From the NCBI GenBank assembly GCA_964394685.1, contig CAYMYO010000001.1, positions 64,040 to 128,039 on the forward strand: a stretch of 64,000 nucleotides of DNA. The letters are read 5' to 3'. The stretch's first letter is position 1; each line of letters begins with the position of its first letter. This document shows positions 1-64,000 of the stretch, in pieces. The position numbers and the translations under genes are program-made. Below the pieces are notes generated by a model. The model ran no database searches and was not told the DNA's origin. It worked only from the letters and a program-made list of their open reading frames with translations. Source of the DNA: an uncultured Gammaproteobacteria bacterium. GTDB taxonomy: Bacteria; Patescibacteriota; Microgenomatia; UBA10105; UBA927.

Positions 1-444
1 GCGTGGGTTTCCGGAGGAAGCGGAGCGTTTAGAAGAAGTATATGGAATCAACTTGGTGGTATGGATACTATCTACAACCCGTTTTATTGGGAAGATATTG
101 ATTTATCCTACCGCGCCAGAAAGGCCGGTTGGAAGATAATATTTGAATCAGAGAGCATGGTTGATCATTATCACGAAGAGGGGAAGATTAAACAGGAATT
201 TAGTCAGGTAGACGTGAAGAGAATTGTGTATAGAAATCAATTTATTTTTATCTGGAAGAATGTGACGGATACAAGAATTCTTTTGTCGCATGTATTCTGG
301 ACTCCAATTCGCCTCATGCAGGCTCTCTTAAGCAATAATATGGTAATGATACAAGGATTTCTATGGGCGTTAATGTATATTGGCTCTATTTTTCACAAGC
401 GGTGTAAACAGAAAATATTATATAAACGGACTGATAATGAATAA
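1..444 (+). CDS. Glycosyltransferase family 2, C-terminal fragment (5' end lies outside the window)
   Basis: The reading frame is open from base 1. The translation AWVSGGSGAFRRSIWNQLGGMDTIYNPFYWEDIDLSYRARKAGWKI matches the GT2 C-terminal motif (F.ED.DL..R....G). The ORF-track M at position 61 is internal. Confidence 0.7.
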   Translation, partial: AWVSGGSGAFRRSIWNQLGGMDTIYNPFYWEDIDLSYRARKAGWKIIFESESMVDHYHEEGKIKQEFSQVDVKRIVYRNQFIFIWKNVTDTRILLSHVFWTPIRLMQALLSNNMVMIQGFLWALMYIGSIFHKRCKQKILYKRTDNE

Positions 445-1909
445 AAAAACCTTTTTTATTATTCTTTTCTGTATTACGGCCTTGGGTTTTCTTCTTCGTT
501 TCTGGAACTATTCTGGTCGGTATGGACTTGCGTATGACCAGGCGCATGATGCAATTGTCGCTCGCGAAGCCGTAAGAGAAGGGAAAATACCACTTGTCGG
601 ACCTTTTTCTTCCGCCGGTCCATTTCAAACAGCAGGAACTTGGTATTGGCTTCTTATGGTGCCAACAGCTCTGTATCCGTATTCTGTGTTATCACCGTGG
701 ATATTTTTAACATTTTGCAGTGTGCTTTTTATTATTGGCATGGGGTTGTTTGGTAATTATCTTGAAGATAAATCGTTTGGATTAATTCTTGCAACTCTCA
801 CGGCTGTTTCAACGGCTCAAATAGATCAATCTATAAATTTAACGAATCAAACGCCGATTCCATTTTTTTCGTTTCTCACCATTGTATGCGCTGTTTTATA
901 TTTGAAACATAAAAAAATGTTCACTGCTTTTTTAATGGGATTTTTCGCAGCTTTTGCTGCATCTATTCATTTACAAGGAGTGTCATTGGGTATTATTGTT
1001 TTTATTGCACTGCTTTGTAGTGGGAAATCTGCTTTACAATCTATCATTGCTGCTTTTATAGGTGCTGTAATCCCAATGATCCCACTGTTTTTATGGGATA
1101 CATCTAATGATTTTGTTAACAGCAAAAATATGTTGTACTACTATCGATATGATCAGTTTAATATATCTCTTGATGTACTTGGACGCCGATGGCTTACCTA
1201 TATTAATGATTTTTGGCCTCGTGAATGGTCGCATATAGTGGGTGGTGTGCCAAATATTGCCATAGGAATTGCACTAATCGTTATTCTCTTTTTTCTCTAT
1301 TATGTATGGAAACGAAAATTACCTTTACATTGGATAGTAATATTTATTTCTTTCTTCTGCATGGTTGTTTTGGTTCGCTATACGCGAGTTCCCATTTTTG
1401 CGAGTTTCATAACTTTTATGCATCCATTTGTGATTCTGATTACTGGATGGGGAATATATAAATTAATACAGCACTATCGATATATTGGATACCTGTTTTT
1501 ATTATGTGTTGTTATTGGAAGTTTTTGGAAAACTTCAATTGTAGCGTTTACACCCAAAGTTAACTGGACCGAAAAAGCTGCAAAAGATATACGAAATATG
1601 TTGATAACAAAATATCCAAATGAGAAATTTGCTATTTATGATTATAAGTATAATGAAACACGCAGGTCAGTACCATATGTATTATTCTTAGACGAGGTAA
1701 ATTTACTTTCAGATACGGGAAGAAGAATCGGATTTATCCCCTCGAAAGCCCAGGAAATTCTACAAACAGATATTATTTCAACGGATGGCGGGCTTATTTC
1801 AGACCTTACATCGTCCTCAAGTGCAACACTCTTAACTGATGGTTGGGCTTTTGTAAATCCATCAAAAATATATTCATCTACAGAAGAATGGCGTTCAATA
1901 TCTAAATGA
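437..1909 (+). CDS. Polytopic membrane protein, GT-C-fold glycosyltransferase-like (YDQ / GPF-GP-YY motif family)
   Basis: Start MNKKTFF at 437 overlaps the upstream stop in ATGA fashion. There are ten or more predicted TM segments. The N-terminal loop AYDQAHDAIVAREAVREGKIPLVGPF..G.WYW is shared with paralogs at 12921, 14410 and 19740. Confidence 0.6.
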   Translation: MNKKTFFIILFCITALGFLLRFWNYSGRYGLAYDQAHDAIVAREAVREGKIPLVGPFSSAGPFQTAGTWYWLLMVPTALYPYSVLSPWIFLTFCSVLFIIGMGLFGNYLEDKSFGLILATLTAVSTAQIDQSINLTNQTPIPFFSFLTIVCAVLYLKHKKMFTAFLMGFFAAFAASIHLQGVSLGIIVFIALLCSGKSALQSIIAAFIGAVIPMIPLFLWDTSNDFVNSKNMLYYYRYDQFNISLDVLGRRWLTYINDFWPREWSHIVGGVPNIAIGIALIVILFFLYYVWKRKLPLHWIVIFISFFCMVVLVRYTRVPIFASFITFMHPFVILITGWGIYKLIQHYRYIGYLFLLCVVIGSFWKTSIVAFTPKVNWTEKAAKDIRNMLITKYPNEKFAIYDYKYNETRRSVPYVLFLDEVNLLSDTGRRIGFIPSKAQEILQTDIISTDGGLISDLTSSSSATLLTDGWAFVNPSKIYSSTEEWRSISK

Positions 1910-3237
1910 GTATTCGACACAGTTTAATTATAATAATAGTTATTGCGTTTATTACTAGAATTATTGCATCCATATGGTCTTTTGGGTATCGGGATAATAC
2001 GGACGTACTGCGATACAAGGATTGGGCAAGAATTAGTTATGTATATGGATTAAGTGAAACATATCGGAAAGAACATATTACCTTCGGAACGCTCCCAAAT
2101 AATCAGCCGCCGGGACTTCTTTATATATTATCTACTTCTTATAGACTTCATATTCAATTATCAAAAGTATTACTTCGATTCATGCCTCATTCAGAAGAGG
2201 TGACAGGGTGGTTAAACGGTCCGGTAATGAGTTTTATGCTGCGTTTGCCTTCGATAGTGTCTGATTGTATTATCGGAATATTAATTTTTCTTTTTGTTAT
2301 GAGATATAACAAAAAACGAGGAGGATTTATTGCATCAGCGCTCTATTTATTTAATCCGGTTGTTATTTATAATAGCGCTGTTTGGGGTCAAGTTGATTCG
2401 ATTATTAATATGTTTTTTCTTCTTTCTCTTTGGATGTTATATAAAAAACACATGTTTATTAGCATGACCCTATTATGTTTTTCTATTCTGACAAAATTTT
2501 CTCTTTTATTTATAGTCCCTTTTTATTTTCTTCTTTGGTATAAAGAAGTGAAAAGCAGATGGGATTATCTGTATGCTGCAGGATTAGCTTGTGTGACCGG
2601 TATTCTATTTACTTTTCCAATTTCAACAAAACCTATTCATTGGCTGATAGGTTTTATACAGCAAAACGCTACAGGAGAAATGACGAATATTACGGCATTT
2701 GCAATGAATATATGGTGGGTTATATTCCGTCCATTCATTACAATAGGAAACCCGAATAATTTATTTTCATTTAGTGAAGTGCGTCTTATTAATTCACCTG
2801 AATCATCTTTACTGTGGTTTGGTATACCGCTTTTTGTATGGGCCGTCGCTCTATTTATCGCCTGTAGTATTCCGTTATATTTTGCTATCTACAAAAACAA
2901 AAAGAGCAACACGCAACATATATTTATAGCTCTCGCATGTTATTCGCTTTTAGCTTTTACATTTTTACCTCAAATGCATGAACGCTATATGTATCCAGCT
3001 TTTGTCTTACTTGCAATTTCTTTGGGATTTGCAGGAAATCTTGTTATTCCATACGTCATAGTAACCGTATTGAATATGATTAATGTGTATATTGTTTGGC
3101 ACCCAATGCCAGTGAGTTTTTTCCCATATCAAATCTGGACAGAAGTTTGGTTTCAATGGACAGTCAGTCTCTGCACTGTAATTGTTGCGTGTGTTGTATA
3201 TATTCAAACGCTCCGATTTTTATATGAAAAAAGATAA
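1906..3237 (+). CDS. Polytopic membrane protein, probable GT-C-type glycosyltransferase
   Basis: 443 aa, highly hydrophobic, and its start overlaps the upstream stop by 4 bp. Its context among GT-C genes supports the call. The family is not confidently recognised. Confidence 0.5.
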   Translation: MSIRHSLIIIIVIAFITRIIASIWSFGYRDNTDVLRYKDWARISYVYGLSETYRKEHITFGTLPNNQPPGLLYILSTSYRLHIQLSKVLLRFMPHSEEVTGWLNGPVMSFMLRLPSIVSDCIIGILIFLFVMRYNKKRGGFIASALYLFNPVVIYNSAVWGQVDSIINMFFLLSLWMLYKKHMFISMTLLCFSILTKFSLLFIVPFYFLLWYKEVKSRWDYLYAAGLACVTGILFTFPISTKPIHWLIGFIQQNATGEMTNITAFAMNIWWVIFRPFITIGNPNNLFSFSEVRLINSPESSLLWFGIPLFVWAVALFIACSIPLYFAIYKNKKSNTQHIFIALACYSLLAFTFLPQMHERYMYPAFVLLAISLGFAGNLVIPYVIVTVLNMINVYIVWHPMPVSFFPYQIWTEVWFQWTVSLCTVIVACVVYIQTLRFLYEKR

Positions 3238-5530
3238 TCTCATTATTGTAATTATCGCTTGTGTTATCGGTATATCTATATTTTGGAAAAGTAATATATT
3301 AGGCCTTGTTCCGTTTCCCGGTGACTATCTCTTAAGCTGGTACGAACCGTGGAAAACATATTTTACTTCTAACGGTGTACCAATACTTATTCATAAAGCG
3401 ATACTTGATGATGTATTCCGGCAATTATACCAATACAAAATGATTGCAGCAGATGACATTCGTCATGGGTATTTACCGCTTTGGAATTCATATAACGGGT
3501 CGGGAATGCCTCTTATGGCAGTTATGCACGCGGGATTTCTTACTCCGCTTATGGTATTGTTCGTAACACTCCCTGGTTGGCTAGCATGGACAATATATAT
3601 TGCCATTCAACCCATATTGTTATCCATCGGAATACTTTGGTATGTAAGAAAAATTGGTCTCTCATGGATGCCATCGATAGTTGTAGCGATTATTTACGCT
3701 ACATCCGGTTTTGTTACCGTTCGCTATCTCTATGGAGAGTATCTTTATGTTGCAGCCTGTCTGCCGTTTTTATTAGGGATTATTGAAACGTATCGTGAGA
3801 ATAAGAAATCGAAAAGTATATGGAGTATCCCGCTTATCATCTTGTTTATGATGATTTCAGGTCAACCACAAATGATTTTGTATGTTCTTTTCATGTTCGT
3901 TCTTTACGCACTAATTCGATTAAAGGAGACAAAGAAAGCATATATAACAGTAGGTATTTTATGTTTGACGGGATTATTGTTGTCAGCAATTCAACTTGTT
4001 CCGACTATAGAGCTCTACAAACAAGCAAATATGAATCCCCAGGCTTCAACATCTATTATTGAAAAGTTCTTGCTTCCCATTTCTCAATTAATTTCAATTA
4101 TCATTCCCAACTATTTCGGCAACTCTGCCACCTATAACTATTGGGGGATTGGAGATTATGTTGAAACAGTGGCCAGTGTCGGCAGTGTGGCAATAGTATT
4201 ATTCGGTTTTAGTTTACTATCAGGTAAAAGAAATGAGATTCGGACTTTTTTTCTTACGATTGTCGGACTGACAGTGTTATTAGTAGTGCGTTCTCCCTTG
4301 ACAGAATGGCTGTATACACTTCCCATTCCGATTATTTCAACAGGAGTACCAACAAGAATATTTTTCTTAACGACGTTTTCAATCTGTATTCTTTCAGGTT
4401 TAGGTTTGGATTATTATCTGCGAAACGTGCATGTACGCAGGGAACGAATTTGGATGGGAGCAGTGTGTATCATAGTTTTGCTATCTGCTTTAATTGGCCG
4501 CTTTATTGTTGAAACAAAAGGGCAAATGACTGCGTTTCGAAATTCTTTATTCGAAATAGCGATCTTACTTGTCGCTATATTTGTATTATTATTTATTCGA
4601 AAAATTAAGTCATTAAAACGTATACAAGTTTTGATATATGTTGTAATTCTTTTGCAGTTTGCTGTGGGATTATATAACAGTAACAAATTCTTACCTTTCT
4701 CCTCTCGTAATACCATATTTCCATATTCACAAGTCATTGATAAGCTACGAACAATAGCTTCTTTTGATAGGGTGACGGGACTTGGTTCTGCGGTAGTTCA
4801 ACCAAATATTGCTACAGCACTTCATCTCTATGATCCGAATTATTATGATCCGTTATATATTAAAAGGTACGGTGAACTAGTGGCATACGCGAATTCAGGG
4901 AGCGTACCGGATATTCTTCCGAGAAGTGATGTGATGATAAATAGTGAAGTAACACCGAAACAGGAAGTAAATCAAAGAAGAGAGAGATTGTTTCAATTGC
5001 TAAGTGTTCGGTACCTATTGCTTCATGCTAAAGAAAATAATTTTACCATTCAGGAAAACTCTCAAGCGCTTCCTAGAGCATATATAGTAAAGAATTATGA
5101 AAATATTAGTAATACTAATCAATTATTAAATCGATTGTTCGACCCGCTATTCGATCCAACAAATTCTGTCATAGTAGAAAAGGATATTCCTTTCGCAAAG
5201 ACAATAAATACCCAGAGGAATGATAGCAGTAAAATCATTTCTTATCAGTCGAATCATGTCGAAATTCAGGTTTCTGCATCAACTCCCGCCATTCTTGTTC
5301 TTACAGACACCTATTATCGAGGATGGAAAGCATACGTAGATAATGTTGAAACTCCGATATATCGAGCGAACTATTCACTTCGAGCTATTATTATTCCCCA
5401 GGGGAATCATGTGGTTCAATTTATTTATAGACCGTTATCAGTTACGATCGGATTATATATTACTTTAGGGAGTGGAATACTGTATATTAGTATTTTGATA
5501 TATATGTTTCGCAAAAAACCTGCTCATTAA
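3224..5530 (+). CDS. YfhO-family membrane protein (GT-C-like glycosyltransferase)
   Basis: The N-terminal motif LVPFPGDYLLSWYEPWK is typical of YfhO. The protein is large and polytopic, with a C-terminal YRGWKAYVDN beta-rich domain. The MKKDNLII start is preferred over the upstream M. Confidence 0.65.
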   Translation: MKKDNLIIVIIACVIGISIFWKSNILGLVPFPGDYLLSWYEPWKTYFTSNGVPILIHKAILDDVFRQLYQYKMIAADDIRHGYLPLWNSYNGSGMPLMAVMHAGFLTPLMVLFVTLPGWLAWTIYIAIQPILLSIGILWYVRKIGLSWMPSIVVAIIYATSGFVTVRYLYGEYLYVAACLPFLLGIIETYRENKKSKSIWSIPLIILFMMISGQPQMILYVLFMFVLYALIRLKETKKAYITVGILCLTGLLLSAIQLVPTIELYKQANMNPQASTSIIEKFLLPISQLISIIIPNYFGNSATYNYWGIGDYVETVASVGSVAIVLFGFSLLSGKRNEIRTFFLTIVGLTVLLVVRSPLTEWLYTLPIPIISTGVPTRIFFLTTFSICILSGLGLDYYLRNVHVRRERIWMGAVCIIVLLSALIGRFIVETKGQMTAFRNSLFEIAILLVAIFVLLFIRKIKSLKRIQVLIYVVILLQFAVGLYNSNKFLPFSSRNTIFPYSQVIDKLRTIASFDRVTGLGSAVVQPNIATALHLYDPNYYDPLYIKRYGELVAYANSGSVPDILPRSDVMINSEVTPKQEVNQRRERLFQLLSVRYLLLHAKENNFTIQENSQALPRAYIVKNYENISNTNQLLNRLFDPLFDPTNSVIVEKDIPFAKTINTQRNDSSKIISYQSNHVEIQVSASTPAILVLTDTYYRGWKAYVDNVETPIYRANYSLRAIIIPQGNHVVQFIYRPLSVTIGLYITLGSGILYISILIYMFRKKPAH

Positions 5531-7208
5531 TTGTATCTATTGCCAACTGAGCAGTGGTAAGCTTATTTGGGTATTGTTTTAAATTATACTTCTGACAAAT
5601 AACATCATTTTTTATGTTGTAAACTTGCCCTCCGTCTTTGAGTCGGGAAATACTAAGATATAAATTCATATCTGACGGGGTGCATACGGCATCCATAATT
5701 ATTGTTTGATTATTATCGGCTTTATATATTAATTCGCATCCTCGGAAACTGACCCCATCCAAATCAAAGGAGGCATTGATATTTGATTGGGACAATGAGC
5801 GAATGGTCTTTTTTGAAAGACTATTGGTATAGAAAAGATATTTACTTAAATAATCACGGTTTGATGGAGAGTAGAGTGTGATTGGTATATCTTTTTGTTT
5901 GGCGAGGATTATATACCGTGAAAGTACGCGCATATGAAAGCTTCCGAATTCCTGCAGCGGGTGTTCATAAAAGTATATATATCCAAATTGAAACACACTG
6001 TATAAATACAGCATCGTAATTATTCCGCCGATAATATAAGACCATCGTTTTTTGAAACTAGAAATGGATTCCTTAATACCAATGCCGACAAATAGAATAA
6101 GAAACGGGAACATAAACGCAAGGTGTCCGGAGAAATCTCCTGATAATTTAAAAAATAACTGTGGAAATGTTCCAATAAGGACAAACAGACTCAAATAAAG
6201 AAAATAGATTTTTCTTTTTGCAAATAGAAATAGTCCTCCGAGAATAATACTTATGCAGTCGATCATATAGAAGAAACCATGAGTACGAATAGGGAAAAAT
6301 AGATCTCCTTCAATAAACAAATAAGGAAGAGAAAAAATTCGAATAAGTTTTTCTGCTAATAATTTTATATATATGGTGTATTTGTTAACAAGTTGGTTTG
6401 TAAATGGAAATACAAGGGAATCTTTTCTAATCTCATTTACTTGACTTACGACTTTGGGATCATTCGGAAGGAAAATGTCAGTCACCCGTAATCTCGTTGC
6501 AGAAGTTTTAATCAGAAATGCGTATATAGCAATAATGACAATGCATATACCCAAAAGAACAAAATACGCTTTTAAGGACTTTGGTTTGTTTTTAATATAT
6601 GCAAACGCTATAGCAATAAGTACAAATGGAAGCAGTATTATTTTTGTTCCTATGTATGAATAAAAGGCAAGAAGTAGAGGAATGACTGCCCATAATATTT
6701 TCCAACCTCGTTTTTTTAATATAACGACAAATGCAAGAAGGTAAAAAAACGTTGCCGGTGTTGATTCATACCCGGTACGTCCCATAACAACAAGCCAGGG
6801 GTTAATAGCAGCGACAAGACCGGTTGCAATTGCTATTGGCGTTCCGAAAAGATGTTGTGCTATGAAGTAAAGAATAATTACGATGCCGACTGAAAGAATT
6901 GCAAATGGTAGATGTGCCATAAATAGTGAAAAAGGGAAAATACCACTAAACGGAAGGTGGAGAAAATACGGCAGTTCTGCTTGTTGCTGATTCGGAGGAT
7001 ATCGGAAAATAAGAGCGTTGAATATGTTCCAGGTTCCTGTCATATCATGACCTGTGAGTGTAACTGATTTTGCAGTGAGCGGGTAGATAAGTTCATCGCC
7101 GCTGATTGCATTTGGAATACGATCAAGATACAAAAAACGAAATAACGCTGCCAAAACAATAATGATCGCCAGCGGTATAAATGTAAGAAGTTTTTTATTT
7201 TTTTTCAT
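5487..7208 (-). CDS. ArnT/PMT-like (GT39/GT83-type) membrane glycosyltransferase
   Basis: The N-terminus MKKNKKLLTFIPLAIIIVLAALFRFLYLDRIPNAISGDELIY carries the first-loop DE motif characteristic of polyprenyl-phosphate-sugar-dependent GT-C enzymes. The protein is polytopic. Confidence 0.65.
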   Translation of the reverse strand: MKKNKKLLTFIPLAIIIVLAALFRFLYLDRIPNAISGDELIYPLTAKSVTLTGHDMTGTWNIFNALIFRYPPNQQQAELPYFLHLPFSGIFPFSLFMAHLPFAILSVGIVIILYFIAQHLFGTPIAIATGLVAAINPWLVVMGRTGYESTPATFFYLLAFVVILKKRGWKILWAVIPLLLAFYSYIGTKIILLPFVLIAIAFAYIKNKPKSLKAYFVLLGICIVIIAIYAFLIKTSATRLRVTDIFLPNDPKVVSQVNEIRKDSLVFPFTNQLVNKYTIYIKLLAEKLIRIFSLPYLFIEGDLFFPIRTHGFFYMIDCISIILGGLFLFAKRKIYFLYLSLFVLIGTFPQLFFKLSGDFSGHLAFMFPFLILFVGIGIKESISSFKKRWSYIIGGIITMLYLYSVFQFGYIYFYEHPLQEFGSFHMRVLSRYIILAKQKDIPITLYSPSNRDYLSKYLFYTNSLSKKTIRSLSQSNINASFDLDGVSFRGCELIYKADNNQTIIMDAVCTPSDMNLYLSISRLKDGGQVYNIKNDVICQKYNLKQYPNKLTTAQLAIDTINEQVFCETYISKY

Positions 7209-9606
7209 ATCTATAAAGAATCAATAAACAAACAGCTCCGATTAAACTTATATATACCCCAATGTTAAACGATTTCGGGAAATAGGTGAATGTCACTGTA
7301 TGTTTCCCTTCGGGAACAACTATCGCGCGAAATGCCCAGTTGGCTTTATAAATATTCGTTGTATTCTCATCGACTGTTGCCTTCCATCCCTCATTATACG
7401 TATCGCTCATAAATAGCATCTGTTGTCCATCTGTATGTGTAGAAAAAGTAATTTCAGTTGGAGTATATGATTTCAGGGACACGGTATGATTTTCTCCAAA
7501 TAACTTTGGAAGACGTGCTATGTCATTATCATGAAGATAAACTGTGTTATTGGTATTAGTTATGTTATAAAATTGCCGTTCAAAATCGTTTGTGTCAATA
7601 TAACCCTTGACATCTGTTGTGAGGAAAAATCTCGGAGCAGCCTTCATGTTTTCGAATATCGTCCATGTATCTTTTTGCCATACCGGTTTGAACCTGTCTG
7701 TTGGAAAAGTGTTGTCGGACATTGGATTTTCGGAGCGATTTAAAATGTATTTCACTCCCAGAAGATCCATTATGCGAAGTCTATACGTATTTGACGGAAG
7801 ATCATCAGCTCCATAACCAGGAGCAAGTTGTGCGTCGGAGCGGGTTGTTCTATTAAATATGTTTGCGATATTTCCATCACGACTGCTTTGAATAAATTCG
7901 TTATACCATTTGAGATTTAACGGATCTGTTCCGTCTGGAGAATAGGTGCGTGTTTGCGTAGCAAAGTTTGCCTCAATTGCCGCAGTGCCATATCCCCAAT
8001 ACCGATATATTCCGGAATTCGTTTTCATAAATTGCATGATTGCATTTTCCGGAAATGCGAACGAAGACGGTACAAAAGGATTAAACTTAATAAACGAATA
8101 AAATAGTTCGATTACGGAAAGGGCGATAAGTGCATAGAGAGCAAGTGATGAATATTTTTTTGCAATAAGAAGCGCTATGATTGCACCAAGAATGACAGAG
8201 GAAAATATCATCGCCCGTTTCATTACAGCAAACGATTGAGCTGTATAGGTAAGTCCGGGAATTGAAGGATGAATAAGAGCAAAAAGCCAAAGTAAAACAA
8301 AGATACCAATAAGTAGTGATATAAACGGAATAATTGATTTTTTTTGATTTTTTAATGCATCTATTCCAAAACCCGCAAGGATAGATAACGCAAACAGAAG
8401 AATAAAAAGAATTCTAGTTGGTGTTCCTGTTGACATGATGGGCATTGGATATCGGTATAAAAGTTGTGTTATTGGGGTATTGACGGTAATCAAAAGAATA
8501 GCTACAGCTGTCCAAAGAAAGAATACTTTATGAAAAGATTTTTTTGGGTCAATGAGTGTTGCGATGACCAGGGAAAAACCAACCACTCCGATGGACAACG
8601 TTTTCCCGACATAATCTCCGGTAAAATTAGTTTTTGTTGCAGGATTTCCAAAAAAGTCCTGAATAACAAGAAGTGGTAATTGCCACCACTGAATAAGCAT
8701 GTTTGAAACAATTTGTTGGTAATCATGAGCCACACGTGCGGAATTTTTGAATAATTCTATTGTCGGGAGGAGTTGGGGAGCGGCAAGAAGAAAGGGAATA
8801 ACAATGATAAATGCTAATCCGCCAGCTGGCGGATAAATAATAAATTCTATTTTTTCTTTGTTTGTCCACGATCGGAGTATTAATAAACGAATAGTTATAT
8901 AAATAACTAAAAATAAGAAGCAGTTTAGAAAATCTTGTGGATGTCCCGCAGTAATTGCTGAGAAAAAAGCAAAAATAAATAGAATTTTTTGAGCGAGAGT
9001 AAGTAATCTTTGTTTAATTCCGCGTTCAATAATAAAAAGTAGGAGAGGAAGCCAAAGGATGGTATACAAAATAGTAATAAATTCCATCCAAATAGAAGCA
9101 AAACTGGAAAAATTAAATAGAATTGCTGATGCAACAGCTGCAGTTGCGCTCAGTCCAATTTCTGTAGCAAATAGATAAGTAAATACAGAGCCAAGAAGCG
9201 GTTGTAAAATAATAAGAATTGTCCAAGCGATAATTTGAGGGAATATGTAATAGAAAATTGTTAACGGATAAAATACTTGTGATTGATAATTAGCAAGTAG
9301 TGGACTACCGGAAAAATTATACGGGTTCCATAAAGGCATTTTTCCTTTCTTTATTTCTTGTATAACGAGTGTTTTCCAGGGGTATAATTCCCTAATGACG
9401 TCAAAATATTGATCTTTCGATGGAATAGCACCTGCCACATACCCGTTATATGATTGGTGTCGCCAGGGGCCGTATCCTGATAAAAGTAAATCCCCCGGAA
9501 AAGGGATAAGTCCCCGAAACAGTGTTTTATAGAAGAAAAGACAGACAACCAGAAGAATAATTGCTATAGGTATAACGCGTTTAGGCATCAAGAGTATTTT
9601 TTTCAT
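7195..9606 (-). CDS. YfhO-family membrane protein (paralog of 3224-5530)
   Basis: The motif LIPFPGDLLLSGYGPWRHQSY is present. The 803-aa protein has many TM segments and a C-terminal YNEGWKATVD domain parallel to the + strand paralog. Confidence 0.65.
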   Translation of the reverse strand: MKKILLMPKRVIPIAIILLVVCLFFYKTLFRGLIPFPGDLLLSGYGPWRHQSYNGYVAGAIPSKDQYFDVIRELYPWKTLVIQEIKKGKMPLWNPYNFSGSPLLANYQSQVFYPLTIFYYIFPQIIAWTILIILQPLLGSVFTYLFATEIGLSATAAVASAILFNFSSFASIWMEFITILYTILWLPLLLFIIERGIKQRLLTLAQKILFIFAFFSAITAGHPQDFLNCFLFLVIYITIRLLILRSWTNKEKIEFIIYPPAGGLAFIIVIPFLLAAPQLLPTIELFKNSARVAHDYQQIVSNMLIQWWQLPLLVIQDFFGNPATKTNFTGDYVGKTLSIGVVGFSLVIATLIDPKKSFHKVFFLWTAVAILLITVNTPITQLLYRYPMPIMSTGTPTRILFILLFALSILAGFGIDALKNQKKSIIPFISLLIGIFVLLWLFALIHPSIPGLTYTAQSFAVMKRAMIFSSVILGAIIALLIAKKYSSLALYALIALSVIELFYSFIKFNPFVPSSFAFPENAIMQFMKTNSGIYRYWGYGTAAIEANFATQTRTYSPDGTDPLNLKWYNEFIQSSRDGNIANIFNRTTRSDAQLAPGYGADDLPSNTYRLRIMDLLGVKYILNRSENPMSDNTFPTDRFKPVWQKDTWTIFENMKAAPRFFLTTDVKGYIDTNDFERQFYNITNTNNTVYLHDNDIARLPKLFGENHTVSLKSYTPTEITFSTHTDGQQMLFMSDTYNEGWKATVDENTTNIYKANWAFRAIVVPEGKHTVTFTYFPKSFNIGVYISLIGAVCLLILYRYEKK

Positions 9607-9664
9607 ACGGATGCTATTCGTATTATATCAATATTCTGATATACTTTTGTTAAAGCAAAGTGAT

Positions 9665-11287
9665 ATGAAAAAAATAGTTTTAGCTGCATTGATTTTTTTT
9701 GCGTTTTTACTTCGAACATATAACATATCGCATGTTCCGCCGGCTCTTTCCTGGGACGAGGTATCTATCGGATATAACGCATATAGTATTTTAAAAACTG
9801 GGAAAGATGAGCACGGGAAGTTTTTCCCCTTAGATGCATTTGTCGCCTACGGTGATTATAAACCACCGCTTGCAATATATCTCACAGTTCCAAGTGTTGC
9901 TATTTTTGGATTAAACGAATTTTCCGTACGCTTACCTTCAGCGTTATTTGGAACACTGACTATAGTATTGACCTATTTTTTGGTCAAGGAATTATTCAAG
10001 AAAAATCAATCATTGGCGCTATTATCCTCCGCGTTATTGGCAGTTTCACCGTGGCATATCAATTTGTCACGGGCTGGATTTGAGGCAACTATTGCATTAT
10101 TTTTTGTTGTTTTTGGAACATGGTTGATATTGAAAGCTCAAAATCAACCTCGTCTGTGGCCTTTTGCATTTATTCCGTATGTATTATCCATGTATACATT
10201 TAATAGTTCCAGGTATTTTGTTTTGATATTTATCGTTGGTTTAAGTATTTATTGCTGGGAACATATACGAAAGTCTTGGAAACAAGTTATTTTAGGTGTT
10301 TGCATTGCAGGTATTATTCTATTGCCATTACTTCCGCATCTCGTATCAAAAGAAGCAAGACTGCGATTTGTTGAAGTAAATATTTTTTCCGATCCCCAGA
10401 CAGTGATAATAGCAAATGAGAGAATTAATCGGGAAGGTAATTCCATTATCGGAAAGATAGTAAACAATCGAAGAGTCGGGTATGCAAGAAGTTATCTCAT
10501 TCATTTTTTTGATAATTTGCAACCTGATTTTCTGTTTATCAAAGGAGATGGAAACCCAAAATTCTCTATTCAGGATATTGGACAGCTGTATTGGGTAGAA
10601 GCACCACTTTTAATTATTGGTATATTTGCACTTCTTATAGTAAATGCCCCGATCGCACTTCTTCTTATATTTTGGATTATTGCGGCCATTATGCCGGCTG
10701 CTGTTGCTCGGGAGACACCGCACGCGCTTCGTATATTAAATTCTCTTCCCACCTGGCACATTTTTATTGCTTTTGGGATGCTTTCATCAATACAATACGC
10801 TAAAAAAATACACGTCTTATTATCTACTGTTATTATATTATTACTTTCCGTGATATATGCACTTAATGGTATGTATTACCTTCATAAATATTATCGTCAT
10901 TATCCGATAGAATTTTCTGGTGAATGGCAGTACGGATATAAAGACGCGCTATCAAGTATTATTCCTATTGAGTCAAAGTACGCTTCCGTTGCATTGACGG
11001 GACTTATTGGTCGGCCGTATATGTATACGTTATTTTATAAGCAAATTGATCCAACAGAGTTACAAAGAACAAAAGACGTCCGATTTGATGCAGCGGGGTT
11101 TTATCACGTGTATGGATTTGGGAAGTATCGGTTTATAGATGAATTACCAGCACAACTGAATCCTCAAACACTCTATATATGGGATGCTACAACGGTTCCA
11201 AAGGGAGTACGTATTATTAGTACAATTAGACTATTAAATGGAATTCCAGTACTGGTGATATTTGATTTGGGAGCAGTCGAGTTATGA
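9665..11287 (+). CDS. ArnT/PMT-like (GT39/GT83-type) membrane glycosyltransferase
   Basis: The segment PPALSWDEVSIGYNAYSILKTGKDEHGKFFPLDAFVAYGDYKPPL contains the WDE loop motif. The MKKIV start lies 54 nt inside the track ORF. It forms a tandem paralog with the next gene. Confidence 0.7.
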   Translation: MKKIVLAALIFFAFLLRTYNISHVPPALSWDEVSIGYNAYSILKTGKDEHGKFFPLDAFVAYGDYKPPLAIYLTVPSVAIFGLNEFSVRLPSALFGTLTIVLTYFLVKELFKKNQSLALLSSALLAVSPWHINLSRAGFEATIALFFVVFGTWLILKAQNQPRLWPFAFIPYVLSMYTFNSSRYFVLIFIVGLSIYCWEHIRKSWKQVILGVCIAGIILLPLLPHLVSKEARLRFVEVNIFSDPQTVIIANERINREGNSIIGKIVNNRRVGYARSYLIHFFDNLQPDFLFIKGDGNPKFSIQDIGQLYWVEAPLLIIGIFALLIVNAPIALLLIFWIIAAIMPAAVARETPHALRILNSLPTWHIFIAFGMLSSIQYAKKIHVLLSTVIILLLSVIYALNGMYYLHKYYRHYPIEFSGEWQYGYKDALSSIIPIESKYASVALTGLIGRPYMYTLFYKQIDPTELQRTKDVRFDAAGFYHVYGFGKYRFIDELPAQLNPQTLYIWDATTVPKGVRIISTIRLLNGIPVLVIFDLGAVEL

Positions 11288-12924
11288 AACAGATACTATT
11301 AGTTATCGGAGTAGTTATTATTGCAGGAGTACTTCGATTGTATCAATTAGGGCAGGTACCAGTAAGTCCTGATTGGGATGAAGTGGCGCTTGGGTATAAC
11401 GCGTATTCAATTTTAAAAACCGGACGTGATGAATATGGTACATTCCTCCCTTTAACGTTTCGTTCATTTGATGATTATAAACCGCCACTTTATACTTATT
11501 TAACAGTGCCGTCTGTTGCGTTATTTGATCTGACGGTTTGGGCAGTTCGATTGCCCTCTGCGATCATGGGAATTTTAGCAGTATTAGGGACATATTTTCT
11601 TGTTAAAGAACTATTCAAAAAGAATCTAAACTTGCCAATAATAGCTTCGCTATTGTTGGCTATCTCTCCCTGGCATATTCAATTCTCACGTATTGCATTT
11701 GAAGCTAATACAGGAATAACGATAAATATCTGGGCAGTGGCAACGTTTTTTATGGGTTTGCGGAAGAAAGTATTTTTTTCAATATCAGCTCTCTTATTTG
11801 GACTTGGTATGTATGCATACCATAGTGAACGAATATTTCTTCCGCTTCTGGTTTTACTTTTAGGAGTGATCTATAGGAAAGAAATTTTTCAAAAGGACAA
11901 AATCCGCAGTATCGCTTCAGCGATTATTGTCGGCCTACTCGTGGTTGCCCCACTCATAACTGTGTTTGCGAATAAGTCTTCGATGTCTCGGGTGTATGGC
12001 ACGAGTATTTTTTCTAATCCTACCAATTTACTCGCCAGGTCAATTGCCAGCATTGAATACGATCAGAAATTAGGTGACAATATCGGAAAACTGTTTGATA
12101 ACCGACGCTTTGTTTGGGTGCAAACATTATTGTTCGGATACTTGTCTCATTTTTCATTTAAATGGTTGTTTTTAACCGGAGATAACCCAAGACATCACGC
12201 TCCCGATATGGGGCTATTATATTTATGGGAATTGCCATTTATTCTGTATGGTTTATATTCCATTATTAAAAGCAAAGAACAAAAAACAAAATACCTAATT
12301 ATTGGTTGGTTATTACTGTCCCCCATAGCAGCATCTCCTACAACAGGACTTCCACATGCGATACGAACGTTAGTATTTTTACCCATGTATCAAATCATTT
12401 GCGCAATTGGAATCAGTTCATTGTGGCAGGCATCAAACCGATGGAACATGTATAAAGTTTTTAAGAGAGTTTTATATAGTGTGGTTGTTTTATTTGCTTT
12501 AGGAAATTTTATTTACTATCTCGATATGTATTTCGTTCAACAAAATCCTGAATTTTCTGAATATTGGCAATATGGGTATAAACAAGCCGTTGAATACACG
12601 GAAAAGGTGAAACAAAAATATAAAAAAGTAGTTGTTTCAACCAATCTTGAGCAGTCCTATATGTTTTTCTTGTTTTATACGAAATATGATCCCAATAAAT
12701 ATTTAGCGTTAGGAGGAACAAAATCAGGAGGTTTTAGAGAGGATAGAAATGCGTTCGATGGTTATGAATTCCGGACAATTAAATGGCCCAGTGAGCAAAG
12801 AAACGGATCGATTCTTTATGTTGGGACGCTATTGGATATGCCGCACGGGAATGTTGCAAATATAACATTTTTAAATGGAAAACCGGCAATAGAAATGGCT
12901 GATATGCCAAGTGGAGCACCATGA
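11284..12924 (+). CDS. ArnT/PMT-like membrane glycosyltransferase (tandem paralog)
   Basis: The segment PVSPDWDEVALGYNAYSILKTGRDEYGTFLPLTFRSFDDYKPPL is near-identical to the motif block of 9665-11287. Its start overlaps the upstream stop in ATGA fashion. Confidence 0.7.
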   Translation: MKQILLVIGVVIIAGVLRLYQLGQVPVSPDWDEVALGYNAYSILKTGRDEYGTFLPLTFRSFDDYKPPLYTYLTVPSVALFDLTVWAVRLPSAIMGILAVLGTYFLVKELFKKNLNLPIIASLLLAISPWHIQFSRIAFEANTGITINIWAVATFFMGLRKKVFFSISALLFGLGMYAYHSERIFLPLLVLLLGVIYRKEIFQKDKIRSIASAIIVGLLVVAPLITVFANKSSMSRVYGTSIFSNPTNLLARSIASIEYDQKLGDNIGKLFDNRRFVWVQTLLFGYLSHFSFKWLFLTGDNPRHHAPDMGLLYLWELPFILYGLYSIIKSKEQKTKYLIIGWLLLSPIAASPTTGLPHAIRTLVFLPMYQIICAIGISSLWQASNRWNMYKVFKRVLYSVVVLFALGNFIYYLDMYFVQQNPEFSEYWQYGYKQAVEYTEKVKQKYKKVVVSTNLEQSYMFFLFYTKYDPNKYLALGGTKSGGFREDRNAFDGYEFRTIKWPSEQRNGSILYVGTLLDMPHGNVANITFLNGKPAIEMADMPSGAP

Positions 12925-14408
12925 AAAAGATTCCAACTTATTTTATTGTATGCGTATTTATTATTATCCTCGCATGCATCCCAAGAGCGATAGAGCTTGT
13001 GTGTGGTAATTACGTCTTTGGGTTTGACCAAGGGAAACATTGGCTTGGGGCAAAAGCTCTTGTTATTGATCATAGAATTTCACTTATTGGCGATGAGGTG
13101 GGTGGTGCACGTGGATTTTTTCAAGGTCCGGGATGGATTTATACGTTAAGTATTTTTTATTTGCTATTTCAGGGAAATCCATATGGGGGGATTGTACTCA
13201 TGTTCATAAGTGGAATTGCAACAGTGGCGTTAGCATTATGGTTATTTGGAAAAACACTTGGAAAACTAGAAGCCGGATGCATTGGACTTCTTCTTGCGAT
13301 ATCGCCAATTCTGATTGAATCTTCAAGAATGACTTGGCCGCCGCACATGATTCCTCCCCTTACTGTTATTAGTCTATACGCACTATGGAAAATGATTACT
13401 GGAACTTATGTATATATGCCTATGCTATTTTTTGTTGTTGGTTCTATGGCGCATTTTGAAATAGCGACAGCTGGAACAATGGCCATAGTACTAACGTTGT
13501 ATACAATTCCATTTATTATTGTAAAAAGAATTTCATGGAAGATAATTGTTCTATCAGTCCTTGCTTGGATTCTTCCATTTCTTCCTCTTATAGTTTTTGA
13601 TATACGCCACCAGTTTTTAAATGTAAAAGGTATTATTGAAACATTCGGTGGAGACAGACAAATTCAATCATCACTGCCTCTTTTAATTGCAAATCATCGA
13701 ATGATTTTTAATACAAATATATTTCATGCGTTTCAAACGATGTTTACCTCAAATATTGCTGTTATTGCACTTCTTATTATTGGGATGTTTCAATTTGTTG
13801 ATAAAACGGTTGCTCGGACAAGACGACAATTTCTTTTTTTCTTGTACGGATTTCCTCTAGTTCTGTTTGGAGTTCTTTTATTTTACAAAAATGATTTATG
13901 GCCCTGGTGGCTGTATGAATTGTCAGTTATCATGGTGGTTCTGATTGGAATGACTGTCTCTTGGATGATAAGAAGAAAAGGAATTTTGAGAATTACTGCA
14001 ATTGCTATCCTTATTTTTATGTTTGCCGGATACGCAAAAGAAAGTATTCGTTTTTGGAAAAACGACTATCCTAATTACGGGGGAACGGCAAAAATCCGTG
14101 GTAAAACGGATGCCATTGATTTTATTTTTCAGGAAGCAAAAACTAAAGATTTTGGTTTATTTTTCTTTACACCTCCTATTTATACATATTCCTATGACTT
14201 TTTAAATTGGTGGTATGGAAAGAAAAAGTATGGATATATCCCCCCACAAGAAATGAAGGCTACATTTTATCTTCTTGCCGAGCCTGATGCGGAAAAGCCA
14301 TGGACGTACAAAGGTTGGATGGAGACGGCTATTGTAGGGGGTGTTGTGGTTAATACATGGACATTGCCATCCGGATTTATTGTGCAAAAAAGAGTGATGA
14401 TGAAATAA
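12921..14408 (+). CDS. Polytopic membrane protein, GT-C-like (FDQ-motif family paralog)
   Basis: It carries GFDQGKHWLGAKALVIDHRISLIGDEVGGARGFFQGPGWIY, the same loop architecture as the genes at 437, 14410 and 19740. Start and stop overlap in ATGA fashion. Confidence 0.55.
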   Translation: MKKIPTYFIVCVFIIILACIPRAIELVCGNYVFGFDQGKHWLGAKALVIDHRISLIGDEVGGARGFFQGPGWIYTLSIFYLLFQGNPYGGIVLMFISGIATVALALWLFGKTLGKLEAGCIGLLLAISPILIESSRMTWPPHMIPPLTVISLYALWKMITGTYVYMPMLFFVVGSMAHFEIATAGTMAIVLTLYTIPFIIVKRISWKIIVLSVLAWILPFLPLIVFDIRHQFLNVKGIIETFGGDRQIQSSLPLLIANHRMIFNTNIFHAFQTMFTSNIAVIALLIIGMFQFVDKTVARTRRQFLFFLYGFPLVLFGVLLFYKNDLWPWWLYELSVIMVVLIGMTVSWMIRRKGILRITAIAILIFMFAGYAKESIRFWKNDYPNYGGTAKIRGKTDAIDFIFQEAKTKDFGLFFFTPPIYTYSYDFLNWWYGKKKYGYIPPQEMKATFYLLAEPDAEKPWTYKGWMETAIVGGVVVNTWTLPSGFIVQKRVMMK

Positions 14409-14409
14409 T

Positions 14410-15648
14410 ATGCGTTGGCGCACATGTATCGCCGTAGTATTTTTAGTTTTTATTTTTTTTCGCTTCTTTCAGCTTGAAGAGCGGCTTGTTTTAGGTTGGG
14501 ATCAGACAATGAATGCATGGGTAGTGAAAGATCTTTTGATTGATCATAAATTTCCACTTCTTGGAATGGCAGCAAAAGGAAACAGCGGAGTATTCATCGG
14601 TCCGGCATTTTACTATATTTTAGCTGCGTTTTATGCAGTTACGAAGTTACACCCAATCGCAGCCGGATATTACGCAGGAGTTATGAGTGTTGTTGCCGGA
14701 ATAGTACTTTTTTTTGTTGTTCGTCGTATATTTTCAGAGCGGGTAGCACTTATCGCTCTTGCTGTTGCGGCTATATCTTTTAAAGTAGTTTTTTCTGACC
14801 GCCTTGCTGGACCAATTCATTTACTTCCGTTTGTATCTATTGCAATTTTTTATCTCTGGTACACAGTGCTTATGGGAAATTCGAAAGCGCTTCCATTATT
14901 AGCTACTGTTATCGGATTTTCTTTCCACCTGCACATGACAGCTATATATTATGTATTTATTTCTCTTTTGTGTTTCCCTTTTATTCTTCGTCAAAAAATA
15001 CCGGTAAAGATATATATAGTATCCATCCTGGCGTTATTTGTTTGGTTTATACCAAACATCGTAGTGAATATTCAACAGAATTACACCCTGACAACAACAA
15101 CGGGTAACTTTTTTACTACCTTTTATCATGGTCTACATCTGCGGCGGGTTTTGCAGCTGTTACCCGATGCGTTTATAGAATTTGAGAAAATTATATTGTT
15201 GGGGCCGTTTTCTTTTATCCGCTATATCATGGTGCCGATATTTATTGTTCTTATCTGGTTACGGGAAAAAAGAAAAAAAGCACTGGTCATCATCTATCTG
15301 ACGTTGCTGTGGTATATCGTTCCCTGGATTGTGCTGTCAACGTTTCGGGGAGAGATAAGTGATTATTATTTTGTTATTACACGTTTTCCATCTCTTTTTA
15401 TTATTGGGTACTGCATAAATAGCGTTCTATCAACACGTAGATGGTATCTTATTGGAGGTGTAAGCATATTGTTTTTATGGTTTTCTTACAATAACATTGC
15501 TTTATTTAGTAGATCAAATGATCGAAACTTCATCAAACAACAAGACCGCGCAATGTCATTTATTCAATCCGGCAAGAGAATGGATTTTCAGGAAGGCATT
15601 GCTGAATCGTATCTTTATTTTTACTATCGCAACTTCGATATGCGGTAA
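14410..15648 (+). CDS. Polytopic membrane protein, GT-C-like (WDQ-motif family paralog)
   Basis: It carries GWDQTMNAWVVKDLLIDHKFPLLGMAAKGNSGVFIGPAFYY and is a tandem paralog of the gene at 12921. Confidence 0.55.
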   Translation: MRWRTCIAVVFLVFIFFRFFQLEERLVLGWDQTMNAWVVKDLLIDHKFPLLGMAAKGNSGVFIGPAFYYILAAFYAVTKLHPIAAGYYAGVMSVVAGIVLFFVVRRIFSERVALIALAVAAISFKVVFSDRLAGPIHLLPFVSIAIFYLWYTVLMGNSKALPLLATVIGFSFHLHMTAIYYVFISLLCFPFILRQKIPVKIYIVSILALFVWFIPNIVVNIQQNYTLTTTTGNFFTTFYHGLHLRRVLQLLPDAFIEFEKIILLGPFSFIRYIMVPIFIVLIWLREKRKKALVIIYLTLLWYIVPWIVLSTFRGEISDYYFVITRFPSLFIIGYCINSVLSTRRWYLIGGVSILFLWFSYNNIALFSRSNDRNFIKQQDRAMSFIQSGKRMDFQEGIAESYLYFYYRNFDMR

Positions 15649-15677
15649 ATAATCTCGGTATTCGATATAATACGATT

Positions 15678-17308
<1,631 letters not shown>

Positions 17309-17324
<16 letters not shown>

Positions 17325-18085
17325 TCCTGTCTGTCGCAATCGTAACTTTTAACGAAGAACAGAACATTGATGCTTGCTTATTATCAATCAGCCAACTGGC
17401 TGATGAAATAATCGTCGTTGATGGCGGATCGAGTGATACAACGTGTGAAATAGCAAAGAAATATAACGCAACAATTATCCACACAGATAATCCACAAATA
17501 TTTCATATTAATAAACAGAAGGCACTTGATGCGTGTCATGGGGAGTGGATTTTGCAGCTTGATGCAGATGAGGTGGTGACAGAAGAATTGAAGAAAGAGA
17601 TCCTGAATCCGCCAACTGGCGGACAGGATGACAAACATTATAACGGATACTATATTCCGCGGAAAAATTATTTTTGGGGTCATGTTATGAAGAAGGGCGG
17701 CCAATATCCCGATTATGTCATACGACTTATTCGTAACGGCAAAGCCCATTTCCCCTGTAAAAGTGTTCATGAACAAATTGAAGTTGATGGGACTGTTGGA
17801 TATTTGAAAGAACCAATGCTTCACTATTCATACAGAACAAAAGAAGACTATTGGAAAAAAGCAGATACCTATACGACGCTGAGGGCTCTATCTATGCAGG
17901 AAAATAACATCAAAAAAACGCTTGGTACATGGGTACGTTATAACATTATTCTTCCCATAAAAACTTTTTTTCTTTTATTTATCAGACATAAGGGGTTTAT
18001 TGATGGATGGTATGGACTGGTCTTTGCCTATTGGTCTGCGCTCCACTTCCCAATATCATATAAAAAATATCGTAAAATGCTATGA
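17309..18085 (+). CDS. Glycosyltransferase family 2
   Basis: The N-terminus is GT2-like (LSVAIVTFNEEQNIDACLLSI...VVDGGSSDTT), and the DADE motif appears in ILQLDADEVV. The gene overlaps the 3' end of 15678-17324. Confidence 0.8.
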
Positions 18086-18600
18086 AAAAAATAACTTCGG
18101 TTGTGATTTTATACATAATACTTTATACGTTATACCTTATACTTCCGCTTGCTGTACAAGCGGAATATGTTCTTCCCTATCCATCATCTATGCCGGGGAA
18201 TAAAATATATAAAATAACAAGATTAGTCGATTGGCTTAAGAATTATTGGTATTGGGGAGATATTGCGCAGGCGAAGTACCATCTCATGTTGTCGGATAAA
18301 TATCTTGTTGAAGCGAAAATACTTTTTGAATATAAACAATATTTATTGGGAGACGAAGCGCTTGTACGGTCTTCAAATGAGTGGCAGCAGATACAGCCGC
18401 ATCTCAATTTTGCAAAAAATCATAATAAAGATATTACGAAATTATTTATCCTCTATAAAGAAGCTGCACAGGTTCATGAAATAGTGTTGCGTTCATTTAT
18501 TGTTCCCGAATCAATACTGTGGAATCCTGAGAAAGGAACATCTACAAATTTATATTTAAAAGAAGATATCACGAAAGCGATTGAAATTCGTAAACAATAA
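18082..18600 (+). CDS. Hypothetical secreted protein (signal peptide)
   Basis: The start overlaps the upstream stop in ATGA fashion. The N-terminal hydrophobic stretch ITSVVILYIILYTLYLILPLAVQA has an AQA cleavage-like site. The mature part is hydrophilic and Tyr/Trp-rich. Confidence 0.5.
   Translation: MKKITSVVILYIILYTLYLILPLAVQAEYVLPYPSSMPGNKIYKITRLVDWLKNYWYWGDIAQAKYHLMLSDKYLVEAKILFEYKQYLLGDEALVRSSNEWQQIQPHLNFAKNHNKDITKLFILYKEAAQVHEIVLRSFIVPESILWNPEKGTSTNLYLKEDITKAIEIRKQ
18111..18145 (+). repeat. Heptad array R2: ATACATA ATACTTT ATACGTT ATACCTT ATACTTC (within signal-peptide coding region)
   Basis: Direct reading shows ATAC at a 7-nt period five times. The terminal ATACTTC unit is the same as in R1. 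Confidence 0.8.
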
Positions 18601-19753
18601 TATGAGGAGAATTGCATATCTGTATTACATTTTTATACTCGTATGTATCGTTGTTTTTTCTTATGGGTTTAAAGATCCGAATTTAACGTTAACAACCTCA
18701 CCGTTTCTTATTTCCATCACTCACCAACTCACGTACGTTGTGTATGTACTTCGCCCGTTAGCAACGCTCATTTTTTTAGGTATTCTTTTGAGTCTTTGGA
18801 GTTTTTATGCCATTGTATGTAGGTATGGAGAGAAATTATTTTCTAATTTAAAACATCTTGCGTTTATTATTATCGCATCAGCATTCATTCTTTCATTTTC
18901 TTATCCCGCGTTGACACATGATCTATTTAACTATATGACCACAGCCAAGGTAGCATTCACCCATGGAGAAAATCCATATGTTGTCATGCCGATTGAAATT
19001 CCAAATGAACCTTACCTAGCATTTACCAGGGCAGCTAATAAATATGCATTGTACGGGCCAATATAGATTGCCATAACTGCACTACCACACTACCTTGGTA
19101 ATAATAATATTTGGCAAACAATTATCATGTTTAAGTTATTAAATACATTTTTTTATCTTGTGTTTGTATATATGGTGTATCAGATAACAAAATCCTTGAA
19201 AAATACACTATTTTTCGCATTCAATCCGCTTATTCTTATCGAAACACTCGTTTCAGGTCATAACGATATTGTCATGATGGTATTAGCAGTGGCTGGACTT
19301 TATCTGTTTGAGCAAAAGAAAATATCGGAAAAAATAATTAGCATAATATTGTTATTTGCTAGTGTTTTGATAAAAGGAGCAACAATTGTCCTTTTACCGC
19401 TTCTGTTTGTAAGAAAATTTGACCGTGATCGCTTACTGCTTACTGCTTACTGCTTACTGTCCATCGTCTTTTTCATCGCAGCCCCCATTCGGGAAGAACT
19501 CTATCCTTGGTATGCAGTATGGCTTGTATGTATTGTGTCGTTTCTTCCAATCAAAAAGCATATGTGGCTGTACGGTTTTACAACAGTTCTAACTTTTGCA
19601 TTAGAGCTGCGGCATTTGCCATATATGTGGATGGGGTATTATGAAGGGCCGGGACCAGTACTTCGCACCATACTTACCGTTGTACCAGTTGGTATATATA
19701 TTGTTTATACCGGAATGCAATACCTATCAAAAAGACAAAATGAAAAAATTTAA
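18581..19753 (+). pseudogene. DUF2029/GPI-mannosyltransferase-like polytopic membrane protein interrupted by a single in-frame TAG (19064-19066)
   Basis: ORFs 18581-19066 and 19127-19753 are in the same frame, with 18581 = 19127 mod 3. They are separated only by TAG and read GPI*IAITALPHYLGNNNIWQTIIMFKLL across it. Both halves are hydrophobic, and their combined length of about 390 aa is typical for the family. Confidence 0.55.
19432..19459 (+). repeat. (CTTACTG)x4 perfect heptanucleotide tandem repeat inside CDS (encodes LLLTAYCLL)
   Basis: Direct reading shows four perfect copies. The TACT core relates it to the ATACTNN heptad family. Confidence 0.85.
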
Positions 19754-21218
19754 GACGCTGTTTATATTACTTGGATTATTTTGTATTGCAGTTGCACTCC
19801 GCTGGTATTTGTTGCCAAGTCATCTTTTTTTTGGACCGGAACAGGGAAGAGATTTCCTTGTAGTACGAGATATTGTAGTTAATCACAAATTGACCCTCAT
19901 CGGGTCAAAAACAGACATTTCCGGAATATTCCACGGACCAATATTCTATTATCTTGCAGCAATCCCGTTTGCTGTAACAAAGGGAAATCCTCTTGGTGTA
20001 TCGCTGTTCATGATCATCATTCAGGCCATTGGTGTTTTCTTTATTTATCTTCTTGGTAAAGATATAACAAAAAGTAAGCGGGTAGGACTGATGACAGCTG
20101 GTTTGTATGCAATATCATTTCTTGGAATTGTATATGGACGGTGGTTATCAAATCCACCGCTTTCTATTCCATTTTCAATTATTTTTATATGGAGTTTCGT
20201 TCGTATGTTGCAGGGAGATAGACGGTATCTTTTTCTTACGGCAATATCATTTGCATGTTTAGGTCAGGCAGAATTTATTAACTTTTTACTTTTCGCTGGT
20301 ATTGTATTTGTGCTGATTGTACGATTTTGGAAGAAAGTTTTGGCTATACCCATGTCATACATAGGAATGGCATTGATTGTAGCTTTTGCATTGTCTTTTG
20401 GAAGCTATCTGTTGTTTGATCTGCGTCATGAGTTTTTGATTTCAAAAAGCGTCATGGGGCTTGTAACTGGTACCTCTGGGTATGGGGTTTCATTTCTTGA
20501 GTCAATGAAAAATGCATCACTCATGTTCGTCTCACAGTTTGGAATGATATTTGGAATTCATATGTGGCAAATAGGTGCTATTTGTTTCGCGATCACACTT
20601 TTTGTATTAGGAGTTGAACGGAAACGACATGAATATATTGATTTAGTTATCATTTGGCTGTTAGTACCGATTCTTATCCTTATGGGACTGCGACATAGCG
20701 TACTGGAACAACTGTATGTTGGACTTGTTCCAGGTATGATTCTTGCAATTGCCATCTTTATTGAGTGGTTAATTCGAAAAATATCAATACTTGGGATTGT
20801 CGTGGGATTAAGTGTGATCGCGATGAGTATATACGCATGCGTGAGTTATCTTCCAAGTAATTCCTTCGTGTTTTTCCAAAGCCCGCAACCGAACGTCAGA
20901 TATCGCGACCAACAAAAGGTCGTGACGAGGATTTATCAATTGGCAAACGGCGACAATTTCTATTTTCAGTCATATACAATTCCATATTTTTGGCAGGATG
21001 CATGGACGTATCTATTTTGGTATCAGGGGATAGAAAAGTATGGATATATTCCGAAGGAAGAGGATAAATCCGTAGTCTATGTTATTGTTCAAAAAGATCG
21101 ATCTAATCCAACATTTCAAGCAAATTGGTATGAAAAAACTGTTTCAGCGTGGGGGAAAAGAACAGAAGGGTTTACAATTGGAGAATATACTGTTGAAATA
21201 CGAGAGCGAGAACAGTAA
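19740..21218 (+). CDS. Polytopic membrane protein, GT-C-like (EQ-motif family paralog)
   Basis: It carries FFGPEQGRDFLVVRDIVVNHKLTLIGSKTDISGIFHGPIFYY. The MKKFKTLF start at 19740 overlaps the upstream stop. The C-terminal soluble domain is about 100 aa. Confidence 0.55.
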   Translation: MKKFKTLFILLGLFCIAVALRWYLLPSHLFFGPEQGRDFLVVRDIVVNHKLTLIGSKTDISGIFHGPIFYYLAAIPFAVTKGNPLGVSLFMIIIQAIGVFFIYLLGKDITKSKRVGLMTAGLYAISFLGIVYGRWLSNPPLSIPFSIIFIWSFVRMLQGDRRYLFLTAISFACLGQAEFINFLLFAGIVFVLIVRFWKKVLAIPMSYIGMALIVAFALSFGSYLLFDLRHEFLISKSVMGLVTGTSGYGVSFLESMKNASLMFVSQFGMIFGIHMWQIGAICFAITLFVLGVERKRHEYIDLVIIWLLVPILILMGLRHSVLEQLYVGLVPGMILAIAIFIEWLIRKISILGIVVGLSVIAMSIYACVSYLPSNSFVFFQSPQPNVRYRDQQKVVTRIYQLANGDNFYFQSYTIPYFWQDAWTYLFWYQGIEKYGYIPKEEDKSVVYVIVQKDRSNPTFQANWYEKTVSAWGKRTEGFTIGEYTVEIREREQ

Positions 21219-21220
21219 CT

Positions 21221-22813
21221 ATGAAAAAGTCGATTATCATGTTCGTTATACTGGCGATGATCATCGGTTTTGCAGCTCTACCTCTATTTAATTCATCATA
21301 CCTACCAACTCATGACGGAGAATACCATATTATCCGGATTGTAGAATTTTCAAAAATGCTTGCCTCTGGTTATGTATTTCCCCGTTGGGCGCCAACGTTA
21401 AATAGCGGATATGGAATACCGATTTTTGAGTTTCATTATCCGCTCCCTAACTATATCGGTTCATTTGTTCGACTATTCACGCATGACGCAGTCTATGCGT
21501 ATCAAATATCCATGGGACTTGGGTATATCATTGCAGCTCTTGGGTCATTTTTATGGCTTACAAGCCTGTATGGACCGTTTGCAGCAGCTCTTGGAACTGT
21601 CGTGGGAGCATATGTACCCTATTGGTTTGTAGATATATACGTTAGAGGATCTATAGGAGAAGTGTGGGCGATAGCAATACTTTTTTTCATTCTTTGGGCA
21701 ATTGAAAAGAAGCAACATATTTACACTGCAATTATGTATGGATTATTGCTTCTTAGCCACAACATTCTTGGAATGGTGTTTACTCCATTTTTATTCATAT
21801 ATATGATAATTCGAAATAAAAAAGCTATTGGAAGTCTTGTTTGGGGAATTGGCTTATCGGCCTATTTTTGGCTCCCAGCGCTACTAGAAGGGAAATATGT
21901 TGTTGGGCTAAACACTGTTAATTTTAGAGAGCATTTTGTTGCCTTGTACGAATTATTGATTCCGTCCTGGGGGACGGAATTCTCAGGGAGGGGTTTTTCA
22001 GGCAGTAAAATATCATTCCAATTAGGCGTTATTCCAATACTGATTATTATTGCATCACTTATAACGATAATTTTGGAGAAACAGAAAACCAAAAATATAT
22101 TAGTGAAATGGTTCTTGGTATTAGTTGGATTACTTCTCGTTTTTGTGCTGCCTTGGTCAAAGGGGATTTGGGAGGTAACGAGACCACTACAGTTTGTTCA
22201 ATATCCTTGGAGATTATTGTCGTTTATGATTCCAATAACAGCGGTACTGACTGCCTATTTGGCCAAAAAATCAAAAAAACCTTACGTTATGGTTATGCTG
22301 GCTATTTTGGCTGTCATTGCCACGTTTCCCTATACCAGAAAAGTTCACTATGCACCACGAAATGAAGCATATTATATGACTCGAAGTAATTTTACAGATG
22401 GAACATCATCTATGGGAAATAGCTTTTCAACGATTTGGACAGGTTGGAAAAAGGAGCGGCCGGAATCAGAATTAGTTCTTCAAAATGGGAAAATGACAAA
22501 AAAGGGAACATGGCAATATTTGAAAAAAGAATTCAACGTTCGTATGGATGCTGAGGGAATAGTGACACTCAATACGCTCTATTTTCCCGGTTGGATCGTC
22601 GTTGTTGATGGGAAAAAAGTGCCAATACTCTACCAATCTGACGGGATTATTCGTGCCTCAATTCCAGCTGGCATTCATGCTATCAAAATTCAATTTACTG
22701 ATACAGCTCCAAGAACTATTGGAAATATCATATCAATAGCCAGTTTGGTTGGGATCATTGGATGGGGTATACTGACTGTATATGAGAGTCGCAATCGACA
22801 CAACACCACTTAG
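21221..22813 (+). CDS. Membrane protein with PTPS-related domain (paralog of 15678-17324)
   Basis: The sequence LPTHDGEYHIIRIVEFSKMLASGYVFPRWAPTLNSGYGIPIFEFHYPL...YWFVDIYVRGSIGE matches the paralog. The C-terminal LYFPGWIVVVDGKKV motif is present. The gene ends with TAG. Confidence 0.6.
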   Translation: MKKSIIMFVILAMIIGFAALPLFNSSYLPTHDGEYHIIRIVEFSKMLASGYVFPRWAPTLNSGYGIPIFEFHYPLPNYIGSFVRLFTHDAVYAYQISMGLGYIIAALGSFLWLTSLYGPFAAALGTVVGAYVPYWFVDIYVRGSIGEVWAIAILFFILWAIEKKQHIYTAIMYGLLLLSHNILGMVFTPFLFIYMIIRNKKAIGSLVWGIGLSAYFWLPALLEGKYVVGLNTVNFREHFVALYELLIPSWGTEFSGRGFSGSKISFQLGVIPILIIIASLITIILEKQKTKNILVKWFLVLVGLLLVFVLPWSKGIWEVTRPLQFVQYPWRLLSFMIPITAVLTAYLAKKSKKPYVMVMLAILAVIATFPYTRKVHYAPRNEAYYMTRSNFTDGTSSMGNSFSTIWTGWKKERPESELVLQNGKMTKKGTWQYLKKEFNVRMDAEGIVTLNTLYFPGWIVVVDGKKVPILYQSDGIIRASIPAGIHAIKIQFTDTAPRTIGNIISIASLVGIIGWGILTVYESRNRHNTT

Positions 22814-23816
22814 TTCAGGACATAGTAATCGAGGGATTGGTGTATACACAAAAGAGCTTATTAGAGCGCTCCAAACATATGAAAAAGGCCATGAATATGT
22901 CGTTATTAATGGAATAACGAAACAGACCGCTCTTGTAGATGTGGTTCATTATCCTTTTTTTGATCCTTTCTTTCTCACTCTTCCACTTTCTAAACCACAT
23001 CCGACAGTCGTAACGGTCCATGACCTCATTCCTCTCGTATTTCCGGAACATTTTCCTATAGGACTTCGTGGAAATATTAAATGGCAAATACAGAAACAAT
23101 CGTTAAAAGGAGCAAAGCACATTATTACTGACTCAATTGCGTCTAAGTATGATATTCATCGGATTCTCGGACGGTCTGAAGAGAATATCCATTCAATTCA
23201 TCTTGCCCCATCTTCGTTATATGACCGGATCCCGACAAAAGAAGTTATTGTTGCGGTTCGGAAAAAATACAACCTGCCCGAAGATTTTCTTTTATATGTT
23301 GGCGATGTAAATTGGAACAAAAATGTTCCCGGACTTATCAAAGCTACTGCTTCCATCTCTACTCCACTCGTATTGGTAGGGCGTGCATTTCTTGACACAT
23401 CACTTGCAGAAACAAGAGAAATTAACGGCCTTATTTCGAGTCTGGGAAGAGAAAAGTTTATTATCCGTCCGGGGTTTGTGACAGATAGCGATCTCGTATG
23501 CCTGTATGAGATGGCGACGTGTCTTATTCAGCCTTCACTTTACGAAGGATTTGGTTTACCTGTTTTGGAGGCATTTATGAGTGGCTGTCCAGTTGTCGTA
23601 GCAGATAACTCTTCACTATCCGAAATTGCCGGTCCCGGCATCCGAGTGGATGCGCAGTCCTGTGAGTCGATGAGCAAAGGAATACAAACAGTGTTAGAAT
23701 TCTCAAAAGAAAAGCGCGCGCAACTTATAGAATGTGGACACGCGTGGGTGAAACAATTTTCATGGAAGAAAGTTGCTCATGAAACAGTCGCTGTATATGA
23801 AAAGGCTTTGGGATAA
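22782..23816 (+). CDS. Glycosyltransferase family 4 (GT-B)
   Basis: The motif [30 protein letters not shown] is the GT4 signature E-x7-E region. The N-terminal RVAIDTTPL..GIGVYTKEL is also GT4-like. Confidence 0.85.
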   Translation: MRVAIDTTPLSSGHSNRGIGVYTKELIRALQTYEKGHEYVVINGITKQTALVDVVHYPFFDPFFLTLPLSKPHPTVVTVHDLIPLVFPEHFPIGLRGNIKWQIQKQSLKGAKHIITDSIASKYDIHRILGRSEENIHSIHLAPSSLYDRIPTKEVIVAVRKKYNLPEDFLLYVGDVNWNKNVPGLIKATASISTPLVLVGRAFLDTSLAETREINGLISSLGREKFIIRPGFVTDSDLVCLYEMATCLIQPSLYEGFGLPVLEAFMSGCPVVVADNSSLSEIAGPGIRVDAQSCESMSKGIQTVLEFSKEKRAQLIECGHAWVKQFSWKKVAHETVAVYEKALG

Positions 23817-24894
23817 ATATCGTTTTGTTATTGTCGCGTTTATTATTTGGAGAACTGTACTTTATTTTGGAGAACTGATATCAATAACTGTTCCCATATA
23901 TTCAAAAACATATATGGGACTTATTCCATGGGCGAATACGGACGGACTAAATTACATAAGAATTGCCCAGTGGGGATACGGACACTTAAACGAAGCATTT
24001 TTTCCCTTGTACCCACTCATCCTTCGGGGTATTCACTCTATTATTCCGTTGTCGTTTGAAACTATCGGTGTCGTTGTTTCTACTGCCTGTTTTTTCATTG
24101 GGCTTACTGTGTTGTATGGGATAGTAGCACAATTGTCAATTAAGAAAGCAAGATGGGTAGTTGTATGTATTCTTTCTTTTCCTACCGCATTTTTCTTCAC
24201 CGCTGTGTATACGGAGGCACTATTTTTTTTGTTAACAGTGCTGGTACTCTATTTTTCACACAAAAAGAACTGGTTATTGGCAGGCGTGTGCGTGAGTCTG
24301 GCAAGTGCCACTCGTATGATTGGCATATGCACCGCAATATTTGTTCTTTATGAACTATGGAAGGCGAAATACAAGCTCAAACTTTTTGATATTGTCGGAC
24401 TCCTCGTTATGCCTATGGGGCTTCTTTCCTATATGTATTATTTATTTATTCAGTATGGAGATCCACTACGGTTTGTCCATATTCAGGCATTGTATGAGAT
24501 AAATAGAAGCGTAGGACGCTTCATCTTTCTTCCACAAGTAGTATGGAGATATTTAAAAATTCTGGTTCTCGCTGTCGGAAAACCGACCATTGTGGCATAT
24601 GGCGTTTCGATTGTTGAATTTGTGTTGACAATGGGCGCTTTTTTTCTGCTTTATTACGGGTGGAAAAAGAAGGTGAAATTAAGTTATGTGCTTTATAGCT
24701 TAGTTGTGTTAATTATTCCAACGCTCACAGGTACGTTTGCGTCAATGCCCCGATATATTCTTACGATTATTCCGTTATCTATCATTCTTACGCATATTCC
24801 AAGGAATTCTATTAAATACGTTCTTATTAGTATATTTTCTATTCTCCAACTAGTATCGGTAATGTTATACTTGCGAGGTTGGTTTATTGCATGA
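23797..24894 (+). CDS. PIG-V-like (GT76-type) mannosyltransferase family membrane protein
   Basis: The sequence WANTDGLNYIRIAQWGYGHLNEAFFPLYPLILR matches the Mannosyl_trans2 N-terminal signature (W.sDg.hYl.IA..GY...laFFPlyPll.R). The protein is polytopic. The start is uncertain, and the track ORF begins at 23773. Confidence 0.65.
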   Translation: MKRLWDKYRFVIVAFIIWRTVLYFGELISITVPIYSKTYMGLIPWANTDGLNYIRIAQWGYGHLNEAFFPLYPLILRGIHSIIPLSFETIGVVVSTACFFIGLTVLYGIVAQLSIKKARWVVVCILSFPTAFFFTAVYTEALFFLLTVLVLYFSHKKNWLLAGVCVSLASATRMIGICTAIFVLYELWKAKYKLKLFDIVGLLVMPMGLLSYMYYLFIQYGDPLRFVHIQALYEINRSVGRFIFLPQVVWRYLKILVLAVGKPTIVAYGVSIVEFVLTMGAFFLLYYGWKKKVKLSYVLYSLVVLIIPTLTGTFASMPRYILTIIPLSIILTHIPRNSIKYVLISIFSILQLVSVMLYLRGWFIA

Positions 24895-25577
24895 AAACAG
24901 TATCTATTATCATACCGGTATACAACGAAGAACAAACGATTCAAGAAATACTTATGCGCGTTGAATCGGTTGATCTTCCAAATTGGAAAAAGGAAATCAT
25001 CGTTATTGACGATGGTTCTACTGATAAAACAAAAACTATACTGCGAAAATGGGAAAAGAAAGTTGAAGTGATATACAAAGCGAAAAATGAAGGAAAGGGA
25101 AGTGCGGTGAGTATCGGATTATCAAGGGTAACAGGAGATATTATTCTCATTCAGGATGCTGATTTGGAATATAGTCCAAAGGACTACCTAACACTTTTTG
25201 CGCCATTTGATAATCCTCAGGTACATGTTGTCTATGGTTCTCGTTTCTTAGGATCGCATTTATCTACCATGTATCTGTATGCGCAAGGAAATAAGTTTGT
25301 TACATTTATAACAAATATCCTTTTTAACACCAATATTACGGATATGGAAACAGGGTATAAAGCGGTAAAAAGAGAGGTGATTGATGGATTAACGTTGAAA
25401 TCGAAACGCTTTGATATGGAACCGGAACTAACCGCGAAAATATTAAAAAAAGGATATCAAATATATGAAGTGCCAATATCCTATTTTGGTCGTAAATTTT
25501 CCGAAGGGAAAAAACTAACGTGGCGGGATGGAATCGTTGCATTTTGGACTCTTATTAAATACAGGTTTACAGATTGA
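24891..25577 (+). CDS. GT2 polyprenyl-phosphate sugar synthase (DPM1/GtrB-like)
   Basis: The N-terminus VSIIIPVYNEEQTIQEIL...IIVIDDGSTDKT...IILIQDADLEYSP is GT2 DPM1-like. The 232-aa soluble domain has the DAD motif. Confidence 0.8.
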   Translation: MKTVSIIIPVYNEEQTIQEILMRVESVDLPNWKKEIIVIDDGSTDKTKTILRKWEKKVEVIYKAKNEGKGSAVSIGLSRVTGDIILIQDADLEYSPKDYLTLFAPFDNPQVHVVYGSRFLGSHLSTMYLYAQGNKFVTFITNILFNTNITDMETGYKAVKREVIDGLTLKSKRFDMEPELTAKILKKGYQIYEVPISYFGRKFSEGKKLTWRDGIVAFWTLIKYRFTD

Positions 25578-25578
25578 T

Positions 25579-26838
25579 ATGAACATCAGGAACGTACTGA
25601 AACGAATTAGCTCTCACTCGCTTGCAAAAGACAGTGTCATTGTTTTGGCTGGATCTATGGGGGCAAACGTTGGCTCCTACCTTTACCATCTGGTGATGGG
25701 GCGATTGCTTGGACCAATTGGATATGGTGAATTGTCATCACTTTTATCCATTTTTTACATTTTTACTGTTCCTCTTAATGTTGGCGCAATAGTACTCGTT
25801 AAATTTATTTCTTCAATGAAAGCGCGAAGCCAACTCGGACAAGTGCAGACGCTTTTCGTTAAAGTGACAAAAGCTTGTCTTATCGGATGCATGGTTGTTT
25901 TTCCTATTATTATTTTAACGTCACCGTTTATTAGTACGTTTTTGCACATAGATTCAACCATATTATTTATCCTTGTCTATATTATCTTTGTTTTTTCATT
26001 ATTAACAGTCATTGCAGGAAGCGCGCTTCAAGGATACCAGAAATTTTTATGGGTAAGTATTTTAGGAGCCGGATCGATACTCGTGAAGCTTGTTTTGAGT
26101 ATTCCCGTGGTTACGTGGGGGGTATACGGAGTGCTTCTTGCGACGGTCGGATCAACAATGGTCATGTATCTTCTCTATTTCCTTCCTCTGCGGTTTATTT
26201 TTCAAATAAAAGCATCACCGCTTACCCTCACTGTTCGAGAGGCAATGCGTTATGCGGTACCAACGCTTCTAATTATTCTTGGTATGACCTCATTATATTC
26301 AACAGATATGATATTAGTTCGTCACTTTCTCCCCGCTCATGAAGCGGGGTTATATGCATCCTTAACGGTTCTTGGAAAGATTATTTTTTATGCCTCTTCA
26401 GCAATATCGATTGTTATATTCCCGGTGTTATCTGAACGTACGACAAAAGGGGAAAAAGGAACAAAGCTTATATTTATTGGCTTGGGGACTGTTACAGCCG
26501 TATCAGCAGGGATTACACTTCTCTATTTTGCATTTCCTGAGTTTATTATCCGTACGTTTTTTGGAAGTTCCTATATTCAGGGAGCACCGCTTTTGGGTTT
26601 GTTTGGAGTATTTTTAGTGTTGTATTCGATTGGAAACATGTTTACGACCATATGTATGGCCTTAAGCAAACTGACTATGTGGTTTGTTCCGGTTGTTTGT
26701 GCCGTTATTCAAATTATTGGCATAACCCTCTATCATAATTCCGTAACAAGCGTCATTTGGGTGAATATCGTTTCCTGTCTTCTATTAGTTGTAAGCCTTT
26801 TAGGGTATTATAGGAAACAAATCTATGAAAAAGTTTAG
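25579..26838 (+). CDS. Polysaccharide flippase, Wzx/MOP-superfamily
   Basis: The protein has about 12 TM segments. The N-terminal block NVLKRISSHSLAKDSVIVLAGSMGANVGSYLYHLVMGRLLGPIGYGE is typical of O-unit flippases. The ATG lies immediately after the upstream TGA. Confidence 0.7.
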   Translation: MNIRNVLKRISSHSLAKDSVIVLAGSMGANVGSYLYHLVMGRLLGPIGYGELSSLLSIFYIFTVPLNVGAIVLVKFISSMKARSQLGQVQTLFVKVTKACLIGCMVVFPIIILTSPFISTFLHIDSTILFILVYIIFVFSLLTVIAGSALQGYQKFLWVSILGAGSILVKLVLSIPVVTWGVYGVLLATVGSTMVMYLLYFLPLRFIFQIKASPLTLTVREAMRYAVPTLLIILGMTSLYSTDMILVRHFLPAHEAGLYASLTVLGKIIFYASSAISIVIFPVLSERTTKGEKGTKLIFIGLGTVTAVSAGITLLYFAFPEFIIRTFFGSSYIQGAPLLGLFGVFLVLYSIGNMFTTICMALSKLTMWFVPVVCAVIQIIGITLYHNSVTSVIWVNIVSCLLLVVSLLGYYRKQIYEKV

Positions 26839-27616
26839 TTTGATTGTTCCGGTTTATAAACAGGAAAAGACAATTAAGGAAAATATCCTTTCCATTCTTG
26901 ATACGCTGTCAAAAGTTGCGATTCCGTTTGAAATCATTCCGGTTATTGATGGGAAACTAGATAACAGTGAACGGGAAATAAGAAAGATTAAAGATTTACG
27001 TGTTCAGGTTGTTGGGTATAAGAATAATCATGGAAAGGGATATGCGGTCAGATACGGGTTTGCCCATGCCGATGGAGATGTTGTCGGGTTTATGGACGCA
27101 GGCGGAGACTTAAAACCGGAAGCGCTTCCAGTCATGCTTGCTCAGTTTGAGTTTCAAGATGCGGATGTAGTACTGGGCAGTAAACGGCACCCTGATTCAA
27201 AAGTCGACTACCCAACGTATAGGATAATTCTTTCCTGGGTCTACCAAAAGTTTGTGAAACTGTTGTTTGGTCTTGAGGTTCGCGATACGCAAGTTGGTAT
27301 GAAATTATACAAACGAAAGTTACTTGAAGATGTGCTTCCGCGACTTCTGGTAAAACAGTTTGCGTTTGATATTGAGATTCTTGCTGTGGCGTACCATTTG
27401 GGGTACAGAAAAATATATGAATCACCTGTAGAGATAAACTTTTTCTTTTCAAAAACAAGTATTGTTTGGTCAAAATTGTCTCGAGTTATCTATAATGTGA
27501 TAGCTGATACGTTGGCCGTGTTTTATAGGTTGAAGATTAGGCGATATTACGATAATGCTTCAAAACGGAAATGGCGGTTTGATCCGGAATTGAACTTTCG
27601 AATTAATATAGGTTAG
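26825..27616 (+). CDS. GT2 polyprenyl-phosphate sugar synthase (DPM1-like), second copy
   Basis: The sequence FSLIVPVYKQEKTIKENI...VIDGKLDNS...FMDAGGD...LGSKRHP is GT2 DPM1-like. The C-terminus is amphipathic. Confidence 0.75.
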   Translation: MKKFSLIVPVYKQEKTIKENILSILDTLSKVAIPFEIIPVIDGKLDNSEREIRKIKDLRVQVVGYKNNHGKGYAVRYGFAHADGDVVGFMDAGGDLKPEALPVMLAQFEFQDADVVLGSKRHPDSKVDYPTYRIILSWVYQKFVKLLFGLEVRDTQVGMKLYKRKLLEDVLPRLLVKQFAFDIEILAVAYHLGYRKIYESPVEINFFFSKTSIVWSKLSRVIYNVIADTLAVFYRLKIRRYYDNASKRKWRFDPELNFRINIG

Positions 27617-27646
27617 GGATATGGACAATAAGCATAAAGTAATATC

Positions 27647-28756
27647 ATGAGAATTTTAATATTAAATTGGCGAGATTTAACTCATCCGCGAGCGGGTGGA
27701 GCGGAGCTTGTGACCATGGAACATGCAAAAGGATGGGTAAAGGCTGGCCACAGCGTTACATGGCTGACCGGTTGGTACGGAGGAAAAAAAGAAGAACTTG
27801 TTGATGGTGTTCATATGGTCCGGAGAGCCGGATCGCTTACCATTTATTTGTACGCAATGGTATACCTTCTTATCAACAGTAGATTAATTGATGTTATTGT
27901 TGACGAAGCGCATGGATTTCCATTTTTTTCTCCTTTATTTACGAAAAAACCGGTTGTATTGTTTATTCATGAAATAGCTGGAGAAATATGGGACTATATG
28001 TTCCCATTTCCCAAAAATATCATCGGAAAATTTTTGGAATCGACATATTTCAGGTTGTATAAAAAGTGTTATGTTTGGACAGATGCACCGTCAACAGTTG
28101 ATGAACTCGTTGGGCGGGGAATCCCACGGAATCGCTGCTTTGCAATACCGTGCCCAATTGTGTATGTAAATCCAACAAGAACAGTATTTCACAAAGAAAT
28201 GAACCCAACGTTTATTTTTGTTTCGCGGGTGGTACGCATGAAAGGTATTGAAGAGGTGATTAAAGCATTTTCTTTTATCTGTCGCGAGAAACCTAAATCA
28301 AAACTATGGATTGTCGGAGGGGGAGAAGATGCGTATGTGCAGGAGCTTAAAGAAATGATATCTGAATATGGTATTGAAAAAAATCTGATGTGGTATGGCA
28401 TACTAACAGAGGCGAAAAAATATGAACTGATGTCGCGAGCCCATTTGCTTCTTCACGCATCCGTGAAAGAAGGATGGGGGCTCGTCGTACTTGAAGCTGC
28501 TTCTGTGGGTACGCCAGCTGTTGTTTATAATGTGGGAGGATTGAAAGATGTGGTAAAGAATGGGACAACAGGTATTGTCATATCCGATAATTCACCTTTG
28601 ACCATGGCTTCGAATGCGCTTACATTAATGAGCGACAAAAAACGATACGAATTATATCAAGAAAATGGAAAAAAATGGGTTATGTCTCTTTCCTGGAAGC
28701 AAAGTATTGATCAAAGTGAGGAATTGTTAAGGAAAGCGGTTGAGAGTATACTTTGA
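27647..28756 (+). CDS. Glycosyltransferase family 4
   Basis: The N-terminus ILILNWRDLTHPRAGGAELVTMEHAKGWVKAGHSVTWLT is GT4-like. The motif EGWGLVVLEAASVGTPAVVYNVGGLKDVV is also present. Confidence 0.85.
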   Translation: MRILILNWRDLTHPRAGGAELVTMEHAKGWVKAGHSVTWLTGWYGGKKEELVDGVHMVRRAGSLTIYLYAMVYLLINSRLIDVIVDEAHGFPFFSPLFTKKPVVLFIHEIAGEIWDYMFPFPKNIIGKFLESTYFRLYKKCYVWTDAPSTVDELVGRGIPRNRCFAIPCPIVYVNPTRTVFHKEMNPTFIFVSRVVRMKGIEEVIKAFSFICREKPKSKLWIVGGGEDAYVQELKEMISEYGIEKNLMWYGILTEAKKYELMSRAHLLLHASVKEGWGLVVLEAASVGTPAVVYNVGGLKDVVKNGTTGIVISDNSPLTMASNALTLMSDKKRYELYQENGKKWVMSLSWKQSIDQSEELLRKAVESIL

Positions 28757-28765
28757 TGTATTGCT

Positions 28766-29878
28766 ATGACTATTCCATTTGTCGACTTGAAAATTCAGTA
28801 TCAAAGTATAAAAAAGCAAATAGATGCCGCAATTTCCGAAGTGATCACCAACACCCGATTTATCCAGGGAAAGGAAGTGGCTCTTTTTGAACAGGAATTT
28901 GCTACGTTTCTTGGAGCTACGTATTGTATTGGAGTCAATTCAGGAACTGATGCACTCATATTGGGAATTCGTGCTTTAGAATTACATCCGGGAGATGAAG
29001 TTATTGTTCCAGTGAATACGTTTATCGCAACGGCTCTTGGTGTATCTGAAAATAAATTAAAACCAGTATTTGTTGATATGGATCCGGAAGACTACGGTAT
29101 GGATCTAAGGGATCTGGAAAAGAAAATGACATCCAAAACCGGGGCTATTCTTCCTGTTCATTTATTCGGCCAGCCGGAAAAAGTTGATGAGATCAAAGAA
29201 ATCATAAAAAAATCTGGTAATAAGATGTATCTTATTGAAGATGCGTGTCAGGCACACGGAGCAATATATAAAGGGAAAAAGGTCGGTACGATGGGAGTAT
29301 TCAGCGCCTTTTCGTTTTATCCGGGAAAGAATCTAGGTGCATATGGAGACGGTGGAGCAATTGTAACAAATGATGCGAAACTTGCACAAATGTATCATAT
29401 GCTTCGGGAGTATGGTTCCAAAGTTAAGTATATTCACGAAACAGTTGGAACAAATACGCGTCTTGACACGATTCAAGCAGCTGTTCTTCGGGTAAAACTC
29501 CAGCATCTTGAGAAGTGGAACAAACAAAGGCAGCAAAACGCAAGATTTTATACAACGTTACTGCATAAAGAACTGCCGAATATTAAAACTCCACTAAGTA
29601 TTTCCAGTCGGGAGTCTGTGTTTCATTTATATGTTATAGAAGTGGATAAACGTGATGAACTACTTGCATATCTTAATGACCACGGTGTACAAGCACTCAT
29701 TCATTATCCTATTCCACTCCATATGCAAAAAGCATTTAAAGAGCTAGGGTACAAAAAAGGAGATTTTCCAAACGCAGAAAAGAGCGCCAAACGCATGGTG
29801 TCGCTTCCGATGTTTCCTGAACTCACCAAACAACAGATGGAATATGTAGTTGGTACAATAAAAGATTTTTATGAATGA
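28766..29878 (+). CDS. DegT/DnrJ/EryC1/StrS-family PLP-dependent sugar aminotransferase (WbpE/GnnB-like)
   Basis: The sequence IPFVDLKIQYQSIKKQIDAAI...FIQGKEVALFEQEFATFLG...GVNSGTDAL is DegT-like, and the AFSFYPGKNLGAYGDGGAIVTND block is present. Confidence 0.85.
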   Translation: MTIPFVDLKIQYQSIKKQIDAAISEVITNTRFIQGKEVALFEQEFATFLGATYCIGVNSGTDALILGIRALELHPGDEVIVPVNTFIATALGVSENKLKPVFVDMDPEDYGMDLRDLEKKMTSKTGAILPVHLFGQPEKVDEIKEIIKKSGNKMYLIEDACQAHGAIYKGKKVGTMGVFSAFSFYPGKNLGAYGDGGAIVTNDAKLAQMYHMLREYGSKVKYIHETVGTNTRLDTIQAAVLRVKLQHLEKWNKQRQQNARFYTTLLHKELPNIKTPLSISSRESVFHLYVIEVDKRDELLAYLNDHGVQALIHYPIPLHMQKAFKELGYKKGDFPNAEKSAKRMVSLPMFPELTKQQMEYVVGTIKDFYE

Positions 29879-30326
29879 TAATTTATATCAATCCATTGTA
29901 AACGTAAAAATTGGCAAGCGCACAAAACTGTGGAGATACGTCAATCTTTATGGGTGCACCATTGGTGATGACTCAATGATCGGCACGTATGTTGAGATTC
30001 AAAGCGGGGTGACGGTTGGAAATAAGGTTCGTATTCAATCACATACGTTTATTTGTGAGGGAGTTACCATCGAAGATAATGTTTTTATCGGACACGGTGT
30101 GATGTTTATCAACGATAAATATCCGCGCGCAGAAGGAGATTGGAAGCTTCTTAAAACAGTTATCAAAAAAGGAGCATCTATCGGTTCAAACGCGACAATT
30201 CTTGGAGGAGTTACAATTGGAGAGGGTGCGCTTGTGGGTGCAGGGAGTGTTGTCACAAAAGATGTTTCTGCGTATACGGTCGTTGTGGGTAATCCAGCAA
30301 AATTTCTTAAAACAATAAATATATGA
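29871..30326 (+). CDS. Hexapeptide-repeat sugar N-acetyltransferase (WbpD/PglD-like, LbH fold)
   Basis: Repeated [LIV]G-x4 hexapeptides are present (IGDDSMIGTYVEIQSGVTVGNKVRIQSHTFICEGVTIEDNVFIGHGVMF...IGSNATILGGVTIGEGALVGAGSVV). The protein is 151 aa. Confidence 0.8.
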   Translation: MNDNLYQSIVNVKIGKRTKLWRYVNLYGCTIGDDSMIGTYVEIQSGVTVGNKVRIQSHTFICEGVTIEDNVFIGHGVMFINDKYPRAEGDWKLLKTVIKKGASIGSNATILGGVTIGEGALVGAGSVVTKDVSAYTVVVGNPAKFLKTINI

Positions 30327-31345
30327 AAAAAATTGCACTGATTGGTTGGGGGTATTGGGGTAGAAATTACGCAAAGTATTTCGATGTTAAATTGGATGCA
30401 GAGCTTTCCTATGTGTGTGATTTGCGGGAGGACATGTTGATGGATGCAAAGCGTCTGTATCCGCATATTACTGTTACAAAAAATATTCAAGATTGTATTA
30501 CAAATAAAGTTGACGGTGTTATTCTCGCATCTCCCGCCAGTATCCACTTCAAACTTGCGTCGATCCTTCTAAACGCACGCATTCCAGTTCTTATTGAAAA
30601 GCCATTAACAGATTCTTTAAAAACTTCACAAGAATTAGCAGTACTTGCAAAAAAAACGAATACAAAGATACTTGTTGGACACACGTTCTTATATAATCAG
30701 TCGGTTCGATACCTGAAATCAGAAATAGATAAAGGAAATTTCGGAAAGCTCTATTATCTCGAGTTTAAACGGCAGAGTTATGGTCCCATACGGGATGACG
30801 TGAACATTGCGTGGGATTTCGCTCCGCATGATGTCGCAATTTCACGATATCTTCTTGGCAACATTGACCCAATATCCATTTACGCGACCGCTGGGAAATT
30901 TTCAAAAAATGATAAAGAGGATATCGCTATCATAGTCATGAAATTTCCGGGTAATGTGATGGTGAACATCAATGTTGCGTGGTTGTATCCGATCAAGATT
31001 AGAAATCTTACCGTGCTGGGAAATAAAAAAATGGCGATGTTTGAGGATATTAATAGTTCTGAGCCGGTTAAAATATTTGATACGACACTCCATTATCCAA
31101 AAGAAAACGATCCAGCGGGTGCATCATTTCGATTAGGAGATATTCATATCCCGCGAATTCCAGCAATTGACCCCTTAGCGACGCAACTTCGGCATTTCGT
31201 CTCCTATCTCAAAGGAGAAGAGCAGCCGCTGACGCCAATTGAAGATGGAGTATCGGTAGTTGCGATCCTTGAAGCAATCAACCAGTCAATTCAAACAGGA
31301 AAAGAAATTATATTTCGTACTTGGCTGACCTCACATGAAAAATGA
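30323..31345 (+). CDS. Gfo/Idh/MocA-family NAD-dependent sugar oxidoreductase (WbpB/GnnA-like)
   Basis: The Rossmann N-terminus KIALIGWGYWGRNYAKYF and the sequence ILASPASIHFKLASILLNARIPVLIEKPL (EKP motif) are present. Confidence 0.85.
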   Translation: MKKIALIGWGYWGRNYAKYFDVKLDAELSYVCDLREDMLMDAKRLYPHITVTKNIQDCITNKVDGVILASPASIHFKLASILLNARIPVLIEKPLTDSLKTSQELAVLAKKTNTKILVGHTFLYNQSVRYLKSEIDKGNFGKLYYLEFKRQSYGPIRDDVNIAWDFAPHDVAISRYLLGNIDPISIYATAGKFSKNDKEDIAIIVMKFPGNVMVNINVAWLYPIKIRNLTVLGNKKMAMFEDINSSEPVKIFDTTLHYPKENDPAGASFRLGDIHIPRIPAIDPLATQLRHFVSYLKGEEQPLTPIEDGVSVVAILEAINQSIQTGKEIIFRTWLTSHEK

Positions 31346-32328
31346 AACACCCAACTCTTTCAATAGTTGTTCCTGTATATAACGTAGAAGCGCTACTGGA
31401 TCGTTTTTTAACGTCACTTGCTAAGCAAACGATGTCAAAAGATCAGATAGAGGTTCTTATTCTTGACGGTGGATCTACAGATCGGACTCTGGAAATAGCA
31501 AAATCATACAACGTAACAGTTATTCATAATCCCCAAAAGTTAGCTGAGCCGGGAGTGGTATTGGGATTTCAGAAAGCAAATGGAGAGCTGGTGATGGTGC
31601 TTGCGGTAGACAATATTTTCCCTAAAACAACTGCTATTCAGGATTTGATTGATGTATTTAAGGATAAAAAGATCGCGGGAGCGTTTCCCAAACACGATAC
31701 TGCGAAAGACGATTCAATCTATTCTTTATATATAAATACCTTTACGGATCCATTTACGCATTTTGTCTATGGAAATGCCGCAAATGCCCGTACGTTCAAT
31801 CGAGTGTACAAAACCATACAACATACGGATTCGTATGATATATATAATTTTCAGTCTGCTTCAGGTTATCCGCTTATCGCTCTTGCACAAGGCTTTACTG
31901 TAAGAAAAAAATATATTCGGGATAGAATTCACGATGCGTTTGATGACGTGCTTGTTATCTATGACCTTATCAAGAAAAACAAATCGATTGCATACGTCCA
32001 TAGCGTATCGCTCTACCATTATACAATTCAGAATTTTCAAGATTTTGTACGAAAACAGCGTCGTGCAGTAGAAAACGCGTTTGTTCGAAATAATGCAGGT
32101 ATTACAAAGCGGACACAGTTCTTAACGCAAGGTCAAAAATTACGAAGATATCTTTTTTTTCCGTATAGCTTTACAATAATTTCGCCTCTGATACAATCCG
32201 TGATACAGACAGTTGAAACAGGAAATAGCATATGGCTGCTGCATCCGTATATGGTATTTCTATCGGCGGCAACATTGTTAACAGAAACTGTGATATTAAA
32301 ATTTAAAAAGTTAAAATTATTCAAATGA
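31342..32328 (+). CDS. Glycosyltransferase family 2
   Basis: The N-terminus LSIVVPVYNVEALLDRFLTSLAKQT...ILDGGSTDRTLEIAK is GT2-like. It is a paralog of 45107-46165, sharing the architecture and C-terminal FLPYSF motif. Confidence 0.8.
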   Translation: MKHPTLSIVVPVYNVEALLDRFLTSLAKQTMSKDQIEVLILDGGSTDRTLEIAKSYNVTVIHNPQKLAEPGVVLGFQKANGELVMVLAVDNIFPKTTAIQDLIDVFKDKKIAGAFPKHDTAKDDSIYSLYINTFTDPFTHFVYGNAANARTFNRVYKTIQHTDSYDIYNFQSASGYPLIALAQGFTVRKKYIRDRIHDAFDDVLVIYDLIKKNKSIAYVHSVSLYHYTIQNFQDFVRKQRRAVENAFVRNNAGITKRTQFLTQGQKLRRYLFFPYSFTIISPLIQSVIQTVETGNSIWLLHPYMVFLSAATLLTETVILKFKKLKLFK

Positions 32329-33500
32329 TTAAACTCATCAAATCGACATTTTTAAAAGAAAAAGAAACAAAAACGAAACTTTGTGCGTTTATCAAAAAAG
32401 CAGAAATGCTCAGTATTGGTTCTGAGTGTCGAAAATTTGAACATAATTTTTCTGCATATCAGGGGCGAAAGCATTGTGTGTTTGTGAATAGTGGTAGTAG
32501 CGCTAATCTTGCCGTCATTCAGGTACTTCTAAATCTCGGAAAAATCAAAAAAGGCGATGAGGTAGGATTTTCAGCGTTGACCTGGTCGACCAATGTCATG
32601 CCGCTTATTCAGTTGGGTCTTAAACCTATTCCTATCGATTGCGAACTTGATACGCTCAATGTTTCATCAAGAACATTACAAGATGTCTTAAAGAAACATC
32701 ATATTAAAATGTTATTCCTTACAAATCTTCTTGGATTTTGTGATGATATAGATAAAATTACACAAATATGTAAGAAAAATCACATTTTATTAATTGAGGA
32801 TAATTGTGAATCTTTGGGAACGGTGTACAAAGGAAAAAAATTAGGAAATTTTGGTTTGGCAAGTACATTTTCTTTTTATGTCGGTCACCATATGTCGACG
32901 ATTGAAGGTGGAGCAGTGTTGACAAATGATACGGAGTTTGAAACCATGCTTCAGTTTGTACGTGCGCACGGGTGGGATAGAAATCTTACTGAGGATAAAC
33001 AATTAAAAATTCGCATAAAACACAATGTCAACGAAACTTTTTATAACCGGTATACCTTTTATGATTTGGGATATAACCTTCGTACTACGGAAATTCAAGG
33101 ATTCATTGGAAATACGCAGATACCGTATTTACCTGAAATAATCAGAAAAAGGGAGAAAAATTTTAAGCGGCTTGCAAAATCTATTTATGTCAATACGAAC
33201 AAATATTACCCGATCCGATACGACCATATTGATATCGTGTCAAATTTTGCAGTTCCTATTATTTGTCGTAGGCAAACAATTCGTGATGAACTTGTAAAAA
33301 AATGTGACGGAATTGTTGAAATCCGACCAATTGTTGGCGGTGATATGACCAAACAGCCGTTTTATGCAAAATATGTCAATGGAACTCACGAGCACAGCGT
33401 GACCAACGCAAGTATAGCTCACGATCAGGGTCTATATTTCGGCAATAATCCAGAACTCACAGAAAAAGAAATCCAGAAATTAATTTCAATATTTTCATGA
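32325..33500 (+). CDS. DegT/DnrJ/EryC1-family PLP-dependent enzyme (aminotransferase or dehydratase)
   Basis: The sequence VNSGSSANLAVIQVLL...GDEVGFSALTWSTNVMP...FSFYVGHHMSTIEGGAVLTND is DegT-like. The H-rich active-site region leaves an E1-type dehydratase possible. Confidence 0.7.
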   Translation: MIKLIKSTFLKEKETKTKLCAFIKKAEMLSIGSECRKFEHNFSAYQGRKHCVFVNSGSSANLAVIQVLLNLGKIKKGDEVGFSALTWSTNVMPLIQLGLKPIPIDCELDTLNVSSRTLQDVLKKHHIKMLFLTNLLGFCDDIDKITQICKKNHILLIEDNCESLGTVYKGKKLGNFGLASTFSFYVGHHMSTIEGGAVLTNDTEFETMLQFVRAHGWDRNLTEDKQLKIRIKHNVNETFYNRYTFYDLGYNLRTTEIQGFIGNTQIPYLPEIIRKREKNFKRLAKSIYVNTNKYYPIRYDHIDIVSNFAVPIICRRQTIRDELVKKCDGIVEIRPIVGGDMTKQPFYAKYVNGTHEHSVTNASIAHDQGLYFGNNPELTEKEIQKLISIFS

Positions 33501-34513
33501 AGCTTATTTCGATTATAATTGTTAATTGGAACGGTCTAAAATGGCTTTCTGATTGTTTTAGAACTATCTACGAGCAGGATCACGGCAGGTTTGAAATCAT
33601 TTTTGTTGATAATGCCTCTAAAGATAAATCTGTAGCGTGGGTGAAAGAACATTATCCAAAAACGAAAATATTAGTGAACAAGAAAAATCTTGGATTTGCT
33701 GATGCGAATAACGTTGGATATAGAAAAGCAAAGGGGAAGTATGTGCTGTTTCTAAATAACGATACAAGAGTAACGAAAACATTTCTGTCCGAGTTAGTTG
33801 ATGTTTTAGAACGTGATAAAACAATTGGAGGAGTTCAGAGTAAAATGTTGCTTATGGATCATCCGGATACGCACGATAGCGTCGGCGCGTTTCTTACGCC
33901 AACCGGATTTTTGTATCATTATGGGTTTGGTAGAAAAGATATTTCAAAATACAACAAAGAAATTGAACTATTCACAGCAAAAGGCGCGTGTATGATGTTT
34001 CGAAAAGATGTATTAGATGCGGTTGCAATATGTGGTGATATTTTCGATCCTGATTATTTTGCCTATTTTGAGGAATCTGATTTATGTCATCGGGTATGGC
34101 TTACAGGATACAGAATTGTATATGCCTATAGGTCGGTTATATATCACAAAATGGGTGCCACAAGCAGCAGCATGAATAATGCTTTTATTCAGTATCATTC
34201 ATTCAAAAATAGAATTCGGACATATATAAAGAATTTTGGAATTGTCCATCTCATGTTGATTTTGCCCGTTCATTTGTTGCTCTGTGAAGGCTTTTCAGCG
34301 TACTCTTTAATAAAAGGTCAATTTCAATTATTCTTTGCTATACAAAAGGCATTTTGGTGGAATATAGTGCATTTGGGAAAAACGATACAATTAAGACATA
34401 TTGTTCAAACGAAAATACGGAAAACGAGCGATAACGATTTGGCAAGAAAAATTGTATATAAGCCGTCACTATCGTATTATGTAGGTTTAGTGCGAGGTCG
34501 GATATATGAATAA
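33497..34513 (+). CDS. Glycosyltransferase family 2 (rhamnosyltransferase-like)
   Basis: The sequence ISIIIVNWNGLKWLSDCF...IFVDNASKDKS...NLGFADANNVG...FLNNDT is present, and a DxD lies in FEESDLCHR. Confidence 0.85.
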   Translation: MKLISIIIVNWNGLKWLSDCFRTIYEQDHGRFEIIFVDNASKDKSVAWVKEHYPKTKILVNKKNLGFADANNVGYRKAKGKYVLFLNNDTRVTKTFLSELVDVLERDKTIGGVQSKMLLMDHPDTHDSVGAFLTPTGFLYHYGFGRKDISKYNKEIELFTAKGACMMFRKDVLDAVAICGDIFDPDYFAYFEESDLCHRVWLTGYRIVYAYRSVIYHKMGATSSSMNNAFIQYHSFKNRIRTYIKNFGIVHLMLILPVHLLLCEGFSAYSLIKGQFQLFFAIQKAFWWNIVHLGKTIQLRHIVQTKIRKTSDNDLARKIVYKPSLSYYVGLVRGRIYE

Positions 34514-35300
34514 AACTAATAAATCAAATGACCTATCAATTCTTTTTCTTTCCTGCGACAAATATCAGGATTTATGGAAACCACTTTTTTATTGTGTCAA
34601 TAAATATTTTAATCAGAAAAAATATCCAATGTATCTCGGAAGCAATACAAAATCATATAAAGATAAAAACGTGACAACTTTACTTTCAGGACCGGATAAA
34701 GATTGGTCAACGAGTCTTCTTAATATTTTAGATCAAATACATACCCCATATATTTTTTTATGGCTTGACGATATGTTTCCGATAAAAAAGATCAACGTAA
34801 GTCGTTTTACGGACACGCTTGAATTTATGAAAAGTAAAAGGGCGGTGCATATTCATGCAGAGGCAACACCTGCACCGGATAAGATTCTTTCAAACGGTAC
34901 ATTCGGAGAATACAAAAAGGGCGCTCCATATCGAGCAACAGCGATGGGTTTTTGGAATGTACCAGCATTAAAAAAACTTCTTATTCCCGGCGAAAACCCG
35001 TGGAATTTTGAAATTATGGGATCATACAGAACTTCATATATGGACGGATTTTATTGTGCTATGAAGCCTGTTTTTTTGAAGATGAATGTCGTTGAGAAAG
35101 GAAAAATATTTAACGATGCCTATAGATATTGCAAAAAGCATAACATACCGCTTAATACGTCAAAACGTGAAGTCATTAGAAATACGCATTTTGTCAAAAG
35201 TGAACTGCAAAAATTGATGTTTAACACAGTGAAAAAAATTCCTTGGAAATTCAGAGTGTCAGTTATGAATGTGTTGCGAAAGATCGTGATAAGTTATTAG
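34506..35300 (+). CDS. Hypothetical protein, possible nucleotide-sugar transferase-like
   Basis: Its 264 aa are soluble. It carries LSILFLSCDKYQDLWKPLF and LWLDDMFP DxD-like segments. Its placement in the operon supports the call. The family is not recognised. Confidence 0.35.
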   Translation: MNKTNKSNDLSILFLSCDKYQDLWKPLFYCVNKYFNQKKYPMYLGSNTKSYKDKNVTTLLSGPDKDWSTSLLNILDQIHTPYIFLWLDDMFPIKKINVSRFTDTLEFMKSKRAVHIHAEATPAPDKILSNGTFGEYKKGAPYRATAMGFWNVPALKKLLIPGENPWNFEIMGSYRTSYMDGFYCAMKPVFLKMNVVEKGKIFNDAYRYCKKHNIPLNTSKREVIRNTHFVKSELQKLMFNTVKKIPWKFRVSVMNVLRKIVISY

Positions 35301-35314
35301 ATACGATATACTAT

Positions 35315-36313
35315 ATGAATATGAATTCATTTTGGAAAAATAAAAAAGTGCTTGTCACCGGCGGATCCGGATTTATCGGAAGCCATGTTGTAGAAAAGCT
35401 TGTAAGAATGGGAGCCAAGGTTAAGATATTGGATAGAATTTCAAATGGAAAATTGAAATATATTGAATATTTGAAAAGGGATATTGAAATAATCCATGGG
35501 GAATGCGTGGATCCGGATGCTTCTGTAAAAGCCTGTAATTCAATGGATGTCGTTATGAATTTGGCTGCTCATGTCGGAGGGATTGAATACAACAGGACAC
35601 ACCAGGCAACCATGCTGCATGACAATATAGTGATAGCAACATCGATGATAGAAGCTGCAAGAAAAGCAAAAGTCGAGCGATTTTTGGTTGTTTCATCAGC
35701 GTGTGTGTATCCGCATGATGCAATTGTGCCAACACCTGAATCGGAAGGAGTACGCGGTGAACCAGAACCAACAAACAGCGGGTATGGTTGGGCAAAACGG
35801 TATGCGGAACTCCTCGGTAAATTATATTCGGAAGAGTATGGTATGAAAGTTGGAATTGTGAGACCGTATAACGCCTACGGACCACGTGATCATTTTTCTC
35901 CAGAATCATCCCATGTTATACCGGCCCTCATTAAGCGGGTGATGGACGGAGAAAATCCGATTACAGTTTGGGGAAGCGGGAAACAAACGCGTGCGTTTCT
36001 TTATGTGGAAGATTTTACTGATGGTTTGATACAGGCTATCGAAGAATATCCTGTCCCGGATCCGATAAATATCGGAACCGATGAGGAGATATCAATTGGT
36101 GATTTAATAAAAATGATTATTAAAATCAGTGGAAAAAATTCTGATATACAATTCGATATAACCAAGCCTGATGGAAGTCCCAGACGAAATAGTGATAACA
36201 CAAAGGCAAAAGAAAAAACCGGATTTACTGCAAAGACGTCTCTTGCTGAAGGGTTACATAAAACAATCGAGTGGTATGCAAAAGAATATTTAGCTAATAG
36301 AAACACTACTTAA
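35315..36313 (+). CDS. GDP-L-fucose synthase (Fcl/WcaG)-like NAD(P)-dependent 3,5-epimerase/4-reductase
   Basis: The sequences VLVTGGSGFIGSH, SSACVYP, EPTNSGYGWAK and NAYGPRDHFSPESSHVIPALIKRV closely parallel the Fcl blocks SSCIYP, EPTNEPYAIAK and [23 protein letters not shown]. Confidence 0.7.
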   Translation: MNMNSFWKNKKVLVTGGSGFIGSHVVEKLVRMGAKVKILDRISNGKLKYIEYLKRDIEIIHGECVDPDASVKACNSMDVVMNLAAHVGGIEYNRTHQATMLHDNIVIATSMIEAARKAKVERFLVVSSACVYPHDAIVPTPESEGVRGEPEPTNSGYGWAKRYAELLGKLYSEEYGMKVGIVRPYNAYGPRDHFSPESSHVIPALIKRVMDGENPITVWGSGKQTRAFLYVEDFTDGLIQAIEEYPVPDPINIGTDEEISIGDLIKMIIKISGKNSDIQFDITKPDGSPRRNSDNTKAKEKTGFTAKTSLAEGLHKTIEWYAKEYLANRNTT

Positions 36314-38105
36314 TCTTTTTGTGAAGTAGATATGGGCCAAGGGCTAAATATTGTAACCCTGAATGTTCAAAAGCATAGAGAGCTTCTTTCGGGCCGAGGA
36401 CTACCGGATATCCATGTAGATTAAAAGATGTATTTAATACACCTCCTATACCTGTAATATTTTCAAATTCTTTAATAATTTTATAGTAAGTAGGATTCCA
36501 TGATTTTTCAATAAATTGTGGTCGCAACGTAAAGTCATATGGGTGCATAGCTGCGCGTAATTCTTTTATTGCCAGCTCAGTCGGGTCAAAACAGATGATC
36601 ATATATGGAGCTTCAATATGTTTTGGAATAATACAATAATCACGTGCTCTTTCACGTAATATCGAAGGTGCAAAAGGCATCCAGAAGTCCCTTTGCTTCA
36701 TTTGATCATTAATGATTTTAACAATATCTGTGTTTTGAGGATTGGCCAGGATGGATCTATTACCTAATGCTCTTGCCCCCCACTCCATTCGTCCAGAACA
36801 TCTTGCTACAACTTGACCTTTTGCCAGAAGTTTGGCGATTTGTTTTTCGATATTATTCGATTTTGTTATGGTGTATTTTTTCTTAATTTGTGCATCCGAA
36901 AGGTTATTAAATATTTCTTTATCTGAATATGCTGGGCCTAAATAAAGATTTTGTAGAGGTTTTACATATGGATAACCATATTTTGACTTAGTTACTTGTA
37001 AGTATGTAAGATAACACGATCCTATAACTAATGATTCATCTCCTGCACTAGGCATAAAAAATGCTTTTGATACACTCTTTAAATGCAAAATTTTATAATT
37101 GGCTTTCACGTTCATGAAAACTCCACCAGAGAAAATGAGTGTATGTAATCGTGTCTGTTTAGTGACATATGATACCCACTCGAGAATTCTTTCCTCAACT
37201 AATTTTTGAAAAGCTCCTGCCAATATATCAAATCGTACAAACGTCATTGATCGTTTTAAAAAGTAGAGAGTGTCTTGAGTATTGAATTTTGCATAAAAAC
37301 GGTATTTATTTTTTGGATCTAACGTAAGGATATCTTTTATTTTGTCATATAGTTTATCTACATCCTTCTCTTTAGCATACGGAGCAAGTCCCATAACCTT
37401 ATATTCATGCTCACCCGGTTTCATACCTAAAAATCTTGTGACATCATGATATATCCATCCAAGTGAGTTTTCTCTTGAAGTGGAAGCTATTCTCTGAAAG
37501 TGGTCTTTGTGAAATATGCTTACCGTGGAACATACGTTATCACCTTCTGCATCGAGCGTTAGCACAACTGACTTTTCTTGATTAAAAGGTGAACTATAAT
37601 AAGAGGCGGCAGCGTGAGATAGATGGTGTCCCGTGGTTACAATTTTATTAATTGGAACATGAAGATAGGAAGCGATATATTGTCTCTCTTTTTTTAGAAG
37701 ATATGCTCCGTACGTTTTGGTGGCAAGGTAGTAAAAAAAGGTACCTACCGGTCTTATTTTGGGAAATTTGTAGACCAGTCGACCCCACGAAGTTCTTATA
37801 CTGCTAACAAAGTTATAAAAGATATTCAGAATATGTACAGTAATTTCTTTTTTTGTTCCCTCAGAAAGACCTATAGGTGAACCAAATGATGAGGGTAGAG
37901 TGATAAAGTCCAAATCCTCAGTTGTAATTTTTGCATATTCAAGACACCACGCAATACTTTTTTGTGGTAGTCCCATATGGTTCTTTATTCCTGAGAAGCG
38001 TTCCTCACTAACACATGCAATTATCTCACCATTTTTAAGAATACAGGCCGTGGCATTATGACCGGTATGAATTCCTAAAATATGTATGTTTTTTGTTGTC
38101 AACAT
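36306..38105 (-). CDS. NodU/CmcH-family carbamoyltransferase
   Basis: The sequence ILGIHTGHNATACILKNGEIIACVSEERFSGIKNHMGLP is the Carbam_trans_N signature. The C-terminal domain NTSFNLHGYPVV is present and the length is about 600 aa. The track ORF extends to 38141, so the start is uncertain. Confidence 0.8.
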   Translation of the reverse strand: MLTTKNIHILGIHTGHNATACILKNGEIIACVSEERFSGIKNHMGLPQKSIAWCLEYAKITTEDLDFITLPSSFGSPIGLSEGTKKEITVHILNIFYNFVSSIRTSWGRLVYKFPKIRPVGTFFYYLATKTYGAYLLKKERQYIASYLHVPINKIVTTGHHLSHAAASYYSSPFNQEKSVVLTLDAEGDNVCSTVSIFHKDHFQRIASTSRENSLGWIYHDVTRFLGMKPGEHEYKVMGLAPYAKEKDVDKLYDKIKDILTLDPKNKYRFYAKFNTQDTLYFLKRSMTFVRFDILAGAFQKLVEERILEWVSYVTKQTRLHTLIFSGGVFMNVKANYKILHLKSVSKAFFMPSAGDESLVIGSCYLTYLQVTKSKYGYPYVKPLQNLYLGPAYSDKEIFNNLSDAQIKKKYTITKSNNIEKQIAKLLAKGQVVARCSGRMEWGARALGNRSILANPQNTDIVKIINDQMKQRDFWMPFAPSILRERARDYCIIPKHIEAPYMIICFDPTELAIKELRAAMHPYDFTLRPQFIEKSWNPTYYKIIKEFENITGIGGVLNTSFNLHGYPVVLGPKEALYAFEHSGLQYLALGPYLLHKKIK

Positions 38106-38967
38106 AGTGCGCATTATCCCGAAAGTTAAAGGGTTTGTCAATTTTTTATCAAATTGTGATAAGATAAAATTTACTGTGTTTACAAAAGAAACAAAAGTAA
38201 TTCGAATAGGCTCATCAAGCCTGTGTTATGCGATAATACCGTGGGATAGCGAATATTTACATAACACAACAATTGAAATTGAAAATTTTTCTGTCTCTTC
38301 TTTGGCAACTCTCAAAAAACTTGTTATTCAACTCAAACATTCACACAAACTAAAAAAAGGCGATCTATTGGTTAGTAAAATTCCACTTGCAGATTATGAG
38401 AAAATTAACACGCTTGATAATGTTGGGTTTTATTACATAGAACAAACAACTACTCTAGATATAGATTTATCAGCATGGAATGCAAGTTCGTTTATTTTTT
38501 CAAACAGTGACGAATACAAATTAATTCCAGCGGACCTATCTGATAAAAAGGAGATACGAGATATTGCAAAATCTATATTTACTGCTGACCGTTTTCATTT
38601 AGATGCACATATTCCAAAAGCAAGAGCGGATTATCGGTTTGAGATGTGGATAGAGAACTCTTTTCATAATTCAGACATTGTATATAAGTTTATTGATAAA
38701 AGAGGAATTATTATTGGATTTTTTATTGTCAATGAACAGAAGGAGTACGCTGAATTCCGTTTGGCCGGGTTACATTCTTTATACAAAGGTAAAGGCTTAG
38801 GGAAAATACTATATCATCATATGTATCAAATACTGAAAGTAAAAAAATTTAAATCGATAACTTCTGTTATTTCACTAAATAATATTCAAGTGCTTAATGT
38901 ATATATGTATTTAACTCACGCAAAATTTACACAGCCTTTAATTGTTATGCATAATGTGCTGTTATAA
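38086..38967 (+). CDS. Hypothetical protein with C-terminal GNAT-like acyl-CoA N-acyltransferase motif
   Basis: The C-terminal FRLAGLHSLYKGKGLGKILYHHMYQ fits GNAT motif A (Q/R-x-x-G-x-G/A). The start is uncertain, with an in-frame GTG near 38176. The gene is divergent from the carbamoyltransferase. Confidence 0.45.
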   Translation: MFFVVNIVRIIPKVKGFVNFLSNCDKIKFTVFTKETKVIRIGSSSLCYAIIPWDSEYLHNTTIEIENFSVSSLATLKKLVIQLKHSHKLKKGDLLVSKIPLADYEKINTLDNVGFYYIEQTTTLDIDLSAWNASSFIFSNSDEYKLIPADLSDKKEIRDIAKSIFTADRFHLDAHIPKARADYRFEMWIENSFHNSDIVYKFIDKRGIIIGFFIVNEQKEYAEFRLAGLHSLYKGKGLGKILYHHMYQILKVKKFKSITSVISLNNIQVLNVYMYLTHAKFTQPLIVMHNVLL

Positions 38968-38973
38968 CCAGTG

Positions 38974-39948
38974 TTATTTTTGAGCCTGAACATATACCCA
39001 TTCCGTAGTAAATGAGGTGTTATCTGCAAGCGGATTTTTTTCTTTTAACTCATCAAAAAGCATATGTGAGGCCTGTATAATTATTTTATCTCTATCGCGT
39101 TCTTCTTCTGTAGTTGGATCTTTTCCCCCAATTTCCGGTAATATACCTGCCTGCAAACGTCTGACTCTTAAAAAGGATAGCCAATCTATATATAAAACTT
39201 TTATTTGTTTATAACTACTCTGTATATTTCTAAAACCGTTATCTTTTAGCGCATCTAGATAGTATCCGATTGGTCTTGGATCAGGAAAGACAAATTTTCT
39301 TTGTGAAAGTCCTTCCTGTAATCTTATAGTAATCCCTTTTTTATATTGTCTGTATTTTTTATCTGTTTTGATTATGGATATGCCAAAATCATGTACCCGA
39401 TGGACCGAATCATCAATCATTAAGAGATCTTTCTTTCTGTCTTTTCGTTTAATATTTCCGCTTTGAAATGTAAATATCCCTTCAGGTTTGAGTGCGCGAT
39501 AGATGCCCGCGAATGTCTCTGATATATTTGGAATGAGGTGTACTGTATTGGCGGCAATAACATGATGTGCTGTTTGTTCCCCAATGATTTCATCAAGTGT
39601 TTTATATCGTCCCTGATTTTTTTCTAATAACAAACAGGTAACTTGAGGATTTGTATGAAACAAGCCGTAAGCGTTACCTAGCCAAGATGGAGAATTATCA
39701 ACAAGAAATAGCGAAAATTTTTGAGTCATGTGCTGAAGAAGATATTCTGCTGAACTTCCTGTTCCTGCACCAAAATCAACAACGACATCATCAACCTTGA
39801 CCATTTTTTTAATCAGTCGGATTATTTCATAAATATTATCTATGTGCCAAGACGCTTTGATAACTGCGGCGTGGTACGCTAACGCACCTGAAGACGTTGG
39901 TTTACTTGGCTTCCAAGATGTGTATAAATGCGGTGATTGCTTTCTCAT
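38974..39948 (-). CDS. Class I SAM-dependent methyltransferase
   Basis: Motif I VVVDFGAGTGSSAEYL is present. The post-I acidic residue is in FLVDNS. The protein is 324 aa. Confidence 0.75.
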   Translation of the reverse strand: MRKQSPHLYTSWKPSKPTSSGALAYHAAVIKASWHIDNIYEIIRLIKKMVKVDDVVVDFGAGTGSSAEYLLQHMTQKFSLFLVDNSPSWLGNAYGLFHTNPQVTCLLLEKNQGRYKTLDEIIGEQTAHHVIAANTVHLIPNISETFAGIYRALKPEGIFTFQSGNIKRKDRKKDLLMIDDSVHRVHDFGISIIKTDKKYRQYKKGITIRLQEGLSQRKFVFPDPRPIGYYLDALKDNGFRNIQSSYKQIKVLYIDWLSFLRVRRLQAGILPEIGGKDPTTEEERDRDKIIIQASHMLFDELKEKNPLADNTSFTTEWVYVQAQK

Positions 39949-39972
39949 GGTATCTATACTATATTTTACACA

Positions 39973-41154
39973 ATGAAAGACCCCGTGTACATCATTGATG
40001 CAAAACGAACTCCGATAGGAAAATATGGTGGTAGCCTTATTGATGTGTCTGCAACAGAATTGGCGTCGATTATTATTAAAGCATTATTAACAACAAATCC
40101 ATCTGTAACCAATTATGTAAATGAGGTGATTTTGGGAAATGTGCTTTCAGCGGGACTTGGACAAAACCCAGCCAGAATAGCTGCGTATACAAGCGGAATT
40201 GACAAGAAAGTCCCTTCGTGTACGGTTAATAAAATTTGCGGTTCTTCACTAAAAAGTATCATTATGGGTTTGCAATCCATATTAATAGATGATTCGCAAG
40301 TAATTATTGCAGGTGGTATGGAAAATATGAGTCGTTGTCCGTATCTATTAGATAATTACCGTTTCGGAGCAAAAATTGGGCATCAAACAGTGCGGGATGC
40401 GATGATCTATGATGGATTATTTTGCAGTCTTATCGGAGAACCTATGGGATTAACTGCTGAACATATTGCTAAAAAATATAAAATTACTAGAAAAGAACAA
40501 GATACGTATGCAGTGAATAGTCATTCAAAAGCACTAAAGGCCATTACTGATAATTCATTTTCAAAACAAATTATTCCGGTTCCCATAACAAAAGGAAAAA
40601 CCACCTTGATGTTTTCTGTCGATGAACAACCGAGGAAAGAGACAAGCTTGGAAAAACTTTCTCAACTCCGACCAGGATTCCTTGTTAAAGGTACCATCAC
40701 CGCAGGAAATGCGTGTTCACTGAATGATGGCGCAGCAGCAGTTGTTTTAACCTCTGCAGATTTTGCACACAAACATCGTATTAAACCAATGGCAAAAATA
40801 GTTCAATATGCCTCTATTGGGCTTGATCCCAAATTTATGGGACTTGGGGGATATTATGCGGCAAAACTGTGCTTGGCTAAAGCAAAATTGACAACAAAAA
40901 ATATAGATCTTTGGGAAATAAATGAGGCGTTTGCATGTCAAAGCATTGCAGTTCAACAATTGCTTGATATTGATGAACGGATCATTAATGTTAATGGCGG
41001 AGCAATTGCATTAGGTCATCCAATTGGAGCAAGTGGAGCACGAATTTTAACAACGCTTCTTTATGAATTAAAAAAACAATCGAAACAATTTGGTATGGCA
41101 AGTTTGTGTATTGGTGGTGGCCAAGGAATTGCAATGTTGGTTGAGAACCTATGA
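39973..41154 (+). CDS. Acetyl-CoA C-acetyltransferase (thiolase II)
   Basis: The N-terminus VYIIDAKRTPIGKYGGSL, the active-site-Cys region NKICGSSLKSI, the C-terminal GGAIALGHPIGASGARIL, and CIGGGQG are all present. Confidence 0.85.
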   Translation: MKDPVYIIDAKRTPIGKYGGSLIDVSATELASIIIKALLTTNPSVTNYVNEVILGNVLSAGLGQNPARIAAYTSGIDKKVPSCTVNKICGSSLKSIIMGLQSILIDDSQVIIAGGMENMSRCPYLLDNYRFGAKIGHQTVRDAMIYDGLFCSLIGEPMGLTAEHIAKKYKITRKEQDTYAVNSHSKALKAITDNSFSKQIIPVPITKGKTTLMFSVDEQPRKETSLEKLSQLRPGFLVKGTITAGNACSLNDGAAAVVLTSADFAHKHRIKPMAKIVQYASIGLDPKFMGLGGYYAAKLCLAKAKLTTKNIDLWEINEAFACQSIAVQQLLDIDERIINVNGGAIALGHPIGASGARILTTLLYELKKQSKQFGMASLCIGGGQGIAMLVENL

Positions 41155-41894
41155 AACGCTTTGAGGGTAAGATAGCATTGGTAACTGGCTCATCCCGAGG
41201 GCTTGGTAAAGCGATAGCCTTTGAGCTTGCGTCGTCAGGCGCAACGCTTATTCTTCATGCTACAAAAAAATCTTCAGTCGCGATAAGCACGTTTCATGAA
41301 ATACGGAAAATTTCCCCAAAAAGCAAATTATATTATGCAAATTTCATGCACCCTAAAAAAATTGTTGATATGGCTCGTAGTGTTCAAAAAGATTTTACAC
41401 ATATCGATATGTTAATAAATAACGCCGGTGTAATAAAAAGAAGCACGTTTCTCAATCTAACTGATAAAGATTGGGAGACTGTTATGAAAGTAAATATTTA
41501 TGGAATGTATCATATAACAAAGCAATTGTTACCAGCCATCATCCAACGTGGCAAAGGAAGAATAATAAATATGTCTTCCATATGCGGTCTGGTGGGTGAA
41601 TATGGATTGACGAGTTATTGTGCGTCAAAAGCAGCAATCATTGGTTTTACAAAGTCTCTTTCTAAAGAAGTAGCAAAATACGCCATAACAGTTAATGCGA
41701 TATGTCCGGGATTTACCGATGAAGGGATGTCAAATACTATGTCTAATAAAATATTAGAGCAAAGTATTCAATCCATACCTCTTCGTAGGATCGGAACAAA
41801 GGAAGAAGTCGCAAAACTTGTTGCTTTCCTATGTTCTGAAGATGCTGGATATATCACGGGTCAAGCGATTAATATAAATGGAGGTTTAATATGA
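41151..41894 (+). CDS. SDR-family 3-oxoacyl reductase (FabG / acetoacetyl-CoA reductase-like)
   Basis: The sequence KIALVTGSSRGLGKAIA is present, the NNAG motif is in NNAGVIKRS, and the catalytic Y-x3-K is in YCASKAA. The start overlaps the upstream stop in ATGA fashion. Confidence 0.85.
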   Translation: MKRFEGKIALVTGSSRGLGKAIAFELASSGATLILHATKKSSVAISTFHEIRKISPKSKLYYANFMHPKKIVDMARSVQKDFTHIDMLINNAGVIKRSTFLNLTDKDWETVMKVNIYGMYHITKQLLPAIIQRGKGRIINMSSICGLVGEYGLTSYCASKAAIIGFTKSLSKEVAKYAITVNAICPGFTDEGMSNTMSNKILEQSIQSIPLRRIGTKEEVAKLVAFLCSEDAGYITGQAININGGLI

Positions 41895-42829
41895 AAATTC
41901 GTAATAGTTTTCCTCATCACTTACGATACGACTTTGATCGCACCGCTGAAGAAATTTGGGATATTTTTACTTTAACGAAACGTTTAAAAAAGAAACTTCA
42001 AGAAGGTAAACCACATGAATTGTTAAAAGGAAAATCACTCGCCATGATTTTTGCAAAACCATCAACTCGAACGCGTGTGAGTTTTGAGGTTGGAATGACG
42101 CAGTTAGGTGGTCACGCGCTATTTCTTGGCCCCAATGATCTCCAACTATCTCGAGGTGAAACCATCGGTGACACTGCTCGAGTACTCTCCCGATATGTTG
42201 ACGGTATTATGGCGCGTGTATTTGCTCAAAAGGAAATTGAAGAATTAGCAGCAAATGCAATAGTGCCAATAATAAACGGTTTATCCGATATGTATCACCC
42301 ATGCCAAGCATTGACGGATATTTTTACTGTTTTTGAAAAACGAGAAATATTAAAAAAACTTACCATGTGTTTTATTGGAGATGGAGATAATAATGTCACA
42401 AATTCTCTCATGCTCCTTTCCGCAAGACTTGGTATACATTTAACTGTGGCTGCTCCGAAACAATATACACCATCAAAATTTATTCTAGACATGGCGTATA
42501 CAGAGGCAAAAAAAACAGGAGCACGTATAAGCGTAACGAATGATCCAGTAGCAGCGGTCAAGTACGCTGATATCATTCATACTGATGTTTGGGTAAGTAT
42601 GGGAAGAACAGATGGCGAGATGCGCAAAAAAATACTTTTTCCCTATCAGATAAATAGATCTTTGTTAAAAAAGGCACCAGCACACGCATTGGTGATGCAT
42701 TGTTTACCGGCTCATCGGGGTGAGGAAATAACTGACGATGTTATTGATGGACCACAGTCAATTGTTTTTGATCAAGCTGAAAATCGGCTTCATGTACAAA
42801 AGGCCATAATGGCTTTATGTATGAAATGA
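41891..42829 (+). CDS. Ornithine carbamoyltransferase (OTCase-family)
   Basis: The STRTR carbamoyl-phosphate motif, HPCQ, the ornithine-type DVWVSMG (DxxxSMG) loop, and HCLPA are all present. The start overlaps the SDR stop by 4 bp. Confidence 0.85.
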   Translation: MKIRNSFPHHLRYDFDRTAEEIWDIFTLTKRLKKKLQEGKPHELLKGKSLAMIFAKPSTRTRVSFEVGMTQLGGHALFLGPNDLQLSRGETIGDTARVLSRYVDGIMARVFAQKEIEELAANAIVPIINGLSDMYHPCQALTDIFTVFEKREILKKLTMCFIGDGDNNVTNSLMLLSARLGIHLTVAAPKQYTPSKFILDMAYTEAKKTGARISVTNDPVAAVKYADIIHTDVWVSMGRTDGEMRKKILFPYQINRSLLKKAPAHALVMHCLPAHRGEEITDDVIDGPQSIVFDQAENRLHVQKAIMALCMK

Positions 42830-42848
42830 ATGGATTACCAATGAAATT

Positions 42849-43964
42849 ATGCAAAAAAGACGAGTGTTTATTTTTATCGGTACCACTGCTGAACTAATTA
42901 AATTGGCACCGGTTATTCAGCAGTTAAATAAACGGAAAGTCAAATTTACGGTAATTGCTTCGCGACAAAACGATATTCGTTTTGATGAATTCCTTTCTAC
43001 CATCGGTAAGTTAGATATTATCTATGCAGTTACTCCAAAAAGCGCAGATTCTTCTATATTGCAATTTATTTCATGGGGAATACGAACATTCTTTTCGTTG
43101 TTGATAGGGTTGAAGCATCAGTTTAAAGGTTTGAATAAATTGAATTCATATTTCATTGTTCACGGAGATACTGTTTCCTCGCTTATGGGGTCTTTAGTTG
43201 CCAAAACATACGGATTGACTCTTGTTCACATTGAATCTGGTTTACGATCGTTTAATTTTTGGGAACCGTTTCCTGAAGAGATATGCAGATATATAGTGTC
43301 AAAACTTGCTGATATTCATTTTTGCCCTAATGAATGGTGTGTAAATAATTTGAAACATGTAAACGGAGAAAAAATAGATACAAAACAAAATACCCTAATA
43401 GAAACATTTTTGAGTGCTGTCAAAAACGAAAGTCATAATCCGGTGGTAGATAATATACAGAAACAACATAAAAAATATTATGTGCTTGTTGTACATAGAC
43501 AAGAACATATTTTTTTTGTAATTAAACAGATGCAACAAATTCTCTCATATATTTTTCGCTCTATCCCAAAAAATCTACAATGCATTTTTTTAGTTCATGA
43601 TCAATCAACGCAATTTATTACAGCATTAGATTTGATTATCCCTAAAGAAACTAAAGACAATATGATAAAAATTGGACGTTTACCGTATGGAGATTTTATT
43701 AAATTATTGCAAGGATCAGAGTTTGTCATTACAGATGGAGGAAGCAATCAAGAAGAATTATATTATATGGGAAAACCGTGCCTCATTCTTCGGAATTACA
43801 CAGAACGTATCGAAGGATTACAACGAAATGTTGTTTTAAGCAAATTACATATGCCTGTAATAAGACATTTTTTACATAATTATGTACAATATAAGAAACC
43901 TCCCATCAAGTTCACAAAGAAACCATCATCGATAATAGTAGATTATCTATATAAACAAATATGA
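42849..43964 (+). CDS. UDP-N-acetylglucosamine 2-epimerase (WecB/NeuC-family)
   Basis: The sequence IGTTAELIKLAPV corresponds to GTRPEAIKMAP. The sequence HGDTVSSLMGSLVAKTYGLTLVHIESGLRSFN...PFPEEICRYIVSKLADIHFCPNE parallels the WecB catalytic blocks. Confidence 0.8.
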   Translation: MQKRRVFIFIGTTAELIKLAPVIQQLNKRKVKFTVIASRQNDIRFDEFLSTIGKLDIIYAVTPKSADSSILQFISWGIRTFFSLLIGLKHQFKGLNKLNSYFIVHGDTVSSLMGSLVAKTYGLTLVHIESGLRSFNFWEPFPEEICRYIVSKLADIHFCPNEWCVNNLKHVNGEKIDTKQNTLIETFLSAVKNESHNPVVDNIQKQHKKYYVLVVHRQEHIFFVIKQMQQILSYIFRSIPKNLQCIFLVHDQSTQFITALDLIIPKETKDNMIKIGRLPYGDFIKLLQGSEFVITDGGSNQEELYYMGKPCLILRNYTERIEGLQRNVVLSKLHMPVIRHFLHNYVQYKKPPIKFTKKPSSIIVDYLYKQI

Positions 43965-45097
43965 ACATTCCTTTTAATAAACCACATCTTGCTGGAAAAG
44001 AAATGTCGTATATTCGAGATGCTCATAGGCGCAGACAACTAGCTGGGGATGGATTTTATACAAAAAAATGTCAACGATGGATGCAAGATAAGTTTGGATG
44101 TAAACAGAGCCTATTAACACATTCTGCAACAGCAGCTTTGGAGATGATAGCTATACTTTCTCAAATAAAACCCGGAGATGAAGTAATTATGCCTTCATAT
44201 ACATTCGTGAGCACCGCGAACGCATTCGTTCTTCGCGGTGGTGTTCCAGTATTTGTTGATATTCGCTATGACACAATAAATATTAATGAACAGATTATTG
44301 AACAAGCAATTACAAAAAAGACTAAAGCTATAGTTGTTGTTCATTATGCAGGAGTTGGTTGTGAAATGGATAGCATACGATCGATTGCTAAAAAACATAA
44401 TTTACTTGTACTTGAAGACGCAGCTCATGCGTTTTTAGCCAAATACAAGAATGAATTTTTGGGCACAGTAAGTGATTTGGCTGCTTTTAGTTTTCATGAG
44501 ACAAAGAACATTATATCGGGTGAAGGCGGGACTATATTTATTAATAATCCAAAATTTATTGAACGAGCAACAATAATTAGAGAAAAAGGTACAAATAGAA
44601 GTAAATTTTTTTTAGGTCTTGTAGATAAATATACGTGGGTAGATATCGGCTCTTCTTATTTACCGGGTGAAATAATTGCTTCATTTTTGATGGCTCAGCT
44701 GGAAAAAGCAACAAGCATTACAAAAAAAAGAGTTTTATTATGGAATAGGTATCATAAAGAATTGAAAGATTTAGAAGATCGCGAATTAATCCGCAGACCC
44801 ATCATGCCGAAATATATCGATCACAATGCTCATTTGTATTATATTTTGACAAAAAACAAAATACAGAGAATAGAACTTGCTCAACATCTTAAAGATAATG
44901 GTATTCTTGCGGTAACGCATTATGTTCCATTACATTCTTCTCCAGCTGGAAAAAAATTTGGCAGATATGTTGGAAGCATGAATGTTACTGATTTAGTTGC
45001 CGATACTTTGCTCCGACTACCTCTTTTTTACGACTTGCGCAGCGATGAGCAGGCAAAGGTACTTCATTGTATTCATGATTATTATAAACATATATAA
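43961..45097 (+). CDS. dTDP-4-amino-4,6-dideoxy-sugar transaminase (WecE/ArnB-like, DegT family)
   Basis: The sequence FNKPHLAGKEMSYIRDAH...GDGFYTKKCQRWMQDKFG...THSATAALEMIA...GDEVIMPSYTFVSTANAFVLRGGVPVFVDIR is almost block-for-block WecE. Confidence 0.85.
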   Translation: MNIPFNKPHLAGKEMSYIRDAHRRRQLAGDGFYTKKCQRWMQDKFGCKQSLLTHSATAALEMIAILSQIKPGDEVIMPSYTFVSTANAFVLRGGVPVFVDIRYDTININEQIIEQAITKKTKAIVVVHYAGVGCEMDSIRSIAKKHNLLVLEDAAHAFLAKYKNEFLGTVSDLAAFSFHETKNIISGEGGTIFINNPKFIERATIIREKGTNRSKFFLGLVDKYTWVDIGSSYLPGEIIASFLMAQLEKATSITKKRVLLWNRYHKELKDLEDRELIRRPIMPKYIDHNAHLYYILTKNKIQRIELAQHLKDNGILAVTHYVPLHSSPAGKKFGRYVGSMNVTDLVADTLLRLPLFYDLRSDEQAKVLHCIHDYYKHI

Positions 45098-45106
45098 TGC
45101 ATAACA

Positions 45107-46165
45107 ATGGCTTTAGTCAGCATTATTATCGCAACGTTCAATTCCGCCCGTACTCTTCCTAAAGTGCTAGAGGCAATTAACAAGCAAACATACCCGAAAA
45201 AAAATATCGAAATATTAATTATTGATGGAGGATCTACAGATAGCACTGTATCTATTGCAAAACGATATGATTGTAAAATAATTATGAATCCCAAAGTCGA
45301 GCCTAATTATGCTAAATATTTAGGACTTCAAAATGCAAAAGGGCTATATGTTCTTTATATTGATCATGATGAAGTTTTTACAAATATCGATAGTATCAAA
45401 ACAAGAGTTGATATTTTTAAAAAGCATCACAACGTTAAAGCAATAACAGGAAATGGATATAGTAATCCGCCCGGACTCCACATCATTAATCGTTATATTA
45501 ACGAATTTGGAGATCCTTTTTCTTTCTTTATCTATCGATTATCAAAGAATTCAAATTTTTTCCTACCAACTATGTACAAACGGTTTAAAGTAACATTTGA
45601 TACAGAATTATATTCTATTTTTGATCTTTCCACTTCTTCCGAAATAGCACTTATAGAATTGGGTGCCGGAGGAGGGATGATTGATAGATCATATGTAAAA
45701 AAGAGTTTTGACAACACTGTTACTCAATATCAATTAGTTCCTCATTTGTTACATCTTTTATGTCCTAAATATCCGTTTCTTGGGATTGTTAAAAACGATT
45801 CGTTATATCATTATTCATCTGACAATTTTGGAGGTTACATGCAAAAGATTATTTGGCGAATAAAAAATAATATTTTTCATACCGATACCCTAGGTGCATC
45901 TGGATTTACCGGAAGAGAAGAATTCCAGACGCCAATTTCTCGTTTAAAAAAACTTTTATTTCTTCCCTATGCATTTTCTATTTTATTTCCTTGTATAGAT
46001 GCTGCATATCTCATGGTTACTCGAAAGGATGCATCATATTGCATTCACGTTCCATTGACTGTCATAACCGCAAGTATTATCGTATATTATTATTTTTTGA
46101 AAACATTGGGAATTAAGTCGACAATGATGAGTTACGATGGATCTACAAAAGCATATGAAAAGTAA
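45107..46165 (+). CDS. Glycosyltransferase family 2
   Basis: The sequence VSIIIATFNSARTLPKVLEAINKQTYPKKNIEILIIDGGSTDSTVSIAKRY is GT2-like. It is a paralog of 31342-32328. Confidence 0.8.
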   Translation: MALVSIIIATFNSARTLPKVLEAINKQTYPKKNIEILIIDGGSTDSTVSIAKRYDCKIIMNPKVEPNYAKYLGLQNAKGLYVLYIDHDEVFTNIDSIKTRVDIFKKHHNVKAITGNGYSNPPGLHIINRYINEFGDPFSFFIYRLSKNSNFFLPTMYKRFKVTFDTELYSIFDLSTSSEIALIELGAGGGMIDRSYVKKSFDNTVTQYQLVPHLLHLLCPKYPFLGIVKNDSLYHYSSDNFGGYMQKIIWRIKNNIFHTDTLGASGFTGREEFQTPISRLKKLLFLPYAFSILFPCIDAAYLMVTRKDASYCIHVPLTVITASIIVYYYFLKTLGIKSTMMSYDGSTKAYEK

Positions 46166-48293
46166 TAAAACAATCAATTTTTCTATCTTGATTGCTTTAG
46201 GTATCGCATTAGTATTATTTGTTATACCATTTTTTTGGTTAAAGCCGGGATTTGTTGATATAGGAGGAGATAGCGGAAGGCTATACTTTATCGATCCGCT
46301 TTCATTGGTGCAAAACTTGTTTCAAAGAAGAAATTTTGATGGAGCGACAGCATATGCTATTCTTCCGTACTACATATTCTGCTATTTGATATTACGAGTA
46401 ACAGGCTTTTCAACTCTAACCATTGGAGTGGACAGAGGTATATTGCTATCTCTTGCTTTTGTATCAATATATTTGATAGTTAAACAATTATTGACAGTGA
46501 ACGAAAAAAATAAAATTCGCATTGTACTTGCTGCTATTACCAGCGGAATAGTTTATATAACATTGATAACAAAATTGGGATGGTTAGCTCAACTAGACAC
46601 ACATAATCAGATATTTCTCAATCCGTTGATTTTTTATCTATTATTACGATTTTGTACAACATCAAACCCATTATATGGATTGGGTATCATTATAATTTCT
46701 TTTATATATTCAGTGAACTTTAGTTTTACCGGAATGCCACAGGTTGCATCGTTTTACCCGCTTGCTATACTTTTTCTATTTATTATTCTTCGAATTATCT
46801 ATAAAGTAGCCATACCGTGGAAGAAATTATTTATTTTACTAATAGTACTTATTGGTGTCCATTCGTATCATCTTATACCTATTGCCGCGTCCATTTTTGA
46901 TAAAAGTAGTGTTACACATTCATATATATTTAATGAAGAAACGATTCTAGCTTCCGGTGTAAAATATTTTGAAGCAAACCATAAAGATCTTGGAAAAATA
47001 AGTTTAGAACTATTTCAACCATCAGAATGGTCTAGGAAAACTATATTTATTTTAATAATTCCAATAATTGTTCTACTCGGGTTTTTGAGAAAGCCTTCAC
47101 GATTGTTAGCTATTTTAAGCGTTTTTTTTGCAATTACCTTTTATTTAGTATCCGCAAATATCACTCACATTGGAATTTATATATATAAACACCTTTTTTA
47201 TATTCCCGGGTTTATGATGTTTCGATCGTTTCAGGAGAAATGGTATTACGTCTATTCCTTCTTTTTTGCATTATTATTTGCATGTTCCTTCTATTTATTA
47301 ATAAAACCCTTGAAGCGATTCGTTGCCATCGGTATTACTATTTTTGTTATTTGTCTATCGTTGTATCGGATATATCCATTTCTGCGGGGAGATGCTATTA
47401 AAGCTCCTTTATATCAATCAAATAATGTAACTTCAGTACTAAAGTTAGATCCGGACTTAATTTCAACACTTTCATTTATTAAAACCTTACCTCAAGATGG
47501 CAAAGTAACTATATTTCCTTTGACGTTTCCGTATTTTCAGTTGTTTTATGGTAAAGAGGGTGGTGCATATATGGGAATACCAACAGTATTTCCTATAACC
47601 GGCAGAACTGATTATGCTGGTTTTTGGACGTTTGGTCCATATAAAAAGCAAATCACCGATGCATTTATTAATAGAGATATTGATCGTTTGATTCAATATT
47701 TTTCGCGACTTAACATCCGATATATTTTTTATAACTCAGATGACCGTATTTATACAAACTTTCCGTCTTTTCCCTATGAATATCCCAAAGAAGGGATTCC
47801 ATCAATTAAAGACAAAGCATCGTACGATGCTCTTCTTGAATCCCTTCCTATTCATAAAATTTACGAAAAAGGATTTTATTCCCTGTATGAAATCGATAAA
47901 GACCTCATTCAACCGCTCATATATATCGAGGGTGATGAAACCGGATCATTAACATACAAAAAAATATCACCCGTTATTTATGATATATGGGTTCAAATGA
48001 ATGAGCGAAAAACGCCATTTGTTATTGTATTTTCTGAGCCGTATCAGAAAAGTTGGACAATAGATTTCCAAAACAACAAGGAGATAATAAAAGAGCATAT
48101 CATGATAAATAATTACGCTAACGGATGGGTTATCGATCCCACAAAAGCAAAAAGTTCTGTAATCCAAGGACGTATATATTTAAAGTTTCAAAACTATTTT
48201 TATATTGGAAGTTTGATTTCAGGGGTAGCGTTTATTGTTATTGCTGTTCTTTTTATTTTATATCTAATTAAAAAACGATATGCAAAGACCTAA
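46137..48293 (+). CDS. Giant polytopic membrane protein (GGD-SRLY family), putative GT-C glycosyltransferase
   Basis: The 718-aa protein has N-terminal GFVDIGGDSGRLYFIDPLSL and many TM helices, followed by a C-terminal extracytoplasmic domain and a terminal TM anchor. Paralogs lie at 50210 and 53459. Confidence 0.5.
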   Translation: MDLQKHMKSNKTINFSILIALGIALVLFVIPFFWLKPGFVDIGGDSGRLYFIDPLSLVQNLFQRRNFDGATAYAILPYYIFCYLILRVTGFSTLTIGVDRGILLSLAFVSIYLIVKQLLTVNEKNKIRIVLAAITSGIVYITLITKLGWLAQLDTHNQIFLNPLIFYLLLRFCTTSNPLYGLGIIIISFIYSVNFSFTGMPQVASFYPLAILFLFIILRIIYKVAIPWKKLFILLIVLIGVHSYHLIPIAASIFDKSSVTHSYIFNEETILASGVKYFEANHKDLGKISLELFQPSEWSRKTIFILIIPIIVLLGFLRKPSRLLAILSVFFAITFYLVSANITHIGIYIYKHLFYIPGFMMFRSFQEKWYYVYSFFFALLFACSFYLLIKPLKRFVAIGITIFVICLSLYRIYPFLRGDAIKAPLYQSNNVTSVLKLDPDLISTLSFIKTLPQDGKVTIFPLTFPYFQLFYGKEGGAYMGIPTVFPITGRTDYAGFWTFGPYKKQITDAFINRDIDRLIQYFSRLNIRYIFYNSDDRIYTNFPSFPYEYPKEGIPSIKDKASYDALLESLPIHKIYEKGFYSLYEIDKDLIQPLIYIEGDETGSLTYKKISPVIYDIWVQMNERKTPFVIVFSEPYQKSWTIDFQNNKEIIKEHIMINNYANGWVIDPTKAKSSVIQGRIYLKFQNYFYIGSLISGVAFIVIAVLFILYLIKKRYAKT

Positions 48294-49287
48294 ATTATTA
48301 ATAATCGGTTCCTTGTGTCTGATTTTTATCATGGCAGGAATTGTGCTGCTTGATCTTGCGGGTACATTTTCTTATTCTGATATCTCCTTTGGTTTAGCAT
48401 TTTTGATATTTTTTGTATTTATGATTATACAAAAAGGAACGAGTAAGGTTTCTTTTGTTATAGCGTTATATTTTCTTATAACCATGGGCTTATCATACAT
48501 ACAGACTGGAACGAGTGTAATAACTGAAAGGTTAGGAGAATGGTTTTATTTATTTTTTCTTGTTGGAATACTCGAGTACCTAAAAGAAGCATGGAGCATC
48601 AATGATTCTAAAAAACAAGATAGTCGTACTGATTGGAATTTTTATTATACAAATAGAATAGGAAGCAATAAGAAGATATCGTTACACACGCAACTTGATT
48701 TACATGCTAGGTGGTACAGTAATTGGCTTGCATATATACAAAAACACATTGATATTTATAGCAATTCACTTCATATGTTTGAAATAGGAAGCGGGATGGG
48801 AGGAGTGCTTACACAACTATCAACACGCGGAGTACCTATTACCGGAAGTGATATATCAAAGAAAGCAATTGAAACATATGTAGAAAAACATCCCCATGCG
48901 CCATATATATTCTATGACATTGAAAAAAAACAAATTCTCAAGAAACAATATGATAGAGTAGTATCCTTTGAGGTATTAGAACATGTTCACACTCCGTCTT
49001 TTGCAATTCGTAACATAAAAAAACTATTAAAAAAGGGAGGATATTTTGTCGGCACGACACAATATCCGTATGAACATATATGTAGCATGCCAACTCATAT
49101 TCATGTTCATGAACCAGAATATTGGAAGAATGCATTTTTAAAACAAGGATTTGTTACCGTAGAAACATATCCCATGTCTCTTCCTCCATACCTTTGGAGA
49201 ATTCATCCAAAATTAAATATTGTACTGCCTTGCTATATTCCTTTTTGGGGTTGGATATCGACGACCCTTATTATTGCACGCGTATGA
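48280..49287 (+). CDS. Membrane-anchored class I SAM-dependent methyltransferase
   Basis: An N-terminal stretch of about 110 aa carries 3-4 TM helices. It is followed by the MTase fold MFEIGSGMGGVLTQLSTRGVPITGSDIS...VVSFEVLEHVHTP...LLKKGGYFV. Confidence 0.7.
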   Translation: MQRPKLLIIGSLCLIFIMAGIVLLDLAGTFSYSDISFGLAFLIFFVFMIIQKGTSKVSFVIALYFLITMGLSYIQTGTSVITERLGEWFYLFFLVGILEYLKEAWSINDSKKQDSRTDWNFYYTNRIGSNKKISLHTQLDLHARWYSNWLAYIQKHIDIYSNSLHMFEIGSGMGGVLTQLSTRGVPITGSDISKKAIETYVEKHPHAPYIFYDIEKKQILKKQYDRVVSFEVLEHVHTPSFAIRNIKKLLKKGGYFVGTTQYPYEHICSMPTHIHVHEPEYWKNAFLKQGFVTVETYPMSLPPYLWRIHPKLNIVLPCYIPFWGWISTTLIIARV

Positions 49288-50213
49288 AATGTCCGGTTTG
49301 TTTTAGTACTACATGGGAAAATCTTTTTCCATCAAAGGATAGGTTATACTATTTCCCAGGTTTATTTCATACTATTTGTTGCAACAGATGTGGTATATGG
49401 AGTCTTGACCCATTTTTAGACGAACGTGAAGTACGTAAATACTATCCAAAAACGTATTATTCGTACCAAAAAAATACAAAGCCCGGTATTTTTTGGCGCT
49501 TACGCTCCTATATGATAAAAACAAGTATTTCTATGAAACTCGTTCATCGCTGTTTGAGGTCAATTATTAAAATTCCGGCGATCCCTTCATATGTAGAATA
49601 CGGTAAAATTCTTGATATCGGATGTGGTTCAGGTGATACATTATTCCAACTAAAGAATATTGGCTGGGATGTATACGGATTAGATATCGATAAGTCTGCT
49701 ATACAAGTAGCTCGTAAACGGGGATTAAAAAAGGTAACGTTTGGATCATATAAAACAATGGGTTTGTATCAGGATAACTATTTTGATGTTATTCGACTGT
49801 ATCACGTGATAGAACATTTAGATAATCCGGACGCGTTACTTGTACTTGCGTATCAAAAACTCAAAAAGGGAGGAGAATTAATTATCGGCACTCCGAATGC
49901 AAAGAGCTTCGCAGCAAAGATTTTTAAACAATATTGGTATAATCTTGATTGCCCGAGACACCTGTATGTCTTTAATCCTAAACAACTGATATCGCTTCTT
50001 AAAAGAACAGGGTTTACAAATATAAAAATATCGTTTTTTTCTGCAGGAGGGATATTGGGGTCAATTCAGTATTTTTTACATGACACGTTACGAATCAATA
50101 TTGATTTAATAAATCGACCAATGCTGCTATTTCTACTCTATCCTCTTGAGAGGATTTTAGATATATTTGGAATGGGGGATGTATTTGTAATTAGTGCAAA
50201 AAAAAGCATATGA
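49284..50213 (+). CDS. SAM-dependent methyltransferase with N-terminal Cys4 zinc-ribbon
   Basis: The start MKCPVCF at 49284 overlaps the upstream TGA in ATGA fashion. The zinc-ribbon is CPVCF...CCNRCG. The MTase fold is ILDIGCGSGDTLFQL...GLDIDKSAI...LYHVIEHLDNP...LKKGGELIIGTPN. Confidence 0.7.
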   Translation: MKCPVCFSTTWENLFPSKDRLYYFPGLFHTICCNRCGIWSLDPFLDEREVRKYYPKTYYSYQKNTKPGIFWRLRSYMIKTSISMKLVHRCLRSIIKIPAIPSYVEYGKILDIGCGSGDTLFQLKNIGWDVYGLDIDKSAIQVARKRGLKKVTFGSYKTMGLYQDNYFDVIRLYHVIEHLDNPDALLVLAYQKLKKGGELIIGTPNAKSFAAKIFKQYWYNLDCPRHLYVFNPKQLISLLKRTGFTNIKISFFSAGGILGSIQYFLHDTLRINIDLINRPMLLFLLYPLERILDIFGMGDVFVISAKKSI

Positions 50214-52408
50214 AATGGAGACATGCATTACTGCTGTTTGTCCTGACAGCTTTATTTTTATTGCCTCAACTTTTCTGGGGGAAACTGTATATGGTTGGTG
50301 GAGATGACTCCAGGCTCTATTATTTATTCCCAAAACAATATCTGGAAAATTTCTCTTTAAAGGTTATTGCAAATAATACGCTTGGCGGAAATATGGGATA
50401 TTTCCCCGTCAGCTATTCAGCACCAATACTAGCGATAGCGACGGTATTTCAGTATATATTTCCATGGTTAAATATACAGTTTTTTATGTACGGAATAATT
50501 CTCATGTTTGGTTTTTTATTCATGCATCTTCTCTTGCAAGAGCTCATACCAAGTTTTTCAGTCATTGGGTATGTCTCTTCTATCATTGCAGCTTTATATT
50601 ACGTCTTTTCCCCCTTTATCCTTAAAACGTTTATGCAACATCAATTGATAGCTATCTTTATGCTCATGGTGTTGCCTGGATGCTTATATCTTTTTGTGAA
50701 AGGAATGAAAAAAAGAAGCTATAAATATATTCTCTTGTCCTCTTTGTTGTATTCAGTATTTAGCGCAACGTTATTAAGTGCACCTTGGTTTCTTGCAACG
50801 GTATTTATTCTTTTTCCATTACTGCTTTTTATCGTTTTTCAGTATAGAGATTTCTTCTGGAAAGCAAGTATTGTTCTTTTCATATCGTTTTTTTTTCTTA
50901 ATTTTTATTGGATCATTCATCAAGTAATCCCAATTGTATATCCAACAGGAGAGGTGAGTGTGACGTCAACGAATTCGACTCTTCAGGTAAAAGCGGCGAA
51001 TAACTACCTCATTGAAGCATTGACTCATTTGAATAGTCCTGTTTATCAAATGATAGGAACTGTAAGAACGTCGTGGTCTGATCGGGAAGGTCCGACGCTT
51101 GCTCAGTCAATAGGGGTTATTTATCTGTTTGTCATTCTACTGGCTGGAACCAGAATACATTTGGTAAGTAGAAGTCTTTATAAATATTATTGTGTCGGTT
51201 TGTCCGGATTATTATTCGCGATGCTATTTTTTACTCCGAATTTTGGGGAATGGAATTTACGTCTTTTTCAATTCTTAAATAATTATGTACCGTTGTTCGG
51301 AATGTTTCGCAATACGTACGATAAATTCGCTTTAGCAATGTCATTTCATTATTCGTTTGTTCTTTATGTCTCATTATGCGTATTAGAAAGAACGAAAACG
51401 AAAGTACTGTTTAAATATATCGGTCTTGTCATTATTGTTGGCGCCATGTTTTTTACTGCTTACCCGTACCTATTTCCAAAATTTAATGATAAAGAGTATT
51501 CGAATAGAATAACCGGTTCTTTGAATAAAGAGTTTTTTCAGCTAATTGGGTATTTAAAAAGTAATCCCACTTCCTCTCGTTATGTTTGGTTGCCTATGAC
51601 GTACCCTGGATATGTATTTATTAAAGAAGAAGGCGAAGGCAATCATTACTATGCAGGATTATCGCCCTTACAGGTTTTAGCGCAATCTAGCGATATTGCA
51701 GGTTATTATGGAATTCAAACGTCAACAAACCCAGATCTTAATTCTAAAGTTAGGATGCTGCTTCGAATAAAGGATTATGATGCTATCGGGCGAATATTTC
51801 AAAAACAGAATATAGGTTATGTTATCGTAAATAATGAAAAGCTGCCAAAAAAGGCATTAGAATTCTTAGATTCATATCCGTTTATGAGTGATCAGAACGA
51901 CGAATATAAAAATGTTATTTTAGGTGACAAGCTCCAAGATTTTGGTACTCGTTATGTTTTATATCGAATCAATCAAAAATATTATACAAACACGGTTTTT
52001 TTTACAAAAGACATCGGAGACTATCCAATAGCAGATGAAACTATTTCTTATACATACAAAAAAGTACGTTCTGGTTTATATAAAGTGACAATTGTGGGAA
52101 TAACAAAACCCTTAAAGTTAGTTTTAGCGGAGCCATATAACCGTCTTTGGAAACTACAGCTTGCTAATTCCAACAATTTGGTTAAGCTACCAATAGAAAA
52201 TGTTAAAGCTTATGATTTTGGTAACGGCTGGGAAATCGATCCTTATACATTAAAGACCAAATATCCAGAATATGTTATCGGGGAAGCTGATGGTTCAATT
52301 AGCTTAAAACTACACATACAATTTTTACCGGATTTGGTTACAAAACCAGCGCTTATTATAAGCCTTGGTTGTCTTATTTTTATATTAGTTTTATTATTTT
52401 TACCATGA
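50210..52408 (+). CDS. Giant polytopic membrane protein (paralog of 46137-48293)
   Basis: The 732-aa protein has N-terminal LYMVGGDDSRLYYLFPKQYL and the same TM, extracytoplasmic domain and terminal TM architecture as its paralogs. Confidence 0.5.
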   Translation: MKWRHALLLFVLTALFLLPQLFWGKLYMVGGDDSRLYYLFPKQYLENFSLKVIANNTLGGNMGYFPVSYSAPILAIATVFQYIFPWLNIQFFMYGIILMFGFLFMHLLLQELIPSFSVIGYVSSIIAALYYVFSPFILKTFMQHQLIAIFMLMVLPGCLYLFVKGMKKRSYKYILLSSLLYSVFSATLLSAPWFLATVFILFPLLLFIVFQYRDFFWKASIVLFISFFFLNFYWIIHQVIPIVYPTGEVSVTSTNSTLQVKAANNYLIEALTHLNSPVYQMIGTVRTSWSDREGPTLAQSIGVIYLFVILLAGTRIHLVSRSLYKYYCVGLSGLLFAMLFFTPNFGEWNLRLFQFLNNYVPLFGMFRNTYDKFALAMSFHYSFVLYVSLCVLERTKTKVLFKYIGLVIIVGAMFFTAYPYLFPKFNDKEYSNRITGSLNKEFFQLIGYLKSNPTSSRYVWLPMTYPGYVFIKEEGEGNHYYAGLSPLQVLAQSSDIAGYYGIQTSTNPDLNSKVRMLLRIKDYDAIGRIFQKQNIGYVIVNNEKLPKKALEFLDSYPFMSDQNDEYKNVILGDKLQDFGTRYVLYRINQKYYTNTVFFTKDIGDYPIADETISYTYKKVRSGLYKVTIVGITKPLKLVLAEPYNRLWKLQLANSNNLVKLPIENVKAYDFGNGWEIDPYTLKTKYPEYVIGEADGSISLKLHIQFLPDLVTKPALIISLGCLIFILVLLFLP

Positions 52409-53454
52409 TGAAATCTTTGAAGAAAATAGTGACAATAATGGTACTATTTATTTCCAGTATATTGCTTTCTCTGTTTTGGTATCGAGACGTTTATATTACG
52501 GCTATTCAAGAATTACATAAAGAAACACTTACGACTGAATTTACAGAAAAGCCACTTCTAAAAGAAGATACACTTCACTTTGAAATTACGGCAAAACATG
52601 ATAACTTTGGCATTCTAAAATTACGACCAAAAACATTTAATCGATTTAATTACGACATAATTCATTTTCGATTACGTGAAAAGGAAACCGAAACCTGGAG
52701 CGTTAACAACGCATACGTTGTTGACGTATTTAAAGATAAATTATTCTATCCCTTGGGTTTTCCGGTCATTCCAAATTCGAAGGGAAAAACATATGAAATC
52801 GAGATAACTTCTGAAAAAGGGAGCATTATAGATTCAATCGGTTTTTATGGTGGGCATAATTCGATAGCTACGCAATATGTTTATTTAAGGGAAAATATTA
52901 TTTTTAATAACTCATTGCTAACTTCATTTGTAATAGCAAAGAGTATTAGTTTAATGAAAGACCCATATTTTGTTTTGTTCTATTTATTATTCCTGCTACC
53001 CATTTTGTATTTTTTTACAAAAAGCCCTAGAACGAGAAAGCATAGATATTTTATTATTGAAATATGTATTATTTTATATTTGTATTTTGTATATATTTTT
53101 CTTCCCGTGGATTTTGATTCAAACGTTATTATTTATGTTGTTTCTGTTACATTTCTAATTGCTATCAATTATTATTATCCAGTTTTAAAAAATTTATTTG
53201 TGGGACATAAGTTCTATCCAGTTTCAAAAAATTTATTTGTTGGACATAAGTTCTATCCAGTTTCAAAAAATTTATTTGTTGGACATAAGTTCTCTTCATC
53301 ATATGTTTATCTATTCGCAATCATATTATTATTATATCTTTTAATAAATATCGCCTTAAACAGAGTACTTGAATCAACTAGGCTAGCCTTAGCGGTATTC
53401 TATACAATTGTATTAGCCTTGGGTGTTTCCTATGTAGAATTTAAAAATAAATAA
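52405..53454 (+). CDS. Membrane protein with internal 13-aa x3 tandem repeat
   Basis: It has an N-terminal TM segment, a soluble domain, C-terminal TM helices, and the repeat PV(L/S)KNLFVGHKFY x3. The MMKSLKK start at 52405 overlaps the upstream TGA. Confidence 0.5.
   Translation: MMKSLKKIVTIMVLFISSILLSLFWYRDVYITAIQELHKETLTTEFTEKPLLKEDTLHFEITAKHDNFGILKLRPKTFNRFNYDIIHFRLREKETETWSVNNAYVVDVFKDKLFYPLGFPVIPNSKGKTYEIEITSEKGSIIDSIGFYGGHNSIATQYVYLRENIIFNNSLLTSFVIAKSISLMKDPYFVLFYLLFLLPILYFFTKSPRTRKHRYFIIEICIILYLYFVYIFLPVDFDSNVIIYVVSVTFLIAINYYYPVLKNLFVGHKFYPVSKNLFVGHKFYPVSKNLFVGHKFSSSYVYLFAIILLLYLLINIALNRVLESTRLALAVFYTIVLALGVSYVEFKNK
53179..53295 (+). repeat. 39-bp x3 near-perfect coding tandem repeat (CCAGTTTCAAAAAATTTATTTGTTGGACATAAGTTCTAT)
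   Basis: Direct reading shows that copies 2 and 3 differ at 1 nt and copy 1 at 3 nt. The unit is in frame at 13 aa. Confidence 0.85.
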
Positions 53455-53458
53455 GTAT

Positions 53459-55090
53459 ATGAATTGGTATTTATCATCAGGAGATTTAGATTTTTTTTGG
53501 AAAGAACAAATTCAGCATCTCTCGTGGATTCCGAACGTCTTTAGAACAGATGTCGGATTCGGATGGTCAGGTATTATGAGTTTGTGGCTCGATTATCCGT
53601 TCCGTCTCGTTTTGAAACTGCTGTCAGCAATAGGATTATCATGGTTCTTTATCGAAAAACTTTTGTGGATGGCGGTATTTATTATCGCTGCATATTCGTC
53701 TTATTGTTTAGCTAAATATATATTGAAATCACGTCTATCTTCTTGGCTAGCAAGTTTCATCTATATAGCAAATACGTATTTTTTACTTCTGTTTAGCGGG
53801 GGGCAACTCGGGGTCGCGCTTGCGTACGCATTTGCACCGTTTGTGTTATTTCGCTTTATCGAATCTCTCGATACAAAAAAGCCAACAATAAAAAAAGCGA
53901 TTACCAATGGATTATGGTTGACTCTTCTTATTATTTTTGATCTGCGCCTTGCGTATTTGGCGTTTGGAGTAATTTTCCTTTATCAAATAATTTCAAGAAG
54001 GTTTCATATACGCTCAACGAGCATTTCCGTACTTGTGGCGATGGCAGTTCATGCATTTTGGATATTGCCGACTATTATGACGCAGACCGGTCCTTCAGTT
54101 ATGGGAGAGGATTTTACAAATCCCGGTATGCTTCGGTTTTTAAGTTTTGCGGACTTTTCCCATACTATTTCACTTCTTCACCCCAATTGGCCGGAGAATC
54201 TTTTTGGAAAGGTATATTTTTTGCAGCCGGAATTTCTTCTTATTCCGCTCGTAGCATTTTGTTCTCTACTATTTATTACACAAGCAAAAAATAAAAAGCA
54301 CATACTATTTTTGGGACTATTAGTTCTTATCGGAGCGTTTTTTGCAAAAGGAACGCAGCCTCCGTTTGGAGGAATATTTACTTGGTGTTTTCAACATATT
54401 CCCGGGTTTATAATGTTCCGCGATCCAACAAAATTCTACATGTTGACTGCTATTGGATATTCTGTTCTTATTCCATTTACTCTTTCGAAGATAAATAAAT
54501 ATTTTGTATATGCGTTATTTGGGGTATTTTGGCTTATTTTACTTCGAGCAGTTGCTACTGGCGAGGTTAAAGGAAATTTTCAACCAATACAACTTCCGCA
54601 GGAATATGTTCAGTTAAAAGATCAATTAGTTCAAGATACAAAATCATCCCGAACGCTCTGGATACCGAACAAAGAAAATTTCGCATATTATTCCGATATT
54701 CATCCAGTGTTGCAAATGAATCAGTTGTTTAAAGATATGTCACTGTCAGAACTGGCGACTGTCGCAACAAGTTCTGCATTTCTTGAAACGCTAAATAACG
54801 CCGGAGTGAAATATGTGATTGTTCCGATGAATATCGAAGGAAAAATATTCATGCGGGATTACAAATATAATAACGATTTACGAATGTCAATTGTTAATGC
54901 ATTAAAAAGTACTCCATTAAAACAAAACGCTAATTATGTAGATATCGCTGTTTTTGAAAATCCGCAATTTCAGGATATGAAAATTACGGTTCCTGACATA
55001 GTCCAAACGCAACAGTATTATGCAAATGTTGGCGTACTTATCAGTGTTGTTGTTTTTATTGTGATAGTTATTTTTATTGTATGGTTTTGA
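53459..55090 (+). CDS. Large polytopic membrane protein (shorter paralog of 46137/50210 family)
   Basis: The 543-aa protein has the N-terminus MNWYLSSGDLDFFWKEQIQHLSW. Its TM topology and C-terminal soluble domain plus terminal TM anchor match the paralogs. Confidence 0.45.
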   Translation: MNWYLSSGDLDFFWKEQIQHLSWIPNVFRTDVGFGWSGIMSLWLDYPFRLVLKLLSAIGLSWFFIEKLLWMAVFIIAAYSSYCLAKYILKSRLSSWLASFIYIANTYFLLLFSGGQLGVALAYAFAPFVLFRFIESLDTKKPTIKKAITNGLWLTLLIIFDLRLAYLAFGVIFLYQIISRRFHIRSTSISVLVAMAVHAFWILPTIMTQTGPSVMGEDFTNPGMLRFLSFADFSHTISLLHPNWPENLFGKVYFLQPEFLLIPLVAFCSLLFITQAKNKKHILFLGLLVLIGAFFAKGTQPPFGGIFTWCFQHIPGFIMFRDPTKFYMLTAIGYSVLIPFTLSKINKYFVYALFGVFWLILLRAVATGEVKGNFQPIQLPQEYVQLKDQLVQDTKSSRTLWIPNKENFAYYSDIHPVLQMNQLFKDMSLSELATVATSSAFLETLNNAGVKYVIVPMNIEGKIFMRDYKYNNDLRMSIVNALKSTPLKQNANYVDIAVFENPQFQDMKITVPDIVQTQQYYANVGVLISVVVFIVIVIFIVWF

Positions 55091-56937
55091 TACTTATTAT
55101 TTTTATTCTTCTTTCGTGGTACGCCGGGTACATTGTATTAGAACGAATTGTTCCAAAATTTCCAAAACTTTTTCTGTTGGCAGGCGCTTTCCTTGTCGGA
55201 ACCGCAATTATTGTGCCCATCACGTATATCTTCTCTTGTGCATTGGCAACAACTCATCAACCATTGTTGTGGGGGACTATAGCAACAACTGCGCTTCTTG
55301 CCATTGTGAGCATTCGGTATAGACGACGCATCAAGTTATCGTTTTCGTTTTCTGAGGTAGCTTTCTTGCTCTTTGCATTTGGTTTCAGTTATTGGCTCAT
55401 GTTTAAGACATTTCATGGCAGCACATCGGGACTGCTATTTGTCGGAAGCAATAACATTTTTGATTTTGGGTTGTCGATTGGACTTATCCGATCCATTTCA
55501 CACGGAGCAAATATACCCTTCGGTTCTCCATTTTTTGCCGGGTTTCCAATGTTTTACCATTTTTTCTTTCCGTTTTACTGTGCATTGTGGGAATATTTTG
55601 GCGTTCCGATTATATGGGCAGTGAATGGCCCAAGCATCCTTTCTTTTGCAGCACTTCTTATTGTTATTTTCTCTCTCCCTTCGATATTTGGAGTAAAAGG
55701 GAAACTTGTTGGTTGGATTGGAGTACTTTTGACAATAACACACCCGACCTTAACGTTTTGGAAATACATTGCAGACAAGGGGATATCGATAGAGACGCTT
55801 AAATATTTGTGGCAAATTCCTACGTATCCGTTTGCAGGTCCATTTGACGGTTCAATCATAAGTATCTTTATGACCCTCAATAACTACATAAACCAACGAC
55901 ATTTGGCATTTGCTGTTGTACTTGGATTAGTACTTTATGCCGTTGTTTGGAAAATAATCGCACAAACAAAAAAGACACGATGGTATATGTCTGTCATCAT
56001 CGGATGTTTCGTCGGCGGAATGTTTTACTGGAATGTAGTGATATGTGGTGCTATCATACTCTCTATTATTTTTTTATTTGCTGTATATAAACAACTTAAG
56101 GCAGGAATTGTATTTGCATGTTCTGTTGGTATAGTTGTTATTCTTTCACTTATTCTGTATATACCAACATTGATTGAATTATTCCGCTTTGCACAATATA
56201 TGACTTCTGATTCTTTCGCATCTTCTCAACGCACATGGTCGCTCTGGACATATCTTTGGGAAAATCTTGGAGTATTGCCGTTTGTGGCTGCCATTGGGTA
56301 CGTGGTTCTCGGAAAAAGGGTAAAGCCATTTCTTCCAATGGTCGTGATGTTTATTCTTTTAAGTTTATTCGCTGGGTATCACAACCGGGGATTTGATCAG
56401 AAGTTATTGTCTATTTTTATTATTCCCATAAATCTTCTTGCAGCCACAGGGTTAATATGGTTATGGAATAAAAAATTACTGATTGTAAGGGTTCTGTCAT
56501 GTTTTCTTTTTTTTGCACTCACAATTTCTGGAGTAATTGATTTATTGGTTGTGAAAAATGAATTCGCATTTCCGATAATTGGCAGTGAGTCATTGCCGGT
56601 TATTTCCTGGATACGCCGGAATACTCCCAAGGATGCTGTTTTTGTATCGTATAAAGACATGATCGATCCGGTCGTCCTTGCCGGGAGGAAAAATTATTAC
56701 GGTTTTTACGGCAATATCGGAGAATTTACACGATCATCTGAAACAGTTTCGAAAATATATGCGGGTGATATAAAAACTGCAAATAAATTGGGTATCTCCT
56801 ATATACTTATGCCTAAATGGAATAAAAGTGATTTTACATATGTTGTTGATGAGATAAAATTACGACAACTCTACCCAGTTGCCTATCAAGATGAACGGTT
56901 CCTTATCTTCGGCACGCGTTTGTCTGTGATACAATAA
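55081..56937 (+). CDS. Polytopic membrane protein, putative glycosyltransferase/polymerase-like
   Basis: The 618-aa protein has more than 12 TM helices and a C-terminal soluble domain. No confident family was assigned. It overlaps the upstream gene by 10 bp. Confidence 0.4.
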   Translation: MVLILIIFILLSWYAGYIVLERIVPKFPKLFLLAGAFLVGTAIIVPITYIFSCALATTHQPLLWGTIATTALLAIVSIRYRRRIKLSFSFSEVAFLLFAFGFSYWLMFKTFHGSTSGLLFVGSNNIFDFGLSIGLIRSISHGANIPFGSPFFAGFPMFYHFFFPFYCALWEYFGVPIIWAVNGPSILSFAALLIVIFSLPSIFGVKGKLVGWIGVLLTITHPTLTFWKYIADKGISIETLKYLWQIPTYPFAGPFDGSIISIFMTLNNYINQRHLAFAVVLGLVLYAVVWKIIAQTKKTRWYMSVIIGCFVGGMFYWNVVICGAIILSIIFLFAVYKQLKAGIVFACSVGIVVILSLILYIPTLIELFRFAQYMTSDSFASSQRTWSLWTYLWENLGVLPFVAAIGYVVLGKRVKPFLPMVVMFILLSLFAGYHNRGFDQKLLSIFIIPINLLAATGLIWLWNKKLLIVRVLSCFLFFALTISGVIDLLVVKNEFAFPIIGSESLPVISWIRRNTPKDAVFVSYKDMIDPVVLAGRKNYYGFYGNIGEFTRSSETVSKIYAGDIKTANKLGISYILMPKWNKSDFTYVVDEIKLRQLYPVAYQDERFLIFGTRLSVIQ

Positions 56938-56942
56938 CTAAT

Positions 56943-57890
56943 ATGGATACATCCAAACTCGTGAGTGTTGTTACGGGTGGTGCTGGGTTTATTGGTTCTA
57001 ACCTCTGTGAAGCGCTCCTTGGAAAAGGCCATAAAGTTTATTGTATAGACAACCTTCTTACAGGAACTGAAAAGAATATAGATCCTTTAAAAACCAATCC
57101 TGATTTTACCTTCATTAAATGGGATGTAACAAATGATATGCCAGTACTTCCTAATGTTGACTATGTGTTTCATCTCGCATCTCCAGCTTCCGTTCCTGAC
57201 TATCAAAAATATGATGAAGAAACAGCACTGGTTAATTCAATTGGGACCAGAAATTTACTGAAATTTGCAAAAGCATATAACGCAAAGTTTTTATTTACTT
57301 CAACAAGTGAAGTATACGGAGACCCGAAAGAACATCCGCAAAAAGAAACATACTGGGGCAATGTGAATCCGAATGGAGTACGTGCGTGTTACGACGAATC
57401 CAAACGTTTTGGTGAAATGATAACAATGTTATATATCCGAAATAAAGGTGTTGACGGTCGGATTGCGAGAATTTTTAACACCTATGGACCAAAGATGAGA
57501 AAAGATGACGGGAGAGTCATATCAAATTTTATTAATCAGGCATTAGAGGGTAAACCAATCACCATATATGGTGAGGGGAAACAGACACGATCGTTTTGTT
57601 ATATTTTTGATCAAGTGGCAGGACTTATGGCGATGATGTTTGGGGATAATACAAAAGGAGAAGTAGTAAATATCGGTAATCCTGAAGAATATACCGTGTT
57701 AGATTTGGCAAACAAAATTAAAGCAATGACCGGATCAAAATCAGAAATCGTGTATGCAGAGCTTCCAAAGGATGATCCAACACAAAGAAAACCAGATATT
57801 TCAAAAGCGCAAACACTTCTTGGCTGGAAACCAATTGTGTCAGTTGACGAAGGTTTGAAAAAAACGATCGAATATTACAAATCGTTGTAA
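56943..57890 (+). CDS. UDP-glucuronate decarboxylase (UDP-xylose synthase, UXS-like SDR)
   Basis: The sequences VTGGAGFIGSNL and FTSTSEVYGDPKEHPQKETYWGNVNPNGVRACYDESKRFGEMI are nearly identical to the UXS signature block. Confidence 0.85.
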   Translation: MDTSKLVSVVTGGAGFIGSNLCEALLGKGHKVYCIDNLLTGTEKNIDPLKTNPDFTFIKWDVTNDMPVLPNVDYVFHLASPASVPDYQKYDEETALVNSIGTRNLLKFAKAYNAKFLFTSTSEVYGDPKEHPQKETYWGNVNPNGVRACYDESKRFGEMITMLYIRNKGVDGRIARIFNTYGPKMRKDDGRVISNFINQALEGKPITIYGEGKQTRSFCYIFDQVAGLMAMMFGDNTKGEVVNIGNPEEYTVLDLANKIKAMTGSKSEIVYAELPKDDPTQRKPDISKAQTLLGWKPIVSVDEGLKKTIEYYKSL

Positions 57891-57900
57891 GAAAAACTTT

Positions 57901-58245
57901 ATGATTCGTATTATTACATCCTCAATATCACTGAAAGAATTGAAAGAATCGGCTAAAAATGGTTTAGGAACACTCGTTAAAGCGGTAGTAGATATCGAAC
58001 GAAAACTCATGGCAATAGAAGGAGCCATGCATGCTGATGAAGAACAAATACTTCTTACTGATGGATCGAAACAACAGAATCTTTGGGGTATAAATATTTA
58101 TCCTGATCTTCCGATTGCTGATCGTATTGAATTTGATTCAATGATAAATATTCGTCCTTCACAAGGGAATCCAAGCAGATCAGTAGAAAATCCTAACATT
58201 CAAAAGGAAATTCAAAGAATTGTAAACAGCATAATTACTGAATAA
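57901..58245 (+). CDS. Hypothetical protein (114 aa)
   Basis: Its presence as a complete ORF, its tight spacing with the next ORF, and its coding-like composition support the call. No family was recognised. Confidence 0.4.
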   Translation: MIRIITSSISLKELKESAKNGLGTLVKAVVDIERKLMAIEGAMHADEEQILLTDGSKQQNLWGINIYPDLPIADRIEFDSMINIRPSQGNPSRSVENPNIQKEIQRIVNSIITE

Positions 58246-58247
58246 GT

Positions 58248-58571
58248 ATGTATCATCCGTCACTTACACAAGAGAAATGGAATTCCCTCTCAACCTTTGA
58301 ACAGCTTGGAAATATTGGAAGTGAAGTGTCACGCGCCATCATTTGGCGTTCAAAAAATGCTGAGTATATGAAACTTGCAGTTTTTCGGGCTTTAGAATTA
58401 TTGGATTTGTCTGTTGGTGACAAGAAAAATATTCTTAATTTAAAAGAAATTCTTCGTGTCAGGGAGTGCATCGCTGATTATTTTTTAGGAGATAACGTAT
58501 ATAAGTTTACCGATGAGTGGTGGAATAAGTACTTTATGGAGTATGCAATGGCCGCAAGGAGACATACGTGA
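58248..58571 (+). CDS. Hypothetical protein (107 aa)
   Basis: It starts 3 nt after the previous stop. It is soluble and Trp/Tyr-rich. Confidence 0.4.
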   Translation: MYHPSLTQEKWNSLSTFEQLGNIGSEVSRAIIWRSKNAEYMKLAVFRALELLDLSVGDKKNILNLKEILRVRECIADYFLGDNVYKFTDEWWNKYFMEYAMAARRHT

Positions 58572-58780
58572 AACTTCAGGATGTCGGATTTTTTATTGTG
58601 TTAGCTATACTTCTTATTGTTCGTAAGCCAATCTGGTTTGTGTACACGGGGCTTTTATGTTTTGCACTCGCAATTCCATTATTTGCCCAGTGGGTATTTT
58701 TCACCGGAGAGCGGCTTGTTTGGTATGGAGCAGGATTTATATTTGTGAGTATAATACTATATATAGTCAAAAAGGAATAA
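58568..58780 (+). CDS. Small 2-TM membrane protein (70 aa)
   Basis: The start overlaps the upstream stop in ATGA fashion. Two clear hydrophobic helices are present. Confidence 0.45.
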   Translation: MKLQDVGFFIVLAILLIVRKPIWFVYTGLLCFALAIPLFAQWVFFTGERLVWYGAGFIFVSIILYIVKKE

Positions 58781-58784
58781 ATAT

Positions 58785-59765
58785 ATGAAATTCTTAATTA
58801 CCGGTGGTGTTGGATATATCGGGTCACTAACAAATGCATTCATTCAATCTCAAGGACACGAGACAGTTGTTTTTGACAGCCTAGTCAATGGTCATCGGGA
58901 ATCTGTTGGAAAAACACCGCTTATTGTTGGAGATTTATGTAATAAAGATGAAATAGATGCAGTGTTTCAGGATGAACGATTTGATGCGGTGATCCACTTT
59001 GCTGCGTTTGCTCTTGCCGGCGAATCCATGGAACGGCCATATGACTATTTAAGAAATAATATCAATGGAACGTTAAATCTTCTGGATTCAATGCATAAAT
59101 ATGATTGCAAAACACTCATATTTTCCTCAACATGTGCAATTTATGGATTCCCAAAATCACTTCCTGTGACCGAAGAGTCACCTATCAGTCCAATGTCTAT
59201 TTATGCTCAGTCCAAACGGTCGTGTGAAGAAATAATAGATTGGTATGAGGAGTTATATGGTATTAAGAACGCAAAACTTCGGTATTTTAATGCTTGTGGA
59301 GACATGCCGGATGGATCTTTGGGTGAAGATCATGCACCGGAAACACACATTATTCCTGTTGCGCTTCAAGCAGCGATTACTGGAAAGCCGTTTTTTGTGT
59401 TTGGAAAAGACTACAAAACATCGGATGGAACATGTATTCGAGATTATATTCACGTACTTGATCTTGCTGATGCGCATTTAAAAGCAGTGTCTTCAATACT
59501 TAAAACTAAAGAATCATTGACAGTTAATTTAGGGGTAGGGAAAGGGTATTCAAATTTGGAAGTACTAAAAGCTGTTGAGAAGGTCACAGGAAAAACGCTT
59601 GATATTCAATATAAAGAGAGACGTGCTGGTGATCCGGATGCCATATATGCAGATAACGCGAAGGCAAAGACAATACTCGGATGGGAACCACAGTATACAA
59701 CCATTGAATCGATCATCGAAACCGCGTGGGCGTGGCACTCAAAGCACCCAAACGGGTATAAATAG
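58785..59765 (+). CDS. galE: UDP-glucose 4-epimerase
   Basis: The sequence KFLITGGVGYIGS is present, and the catalytic YAQSK (Y-x3-K) is in SIYAQSKRS. The C-terminal PDGSLGEDHAPETHIIPV and GTCIRDYIHVLDLADAH blocks are typical of GalE. Confidence 0.85.
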   Translation: MKFLITGGVGYIGSLTNAFIQSQGHETVVFDSLVNGHRESVGKTPLIVGDLCNKDEIDAVFQDERFDAVIHFAAFALAGESMERPYDYLRNNINGTLNLLDSMHKYDCKTLIFSSTCAIYGFPKSLPVTEESPISPMSIYAQSKRSCEEIIDWYEELYGIKNAKLRYFNACGDMPDGSLGEDHAPETHIIPVALQAAITGKPFFVFGKDYKTSDGTCIRDYIHVLDLADAHLKAVSSILKTKESLTVNLGVGKGYSNLEVLKAVEKVTGKTLDIQYKERRAGDPDAIYADNAKAKTILGWEPQYTTIESIIETAWAWHSKHPNGYK

Positions 59766-59800
59766 TATCAAGTATAAAGTATTAAGTATTACGTATAAAA
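59763..59800 (-). repeat. Heptad array R4 (GTAT every 7 nt on + strand; reverse-complement = ATACGTA ATACTTA ATACTTT ATACTTG ATACTAT)
   Basis: Direct reading shows AGTATCAAGTATAAAGTATTAAGTATTACGTATAAA immediately after the galE stop. It is inverted relative to R3. Confidence 0.8.
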
Positions 59801-59807
59801 AACGAAT

Positions 59808-60185
59808 TCAACCGTGGGATGCTGCACTTTTAATTAATCCGTTGATAAGTTTATGAACCTGAACGGTTTGTTGAGCAATAGATTGAAAAAGTTCACTTTT
59901 GAGATATCCCAAGTCTCTTGCTATAACAAGTTGATTTTGTATTTCTGTTGTTGATCCAAGCGCCATGTAATAAAATTGAACCTTATCTTTTCTTGTTCTT
60001 CTGGAAAATCCTTCTGCAATATTACTCGTTATTGATACCGAAGCACGCTGCATTTGGTTAGTAAGAGAATATGTTTGATGATGAGGAAATTCAAAAGTTA
60101 TTTTATAAATGTTAAGAACAAGTGCGTGCCCTTCTTTCCATGCGGTAAGATCTGTAAACGATTGAATTTTTGTTACATTACTCAT
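59808..60185 (-). CDS. Four-helix-bundle protein (23S rRNA intervening-sequence protein family, PF05635-like)
   Basis: The sequence FTDLTAWKEGHALVLNIYKITFEFPHHQTYSLTNQMQRASVSITSNIAEGFSRRTRKDKVQFYYMALGSTTEIQNQLVIARDLGYL matches the family consensus (W..a..l.l.iY.....FP..E.ygL.sQ.rRaavSI..NIAEG..R....). The ATG at 60185 is preferred over the track's upstream TTG. Confidence 0.8.
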   Translation of the reverse strand: MSNVTKIQSFTDLTAWKEGHALVLNIYKITFEFPHHQTYSLTNQMQRASVSITSNIAEGFSRRTRKDKVQFYYMALGSTTEIQNQLVIARDLGYLKSELFQSIAQQTVQVHKLINGLIKSAASHG

Positions 60186-60747
60186 TGTAGCCAGGATAGA
60201 TAACAATACATTTATCTTTTGAAATGTGAAGTTTTTCAACAACGTCCTTTTTTGTTGCTTCGGAATCGCACAAAAATAAAGAACACTCCTTTTTTGCGTA
60301 ATTCAGTCGTCTTTCTTGAACTGATTTTATGATTTCAGGAAAACTATCTGGATGGATAAGAAAGCTGACGTCGTGAATAGTTGTCATTCCAATGGTTTTT
60401 TTTGGGATAGGCGGTTGTGTCCAGTCGCTTGACCAAAAAATATCAAGCGGACCAGTAAACCAAGTAATTGGAATAATGTGGAGTGTATTCCAAAGAATAT
60501 CTAAGATCGTTGGTGGAATTGGTGTGTAGACCAATCGCACATTTTTACTTATTTTTTTGAGTTTTTCGCTAAATTCTTGTAATTTTTTCTGTTGTCGTAG
60601 AGTTGCGCCAAAAAGAACATACGTGTTGCCCGGGGCAAATTTGATCATTGCTTCTGTCATCTGTTCGACATACCGGGAAACACCGGTTCCGGTGAAAACT
60701 ATTTGGCTGATGTCAATGCCGATGGTCATATCTGTAGTATATCTCAT
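60178..60747 (-). pseudogene. GT4 glycosyltransferase, N-terminal (Glyco_trans_4) domain only, truncated before the donor-binding domain
   Basis: It is GT4 N-domain-like (IGIDISQIVFTGTGVSRYVEQ...TIHDVSFLIHPDSFP...ATKKDVVEKLHI...VIYPGYNE) and then stops. The downstream sequence encodes an unrelated four-helix-bundle protein, so no EX7E C-domain is present. Confidence 0.6.
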
Positions 60748-60749
60748 CC

Positions 60750-60784
60750 ATACTTTATACTTAATACCTAATACATTATACTCA
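60750..60784 (+). repeat. Heptad array R3: ATACTTT ATACTTA ATACCTA ATACATT ATACTCA, filling the 41-bp divergent gap
   Basis: Direct reading shows ATAC at 60750, 60757, 60764, 60771 and 60778. The minus-strand reading contains a perfect TATAAT. Confidence 0.85.
60750..60784. promoter_or_regulatory. Candidate bidirectional promoter formed by heptad array (-10-like TATACT on +; TATAAT on -)
   Basis: This is the only non-coding sequence between divergent start codons at 60747(-) and 60789(+). The hexamers arise at heptad junctions. This is inference only. Confidence 0.3.
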
Positions 60785-60788
60785 AGCT

Positions 60789-61970
60789 ATGGTTATTGCT
60801 ATTGATGGCTATGAAGCAAATGTTGAAAATCGAGTAGGTATCGGCCGGTATGCGTATGAAATACTAAAGCATATATACAAAATACGATATACAAAATACG
60901 ATATACAAAATACCAATTTCCGTATTTACCTCCCGGAGAAGCCACTGCCGGATATGCCCAAAGAAACAGCGTGGTGGACATACCATATTGTGAAACCAAA
61001 GAAATTATGGACCTTTATTGGATTTCCATTAGCTCTTTTCAGGGATACGCCCAAAGCTGACGTAGTGTTTTCTCCCACGCACTATATTCCTCGGTTTGTC
61101 ACTACTCCTCGTGTTATGTCCATCATGGATTTGTCGTATTTATCGTTTCCAGAGTTATTTAAAGCGAAAGATCTTCACCAATTAGTTCATTGGACACGAT
61201 ATGCAGCTAGTCATGCAAAACTTATCTTCACAATCAGCGAATTTAGTAGAAATGCTATAATTAAGGCATACCGGGTGAACCCGAAACATGTCGTTGTGAC
61301 CTACCCGGGACTGACGGAAAAAGTATCAAGTATCAAGTATCCCCGCCTGCCGGACGGGCAGGAAGTATCAAGTATGGAAATTACAAAAAAATACGCAATT
61401 GCAAAGCATTATATCCTCTCAGTAGGCACAATTCAGCCACGAAAAAATTATGAACGCTTAATTGAAGCATTTGCACTGTTTTTGCAAAAAAACAAGCAGA
61501 AATTTGGAACGATTGACCTCGTGATTGTAGGCAAAAAAGGGTGGCTGTATGATGAAATTCTTCATGCTCCAAAGCGATATGGCGTGGAAAAGCTGGTAAA
61601 ATTCTTGGATTTTGTGCCTGATAATGATTTACCGGCTCTTTACAAGAATGCATTGTGTTTTGCACTTCCCAGCCTCTATGAAGGGTTCGGATTACCGGTT
61701 CTTGAGGCTATGGCACAAGGATGTCCTGTCGTTGTCAGCAATAGCTCTAGTCTTCCTGAGATAGCAGGCGACGCTGGAGTTTATGTAAATCCAGCTAGTG
61801 TTGAAAGTATTGCGAGCGGGCTTTTAACAGCAGTTCGACAAAGAAACCTGATGCAAGGGAAAATTCGTGTAAAAAAAGGACTTGAGCAAGTTTCGAAATT
61901 CTCATGGGATAAAGCAGCGAAAGAGACAATAGATCTTCTCGAACGTGTAGGGAAAGGAACATTGATATGA
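60789..61970 (+). CDS. Glycosyltransferase family 4 (contains two in-frame heptad arrays)
   Basis: The N-terminus [25 protein letters not shown] is GT4-like, and the EX7E block [30 protein letters not shown] is present. Confidence 0.85.
60875..60916 (+). repeat. Heptad array R6: (ATACAAA ATACGAT)x2 ATACAAA ATACCAA, 42 bp in-frame within GT4 (encodes [14 protein letters not shown])
   Basis: Direct reading shows ATAC at a 7-nt period six times. Confidence 0.8.
61323..61378 (+). repeat. Heptad array R5 (GTATCAA GTATCAA GTATCCC | GC-rich hairpin | GTATCAA GTATGGA), 56 bp in-frame within GT4
   Basis: Direct reading shows the 7-nt phase conserved across the GC-rich insert CCCGCCTGCCGGACGGGCAGG. 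That insert has a 6-bp stem CCTGCC/GGCAGG and a 5-nt loop. The array encodes [18 protein letters not shown]. Confidence 0.8.
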
Positions 61971-62566
61971 GAATACTTATTGATTTTTGGGTGTATCTAG
62001 CAACCCTGACGGGATATATACCAAGTCATACAATACGACTATTTTTGTATAGACATCTGTTTCGGATGCATATAGGAAAAGATTCATCAATTCATTGGAG
62101 AGCCGAGTTTAATCAGCCGTCGGGAATTGAAATTGGTCACAACACTATTATCGGCAACGACGCTTTTCTAGATGGACGATATGTTCGTGACTGGAAAGGA
62201 AAGAAAAAATCAATCCTATCCTATAGCCGTGAATTTATTAGTCCTATAACACGACCACTTCGAATTGGAAATAATGTTTCAATTGCCGGAGAAGTGCGTA
62301 TTTATACGATGGAACACGATATTGATACACCTGATTTTAAGGAAATTGGTGCTCCCGTTGTCATTGAAGATTACGTTGTTATTGGATCACGAGTAACGAT
62401 CCTTCCAGGAGTCACCATTGGAAAAGGAGCAGTTATCGCCTCGGGGGCAGTCGTCATCAAAGATGTGGAGCCGTACGCGGTTGTAGGAGGAGTCCCTGCT
62501 AAATTTATTAAAGAGCGATCCAAAAATCTTACTTATACCTTAAAATTTGCCCGTTTGTTTCAATAA
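61967..62566 (+). CDS. Hexapeptide-repeat O-acetyltransferase (WcaF/maltose-acetyltransferase-like)
   Basis: The sequence [15 protein letters not shown]...[15 protein letters not shown]...[31 protein letters not shown] is an LbH-fold hexapeptide repeat. The start overlaps the upstream stop in ATGA fashion. Confidence 0.8.
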
Positions 62567-62575
62567 AATCATTCT

Positions 62576-63442
62576 ATGAATCTTTCTATAGTCATCGTTA
62601 GTTTTAATACAGTGAAATTGACCGATGATTGTTTGTCATCGGTTATCAAAAGTTTAAAGGGGTCAGATATTTCCTATGAAATTATTGTTGTTGATAATGT
62701 CTCTACAGATGGGACGAGAGAGATGCTCGCAAAAAAATATCCAAAAGTCATAACAATACTAAATAGTGATAACGTTGGTTTTGGACGAGCAAATAATCAA
62801 GGAATACGAAAGGCCAAAGGGGAATATATCTTGCTTCTTAACTCTGATACCTTAATTCCAAATCACGCAATTAATAAATTGTATGAATTTACAAGAAAAC
62901 ACCCAAGATCGTTTGTCGGACCAAAGCTACTTAATATGAATAGGACTCCTCAAACATCTTGTGGACCATTCTTTAGTTTGCCAGTTGTAATAGCATCACT
63001 TTTTTTAAGAGGGGATGTCATTGGACTTACACGCTGGTCACCGAGAATTTCGAAACGTGTTGATTGGGTATCAGGAGCGTGTATCATGGCAGCAAAGAAA
63101 CTTTTTATGGATAACCTTCTCTTCGATGAGAAGATTTTTATGTATATGGAAGAGATAGATCTACTTATGAGAGCAAAGATGAAAGGGTATGGAACGTACT
63201 TCTATGCAGGAAGCCCCATTATCCATCTGGGTGGAGGAAGTTCAGTAAATAAGCGGACAGGACCAGTGCTAAATATATATAAAGGTCTTATGTATGTGTA
63301 TAACAAGCACAATTCTAAACGGGCGTTGTCTATGTTGAAGTTTCTCCTTCGACTAAAAGCACTAGTATTAATTGGACTTGGGATTGTTATCGGAAGCAGG
63401 TATTTAAAAACAACATATGCAGAAGCTCTTAAACTGGTGTAA
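62576..63442 (+). CDS. Glycosyltransferase family 2
   Basis: The N-terminus LSIVIVSFNTVKLTDDCLSSV...IIVVDNVSTDGT...NVGFGRANNQG...LLNSDT is GT2-like. The DxD is in MEEIDLLMR. Confidence 0.85.
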   Translation: MNLSIVIVSFNTVKLTDDCLSSVIKSLKGSDISYEIIVVDNVSTDGTREMLAKKYPKVITILNSDNVGFGRANNQGIRKAKGEYILLLNSDTLIPNHAINKLYEFTRKHPRSFVGPKLLNMNRTPQTSCGPFFSLPVVIASLFLRGDVIGLTRWSPRISKRVDWVSGACIMAAKKLFMDNLLFDEKIFMYMEEIDLLMRAKMKGYGTYFYAGSPIIHLGGGSSVNKRTGPVLNIYKGLMYVYNKHNSKRALSMLKFLLRLKALVLIGLGIVIGSRYLKTTYAEALKLV

Positions 63443-63461
63443 GGATAATCTATTGTACGTA

Positions 63462-64000
63462 ATGACGCTCTTTCTACTCGCGTTTATTCCCTTGTACCCA
63501 AAATTACCGCTTATTAATATTATTCGAACGTGGGTATATATCAGATTAGAAGATTTTTTGATTGCTATTGCAGCCATTATTTTAGGAATAATTTTTTTCC
63601 GTGAGAAACGGATATCTAAATCACCACTTACGATTCCCATTGTTGTATATTGGATCGTCGGAGGAATATCTCTTGTCAATGCGCTTATTTTTATATTTCC
63701 CCATGTAACTAGTTTATTCCCACACTTAGGGATTCTTCATTTTGCCAGGCGTATTGAATATATGATTGTTTGTTTTTTGGCCTATGAAGCATTTCGGAAA
63801 AAACCAGCATTACTTCCGCTTTTATACACCCTTGTAGGTTCTTTTATCCTTGTAGTTTTGTACGGATTTGGACAGAAGTTTTTGGGGTTCCCGGCGTTTC
63901 TTACCATGAATGAAGAGTTTGCAAAAGGAGTGCCATTGAGGCTTCCTTCAACAGCGCGGTTTCCTTCGACATTCGGAGGACATTATGATTTGGCAGCGTA
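63462..64000 (+). CDS. O-antigen ligase/polymerase-like polytopic membrane protein (Wzy_C-like), 3' end outside window
   Basis: The frame is open from ATG 63462 to the window end. The translation MTLFLLAFIPLYPKLPLINIIRTWVYIRLEDFLIAIAAIILGI...RRIEYMIVCFLAYEAF shows a TM pattern typical of the WaaL/Wzy family. It is not in the ORF track because it runs off the window. Confidence 0.55.
   Translation, partial: MTLFLLAFIPLYPKLPLINIIRTWVYIRLEDFLIAIAAIILGIIFFREKRISKSPLTIPIVVYWIVGGISLVNALIFIFPHVTSLFPHLGILHFARRIEYMIVCFLAYEAFRKKPALLPLLYTLVGSFILVVLYGFGQKFLGFPAFLTMNEEFAKGVPLRLPSTARFPSTFGGHYDLAA

Follow-up and report, generated by a model that had tools for sequence, protein, structure and literature searches.

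The gene described here lies in a 64,000-nucleotide stretch of DNA, hereafter the window, and encodes a membrane protein of 349 residues flanked closely by two larger polytopic membrane proteins. Its features and those of its immediate surroundings are the following, numbered from the first nucleotide of the window.

50210–52408, + strand: gene of the upstream 732-residue polytopic membrane protein, which belongs to no Pfam family and is a paralogue of the product of 46137–48293 (E 2e-18)
52405–53454, + strand: gene of the 349-residue membrane protein, an open reading frame from an ATG that overlaps the upstream stop codon (ATGA)
52426–52482, + strand: TM1, a signal-anchor helix (residues 8–26) following MMKSLKK, with a Kyte–Doolittle peak of 2.31 and an AlphaFold2 helix at 2–25
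52483–52962, + strand: predicted extracytoplasmic domain (residues 27–186), a CBM-like beta-sandwich in the predicted structure and the conserved core of the family
52963–53175, + strand: TM2 (residues 187–205), the basic loop KSPRTRKHRY (206–216), TM3 (217–235), the short loop DFDSN and TM4 (241–257), assigned from hydropathy, AlphaFold2 helices and K/R counts
53176–53214, + strand: repeat unit 1, TATCCAGTTTTAAAAAATTTATTTGTGGGACATAAGTTC, encoding YPVLKNLFVGHKF; orthologous to unit A of the related contig L001
53215–53253, + strand: repeat unit 2, TATCCAGTTTCAAAAAATTTATTTGTTGGACATAAGTTC, encoding YPVSKNLFVGHKF; coincides with a 39-bp gap in the alignment to L001
53254–53292, + strand: repeat unit 3, with the same sequence as unit 2 and likewise encoding YPVSKNLFVGHKF
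53302–53439, + strand: TM5 (residues 300–318), the loop NRVLESTR and TM6 (327–345), assigned from hydropathy and AlphaFold2 helices
53459–55090, + strand: gene of the downstream 543-residue polytopic membrane protein, a weak relative of MmpA, starting 4 nt past the stop codon

The repeat array occupies 53176–53292 of the + strand and consists of three 39-bp units arranged head to tail (117 bp). Tandem Repeats Finder delimited it as 53176–53293, with a period of 39, 3.0 copies, 97% matches, no indels and a score of 222, the highest of any array in the 64-kb window, the runner-up scoring 82. A search for the 39-mer allowing up to three mismatches returned exactly three sites in the window, compared with 0.00 expected from 100 dinucleotide-preserving shuffles. 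Both analyses bear out the near-perfect threefold 39-bp repeat described in a first-pass annotation of this DNA, which had set the array one codon off, at 53179–53295, and had otherwise described it correctly. The one to three nucleotide differences that it listed arise in that register, in which the third unit ends in TCT instead of TAT. In the Tandem Repeats Finder register, units 2 and 3 are identical at 39 of 39 positions and unit 1 departs from them at two: position 11 is T in unit 1 and C in the others (TTA versus TCA), replacing Leu with Ser, and position 27 is G versus T (GTG versus GTT), which is synonymous. With 13 codons per 39-nt unit, the reading frame 52405–53454 stays open across the whole array, which is translated as YPVLKNLFVGHKF, YPVSKNLFVGHKF and YPVSKNLFVGHKF (residues 258–296 of 349). 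Directly after unit 3 comes TCTTCATCA (SSS), the conserved K-F-x-S-S end of the short TM4–TM5 turn of the family. No further copy of the unit was found in the window, either as DNA with up to three mismatches or as peptide in six frames, and among the 155 family members retrieved the 13-residue unit occurs only in the closest relative. Such an array belongs to the in-frame coding tandem repeats, as a small minisatellite or VNTR, which is a known kind of feature.

The hydropathy profile of the protein delineates six membrane segments (residues 8–26, 187–205, 217–235, approximately 241–257, 300–318 and 327–345), and since the repeat lies between the fourth and the fifth, it forms the TM4–TM5 connection. 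The helices of the AlphaFold2 model agree with this assignment, so that the placement of an in-frame 13-residue unit in a loop between membrane segments, already made in the first pass, holds. The model was computed from a 61-sequence alignment with a mean pLDDT of 90.2 and a pTM of 0.85, and it superseded a model computed from seven sequences (pLDDT 43.8). It comprises an N-terminal helix, a beta-rich domain at approximately residues 30–160 and five further helices. Residues 266–297 are modelled as coil, with pLDDT values of 46–56 (means of 10-residue blocks over residues 261–290), and the repeat loop is accordingly rendered as a predicted disordered segment.

Scans of the 349-residue protein against Pfam (E up to 5) and NCBIfam returned no match, and a PDB sequence search with the 61-sequence profile returned nothing at E ≤ 1. 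Six relatives were retrieved by a word-indexed search of 5.8 billion proteins, and a profile built from the seven sequences and searched against 1.84 billion cluster representatives (50% identity) retrieved 949 at E ≤ 1e-3, of which 662 reach E ≤ 1e-10. The names of the retrieved members are blank or read "hypothetical protein" throughout. The host protein therefore represents a family that is large yet unannotated, with no relative in Pfam, NCBIfam or the PDB. It is confidently predicted to consist of a signal-anchor helix followed by a CBM-like beta-sandwich and then a five-helix bundle. Within the extracytoplasmic domain, F88, W98, G118, S125 and G139 are invariant in the family, and the aromatic residues Y104, F109 and Y130 are nearly so. 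In fold comparison, the predicted structure of this domain resembles the beta-sandwich jelly-rolls of the CBM6/35/36 type. Sequence identity to such modules (BT0996-C, PDB 7zvo; agarase CBM6, PDB 2cdp) is 7–12%, with no Pfam CBM match, and the domain differs from them in setting, being preceded by a helix anchor, followed by a five-helix membrane bundle and attached to no glycoside hydrolase. The 39-bp repeat lies outside it. Two long members of the family (P0034 and P0038) were considered as fusions with an MmpA-like partner, which was ruled out by BLASTP (E > 0.5).

Loops rich in K and R face the cytoplasm (the positive-inside rule). In the window protein, K and R together number three in the N-terminal tail, five in the TM2–TM3 loop, six in the repeat loop and two in the C-terminal tail, compared with none in the TM3–TM4 loop and two in the TM5–TM6 loop. 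The corresponding means in 54 distant family members are 3.06 (N-terminal tail), 3.43 (TM2–TM3), 1.54 (TM4–TM5) and 5.07 (C-terminal tail) versus 0.26 (TM3–TM4) and 1.22 (TM5–TM6), i.e. about 13.1 on the predicted inside versus about 1.5 in the two short outside loops. This pattern is independent of the repeat, being present also in these 54 members with their turn of about seven residues. Because K and R alternate in this way from loop to loop, the N terminus and the TM4–TM5 repeat loop are predicted to be cytoplasmic and the CBM-like domain to lie outside, the only side on which a glycan-binding fold makes sense.

This topology bears on the proposal of the first-pass annotation that the repeat varies the length of a surface-exposed loop, possibly one that binds metal or carbohydrate, and thereby alters the cell surface as repeat-bearing adhesins do. 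Copy number does differ between close relatives, and the protein is encoded in a cell-envelope glycan cluster, as such a role would have it. Nonetheless, the K/R distribution of both the window protein and the 54 distant members places the TM4–TM5 loop on the same side as the N terminus, and three helices, an odd number, separate it from the outward-facing CBM-like domain. Since the unit length is divisible by three, moreover, gains and losses of copies cannot turn the gene on or off. We therefore consider a surface role of the repeat very unlikely.

The composition of the loop argues in the same direction. Its 42 residues include six Lys and three His, one per unit, and carry a net charge of +6; neither an HxH motif nor any Asp, Glu or Cys was found in it. 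To call the unit GH-rich, as had been done, is an overstatement at one His in 13 residues. His-rich metal-binding loops, such as those of ZIP and CDF transporters, have clustered His (HxH or runs), often together with Asp, Glu or Cys, from which three His in 42 residues differ, and the suggested metal binding is left without support. Carbohydrate binding by the unit is implausible for a cytoplasmic coil, the N-terminal beta-sandwich being the plausible glycan-binding part of the protein. An amphipathic interfacial helix was likewise considered for the repeat loop and set aside, as its helical hydrophobic moment (muH) of at most 0.45 lends no strong support.

The closest relative (P0001) is encoded on L001, a 3.3-kb Logan contig of SRR29054603, which derives from another sample. 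Window and contig share 95.3% DNA identity over 3.3 kb, and the sole indel in this gene consists of 39 bp at the repeat, with two units in L001 and three in the window. Unit A of L001 reads TATCCA GTT TTA ... AGA CAT ACG TTC and unit B reads TCTTCA GTT TCA ... AGA CAT AAG TTC. TTA is confined to the first unit in each genome, the later one or two carrying TCA, so that the first duplication is older than the split between the two genomes. At unit position 28, every window unit has G and every L001 unit has A, and we infer that the units were homogenised within each genome. Given such homogenisation, the lack of differences between units 2 and 3 cannot be read as a clean clock; no difference in 39 nt is weakly informative alone, about 1.8 being expected if the two units dated from the strain split. 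Parsimony favours a gain of the third unit in the window lineage by duplication of the second. The earlier suggestions of a variable copy number and a recent expansion are thus upheld, the former by three versus two units in close relatives (two alleles compared) and the latter by the identity of units 2 and 3 together with the two-unit, 95.3%-identical relative.

Scans of genome and metagenome collections yielded no close strains; they added four loci (L005–L008), all of them similar to P0004 and without the repeat, and one of them frameshifted. The exact 349-residue protein was not found elsewhere on record. Short-read assemblers can miscount tandem units, and with the protein on record only once, the count of three might be an assembly artefact. 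The array of 117 bp is, however, shorter than typical reads, and an independent assembly has two units at the same site with substitutions of its own, so the duplication itself is real. Alternatively, the array might act at the DNA or RNA level, as an internal promoter for the downstream gene or through RNA structure. Against this, both alleles preserve the frame, no enrichment of promoter-like sites was seen in 52300–53700 (9 versus 8.0 ± 2.7 expected), no terminator-like site was found in that region, and shuffled sequences fold as well as the array RNA does (z = +0.97). An explanation of either kind is highly improbable in our judgement.

Over a wider range of relatives, the helix–loop–helix segment that holds the TM4–TM5 connection has the following lengths.

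Nearly all of the 54 distant members: 47 residues
P0005: 51 residues
P0002–4 and P0006 (40–59% identity): 59–60 residues
P0001: 72 residues, two units
Window protein: 85 residues, three units

The connection itself is a tight turn of about seven residues, with K/R, in most of the 54 distant members, and comprises about 42 residues here. No tandem repeat was detected in the relatives of 40–59% identity, and repeats of at least 70% identity between units were detected in two of 155 family sequences, namely the window protein and P0001. An ancient duplication in the former relatives (FVSHLF...FSIYRF) was considered by eye, and it is not claimed, with three of 12 positions identical and a level below the threshold of the repeat detector. 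To judge from these sequences, the repeat expansion is lineage-specific and recent, because L001 has two units, distant homologues have none and the segment measures 47 residues in them versus 85 here. The tail of the last unit, GHKF-SSS, matches the K-F-x-S-S turn found throughout the family (e.g. YKFDSS and YKLESS), and therefore the duplications copied the end of TM4 along with the turn.

Between the two alleles, the repeat shows five nonsynonymous differences and one synonymous difference (pN/pS 1.29, from counts too small for significance), compared with pN/pS values of 0.26 for the ectodomain and 0.47 for the remaining membrane part. The higher value of the repeat fits relaxed constraint, at counts that stay below significance.

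We consider it probable, though by no means certain, that the array is a tolerated, near-neutral polymorphism of loop length that was generated by slippage and has little functional consequence. It would have arisen through slippage during replication, or through unequal recombination, between direct repeats of 39 bp, as the TM4–TM5 connection grew stepwise and the helix–loop–helix segment lengthened from 47 to 51–60, then to 72 and finally to 85 residues. The latest step would have been the duplication of the second unit after the window and L001 had diverged. Each added unit brings two more lysines; these match the positive-inside pattern, and the insertion would accordingly be tolerated. 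Most likely, the array has little or no effect on what the protein does.

Alternatively, selection favouring a longer basic loop could underlie such stepwise growth within a clade. The unit might then be a functional cytoplasmic module that docks a partner, binds lipid or sets spacing, with copy number tuning activity; candidate roles are docking of a GT2 transferase or methyltransferase, contact with anionic lipid or undecaprenyl-phosphate head groups, and spacing between TM4 and TM5. The progressive lengthening through 47, 51, 59–60, 72 and 85 residues within one clade is compatible with this, as are a unit that is basic and moderately hydrophobic, a loop of net charge +6 without acidic residues, the K-F-x-S-S turn end retained after the last unit and the homogenisation of units within a genome. 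Conversely, the connection of about seven residues in most of the 54 distant members implies that a long loop is dispensable for the function of the family, the unit is confined to this gene in the window and to the closest relative in the family, and the loop combines low muH, a low-confidence coil in the AlphaFold2 model and a predominance of nonsynonymous changes between the two alleles. On this evidence, a tunable module is possible and rather unlikely, and a near-neutral loop-length polymorphism is preferred.

In-frame coding tandem repeats (minisatellite-type VNTRs) in bacterial genes are reportedly the subject of a 2014 review by Zhou, Aertsen and Michiels in FEMS Microbiol Rev. The window array resembles coding VNTRs in its head-to-tail, near-identical units of a length that is a multiple of three, in a copy number that differs between close relatives and in a preserved frame. 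It differs from the well-studied ones in lying in a loop between helices of a polytopic protein, predicted to be cytoplasmic, with two to three copies and no known phenotype; those well-studied cases are found mostly in secreted or surface-exposed domains (adhesins and cell-wall proteins), where length matters. Contingency loci of phase variation, such as the short repeats in glycan genes of Haemophilus, Neisseria and Campylobacter, have units that are not multiples of three, or lie in promoters, and switch genes on and off. What the window array shares with them is a slippage-prone repeat in a gene of surface-glycan biosynthesis. Unlike them, it cannot switch expression, its unit being a multiple of three and promoter-like enrichment being absent.

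Heptanucleotide arrays are also present in the window, and these fit the phase-variation contingency class better than the 39-bp array does. For one of them, a GCTTACT heptamer, a frameshift was considered as the origin of the overlapping reading frames 19127–19753 and 19641–21218, and was rejected, as the second frame does not open until 19605, a good way downstream of the heptamer repeat.

The window encodes several membrane proteins of the YfhO, PMT_2 and PTPS_related (GT-C-type) families, as well as GT2 and GT4 transferases, methyltransferases, sugar epimerases/dehydratases, an aminotransferase, a carbamoyltransferase and a flippase-like protein, and the whole of it is an envelope-glycan region. 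The downstream 543-residue protein scored E 7e-15 and 54.5 bits against the MmpA model NF053599, below the 210-bit cut-off. The upstream 732-residue protein showed a borderline, weak similarity (E 0.075; PYNRLWK versus YYRGWK) to a YfhO-type protein of the window, in the C-terminal region of the latter. The gene is packed tightly between these two neighbours in its operon, and this gene order is kept in relatives of 40–54% identity, including an NCBI "Patescibacteria group bacterium" MAG. Next to a member of approximately 26% identity (P0044), the following gene encodes a clear homologue of the 543-residue protein (34% identity, E 2e-99). Downstream of another (P0058) lie DUF2079 and PMT_2 proteins, the MmpA-like pairing being absent there, and a third (P0115) is itself fused to a PMT_2 (GT-C) domain. 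In the few loci examined, the shared theme is that members adjoin, or are fused to, large and mostly unannotated polytopic membrane proteins.

For the MmpA family, partial homology to the membrane portion of AftD, a GT-C enzyme, has been reported (PMC8698533). MmpA of Corynebacterineae (NCgl2761, Rv0226c) is co-transcribed with the upstream LmcA/PgfA (NCgl2760, Rv0227c) (PMC8698533). LmcA is a membrane-anchored periplasmic protein required for lipomannan maturation, with a CD36-like elongated beta-barrel and a single C-terminal TM helix (PMC8972800). The window gene resembles the LmcA/MmpA pair in encoding a membrane-anchored protein with a large beta-rich ectodomain directly upstream of a gene for a polytopic protein, here one that matches the MmpA model weakly, in an envelope glycoconjugate locus. 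Unlike LmcA, however, it is built from one TM helix, a jelly-roll and five further TM helices. Homology to LmcA was rejected on account of this different architecture, the absence of a PDB sequence match and the absence of LmcA/MSMEG_0317 among the top fold matches listed, and the resemblance is positional only. To judge from its outward CBM-like beta-sandwich and its neighbouring genes, the window protein probably acts on, or holds, a cell-envelope glycan together with the large polytopic membrane proteins next to it; in related loci some of these are of GT-C type.

A more far-reaching version of adaptive loop growth can be framed in this context. The unit would be a dosage-tunable docking or lipid-binding element in an undescribed, widespread family that joins a CBM-like ectodomain to a five-helix bundle and partners large polytopic membrane proteins, of GT-C type in some loci. 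We regard this as quite doubtful; if it were true, copy number would modulate envelope glycan synthesis of the Patescibacteria type from inside the cell.

Under the preferred explanation of a near-neutral, slippage-generated polymorphism, the repeat is a clear case of a young minisatellite in coding sequence that is tolerated in a loop between two helices, and is of little weight in itself. It also illustrates that a repeat in the loop of a membrane protein need not mean surface variation. The repeat position tolerates insertions and could serve for tagging. More promising leads than the 39-bp repeat are the heptanucleotide arrays and the family, still without annotation, to which the host protein belongs; that protein is a candidate accessory subunit for handling glycan in Patescibacteria-like bacteria, whose envelope biosynthesis is poorly understood.

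The six-helix membrane protein encoded at 52405-53454 (+), which carries the 39-bp tandem repeat, belongs to a large unannotated family, with 949 representatives at E ≤ 1e-3, for which Pfam, NCBIfam and PDB sequence searches returned no match. Its architecture was confidently predicted to comprise a signal anchor, a CBM-like β-sandwich and a five-helix bundle. Some members are much longer, such as P0034 (1307 aa) and P0038 (1241 aa), the latter apparently with two copies of the ectodomain, and others are fused to further domains, namely PMT_2 in P0115 and TIG in P0058. One homologue, at 55% identity, comes from a MAG contig (L005; CAYRFA010000004.1) that bears the label "uncultured Gammaproteobacteria bacterium"; the other named relative derives from Patescibacteria, and the label of L005 may be an error of binning or labelling.

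Alignment of 50448-53782 with L001, a closely related 3.3-kb Logan contig of SRR29054603, revealed a mosaic of nucleotide identity, which reached 99-100% across 51200-52000, compared with 93-96% over the rest of the two genes, and fell to 88% and then 76% over the initial 330 nt of the gene that follows. This pattern suggests that related strains have recombined within the glycan cluster. The 732-aa membrane protein of this region (50210-52408) and the 718-aa protein encoded at 46137-48293 are paralogues (24% identity, E 2e-18), and neither matched any Pfam entry. The former also resembled, at borderline significance (E 0.075), the C-terminal part of a YfhO-type protein encoded in the window, with PYNRLWK aligned against YYRGWK. 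Both paralogues are probably divergent GT-C-type enzymes.

Short tandem repeats were also found in other genes of the window. A perfect ×4.1 array of the heptanucleotide GCTTACT occupies 19431-19459 within ORF 19127-19753, which overlaps the next ORF (19641-21218, PMT_2) by 113 nt. Gain or loss of one unit was computed to shorten the former ORF from 208 to 174/152 aa. The array was ruled out as the cause of the split between the two ORFs because the second frame does not open before 19605. A 14-nt repeat, ATATACAAAATACG, perfect ×2.9, lies at 60873-60913, towards the 5′ end of the GT4 ORF 60789-61970, approximately 85 nt downstream of its listed ATG. Its 42 nt preserve the frame, and it could alternatively be positioned 5′ of the true start codon of this ORF.

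Finally, five sites in the window bear arrays of a single heptanucleotide, ATACTTN, or its reverse complement:

16316-16349, perfect ×4.9, within a PTPS_related/GT-C-like ORF
18111-18145, at the beginning of ORF 18082-18600
59762-59789, shortly beyond an epimerase gene
60750-60763, in the 41-nt intergenic stretch that separates divergent genes
61320-61375, within a GT4 gene

With up to two mismatches allowed, (ATACTTT)×2 matched 15 times, compared with 1.95 ± 1.33 times in shuffled sequences. Computed gain or loss of one unit shortened the affected ORF from 548 to 241/246 aa at 16316 and from 393 to 223/209 aa at 61321. The ATACTTN arrays are candidate phase-variable switches in the glycan genes of this Patescibacteria-like genome.

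Follow-up and report, generated by a model that had tools for sequence, protein, structure and literature searches.

The analysed locus is part of a Patescibacteria (Gottesmanbacteria-like) genome, where it occupies a protein-coding operon for glycan biosynthesis, within a stretch of 64,000 nucleotides that is referred to as a whole as the window. Between a UDP-glucose 4-epimerase-like gene and a full-length GT4 glycosyltransferase gene, two minus-strand genes are enclosed by two arrays of a GTATnnn heptamer, designated R4 and R3. The features of the locus are as follows:

58785–59765, plus strand: UDP-glucose 4-epimerase-like gene (GalE), conserved left flank of the cassette slot by synteny
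59764–59799, plus strand: array R4, GTATnnn x5, distal cassette end and 3' arm (AUACnnn) of the minus-strand transcript
59808–60185, minus strand: four-helix-bundle (4HB) gene, 125 aa, S23p / 23S rRNA intervening-sequence protein family
60178–60747, minus strand: short GT4 N-domain-like gene (GT4-N), PF13439
60750–60784, minus strand: array R3, the heptamer array of R4 inverted, proximal cassette end and 5' arm of the minus-strand transcript
60777–60782, plus strand (TATACT), and 60780–60775, minus strand (TATAAT): -10-like hexamers inside R3, consensus matches only
60789–61970, plus strand: full-length GT4 glycosyltransferase gene, conserved right flank of the cassette slot by synteny

The 4HB protein matches PF05635 (E=2.5e-35), TIGR02436 (117 bits against a cut-off of 24) and the structure PDB 2GSC (E=1.6e-20), and its pI of 9.6 equals the median of the 4HB proteins (9.6). 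To our knowledge, no function is known for the S23p four-helix-bundle family, for which structures have been solved (2GSC, 2RLD). The 4HB gene begins inside the end of the GT4-N gene that lies upstream, its ATG and the GT4-N stop sharing an overlap of 8 nt (ATGAGTAA), and it is translationally coupled to this conserved short host gene of the cassette. Read from the ATG at 60747, GT4-N encodes 189 aa, and a start at the ATG at 60729 (183 aa) is more likely. As a standalone gene of approximately 185 aa, GT4-N is kept in more than 45 related Patescibacteria loci, and it adjoins a full GT4 in all relatives. The first-pass annotation had described it as truncated; it is full length when compared with orthologues of 181–200 aa (L001–L011, L016, L081–L106), and a truncated GT4 pseudogene was rejected because these conserved short orthologues end in their own stop codons. 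Exact-sequence look-ups of GT4-N (189-aa form) and of the full GT4 returned no match. Apart from a chance miRNA match at a permissive threshold, no rRNA or other Rfam family was found in 58.5–62 kb, and no tRNAs were found in the window.

The inverted orientation of the two arrays was confirmed (59764–59799 and 60750–60784). R4 fills the 42-bp convergent gap from the GalE stop (59765) to the 4HB stop (59808), and R3, as had been proposed, the 41-bp divergent gap between the ATG at 60747 (minus) and the ATG at 60789 (plus). The heptamers of R4 read AGTATCA, AGTATAA, AGTATTA, AGTATTA and CGTATAA, and those of R3, on the plus strand, ATACTTT, ATACTTA, ATACCTA, ATACATT and ATACTCA, which corresponds to GTATnnn on the minus strand. 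TRF assigned a period of 7 to both, with 5.1 copies in R4 and 4.7 in R3, and the complementarity of the two inverted repeats amounts to 82% over 33 nt and 90% over 29 nt. In the window, the pattern GTAT-N3-GTAT-N3-GTAT occurs 17 times against 0.47 expected, a count reached in 0 of 100 shuffles. The idea that R3 and R4 form the closest pair among the arrays was rejected, since both are nearer to the arrays at 16316 and 18108 (identity 0.85–0.92) than to one another (0.84). The bracketing of the GT4-N/4HB block by the arrays is exact, but the block is not strictly the only minus-strand one in 38–64 kb, as first described, since a methyltransferase gene (38974–39948) also lies on that strand. Similarly, -10-like hexamers are present in R3 in both directions as noted before, but promoter-like hexamers show no excess over shuffles. 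TATACT lies 6 nt ahead of the ATG of the full GT4, and 6–10 nt ahead of it in many relatives. No intrinsic terminator was found.

Further arrays of this kind stand alone in the window:

16316–16349, minus strand: perfect ATACTTT x4.9 array inside a PTPS_related membrane protein gene (15678–17324)
18108–18144, minus strand: ATACnnn x5 array encoding the N-terminal hydrophobic segment of ORF 18082–18600
60873–60913, minus strand: array with a 14-bp unit x2.9 and ATAC every 7 nt, inside the full GT4 coding sequence
61321–61377, plus strand: two AAGTATC arrays (x3, x2), 21 nt apart, in the full GT4 coding sequence

The array at 60873–60913 marks the right edge of a block that is 92–98% identical to the related locus L081, and is itself absent from L081 and L016. 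The arrays at 61321–61377 form an in-frame insertion of approximately 15 aa in the GT4 interdomain linker that no relative has, and the L081 orthologue carries an array insertion of +22 aa in its coding sequence. In the genomes with array-flanked 4HB genes, the flanking heptamer also occurs elsewhere as solo arrays and as palindromic pairs, some of them in-frame in coding sequences. Repeat arrays can thus remodel coding sequences in frame. Rickettsia palindromic elements are short palindromic units that lie in-frame in protein-coding genes; the added peptide segments described here (+22 aa in the L081 orthologue, +15 aa in the window GT4) are alike, whereas the window arrays are tandem heptamers with a candidate protein-coding master copy.

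Heptamer arrays around 4HB genes in other loci and phyla

The association of 4HB genes with heptamer arrays extends well beyond the window. Of 19 unrelated contexts from four phyla, 14 have the 4HB gene between inverted heptamer arrays; direct rather than inverted arrays were found in L133, and in four contexts the arrays are partial, weak or absent (L130/L136 counted as one, L140, L141). For the 4HB genes between thyA and folA, after lexA and at three more sites in Patescibacteria, the ATG is directly adjoined by GTATnnn and the stop by ATACnnn. The 4HB gene of L060 is flanked by GTGAnnn/nnnTCAC, with the GTGA core also dispersed nearby, and plasmids of cyanobacteria, Riemerella and Azospirillum display the array-gene-array layout with other heptamers. 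For Xanthomonas, the prediction that the 4HB gene would have the genus-enriched heptamer as its flank proved correct: the gene lies between accB and accC and is flanked by inverted arrays of GGGAATC, a heptamer enriched genome-wide in this genus (PMC4692102). In flank complementarity and period-7 signal, 4HB genes are outliers relative to 211 control ORFs. The 5' array of canonical cassettes abuts the 4HB ATG; in the window, it lies upstream of GT4-N instead.

Furthermore, the core of the heptamer follows the 4HB lineage (GTAT, GTGA, GGGTGTA, CAGGAGT, GGTTTAA, GGGAATC and others), and a Nostoc strain with two 4HB paralogues (L134, L135) has different heptamers at each, a co-variation that would follow from co-inheritance alone and is not proof of binding. 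The flanking heptamer is dispersed in its own genome in the window, L060 and pNPUN01, and in Xanthomonas according to PMC4692102. Since the arrays flank 4HB genes generally and are also dispersed elsewhere, serving as recombination targets of a local switch, the role first assigned to them, is not their primary identity.

A probable intervening-sequence-type cassette outside rRNA

The reading that best accounts for the locus, with a probability of roughly 70%, is that the segment is an S23p (PF05635/TIGR02436) 4HB cassette of the rRNA-intervening-sequence kind, the ends of which are the inverted GTATnnn arrays. Predicted RNA folds pair the array arms in 12 of 12 elements. The minimum-free-energy fold joins the window arms through 38 pairs, with a duplex energy of -38.8 kcal/mol, and none of 211 control ORFs has a value as negative as that of the window unit (-37.6 kcal/mol). 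The stem is A/U-rich, with arms approximately 950 nt apart in the window, and such pairing would be predicted for any two inverted arrays. In the transcript, the arms would accordingly be modelled as a stem of approximately 38 bp around the cassette. By analogy with rRNA intervening sequences (IVS), RNase III would cut this stem, and the cut may separate the RNA of the cassette from that of the host operon. At the DNA level, the inverted arms may have been the substrate of one or more inversions and may mark the breakpoints of allele exchange, likely by general recombination or template switching rather than by a dedicated invertase. The basic 4HB protein, in turn, probably recognises its cognate heptamer arrays.

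The closest parallel is the S23p IVS of 23S rRNA in Coxiella burnetii and Leptospira, in which terminal inverted repeats likewise enclose a PF05635 ORF and pair into a long stem (PMC4990558). In Coxiella, the S23p ORF is preceded by tandem GACAGAT heptamers (x2-3) ahead of the ATG, the terminal stem is 28 bp, and RNase III cleaves at the first repeat (PMC4990558). Both elements have tandem heptamers at their 5' end (GTATnnn x5 in the window), and sporadic distribution, horizontal acquisition and co-directional insertion in a highly transcribed unit are further points of agreement. Unlike the rRNA elements, the window element lies between the protein-coding GalE and GT4 genes of a glycan operon, with no rRNA gene; it holds the extra host gene GT4-N; it is antisense to the surrounding operon in this genome; and both of its arms are full heptamer arrays, with RNase III excision being a prediction. 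Another arrangement was considered, in which the arrays are a pre-existing palindromic target and not part of the element, and the 4HB gene inserts into the loop. This would fit cassettes that hold the 4HB gene alone, but not the ancestral GT4-N gene, which lies between the arms.

The alternative that survives best, although the odds are somewhat against it, regards the arrays primarily as binding sites, in DNA or RNA, of the 4HB protein, and the 4HB gene as the master locus of a genome-wide family of heptamer arrays, similar to REPIN-RAYT systems; the protein would maintain or spread the arrays or exert regulation through them, with inversion as a by-product. It overlaps the intervening-sequence reading and does not exclude it. 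REPIN-RAYT systems consist of a REP-associated tyrosine transposase gene flanked by cognate REP sequences. The resemblance lies in a small gene between inverted copies of a dispersed short repeat that co-varies with the gene lineage, and in palindromic doublets without the gene. The differences lie in the protein, a four-helix bundle without HUH/Y1 (IS200/IS605-type) transposase motifs, in the repeats, which are tandem heptamer arrays as opposed to REP imperfect palindromes of 20–30 nt, and in the mobility of the 4HB cassette, which is putative. Beyond the lineage tracking of the heptamer core, including the differing Nostoc paralogues, and the dispersal of the heptamer in the same genome, a master locus is favoured by the conserved 4-nt core with variable positions 5–7, a pattern that points to selection for a recognition motif and not to homogenisation by slippage. 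The 4HB protein is also basic, and its relatives form pentameric toroids (PMC4990558). On the other hand, the four-helix bundle has no known catalytic site, the Coxiella S23p protein is seemingly not made (PMC4990558), and the co-variation is equally expected if gene and arms simply travel together. A relation to the Avd protein of diversity-generating retroelements (DGR) was considered as well: the basic four-helix-bundle fold is homologous (weak PF22296 match), but the DGR/Avd reading was rejected because the protein reaches 20 bits with the NCBIfam Avd model, whose cut-off is 80, and no reverse transcriptase was found in the window. Nor was a template/variable repeat pair noticed in passing.

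Inversion and exchange of the cassette among relatives

Related loci show the slot in several states. Most relatives carry GalE, GT4-N and the full GT4 co-directionally and without a 4HB gene. A co-directional unit with the 4HB gene and inverted arrays is found in L083 and L087, an inverted unit with both in the window, L081/L082, L107/L108 and L109–L111, and an inverted unit without the 4HB gene in L084–L086, L089, L091 and L092. The 4HB gene is a lineage-specific addition to the slot. The first-pass annotation had reasoned that inverting the block would render its genes co-directional with their surroundings, and L083 and L087 carry the GT4-N and 4HB unit in this very way.

Alleles have also been exchanged. 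Between the window and L081, the block 59841–60860 is 92–98% identical and the flanks are 50–88% identical, and L084 and L109 combine near-identical flanks with different cassette alleles, with sharp boundaries at the array edges. The occurrence of both orientations and of swapped alleles among relatives indicates that inversion and cassette exchange took place at the array boundaries. Inverted loci without the 4HB gene have no clear inverted GTAT pairs, so inversion is not strictly dependent on present-day arrays. Neighbour-joining trees are too coarse, and too strongly affected by allele exchange, for counting inversions, and the claim is therefore limited to at least one inversion of the 4HB-bearing unit.

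As judged from sequence, the event looks like an evolutionary inversion or swap and not a demonstrated switch. A programmed switch, in which a site-specific recombinase flips the 1-kb segment via the arrays and thereby toggles GT4-N/4HB or the neighbouring GT4, is improbable. In its favour, the inverted repeats lie exactly at the segment boundaries, both orientations occur among related genomes, R3 has -10-like hexamers facing both ways, and a surface-glycan locus is a typical context of phase variation. Against this, no recombinase, transposase or reverse transcriptase was found by Pfam among the approximately 57 ORFs of the 64-kb window. Orientation is the same in the window, in two run-level assemblies, in L081/L082 (90% GT4-N identity) and in L109–L111 (75% 4HB identity), and appears fixed in the lineage of the window. 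The run-level Logan contigs, retrieved with the 4HB protein as query, match window positions 59108–61342 (SRR13723393) and 58643–60457 (SRR13723394) at 100% identity, each in one colinear block; both show a single orientation only, at a level of assembly that would miss minority variants. In addition, the 4HB-bearing units are explained by one inversion, GTATnnn and other arrays flank non-inverting 4HB genes in essential operons (thyA-folA, accB-accC), and the arms, which are imperfect and AT-rich, resemble each other no more closely than they resemble other window arrays. Of the initial proposal of an inversion switch or cassette module, the discrete, array-delimited module that is inverted and swapped in relatives stands, and the switch is unsupported, with no recombinase found in 64 kb and a single orientation in the assemblies. 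Known invertons include fimS, hin and the promoters of Bacteroides capsular polysaccharides. The locus shares with them inverted repeats on both sides of a short segment, the setting among surface-glycan genes and the natural occurrence of both orientations; it differs in the lack of a nearby recombinase, in within-population heterogeneity not being seen in the two run-level assemblies, in carrying whole genes instead of a promoter, and in repeats that belong to a genome-wide family.

It is less probable still that the arrays are ordinary slippage repeats or duplicated -10 boxes (TATACT) in AT-rich intergenic DNA, with the bracketing incidental. The heptamer does hold TATACT/TATAAT-like hexamers, TATACT recurs near the ATG of the full GT4 in many relatives, the intergenic gaps of relatives hold other short tandem units, and heptamers are generally over-represented in bacteria (PMC4679880, PMC4692102). 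However, this leaves unexplained the inverted array at 4HB stop codons, the G/C-rich non-promoter heptamers with the same layout in other phyla, and the statistical excess relative to the 211 control ORFs. A role of the arrays as tandem -10 boxes of leaderless mRNAs is possible locally, but fails for the stop-codon arrays and the G/C-rich heptamers of other phyla. Copy number is also constant, R3 being 100% identical in the window, L081, L082 and L107, and R4 having 5 copies in the window and L081 with substitutions only; slipped-strand phase variation, or a contingency locus, was rejected for R3 and R4 because near-identical sequences show no copy-number differences. Finally, a spurious inversion of the metagenome-assembled contig is hardly credible: inverted repeats can mislead assemblers and contigs of relatives break at arrays (L012/L016; the Logan contig L107 ends at 61342, within the arrays at 61321–61377), but the two independent run-level assemblies are colinear across both arrays, the arms (approximately 35 bp, imperfect) are below the typical final k-mer length, and the same state recurs in five more contigs from other samples.

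Implications for the S23p family and its host genomes

Abundant heptamer repeats have been described separately, such as the cyanobacterial STRR, TAACTGA (PMC4679880) and GGGAATC/GGGGAYT (PMC4692102). Like the window arrays, these are tandem 7-nt units of approximately 4–5 copies, mostly intergenic, less than about 50 bp from gene ends and between co-directional ORFs, as well as transcribed, lineage-specific and without assigned function; unlike them, the window arrays are tied to a 4HB gene. The two heptamer papers make no mention of S23p or four-helix-bundle genes (PMC4679880, PMC4692102), and the Coxiella note was the only published link between PF05635 and heptamer arrays found in a search that lay mostly outside subscription journals, where an earlier description is possible. 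This points to a link between the 4HB family and abundant heptamer repeats that is absent from the literature searched.

Altogether, a regularity emerges: the 4HB gene lies between inverted arrays, and the heptamer of these arrays varies with the lineage of the protein and recurs in dispersed form across the host genome. This regularity has yielded one correct prediction. Two old puzzles, the role of the S23p family and the lineage-specific over-represented heptamer repeats, would thereby become directly testable. Tentatively, S23p/TIGR02436 4HB proteins could be trans-acting partners of lineage-specific tandem heptamer arrays, with the 4HB gene as the master element that binds and propagates or exploits them, although this remains doubtful. 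The heptamers concerned would be GTATnnn in Patescibacteria, GGGAATC in Xanthomonas and possibly STRR-type repeats in Nostocales, and the arrays could land in operons, rRNA genes and coding sequences. If true, a single account would cover rRNA intervening sequences, the orphan S23p family and the heptamer excess. The intervening-sequence reading of the cassette would extend the rRNA intervening-sequence concept to thyA-folA, accB-accC and cas operons and to glycan loci. In Patescibacteria, the locus marks a hot spot for the swapping and flipping of a small cassette within a surface-glycan operon.

An inverted module bounded by heptamer arrays

The first-pass annotation had proposed an inversion switch or cassette insertion with a truncated GT4 gene between heptad arrays. 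The block proves to be a genuine, discrete module that can be swapped and was inverted in evolution; its GT4 gene is intact, and neither switch machinery nor heterogeneity is evident. The features are as follows (arrays by TRF).

58785-59765, plus strand: UDP-glucose 4-epimerase-like gene (GalE)
59764-59799: array R4, period 7, 5.1 copies, consensus AGTATAA
59808-60185, minus strand: four-helix-bundle gene (4HB; PF05635)
60178-60747, minus strand: GT4 N-domain-like gene (GT4-N)
60750-60782: array R3, period 7, 4.7 copies, ATACTTA
60789-61970, plus strand: full-length GT4 gene

Both arrays are thus present as originally described, and they form an inverted repeat with 82% complementarity over 33 nt and 90% over 29 nt. 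R4 takes up the convergent gap that separates the GalE-like gene from 4HB, and R3 the divergent gap that separates GT4-N from the full GT4. The window holds 17 occurrences of three in-phase GTAT cores, where 0.47 would be expected by chance. Since the GT4-N stop codon and the 4HB ATG share 8 nt (ATGAGTAA), the two genes constitute one translationally coupled minus-strand unit. A mis-assembly was ruled out, because Logan assemblies from two sequencing runs matched 59108-61342 and 58643-60457 at 100% in single colinear alignments.

The window has a G+C content of 32-40%, and its genes serve almost exclusively glycan and envelope biosynthesis (PMT_2, YfhO, GT2, GT4, DegT, epimerases, acetyltransferases). 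The nearest loci are from Patescibacteria labelled Gottesmanbacteria, Woesebacteria and similar. Other perfect tandem repeats occur within ORF 52369-53454 (a 39-bp unit, 3.0 copies, 97% matches, 53176-53293) and ORF 19127-19753 (a different heptamer, GCTTACT, 4.1 copies, 19431-19459).

Orientation, exchange and the insertion slot among relatives

For comparison, the full GT4 was used as anchor in species-representative genomes and GT4-N in metagenomes, with neighbours placed by tblastn. In all of the more than 45 loci recovered (e.g., L016, L005), GT4-N stands by itself between GalE and the full GT4, is 181-200 aa long and ends in a stop codon of its own; this excludes a truncated pseudogene and overturns the earlier reading of a truncated GT4. 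Four arrangements were found.

State A: GalE, GT4-N and full GT4 co-directional and tightly spaced, without 4HB or GTAT arrays; most loci, and the basal ones
State A with 4HB: GalE, GTATnnn array, GT4-N, 4HB, ATACnnn array, full GT4; L083, L087
State B with 4HB: array-bounded GT4-N/4HB unit inverted; window, L081/L082, L107/L108, L109-L111
State B without 4HB: GT4-N alone inverted; L084-L086, L089, L091, L092

The array-bounded unit flagged in the first-pass annotation therefore occurs in related genomes in both orientations, with like arrays in both. The inverted 4HB-bearing sequences group together (4HB 93% and 75% identical to that of the window), whereas identity to the window is 65% for the state A units; one inversion is therefore enough for the 4HB-bearing units, a count no firmer than this sufficiency, as the trees are rough and allele exchange interferes.

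Exchange of the cassette is apparent in several comparisons. When the window is compared with L081, DNA identity is 92-98% across a block at 59841-60860, which spans 4HB, GT4-N, R3 and the initial 70 nt of GT4, against 50-88% in GalE and the rest of GT4; the edges of this block coincide with R4 on one side and an array within the GT4 coding sequence (60873-60913) on the other. Conversely, L016, a locus without 4HB, is close to the window in GalE and in the hexapeptide-repeat transferase gene further downstream (93-95% protein identity), whereas its GT4-N is only 61% identical. Furthermore, L084 and L109 have near-identical flanks and completely different cassettes (without and with 4HB, respectively), and the boundaries fall sharply at the arrays' outer edges. 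The 41-bp divergent gap holding R3 (60748-60788) is 100% identical in the window and L081/L082, despite only 78% protein identity in the adjoining GT4, a sign of either constraint or recent transfer together with the cassette.

Other cargo is found at the GalE/GT4-N junction: two Fic-motif (HPFxDGNGR) genes in L016 (5813-8034), and an aminotransferase gene with a hexapeptide/cupin sugar-modifying gene, on the opposite strand, in L005 (7262-9438). This junction is an insertion hot spot among relatives, a cassette slot of a surface-glycan operon. Inserts of 1.4-1.6 kb also lie there in L091 and L096. In addition, the same intergenic gaps contain other short tandem units in relatives (GTTAATn x4, AATCGTCCAAT x3, ATCTTATATA x3, AAGAGTT x3 and ACGAGTA x4), located at L001 8811-8838, L002 ~9320-9370, L016 5838-5870 and on the GalE side of L084/L086/L089; these genomes seem generally prone to short tandem repeats near the ends of genes.

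Heptamer arrays accompany 4HB genes

Other Patescibacteria carry homologues of 4HB with 60-75% identity at quite different sites: three lineages have one between thyA and folA, and others lie upstream of an RNase J-like gene, downstream of lexA and adjoining an AAA+ gene. In every case, two to five GTATnnn units abut the ATG, and three to nine ATACnnn units follow from the stop codon. The same layout holds for L060, a Woesebacteria locus whose 4HB is 38% identical, there with a different core, GTGAnnn upstream and nnnTCAC downstream, and TCACnnn arrays recur twice more within 21 kb. A tblastn search of plasmids returned 39 records with 4HB, mostly from Nostocales, plus Riemerella and Azospirillum. 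These genes sit between co-directional genes (e.g., cas10/cmr3, cas6/cas4), with inverted period-7 flanks built from GGGTGTA, CAGGAGT, GGTTTAA, AGGAGAT, GGGAAAA or CAGAGGA; in a single Nostoc strain, the units differ between two paralogues (L134 vs L135). Altogether, clear inverted heptamer arrays were found in 14 of 19 independent 4HB contexts; exceptions have direct arrays (L133), an array on one side only (L130/L136), weak arrays (L140) or no arrays (L141). The arrays thus go with the 4HB gene and not with the window locus.

As a control, upstream and downstream flanks were compared for 211 ORFs (120 aa or longer) taken from 15 Patescibacteria loci. Control duplex energy averaged -16.3 ± 5.9 kcal/mol, the most extreme "controls" being 4HB genes themselves; 4HB units spanned -12 to -58 kcal/mol, and 17 of the 25 fell at or below roughly the 6th percentile of the controls. 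Period-7 autocorrelation of the flanks was mostly 0.40-0.88 for 4HB, compared with 0.32 ± 0.09 for controls. Co-directional 4HB insertions also interrupt otherwise conserved operons (L112-L121, L144, L132, L133, L140), namely thyA/folA in the three Patescibacteria lineages, accB/accC in Xanthomonas, and cas10/cmr3, cas6/cas4 and upstream of cas4 on cyanobacterial plasmids. The presence of 4HB in cas operons may account for the label "CRISPR-associated" that 23S_rRNA_IVP was given in earlier reports.

Heptamers that are abundant and lineage-specific, with no known function, have been reported in Xanthomonas (GGGAATC) and Nostoc (PMC4692102), as has TAACTGA in Beggiatoaceae, cyanobacteria and Bacteroidetes (PMC4679880); neither paper mentions S23p or four-helix-bundle genes. 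If a genome's own heptamer flanks 4HB, the Xanthomonas S23p gene (XCC0516 family, crystallised, PDB 2GSC) should be flanked by GGGAATC. This gene, between accB and accC, indeed has GGGAATC GGGAGTG GAGAATC GGGAATC upstream and, inverted, CCCATTC CCCATTC TCGACTC CCTATTC downstream. On Nostoc punctiforme pNPUN01 (L147), the 4HB-flanking heptamer recurs inside a nearby gene. The same plasmid carries inverted GGCAGGA/CTGCCTC arrays (46631-46658 and 46792-46819), 133 nt apart with no gene between; they belong to another heptamer family, one found beside 4HB genes of PCC 7120 and Stanieria plasmids. At 43829-43856, a TATCAGT array contains the reverse complement of TAACTGA.

Arrays of the cassette's own family also occur inside genes. 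A perfect ATACTTT array (4.9 copies, window 16316-16349) lies in frame in a PTPS_related membrane-protein gene, and five ATACnnn units (18108-18144) lie in frame in the hydrophobic, signal/transmembrane-like N-terminus (ILYIILYTLYLIL) of ORF 18082-18600; the repeat therefore doubles as hydrophobic-peptide coding sequence. Within the full GT4, the array at 60873-60913 rewrites a hypervariable loop, and that at 61321-61377 adds about 15 aa to the interdomain linker, an insertion absent from all relatives. The two GT4 arrays lie where identity to L081 is lowest, and they are also points of assembly breakage: L107 ends at 61342, and the GT4 of the closest MAG is split over L016/L012. In L081 (11625-11697), a palindromic array pair forms a 22-aa in-frame insertion, resembling Rickettsia palindromic elements, in the orthologue of window gene 53459-55090, which lacks it. 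Two related Moraniibacteria-type loci have arrays at ileS, one (L019, 4494-4567) as a GTATnnn x5/ATACnnn x5 hairpin with a GAATTC loop in a T-box-like leader, just upstream of the T-box-like motif (GGTGGTACCACGCGG), and the other (L017, 5414-5445) within the coding sequence. Given these positions in genes, leaders and in-frame insertions, the arrays behave as insertable units.

A probable intervening-sequence-type cassette in a protein-coding operon

The window cassette is alike in architecture to the 23S rRNA intervening sequence of Coxiella burnetii, a selfish element with an S23p ORF, in which RNase III cuts a stem formed by 28-bp terminal inverted repeats; two to three tandem GACAGAT heptamers and one degenerate copy lie directly upstream of the ATG, and cleavage takes place at the first repeat (PMC4990558). 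The rRNA insertions of CPR bacteria also carry 23S_rRNA_IVP ORFs (bioRxiv 10.1101/2024.02.27.582315). In predicted RNA folds of 12 elements, the 5' and 3' arms paired in every case (stems of 11-43 pairs), with 38 pairs and a duplex energy of -38.8 kcal/mol for the window's minus-strand transcript. By analogy with rRNA intervening sequences, the arm stem would be an RNase III substrate, parting cassette RNA from operon RNA. The conserved 4-nt core of the heptamers (positions 5-7 are free), its lineage specificity and the basic nature of 4HB proteins (median pI 9.6) suggest that the arrays are also a recognition target of the 4HB pentamer.

At the DNA level, the inverted arms would be the obvious substrate of the inversion and would mark the breakpoints of allele exchange. 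Rare general recombination or template switching is favoured over a programmed switch, because no recombinase, transposase or reverse transcriptase was found among the ~57 ORFs of the 64-kb window and the orientation is stable from 100% to 75% identity.

Altogether, the arrays are best read as ends of an intervening-sequence-type 4HB cassette. Canonical cassettes have their 5' array in contact with the 4HB ATG, whereas the window cassette has the ancestral GT4-N inside its arms. No general link between 4HB and heptamer arrays was found in the literature searched. This kind of element is already known from rRNA genes. Relative to that literature, the new points are the setting in protein-coding operons, with capture of a host gene, the general occurrence of heptamer arrays as cassette ends, and the correspondence of these arrays to heptamer families found genome-wide.

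Follow-up and report, generated by a model that had tools for sequence, protein, structure and literature searches.

A stand-alone GT4 N-domain gene and an overlapping four-helix-bundle gene enclosed by inverted heptad arrays in a Microgenomates surface-glycan operon

Introduction

How does a four-helix-bundle (4HB) gene, of the kind carried by intervening sequences (IVSs) of 23S rRNA, come to overlap a gene for half of a glycosyltransferase in a protein-coding operon, and is that half gene a relic or a working gene? A sequence-only reading of the window (the whole 64-kb stretch of DNA analysed here) had noted a 189-aa gene holding only the N-terminal domain of a GT4 (hereafter GT4N), followed by a 4HB gene whose ATG overlaps the GT4 stop, and the open reading frames and the sequence bear this out. 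The genes and their overlap are as follows.

60178..60747, minus strand: GT4N, a stand-alone GT4 N-terminal (acceptor-side) Rossmann domain of 189 aa, with the C-terminal end VIYPGYNE before the stop
59808..60185, minus strand: 4HB ORF (S23p / 23S_rRNA_IVP / TIGR02436) of 125 aa, beginning MSNVTKIQSF, recognised by profile matches
60178..60185, minus strand: 8-nt overlap ATGAGTAA, with the 4HB ATG within the last codons and stop of GT4N

Results and Discussion

The short glycosyltransferase gene

GT4N is not a complete glycosyltransferase. Its sole domain match is PF13439 (Glyco_transf_4), with residues 22-188 on profile positions 3-167 of 170 (29.3 bits; cut-off 28.5); the search returned no match to the donor domain (PF00534 / Glycos_transf_1, with EX7E), and the protein stops at YPG. 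No membrane anchor was evident in GT4N. The AlphaFold2 model is confident and compact (pLDDT 91.8), with strands and helices alternating, and its best Foldseek matches are the GT4 GT-B enzymes MshA (3c48), GlgM, and PglA; the fold predicted by this model is that of a GT-B N-domain. A contig with 100% identity (L023) carries a gene call of 183 aa, which, together with the orthologues, favours a start at 60729 and suggests that this second ATG (MTIGIDIS...) is likely the true one.

One proposal made from the sequence was that GT4N is a pseudogene, having lost its donor half to deletion or replacement on insertion of 4HB. The junction itself would fit such an event, as the overlap of the GT4N stop with the 4HB start falls at the very point at which a GT-B interdomain linker would begin, and no C-domain follows. 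Specifically, however, the best 120 of 652 homologues are all 178-206 aa long (50-90% identity), and the same YPG motif terminates GT4N in 14 genomes without any 4HB gene. The gene evolves under constraint (dN/dS of 0.26; 35 invariant columns in an alignment of 47 sequences), and its confident, compact domain model also speaks against decay. A tblastn search with the neighbouring full-length GT4 as query found no C-domain remnant beside the 4HB gene, where 42 nt separate the 4HB stop from the convergent galE stop. The orthologue lengths refute the pseudogene explanation, to which we give almost no credence. On these comparisons the N-domain-only length is ancestral and conserved, and GT4N is an intact, conserved stand-alone N-domain gene that is clearly functional.

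A partner for GT4N in the glycan operon

The locus belongs to a conserved Microgenomates surface-glycan operon with an epimerase, a 70-aa membrane protein, a galE-like gene, GT4N, GT4, a hexapeptide acyltransferase, and a GT2. The GT4 next to GT4N is described by one further feature.

60789..61970, plus strand: full-length GT4 of 393 aa (PF00534 at 1.4e-33, with a weak PF13439 match)

This invariant neighbour is a GT4 paralogue with both domains complete; over the N-domain it shares 23% identity with GT4N (residues 1-189 aligned). In the 14 genomes without 4HB, GT4N lies directly upstream of the full GT4 on one strand, with a gap of 2-20 bp, and the two genes adjoin in all loci examined (16 full-GT4 orthologues were aligned). 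They are divergent in the window and co-directional in the ancestral operon. The two further GT4 genes of the window (22782-23816 and 27647-28756) are both full length. In L106 the full GT4 appears split, which we do not regard as meaningful, being a single frameshift relative to the intact copy in L105.

Split GT-B enzymes exist, as in Alg13/14 and the bacterial Cps14F/G-type pairs, and the second proposal made from the sequence was that GT4N works in trans in such a manner. In its strict form, GT4N and a separate C-domain would make up one enzyme and 4HB would be an unrelated hitch-hiker. One part of this proposal stands: like Alg13/Alg14, GT4N is one Rossmann half made as its own polypeptide, a conserved stand-alone N-domain beside the gene of an invariant, presumed partner. 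The other part does not, since that partner is a full two-domain GT4 with its own N-domain rather than a C-domain. A search for a stand-alone GT-B C-domain came back empty, with no C-only GT4 in the 64-kb window or in at least 14 orthologous loci. To our knowledge, the known split pairs also belong to the MurG/GT28-like lineage and not to GT4. A strict split enzyme is therefore improbable in our judgement. Gene adjacency instead makes the full GT4 the presumed partner of GT4N, which, we infer, is most likely a non-catalytic acceptor-side or adaptor subunit of it.

The four-helix-bundle gene

The 4HB protein is, by profile score, a clear member of the PF05635 / TIGR02436 family, matching PF05635 (23S_rRNA_IVP) at 1.7e-35 (121.8 bits, cut-off 33.8; profile positions 2-106 of 106) and TIGR02436 at 3.6e-34 (117.2 bits, cut-off 24). 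It also matches PDB entries 2gsc (1.6e-20) and 2rld (1.3e-05), each deposited with 5 chains; 2gsc is XCC0516, of a stand-alone 'four helix bundle protein' family that is also annotated 'S23 ribosomal protein'. In the RxxxSxxxNxxE motif, R47, S51, N55, and E58 are invariant among 54 sequences, and dN/dS against the L004 lineage is 0.18-0.20. In L004 itself the 4HB start codon has been lost and the overlap destroyed (AATAGATAA, with no canonical start). A neighbour-joining tree of 4HB proteins groups the window-type copies together and places copies lying between GT4N and GT4 in two nearby groups; its resolution was too low to separate one ancient insertion from several.

We considered whether 4HB could stem from a diversity-generating retroelement, either as its Avd accessory protein or as a remnant. 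PF05635 and Avd have a common fold (PMC10053308), and weak matches were obtained to PF22296 (bAvd, 5.1e-05) and NF033474 (6.1e-04). These scores are far under the cut-offs, at 24.2 vs 40 bits and 20.1 vs 80 bits, respectively, and there is no reverse transcriptase within about 15 kb. The inverted-repeat listing also showed us no large pair that might serve as template and variable repeats. An Avd origin is barely worth entertaining.

Inverted heptad arms around the gene pair

The most informative part of the sequence-only reading was that inverted heptad arrays flank the GT4N/4HB pair, which TRF and an inverted-repeat search both recovered. Two further arrays lie inside the full GT4.

59764..59799, no strand assigned: arm A1, heptad array of about 5 AGTATNA units on the plus strand (TRF period 7, 5.1 copies)
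60750..60782, no strand assigned: arm A2, heptad array of about 5 TNATACT units on the plus strand (TRF period 7, 4.7 copies)
60873..60913, plus strand: in-frame heptad array (about 6 units of ATATACA/AAATACG) inside the full GT4 (TRF and heptad chain scan)
61321..61375, plus strand: in-frame heptad array that a 21-nt GC hairpin splits, located in the linker between the two domains of the full GT4 (from the sequence)

In the sense of 4HB, A1 is the 3' arm and overlaps the last galE codons, while A2 is the 5' arm and fills the 41-bp spacer between the divergent GT4N and full GT4. The two arms (59764-59796 and 60750-60782) are 33 nt long, 82% complementary, and 953 nt apart. The window contains 19 copies of the motif AGTATNAAGTAT where 2.2 would be expected, a count that 0 of 100 shuffles reached. 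Both the MFE and the centroid RNA folds of 59750-60800 (minus strand) pair A1 with A2 across about 950 nt, and this stem encloses GT4N in addition to 4HB. It is GT4N that adjoins the 5' array, and no separate array precedes the 4HB start. The fold of the whole cassette is unremarkable (z-score of -0.66).

A wobble-pair test gave no strand asymmetry (32 G.T and 31 A.C mismatches; most, 94, were of transversion type), so that selection for arm pairing at the RNA level can at most be suggested. The arms may instead be kept similar at the level of DNA. A2 is 100% identical in L004 and about 98% identical in L105, whose adjacent coding DNA is only 77-81% identical to that of the window. Since L105 keeps A2 while lacking 4HB and A1, part of the constraint on A2 is independent of pairing, and it is probably due to divergent promoters carried there. 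On its minus strand A2 includes a TATAAT, and its plus strand gives a TTTATA-17-TATACT match. A promoter and terminator scan of 59600-61100 was uninformative (3 promoter-like sites vs 5.8 expected, and 0 terminators).

As for the arrays inside the full GT4, the one at 60873..60913 sits at or just past the right edge of the tract of high identity common to the window and L004, and is absent in L004. The array at 61321..61375 amounts to a 15-aa insertion that is missing from L004, L001, and other orthologues. When a general class of GC hairpins inside heptad arrays was sought, the window case alone stood out, together with one look-alike in L052.

States of the locus and exchange between lineages

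Most orthologous operons lack 4HB, and L105 has a Fic gene in its place. Where the cassette occurs, it is found in two states. In L048, L058, L068, L030, and the P0128 contig it separates GT4N from the full GT4 and is encoded on their strand. An inverted, window-like module with the 8-nt overlap and both arms is also found in L107/L108, where GT4N is 59% identical and the overlap has different bases (ATGCCTAA).

When the window was compared with L004, GT4N and 4HB had dS values of 0.19 and 0.22, respectively, while those of seven flanking genes were 0.79-1.29 (4-6 times higher). At the arms, nucleotide identity jumped from some 80% to some 95%. The right boundary of this high-identity tract falls somewhere in 60790-60866 and not exactly at A2. 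The sequence of A1 differs from that of the L004 lineage, despite an interior that is about 95% identical. This discontinuity in synonymous divergence indicates that lineages have exchanged the arm-bounded module as one piece.

Phase variation classically affects surface-glycan loci, and 33-nt inverted repeats around a segment inverted relative to the ancestral gene order would be expected of a phase-variable inverton that switches GT4N and 4HB between sense and antisense to the operon. Against this, only one orientation was seen in at least 12 assembled contigs of the clade (L004-L009, L023-L025, L107-L108), which come from several samples. The arms are also imperfect (82%), and no invertase or recombinase lies within about 15 kb. 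We thus hold a phase-variable switch to be very unlikely. Concerning the path between the two states, a one-step inversion from the state in which the cassette lies between GT4N and GT4 is insufficient, as an arm would then remain at the GT4N/4HB boundary, where none is seen. To reach the enclosing, inverted state, at least one inversion and the loss of the inner arm are required, and no intermediate was found.

Generality of the cassette

To place the window among other 4HB genes, we searched 75 CPR loci for exact 4-mer chains at 7-nt spacing, with at least 3 in a row and no more than 70 nt from the 4HB ORF. Chains preceded the ATG in 48 loci, followed the stop in 56, and did both in 40. Run at lags of 5, 6, 8, and 9, the chain test gave 0-2, and 27 of 818 background windows passed. 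The array cores in the CPR loci come in reverse-complement pairs (GTAT/ATAC, GAAT/ATTC, and GTAG/CTAC), and the mean duplex energy of the arms was -25.2 kcal/mol vs -14.7 in shuffled controls. Of 12 4HB genes carried on plasmids of cyanobacteria, Riemerella, and Azospirillum, 10 also had inverted heptad arms, built from units of quite different sequence. In the canonical CPR and plasmid cassettes a heptad array lies directly ahead of the 4HB start; in the canonical cassette of L068 the arms pair in the predicted fold, closing it as the window arms do. The 4HB gene with inverted heptad arms is thus a general unit, and the arms are a hallmark of 4HB cassettes.

The contexts of this unit are diverse and include the thyA|folA junction (7 times), PrgI-like genes, cmr2/cmr3, and cas6/cas4. 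The neighbours of 4HB are mostly co-directional with it (62:3 upstream and 54:13 downstream), at gaps of mostly 5-40 nt. No recombinase, transposase, or reverse transcriptase was found within about 15 kb of the cassette, and no mobility or processing enzyme lies inside it. In the window no Rfam family reached its gathering score and a tRNA scan found none; around 20 CPR 4HB loci there was no rRNA context, the Rfam matches being one 5S gene beside L047 and a few tRNAs.

These results bear on a further explanation, in which 4HB serves GT4N and the glycan operon as a dedicated functional partner or regulator, the arrays are ordinary promoters or operators, and no selfish element is involved. Several observations agree with it, namely an 8-nt overlap kept in two lineages with different sequence, the low dS common to GT4N and 4HB, by which the two would be travelling together, and the strong conservation of A2 with its -10-like hexamers in the divergent spacer. 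However, 4HB with its arms occurs in dozens of unrelated contexts, and the orthologous operons mostly do without it. The start codon of 4HB is lost in the L004 lineage, and a Fic gene occupies its place in L105. Promoter-like sites are not enriched in 59600-61100, and arm units of the GAAT, GTAG, and GGGAGTA types bear no resemblance to a -10 element. We therefore consider a dedicated partnership unlikely.

Relation to known systems

Among the systems closest to the cassette is the S23p IVS of 23S rRNA in Coxiella burnetii and Leptospira (PMC4990558). In the Coxiella IVS, 3-4 tandem GACAGAT heptamers stand directly ahead of the S23p ATG (Warrier et al. 2016, PMC4990558). This IVS also has terminal inverted repeats that form a stem of 28 bp, and RNase III cleaves at the first repeat (PMC4990558). 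S23p is cited as a homopentameric toroid (PMC4990558), the structure being 2gsc. The likeness to the 4HB cassette thus extends to a PF05635 ORF with heptamers up to its start codon, to terminal inverted repeats that close a stem around the ORF, and to an ORF in sense within the host transcript with no evident promoter or SD of its own. Decay of the ORF is common to both, as a lost start codon in L004 and as reductive evolution in the Coxiella IVS. Unlike the S23p IVS, the window cassette is not in rRNA but in a protein-coding operon with galE and GT4 flanks; a further host gene, GT4N, lies between its arms, and the module runs antisense to the operon.

Copies of 4HB have been reported inside cas/cmr operons (Zhang et al. 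2014, PMC3936711), wedged, as in the window, between genes of a functional operon. These reports read 4HB as a functional associate (PMC3936711), whereas in our comparison the neighbours vary freely and the inverted arms are constant, and this speaks for a self-contained cassette.

The transposons Tn7 (with its TnsB sites), Mu, and Ac/Ds are well known for subterminal arrays of short repeats that bind protein and are inverted in orientation. The cassette resembles these elements and REP/REPIN in having several copies of a short core at both ends in opposite orientation; arm-bounded DNA would likewise recombine as a unit, and a host gene can sit between the ends. Unlike Tn7, Mu, and Ac/Ds, the cassette has no transposase, we saw no target-site duplication, and its one product is a 125-aa helical protein without a catalytic domain. 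We infer its mobility only from the patterns of distribution and divergence.

Cyanobacterial STRR heptamers are a known case of over-represented heptameric tandem repeats. Rehm et al. 2015 (PMC4692102) described such an excess with GGGAATC pairs in Xanthomonas and GGGGAYT in Nostoc. Like the arms, these heptamers repeat with period 7 in runs of about 3-15 units, lie between genes near start or stop codons, and vary in length and sequence among close relatives (PMC4692102). Xanthomonas has about 70 pairs that converge on opposite strands (PMC4692102). The heptamer studies linked the repeats to no gene family, and the words 'S23' and 'intervening' are absent from PMC4692102.

Proposed explanation and significance

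We consider it fairly probable that the juxtaposition seen in the window arose from a conserved GT4N gene and an IVS-type selfish 4HB cassette that was exchanged and inverted together with GT4N. The 4HB ORF and two inverted heptad arrays would form this cassette. In CPR bacteria, cyanobacteria, Bacteroidota, and Alphaproteobacteria it resides between the genes of protein-coding operons, almost always in sense, and is apparently expressed by read-through. In the window clade the arms bracket GT4N and 4HB, and the whole arm-bounded module is inverted relative to the operon. With the inner arm gone in this clade, translation of 4HB would be coupled to that of GT4N through the 8-nt overlap, the usual layout for such coupling, in which the 4HB ATG is located 8 nt inside the end of the GT4N ORF, as read from AATGAGTAA. 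Recombination between the inverted arms could account for both inversion and exchange. By analogy with the rRNA-borne relatives, the arm stems may be cut by RNase III, and a pentameric 4HB protein may recognise roughly 3-6 heptads of its own arms.

A broader reading can be offered tentatively, and we think it possible although not likely. PF05635/TIGR02436 may be the signature gene of an unrecognised, phylum-spanning class of selfish cassettes whose ends are inverted heptad arrays (a 4-nt core plus 3 variable nt, about 3-6 units) recognised by their own pentamer. The ORF-bearing IVSs of 23S rRNA would then be copies that landed in rRNA, and much of the heptameric repeat excess (STRR, the Xanthomonas GGGAATC pairs, and the solo arrays in the window) would consist of arms or ORF-less derivatives. 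Such arms could capture, invert, and transfer host genes, as with GT4N.

The S23p/IVS genes are among the commonest small 'hypothetical' genes of CPR bacteria, cyanobacteria, and Bacteroidota, and we know of no function for this protein family in over 30 years. The 4HB family has repeatedly been read as an associate of its host operon, be it CRISPR, DGR, or, here, a glycan locus. For annotation, our results indicate that the pseudogene label is unwarranted for 'half' glycosyltransferases of the GT4N family, and that a 4HB gene inside an operon is not evidence of functional association. If the 4HB ORF travels with inverted heptad arms everywhere, the gene would be re-framed as part of a self-contained cassette, the cassette would be tied to the origin of rRNA intervening sequences, and a testable source would be at hand for the unexplained excess of period-7 repeats in bacterial genomes.

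Gene pair and inverted arms in the window

The window (36% G+C) carries a large surface-glycan locus of the kind typical for CPR/Microgenomates bacteria. Within it, a short GT4 gene consisting of an N-domain only (GT4N) and a four-helix-bundle gene (4HB) are bracketed by inverted heptad arrays.

Features of the gene pair and its surroundings
59764-59796, arm A1, on the galE side
59808..60185, minus strand, 4HB, 125 aa
60178..60747, minus strand, GT4N, 189 aa, C-terminal end VIYPGYNE and stop
60750-60782, arm A2, between GT4N and the full GT4
60789-61970, plus strand, full two-domain GT4, 393 aa

GT4N and 4HB overlap by 8 nt, the 4HB ATG falling within the last bases of GT4N (ATGAGTAA), and the convergent galE ends 42 nt past the 4HB stop. 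The arms (33 nt, 953 nt apart) are 82% complementary, and the heptad motif is strongly in excess in the window (19 matches vs. 2.2 expected). Co-transcribed A1 and A2 would base-pair over a distance of 950 nt according to both the MFE and the centroid folds, and the arms of one canonical cassette are predicted to pair likewise. The observation in the sequence-only reading, of a short GT4, an overlapping 4HB ATG, and inverted heptad flanks, was upheld in all respects.

GT4N has PF13439 (the GT4 N-domain model) as its sole match, barely above the cut-off at profile positions 3-167 of 170, and no remnant of a GT4 C-domain was found downstream of it. The 4HB protein matched PF05635 23S_rRNA_IVP (1.7e-35), TIGR02436 "four helix bundle protein" (3.6e-34), and the pentameric structures 2gsc (1.6e-20) and 2rld. 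Its assignment as Avd was rejected, with scores below curated cut-offs.

GT4N is an intact gene

Two explanations had been offered for the short GT4: a pseudogene whose 3' half was replaced by 4HB, or an N-domain working in trans with another protein. Searching 5.8 billion proteins recovered 652 relatives of GT4N, of which the best 120 (50-90% identity) were all 178-206 aa long with PF13439 alone. Fourteen independent genomes of Microgenomates or Gottesmanbacteria-like bacteria (L001, L010-L022) shared one gene order around GT4N, running on one strand as epimerase, 70-aa protein, galE-like, GT4N (2-20 bp 5' of the full GT4), full GT4, hexapeptide transferase, and GT2. None of these 14 operons contains a 4HB gene, which indicates that the short form is older than 4HB. 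The pseudogene explanation is therefore refuted, as the short form is conserved even where 4HB is absent. Evidence that GT4N is functional comes from purifying selection (dN/dS = 0.26), 35 invariant columns in an alignment of 47 sequences, a confident in silico fold with a single Rossmann-like domain (pLDDT 91.8), and top structural matches of this model to the GT4 enzymes MshA, GlgM, and PglA.

With regard to action in trans, no C-domain-only GT4 was found within the 64-kb window or the orthologous loci, and the proposal is plausible in a modified form, with the complete GT4 as partner. GT4N and the N-domain of this neighbour are distant paralogues (23% identity over residues 1-189), and we infer that GT4N probably serves the adjacent enzyme as a non-catalytic partner.

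Inverted heptad arms accompany 4HB genes across phyla

The inverted heptad arrays, the last point of the sequence-only reading, were also borne out, and we judge them the more interesting result. Such arms are general across phyla. We read the flanks of 80 metagenomic loci whose 4HB proteins are close CPR relatives of that in the window (58-93% identity). Nearly every ORF was preceded by a heptad run reaching the ATG with a constant 4-nt core (GTAT, GAAT, or GTAG types), and the reverse-complement run (ATAC, ATTC, CTAC) directly followed each stop. Counting exact 4-mer chains (7-nt spacing, ≥3 units, ≤70 nt from the ORF ends) in 75 loci, chains occurred upstream in 48, downstream in 56, and on both sides in 40. 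Control lags of 5, 6, 8, and 9 gave 0-2 loci, and 27 of 818 background windows passed the chain test. The two flanks also paired much better than shuffled controls (mean duplex energy −25.2 vs. −14.7 kcal/mol).

These cassettes lie in sense orientation inside operons (co-directional neighbours 62:3 upstream and 54:13 downstream), with gaps to neighbours of mostly 5-40 nt. Recurrent sites were the thyA/folA junction (seven loci in different CPR genomes: L026, L027, L029, L034, L044, L050, L060) and a position directly upstream of a PrgI-like gene (four loci: L076, L087, L088, L093). At the former, translations inspected by eye suggest a C-terminus of thymidylate synthase on one side and the start of a dihydrofolate reductase on the other; most of these 4HB copies group together in the 4HB tree.

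Outside CPR, inverted heptad arms flanked 10 of 12 plasmid-borne 4HB genes inspected, with wholly different unit sequences.

Heptad units at plasmid-borne 4HB genes (upstream / downstream)
L109, Calothrix: GGGTGTA / CTACACC
L110, Nostoc sp. C052: AGTCAGG / CCTGACT
L111, Picosynechococcus: GGAGATA / TATCTCC
L113, Riemerella: GGTTTAA / AACCTTG
L114, Azospirillum: GGACAGA / TCTGTCC
L115, Nostoc edaphicum: GGGAGTA / TCCCTAC
L120, Geminocystis: AAGGGAA / TTCCCTT
L116, L117, L119: inverted heptad arms likewise present
L118: no heptad arrays
L112: direct, not inverted, arrays, an exception to the inverted-arm rule

The L112 gene sits between cas6 and cas4 on Pseudanabaena galeata plasmid pPg_01, with ~15 AAAGCTA upstream and ~9 AAAAGCC downstream. 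On plasmid pNe_5 (L115), a canonical cassette (GGGAGTA x ~8, TCCCTAC x ~5) lies antisense between two ribonucleotide reductase subunit genes, against the host operon as in the window.

We identify the heptad arrays in the window as the arms of a 4HB cassette of IVS type, found generally across phyla. The same architecture is found in the Coxiella 23S rRNA intervening sequence (IVS), where three to four tandem GACAGAT heptamers, strain-variable in number, precede the S23p ORF, terminal inverted repeats pair into a 28-bp stem around it, RNase III cuts at the first repeat, and the ORF lacks a usable SD and shows signs of decay (Warrier et al. 2016, PMC4990558). Here, in contrast, the cassettes lie outside rRNA. 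PF05635 is still termed functionally uncharacterised (PMC11270868), and copies within cas/cmr operons have been interpreted as functional associations (PMC3936711). The bacterial excess of heptameric repeats, including ~70 convergent GGGAATC pairs in Xanthomonas, has been called unexplained and was not linked to this family (PMC4692102; PMC4679880). Within the literature open to searching, we found no paper stating a general rule of 4HB plus inverted heptad arms; database annotations or other papers may note it.

The wobble test on arm-duplex mismatches showed no G.U-type asymmetry (32 vs. 31), and most mismatches were transversions at variable heptad positions. The conserved features are the core, the 7-nt spacing, and the inverse orientation of the arrays, and RNA pairing accounts for them no better than protein recognition of repeated cores or a process acting on DNA. 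A2 fills the 41-bp divergent spacer, carries −10-like hexamers, and probably doubles as a promoter region.

Operon states and exchange of the module

The same glycan operon is known in four states.

States of the glycan operon
A: GT4N then GT4, without cassette; L001, L010-L022
B: GT4N, arm-4HB-arm, GT4, on one strand; L048, L058, L068, L030, and the P0128 contig
C: galE, arm, inverted 4HB and GT4N, arm, GT4; window, L004-L009, L023-L025, L107/L108
D: GT4N inverted, other genes after it; L105/L106 (Fic, A2 kept) and P0005 contigs

In state B one arm adjoins the stop of GT4N and the other the ATG of GT4, and in state C the 4HB start lies on the GT4N stop with an 8-nt overlap. Among state-A genomes, some (L012, L015) have small solo arrays 5' of GT4N. 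The state-C loci L107/L108 have a GT4N merely 59% identical to that of the window.

Between the window and the sister lineage L004, dS was 0.19 for GT4N and 0.22 for 4HB, compared with 0.79-1.29 for seven flanking genes. Nucleotide identity rises from ~80% to ~95% at A1 and drops again between 60790 and 60866, so that the arm-bounded module behaves as a unit. Together these values point to recent exchange of the module between lineages with long-diverged flanks. State C could have arisen from recombination between the outer inverted arrays plus loss of an inner arm, a route we infer; since each arm is the inverted repeat of the other, an interior flip would leave them canonical-looking. No intermediate was found among the compared loci, a single module orientation was seen in assemblies, and no recombinase, transposase, or reverse transcriptase was found within ~15 kb.

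In L004 (8555-8700; also L005-L009, L025) the 4HB ATG is lost, AATAGATAA replacing AATGAGTAA; an in-frame stop lies seven codons upstream and no canonical start is left in an ORF otherwise intact (93% aa identity). In the L105 (3720-5700)/L106 lineage (GT4N 78% identical to the window), a convergent 344-aa Fic-domain gene with a 4-nt overlap takes the place of 4HB. A2 is ~98% identical in L105, where 4HB and A1 are absent and surrounding coding DNA is 63-81% identical. The lost start and the Fic replacement show that the operon can do without 4HB, which is what one expects if it is a selfish passenger.

Other repeats and modules

At 57901-58571, the epimerase and the 70-aa gene are separated by two closely coupled ORFs, a DUF5674 gene of 114 aa (PF18924, 1.1e-32) and one of 107 aa without a family match. 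The pair is absent in the L004 and L001 lineages and present in L107/L108, while L105 has just the 107-aa member. The two resemble a module of two genes that was inserted independently. In the full GT4, the interdomain linker (61321-61375) contains an in-frame array, AAGTATC x3 ... AAGTATC AAGTATG, split by a 21-nt GC-rich hairpin (CCCGCCTGCCGGACGGGCAGG) of exactly three heptads; this stretch adds 15 aa missing from all orthologues. Scanning for a general GC-hairpin-in-array pattern yielded none, with one similar hairpin in the L052 5' arm. A variable loop of the same protein carries in-frame ATATACA/AAATACG x ~6 (60873-60913), absent in L004 and located at, or slightly past, the right-hand end of the tract of high identity with L004.

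Heptad arrays also lie within membrane-protein coding regions at 16316-16349, 18108-18144, and 19431-19459: a perfect ATACTTT x4.9 (giving PYFILYTLYFIL) in a 548-aa protein, TTTATAC x5.3 in ORF 18082..18600, within its signal-peptide region, and GCTTACT x4.1 in ORF 19127..19753. Solo arrays with the cassette-arm core thus colonise ORFs too. A 39-nt unit (x3.0, 97% identity, a 13-aa repeat) occurs at 53176-53293 in ORF 52369..53454, for which Pfam gave no match.

Implications

We rate the locus as an S23p IVS element outside rRNA with a host gene aboard; its arms enclose that gene and mark the borders of a module that is inverted and was recently exchanged. The general 4HB/arm rule is cheap to test, and it is relevant to two long-standing questions, what S23p/IVS proteins do and why heptameric repeats are in excess.

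Follow-up and report, generated by a model that had tools for sequence, protein, structure and literature searches.

A 21-nucleotide GC-rich hairpin in a heptamer array of a glycosyltransferase gene: probable insertion of a dispersed element

The stem-loop considered here lies within the coding sequence of a family-4 glycosyltransferase (GT4; 393 aa, positions 60789..61970, + strand, defined as an ORF and by Pfam). The window, i.e. the whole stretch of DNA that was analysed, is 64,000 nt long. The Pfam domain limits (N-domain to about residue 175, Glycos_transf_1 from about residue 204) locate the stem-loop in a hypervariable inter-domain linker (residues about 178-198), which confirms the position proposed in an earlier note on this DNA. 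A paralogous gene at 22782-23813 encodes a protein with 33% identity to the GT4, whose linker is seven residues shorter in a loose BLASTP alignment. An exact-protein look-up of the window GT4 and of P0001 returned no match on record.

Direct reading of positions 61323-61378 gave the heptads GTATCAA GTATCAA GTATCCC CGCCTGC CGGACGG GCAGGAA GTATCAA GTATGGA, and the sequence and GC-rich stem-loop described previously were thus verified. The earlier note took this for an array of eight heptads with three replaced; it is better read as five heptads plus an exact insertion of 21 nt. The upstream part of the interrupted array (GTATCAA, GTATCAA, GTATC^; 61323..61341, + strand) was detected by TRF at 61321-61341 (period 7, 100% match), and the downstream part (^AA, GTATCAA, GTATGGA; 61363..61378, + strand) was read directly. 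Between them, exactly within a heptad (GTATC^AA), lies the 21-nt element (CCCGCCTGCCGGACGGGCAGG, variant C; 61342..61362, + strand), with a stem formed by CCTGCC (61346-61351) and GGCAGG (61357-61362) and a loop GGACG (61352-61356), also on the + strand. Deletion of 61342-61362 (joining 61341 to 61363) yields (GTATCAA)x4+GTATGGA and the peptide ...IKYQVSSME; the last unit, GTATGGA, bears a Met codon that is present at that position in most of the aligned orthologs. The insert preserves codon phase and heptad phase alike, is free of stop codons whichever of the six frames is used, is translated in phase with the gene as (P)RLPDGQ(E) and adds seven residues to the protein (...KY|PRLPDGQ->E|VSS...). 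The 56-nt unit previously regarded as being in frame is not divisible by three, and the phase is kept by the 21-nt insert instead. The flanking direct repeat GTATCAAGTAT, which had been proposed as a target duplication, simply reflects the periodicity of the array.

Related heptads are present at several other sites. Arrays of this type were found (i) between divergent GT genes, in intergenic DNA (TAAGTAT x4.7, the unit family of the GT4 array; 60750..60782, - strand; position conserved in the ortholog locus L001), (ii) directly 3' of the stop codon of an epimerase gene (AGTATNA x5; 59764..59799, + strand), (iii) within the CDS 15678-17324 (AAGTATA x4.9, 100% match; 16316..16349, - strand), and (iv) within the CDS 18082-18600, adjoining another small hairpin (AAGTATN x5.3; 18108..18144, - strand). 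An array of a different unit is located at 19431. The sequence GTATCAAGTAT occurs 17 times at no more than one mismatch, against 1.6 occurrences expected, so heptads of the AAGTATN type are a feature of this genome; 26 strict AAGTATN arrays were identified in 876 kb of related CPR loci. Heptanucleotide tandem repeats (STRR) have been described in cyanobacteria and other bacteria (PMC4679880), and the arrays analysed here resemble them in having a genome-specific 7-nt unit (AAGTATN), 3-6 repeats and many loci. The described arrays are mainly intergenic, whereas several of those found here are intragenic and one hosts a hairpin.

The hairpin (61346-61362) is present in a single copy within the 64-kb window, even when three mismatches are allowed (shuffles matching: 0/100), and the GC-richest 20-mer of the window is found here (17/20, compared with a window GC content of 36.3%). 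According to the earlier note, the observation would be trivial if the motif occurred only once; this holds within the window but fails overall, the motif being common outside it.

Comparison of the GT4 orthologs supported the insertion, with a length of exactly 21 nt (7 aa). The 21-mer is missing from the closest orthologs, of 383 aa, and the orthologs of L006, L127 and L128 (81-83% identity) contain neither heptads nor hairpin. The L001 ortholog (85% aa identity) shares the array of five heptads, but here a different form, variant A, is inserted at G^TATCAA in heptad 2; direct reading of the L001 peptide without its own insert gives the IKYQVSSME of the window. Variant A is also present in L003, at G^TATCAG. 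The position of the element, the heptad phase, the variant and the reading frame therefore vary between GT4 orthologs, as does the number of heptad units (5, 5 and 3), while independent assemblies of the same alleles are identical (L001 = L002, L003 = L004). In a neighbour-joining tree, the window protein, P0002 and the hairpin-less P0003/6/7 form one clade, and P0017 is placed in another. Two insertions at the GT4 array argue for strong targeting, and the earlier suggestion of a recombination hotspot is partly apt, inasmuch as insertion has struck these heptads at least twice.

This GT4 array is the only site of the element in 876 kb of Microgenomates loci. The notion that the element is confined to the GT4 linker and its orthologs is, however, contradicted by matches elsewhere in GTDB: a pattern scan revealed the 21-mer, in three main variants, at no fewer than 119 loci. 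The labels of the matches listed comprise CPR, Bacteroidota, Planctomycetota, Nitrospirota, Omnitrophota, Chloroflexota and others (about ten phyla, although the taxonomic labels of MAG contigs may be wrong). Variants B, C and A account for 39, 34 and 32, respectively, of the at least 123 GTDB copies listed; the window 21-mer is identical to 34 of these 123, and also to copies in termite-gut phage contigs. Seventy-five of the listed loci (of at least 119) have a GC content below 0.45, where at most one chance match is expected for the whole collection, and some of the 16 high-GC matches may be due to chance. The element is carried by cultured isolates (Flavobacterium soyangense, Maribacter, Arenibacter, Mucilaginibacter, Aureibaculum and Psychroserpens) and by 43 viral stretches; no cyanobacterial record was found among the at least 119 loci listed. 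Its density is greatest—about 1 copy per kb, all of variant C and including decayed copies—in the termite-gut phage contigs. BLAST searches with the three variants against PLSDB plasmids and INPHARED phages gave partial or chance-level matches only, and the element is absent from these well-studied collections of cultured plasmids and phages.

The family consensus is CCYGCCTGCCGG-MMR-GGCAGG, to which the window copy conforms as variant C. The search pattern fixed 17 of the 21 positions, and the diversity and covariation of the family are under-sampled accordingly. Within this frame the extra variants are single decays, and the sole co-varying pair is T3/A15 changing to C3/G15 (113 concordant and 10 discordant cases), a co-change that fits 1-4/14-17 pairing and may simply mark subfamilies. 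The exact length of 21 nt is bounded by the restored heptad periodicity in the window, L001, L020, L021, L063, L067, L069 and L095, and also by exact 7-aa gaps in protein alignments. The flanks of the copies are unrelated to each other (all-versus-all blastn); this comparison disclosed no master copy or larger parent element, and a k-mer screen for motifs at four or more loci identified no second cross-locus family.

Occupied sites were compared with empty ones. At three clean sites exactly 21 nt (7 aa) were added and there was no target duplication: (i) in the gene of leucyl-tRNA synthetase (LeuRS), with the empty site CP-------KCGG versus CPTRLPDGQECGG, (ii) in that of hydroxybutyryl-CoA dehydrogenase, with an exact 7-aa gap, and (iii) in mfd, where 13 relatives at 63-89% identity all lack exactly GLPAGQA. 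The earlier proposal of a miniature insertion with target duplication was thus half right: absence from orthologs and the dispersed copies support insertion, and the clean sites speak against duplication. Matching 7-nt flanks are absent in 115 of the 123 listed copies; the remaining eight are mostly situated in clear heptamer arrays of differing units. About 0.17 copies in heptamer arrays would be expected for random 7-mers (our own calculation) and the internal control gave 1; the enrichment rests on 8-10 cases, with Fisher p = 0.036 against this control. Two further listed copies are hosted by octamer arrays. Other copies are nested within the palindrome of another copy, at CC^GG (L047, L055, L121, L122 and a triple nest at L246:11422), arranged in tandem (L017, L050) or form inverted adjacent pairs (L219, L242). 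The flank logo shows a purine at -1 only.

More than half of the listed copies (76 of 125, 61%) are contained in open frames 600 nt or longer, with all frames represented, and the element also occurs in intergenic DNA. Within ORFs there is an excess of the sense orientation (57 versus 19, p = 1.5e-5), which might indicate a route linked to RNA or to transcription. The strand bias with respect to GC skew was not significant (66 versus 48, p = 0.11), and this does not favour a strictly lagging-strand ssDNA mechanism. No mobilising gene or transposase was found by Pfam annotation of 39 of the 48 ORFs in the copy-rich termite-gut phage contigs, whose annotated genes have structural, packaging and methylase functions only.

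We consider it likely that the stem-loop of the GT4 gene is an inserted copy of a mobile or dispersed element and a neutral passenger. A pre-existing five-unit (GTATCAA)n array in the linker would have received the element precisely, without duplication of the target. The gain would be limited to seven residues and the enzyme left intact, because the element is 21 nt (3 x 7) long and free of stop codons in all six frames. Its role in GT4 is most likely that of a passenger, tolerated by the linker, and not that of a regulator. The element would be moved in trans by an enzyme that it does not itself encode. Its targets may be single-stranded or extruded DNA (such as heptamer arrays that have slipped, the loops of hairpins, or DNA on the 3' side of another hairpin), presumably with a weak sequence preference (a purine at -1, A/T-rich +2/+3), and phages probably assist its carriage between hosts. 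As to the route, structure-targeted insertion of ssDNA, as against an RNA-mediated or other route, is a possibility that we put forward tentatively and would rate below an even chance. Since the window contains a lone copy, activity of the element in this genome remains putative, and the copy may be old.

We rejected the idea that the heptads were left behind by successive rounds of insertion and excision, each duplicating 7 bp of the target, since the clean sites show no duplication; this origin is also countered by the recurrence of one unit family across this genome.

Several other explanations were weighed. The heptamer array might be a contingency (phase-variation) locus, at which the gain or loss of one 7-nt unit shifts the frame of the glycosyltransferase gene and the hairpin stabilises or modulates slippage. 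Phase-variable glycosyltransferases are well known in other bacteria. The unit of seven is not divisible by three, it is intragenic in GT4 and other envelope genes (arrays within envelope/glycosylation genes share the same unit at 16316, 18108 and 61321, with a different unit at 19431), and its number varies among orthologs, as given above. We nevertheless regard this explanation as unlikely: the arrays are short (2-3 perfect units on each side), every assembled copy is in frame, the independent assemblies of each allele show no variation in length, and the same heptads also occur in intergenic DNA (59764, 60750). Phase variation of the array would not conflict with a mobile origin of the hairpin.

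That the stem-loop is an mRNA or DNA structure selected for a function in GT4 (for instance as a translational pause site where one Rossmann domain ends and the other begins, as a target of an RNase or regulator, or as an attenuator) appears highly improbable, even though the hairpin lies exactly at the domain boundary and occurs in the same linker of three orthologs. The 21-mer is predicted to form a stable local hairpin (-11.1 kcal/mol as RNA, -6.7 kcal/mol as DNA), but the predicted folding of its 56-nt and 121-nt contexts was no better than that of shuffles (z = -0.39 and +0.54, respectively). A search of Rfam at E <= 10 gave only noise and no family match. Moreover, position, heptad phase, variant and frame are not constant in the orthologs, the nearest of which (81-83%) have no hairpin, and elsewhere the identical 21-mer turns up between genes and, in every one of the six frames, within genes that are unrelated. 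The translational pause or RNA regulator envisaged in the earlier note is not borne out by these results.

Local formation of the palindrome, by slippage or template switching in the heptad array and with no outside source, is effectively refuted. Tandem repeats are prone to slippage, quasi-palindrome correction is able to make hairpins, and the array itself looks locally seeded from an ancestral ...AAGTATGG... sequence; however, the GC-rich insert bears no relation to the AT-rich heptad, and all 21 of its nt match 34 listed copies from unrelated GTDB genomes, as well as copies in phage contigs; chance identity is excluded. There is also very little to be said for a selected peptide motif (RLPDGQ / LPAGQAG) of which the nucleotide identity would be a by-product. 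The frames are indeed biased, with LPAG(Q/K)AG in 34 and RLPDGQ in 14 of the 76 intragenic listed copies. Nevertheless, the same nucleotides are read in five or six frames and occur in non-coding DNA, GT4 orthologs translate the element in differing frames, and synonymous positions are invariant across phyla, with no diverse synonymous codons seen; the bias is better explained by purifying selection on tolerated insertions. An assembly or sequencing artefact (adapter or chimera) is scarcely conceivable: the matches are mostly in MAGs and a few are at contig ends (L044, L120, L210), but the motif is present in cultured isolates, the same allele is reproduced by independent assemblies, and copies lie in frame within long ORFs or are decayed.

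Turning to known systems, the closest parallel to the inserted element is provided by SDR1-8 of Nostoc punctiforme and its relatives, reportedly recognised by Elhai et al. in 2008 as very small mobile repeated elements of 21-27 nt. These are said to be hairpin-forming, dispersed, often placed in tandem heptamers, nested in themselves and non-coding. The element shares with them its size class (21 nt), the hairpin, the unrelated loci, self-nesting and the lack of coding capacity, as well as embedding in tandem heptamers, which applies to a minority of copies (8 of the 123 listed; the window copy is itself embedded in such an array). According to two citing papers, which also confirm SDR5/HIP1 insertion, SDRs are essentially restricted to Nostocaceae (PMC5861425, PMC4390886), whereas the present element bears about ten phylum labels and occurs in phage contigs; its copies are mostly intragenic and in frame, and the host is a CPR/Microgenomates bacterium. 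It seems to behave like SDRs but probably constitutes a different, cross-phylum family. Literature searches with 17-mers and 12-mers of the element returned nothing, or unrelated primers only, and searches by keyword turned up descriptions of such elements for cyanobacteria only.

Rickettsia palindromic elements (RPE), reportedly described by Ogata et al. in 2000, are said to be about 100-150 bp in length and restricted to Rickettsia. Like them, the element is palindromic selfish DNA placed in frame in protein genes, including housekeeping ones, where a peptide is added and the protein spared; it differs in its length of 21 nt and its presence in many phyla. Mobile GC clusters of yeast mtDNA and GC-rich PstI palindromes of Neurospora mtDNA are short, strain-polymorphic hairpins, occasionally found in frame (var1). 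They too are scattered across an AT-rich genome and sometimes enter coding sequence, but are organellar, about 30-50 bp long and unrelated in sequence, and some classes have small target duplications. REP/REPIN sequences, which are mobilised by RAYT transposases (TnpA_REP, HUH Y1), are likewise short, GC-rich, imperfect palindromes, dispersed and non-autonomous, with inverted adjacent pairs, and are probably recognised as folded single strands. A GTAG or CGTC tag unites two tagged super-families of REPs (PMC3733652). The element has neither tag and starts with CCYG; REPs are extragenic and species-specific, whereas it is mostly intragenic and identical in sequence across phyla. MITEs differ in consisting of IS terminal inverted repeats accompanied by a target-site duplication, as against a single hairpin without duplication.

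It is quite possible, though we would stop short of calling it probable, that the 21-mer represents an undescribed "nano" mobile family, the smallest known and among the most widespread, which is identical in sequence across CPR, Bacteroidota, Planctomycetota, Nitrospirota, Omnitrophota and tailed phages, inserts at repetitive or structured DNA without duplicating the target, and keeps adding loops of seven residues to proteins, the essential LeuRS and Mfd among its hosts. If so, a 21-base hairpin moves between unrelated sites and lineages and can enter coding sequence harmlessly, because of its 3 x 7 nt length and its six open frames. Its near-invariance across phyla would then imply a conserved mobilising enzyme or frequent phage-borne transfer, and the element could serve as a marker of recent phage-host DNA traffic across phyla. 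Some of the "loops", short and GC-rich, that are seen in proteins from uncultured bacteria with AT-rich DNA would also be accounted for. Such a family would reopen the SDR question of 2008, namely which enzyme moves elements too small to encode anything, and why heptamer repeats are involved; culturable carriers (Flavobacterium soyangense, Maribacter, Mucilaginibacter, Aureibaculum) make this question experimentally testable. For GT4 itself, we advise against annotating the stem-loop as a regulatory RNA. Three sibling hairpin families (TCCGCC-N4-GGCGGA, CCCGAT-N-ATCGGG and TCTCCCC-N-GGGGAGA) were found by targeted patterns only, and together with them the element might belong to a general and so far overlooked level at which prokaryotic genomes and protein loops evolve.

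Direct reading of positions 61323-61378 confirmed the description in the earlier note of a GC-rich stem-loop set in register within a heptad array. The segment lies in the 393-aa open reading frame of a family-4 glycosyltransferase (GT4; 60789..61970) and, because the Pfam N-terminal GT4 domain extends to about residue 175 and Glycos_transf_1 begins at about residue 204, it is placed in the inter-domain linker. The 20-mer around the hairpin (CCGCCTGCCGGACGGGCAGG) is the GC-richest of the window (17/20; GC content of the window, 36.3%); it occurs there once, even with 3 mismatches tolerated, and had no matches in shuffled sequences. The 21-nt element forms a hairpin (6-bp stem, 5-nt loop; -11.1 kcal/mol as RNA, -6.7 kcal/mol as DNA). 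For the 56-nt and 121-nt contexts, folding was no stronger than that of shuffled sequences. The array reads GTATCAA GTATCAA GTATC-CCCGCCTGCCGGACGGGCAGG-AA GTATCAA GTATGGA, and deletion of exactly 61342-61362 (+) leaves (GTATCAA)x4 + GTATGGA and an uninterrupted linker peptide. This restoration, together with the lack of the hairpin in the nearest orthologs of 81-83% identity, bears out the suggestion of a miniature insertion. The “direct repeat” said to flank it (GTATCAAGTAT) is merely the array periodicity.

Comparison of orthologs revealed that the same array was hit twice. Both heptads and hairpin are absent from proteins P0003 to P0011 and loci L006, L127 and L128 (81-83% aa identity to the GT4 of the window). 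The ortholog P0002 (loci L001/L002; 85%) has the same five heptads, the second of which is split as G^TATCAA by another variant, CCTGCCTGCCGGCAAGGCAGG; its linker peptide after removal of the variant reads ...EKVSGIKYQVSSME. In P0017 (L003/L004; about 75%) the array has three heptads and is interrupted by CCTGCCTGCCGGCAAGGCAGG at G^TATCAG. In a neighbor-joining tree (362 gap-free columns), the window protein, P0002 and the hairpin-less P0003, P0006 and P0007 share a clade (87-89% identity); P0017 belongs to a separate clade together with P0012 and P0016, which likewise lack the hairpin. The window and L001 differ in both element variant and heptad phase, and since whole-heptad slippage cannot interconvert these states, at least two insertion events must have occurred in the same 35-nt array. 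The element is translated differently in the three GT4 carriers (one reading is ACLPARQV), so it is the nucleotide sequence that is conserved and not the peptide.

Other orthologs contain linker heptads of the AAGCGTC (L005) or AAAAGTC (L134) type, and in another Microgenomates ortholog (L137:925-985) AAAAGTC heptads enclose a different hairpin, TCCCGATCAAATCGGGA. Judging from these sequences, the GT4 linker evidently tolerates such insertions. A hairpin related to the latter, CCCGATAGCTATCGGG, is common to two Bacteroidota loci (L037:1138, L102:7174). A further related hairpin, CCGGCCTGCCCGGCGGGGCAGGCG, with an 8-bp stem, is found in ortholog P0022 (L005:2850-2900), in the N-terminal variable loop rather than the linker; it has the direct repeat CGAAAGTC on both flanks and is read as SPACPAGQA. 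The window GT4 gene also contains a perfect, peptide-encoding 14-nt x2.9 tandem repeat at 60873-60913 (ATATACAAAATACG). At this position the sequence of L001, L003 and L006 is unrelated and non-repetitive, and its length is exactly the same. The more distant P0012 has the encoded peptide, a hint of replacement or recombination and not simple insertion.

The element is dispersed. A scan with the pattern CCYGCCTGCCGGMMRGGCAGG of one genome per GTDB species (a 596-Gb collection) located the 21-mer at at least 119 loci; 75 of the matches listed have a GC content below 0.45, a composition at which at most 1 would be expected by chance in the whole 596 Gb. Among the matches listed, the titles include Patescibacteria/CPR, Planctomycetota, Nitrospirota, Omnitrophota, Chloroflexota, Ignavibacteria, Margulisiibacteriota and many Bacteroidota, with cultured Flavobacterium, Maribacter, Arenibacter, Mucilaginibacter, Aureibaculum and Psychroserpens; AT-rich “Gammaproteobacteria”, a Spirochaetia MAG, a Bacillota MAG and one 1.1-kb contig binned as Woesearchaeota were also present, although the taxonomic labels of MAG records call for caution. 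Three main variants predominate among these matches: ...GGACAGGCAGG (n=39), CCCGCC...GGACGGGCAGG (n=34; variant C, the form in the window) and ...GGCAAGGCAGG (n=32; variant A). All-versus-all blastn of their flanks showed these to be unrelated, with no larger parent element. Among the matches listed, 76 of 125 copies are located within open frames that span 600 nt or more, and every frame is used. By inspection, all six reading frames of the 21-mer are free of stop codons. The intragenic copies favor the sense strand (57 vs 19, p = 1.5e-5) and frames reading LPAG(Q/K)AG or RLPDGQ.

Insertion is precise and without target duplication, contrary to the duplication proposed earlier. In the Mfd protein of Aureibaculum, exactly GLPAGQA is missing from 13/13 relatives (63-89% identity), and the DNA at the insertion (GAAGG^TAAAA) has no duplicated bases. 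The LeuRS of Giovannonibacteria reads KCP-TRLPDGQ-ECGG against TCP-------KCGG in the Thermus enzyme, and the 3-hydroxybutyryl-CoA dehydrogenase of Psychroserpens shows a gap of 7 residues relative to two solved homologs. Among the matches listed, 107 of 123 copies are preceded by a purine at position -1, and positions +2 and +3 are A/T-rich.

Tandem heptamers are enriched as sites. Matching 7-nt flanks were present in 8 of 123 copies (matches listed), mostly within evident heptamer arrays, against a calculated random expectation of about 0.17 in 123 and a single case in the internal control (Fisher p = 0.036). Perfect arrays of differing units are interrupted elsewhere, among them GAGTTAT (L020), AAGGTCA (L021), GGAAATT (L063), GAAATTC (L067), GATTTCG (L069) and GATTTGA (L095), as are octamer arrays (L052, L026). 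The element is also nested in its own loop at CC^GG (L047, L055, L121, L122; triply at L246:11422), repeated in tandem (L017, L050) or directly beside other small GC hairpins, e.g. TCTCCCC-N-GGGGAGA. At L219:632-673 and L242:2003-2044, two variant A copies stand head to head with zero spacer, forming a 42-nt perfect palindrome in an arrangement that resembles a REPIN.

Phage contigs carry the element as well: it was found in 43 stretches of IMG/VR, and a termite-gut bin (IMG 2820306284) contains several distinct tailed-phage contigs with about one copy per kb (L246, L241, L228, L224, L211 and L212; UViGs prefixed 2820306284_). All of these copies are variant C, including decayed ones (1-3 mismatches) and the triple nest; four lie in a tape-measure-like ORF and three in a 759-aa ORF adjoining a tail-sheath gene fragment. 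This pattern looks like a burst within one host. No transposase-like gene or candidate mobilizing enzyme was detected among 39 ORFs scanned on the copy-rich phage contigs. The element was absent from plasmid and phage reference collections.

Heptamer arrays themselves recur in this lineage. Those of the AAGTATN type in the window lie at 16316, 18108, 59764, 60750 and 61321, and one of another unit at 19431-19459; 16316-16349, 18108-18144 and 19431-19459 are perfect or near-perfect and located inside CDSs of membrane/envelope proteins (one PTPS_related, two without Pfam match), where they encode hydrophobic runs such as ILYTLYFIL. In 876 kb of related Microgenomates loci there are 26 strict arrays with genome-specific units, and the 21-mer occurs only at the GT4 array. 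Such intragenic arrays may act as contingency loci, or they may be insertions that transmembrane segments tolerate. It is possible, from their placement in envelope genes, that they are phase-variable and that the hairpin serves as an interruption, a reading compatible with a mobile insert. A gene-specific regulatory structure, as the earlier note had entertained, is contradicted by the ubiquity of the element and by its unconserved position and frame among orthologs, and Rfam gave no match to it. Excluded are a selected peptide of seven residues (the element is read in multiple frames), local de novo origin (identical copies exist elsewhere) and an artefact (it occurs in cultured isolates and replicate assemblies).

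As for how a mobile insert of this kind would spread, we infer that it is non-autonomous and moved in trans, the folded hairpin being the form recognized. It would enter single-stranded or extruded DNA, for example in repeat arrays that have slipped or in the loops of hairpins, and its length and six open frames would let copies survive in coding sequence, the GT4 copy presumably being a neutral passenger. Against details of this scheme, no strand bias relative to GC skew was seen (66 versus 48, among the matches listed). The sense-strand excess could reflect an RNA- or transcription-linked route, and an RNA route was reportedly favored by Elhai et al. for the small dispersed repeats (SDRs) of Nostocaceae.

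These SDRs are said (Elhai 2008) to be 21-27-nt hairpins that reside in tandem heptamers and nest in themselves. By description, the 21-nt element is alike in size, hairpin, heptamer residence and self-nesting, and it would thus constitute a new family of SDR-like kind with a much wider host range. PMC5861425 and PMC4390886 describe precise insertion of SDR5 into HIP1 and the restriction of SDRs to Nostocaceae. Assignment to REPs was rejected, as the element is mostly intragenic and lacks the GTAG/CGTC tag noted as a REP feature in PMC3733652; MITEs were rejected in the absence of terminal inverted repeats and target duplication. In-frame insertion is shared with the Rickettsia palindromic elements, but the 21-nt element is far smaller. 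Literature searched by sequence contained no occurrence of the 21-mer. The local consequences of the single window copy are ordinary, and its interest is as a pointer to a cross-phylum element.

The window contains other small repeats. Within CDS 18082-18600, a hairpin at 18145-18163 (CCGCTTG-CTGTA-CAAGCGG) directly adjoins the array 18108-18144 and is translated as PLAVQAE. Another very small GC hairpin has two copies, at 8818-8833 (TCCGCCAGCTGGCGGA) and at 17608-17623 (TCCGCCAACTGGCGGA; within the GT2 CDS 17303-18085, read as NPPTGGQ); a Ferruginibacter locus (L037:1164) has the identical 16-mer. With the pattern TCCGCC-N3-5-GGCGGA, 9 occurrences were counted in 1.7 Mb of compared loci vs 0.4 expected, and this hairpin has the look of a cross-phylum sibling family. 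A gene for a 23S_rRNA_IVP / bAvd-like four-helix bundle (59808-60242, minus strand; PF05635, E = 2.5e-35) is located between an epimerase and a small GT gene, beside the heptamer array 59764-59799; the syntenic L001 lacks it and has just heptad-like sequence between the two neighbors. Finally, a 39-nt unit is repeated x3.0 head to tail with 97% identity at 53176-53293 (TATCCAGTTTCAAAAAATTTATTTGTTGGACATAAGTTC), where the AT content of the window is highest, beside the AT-rich repeats 53046-53099.
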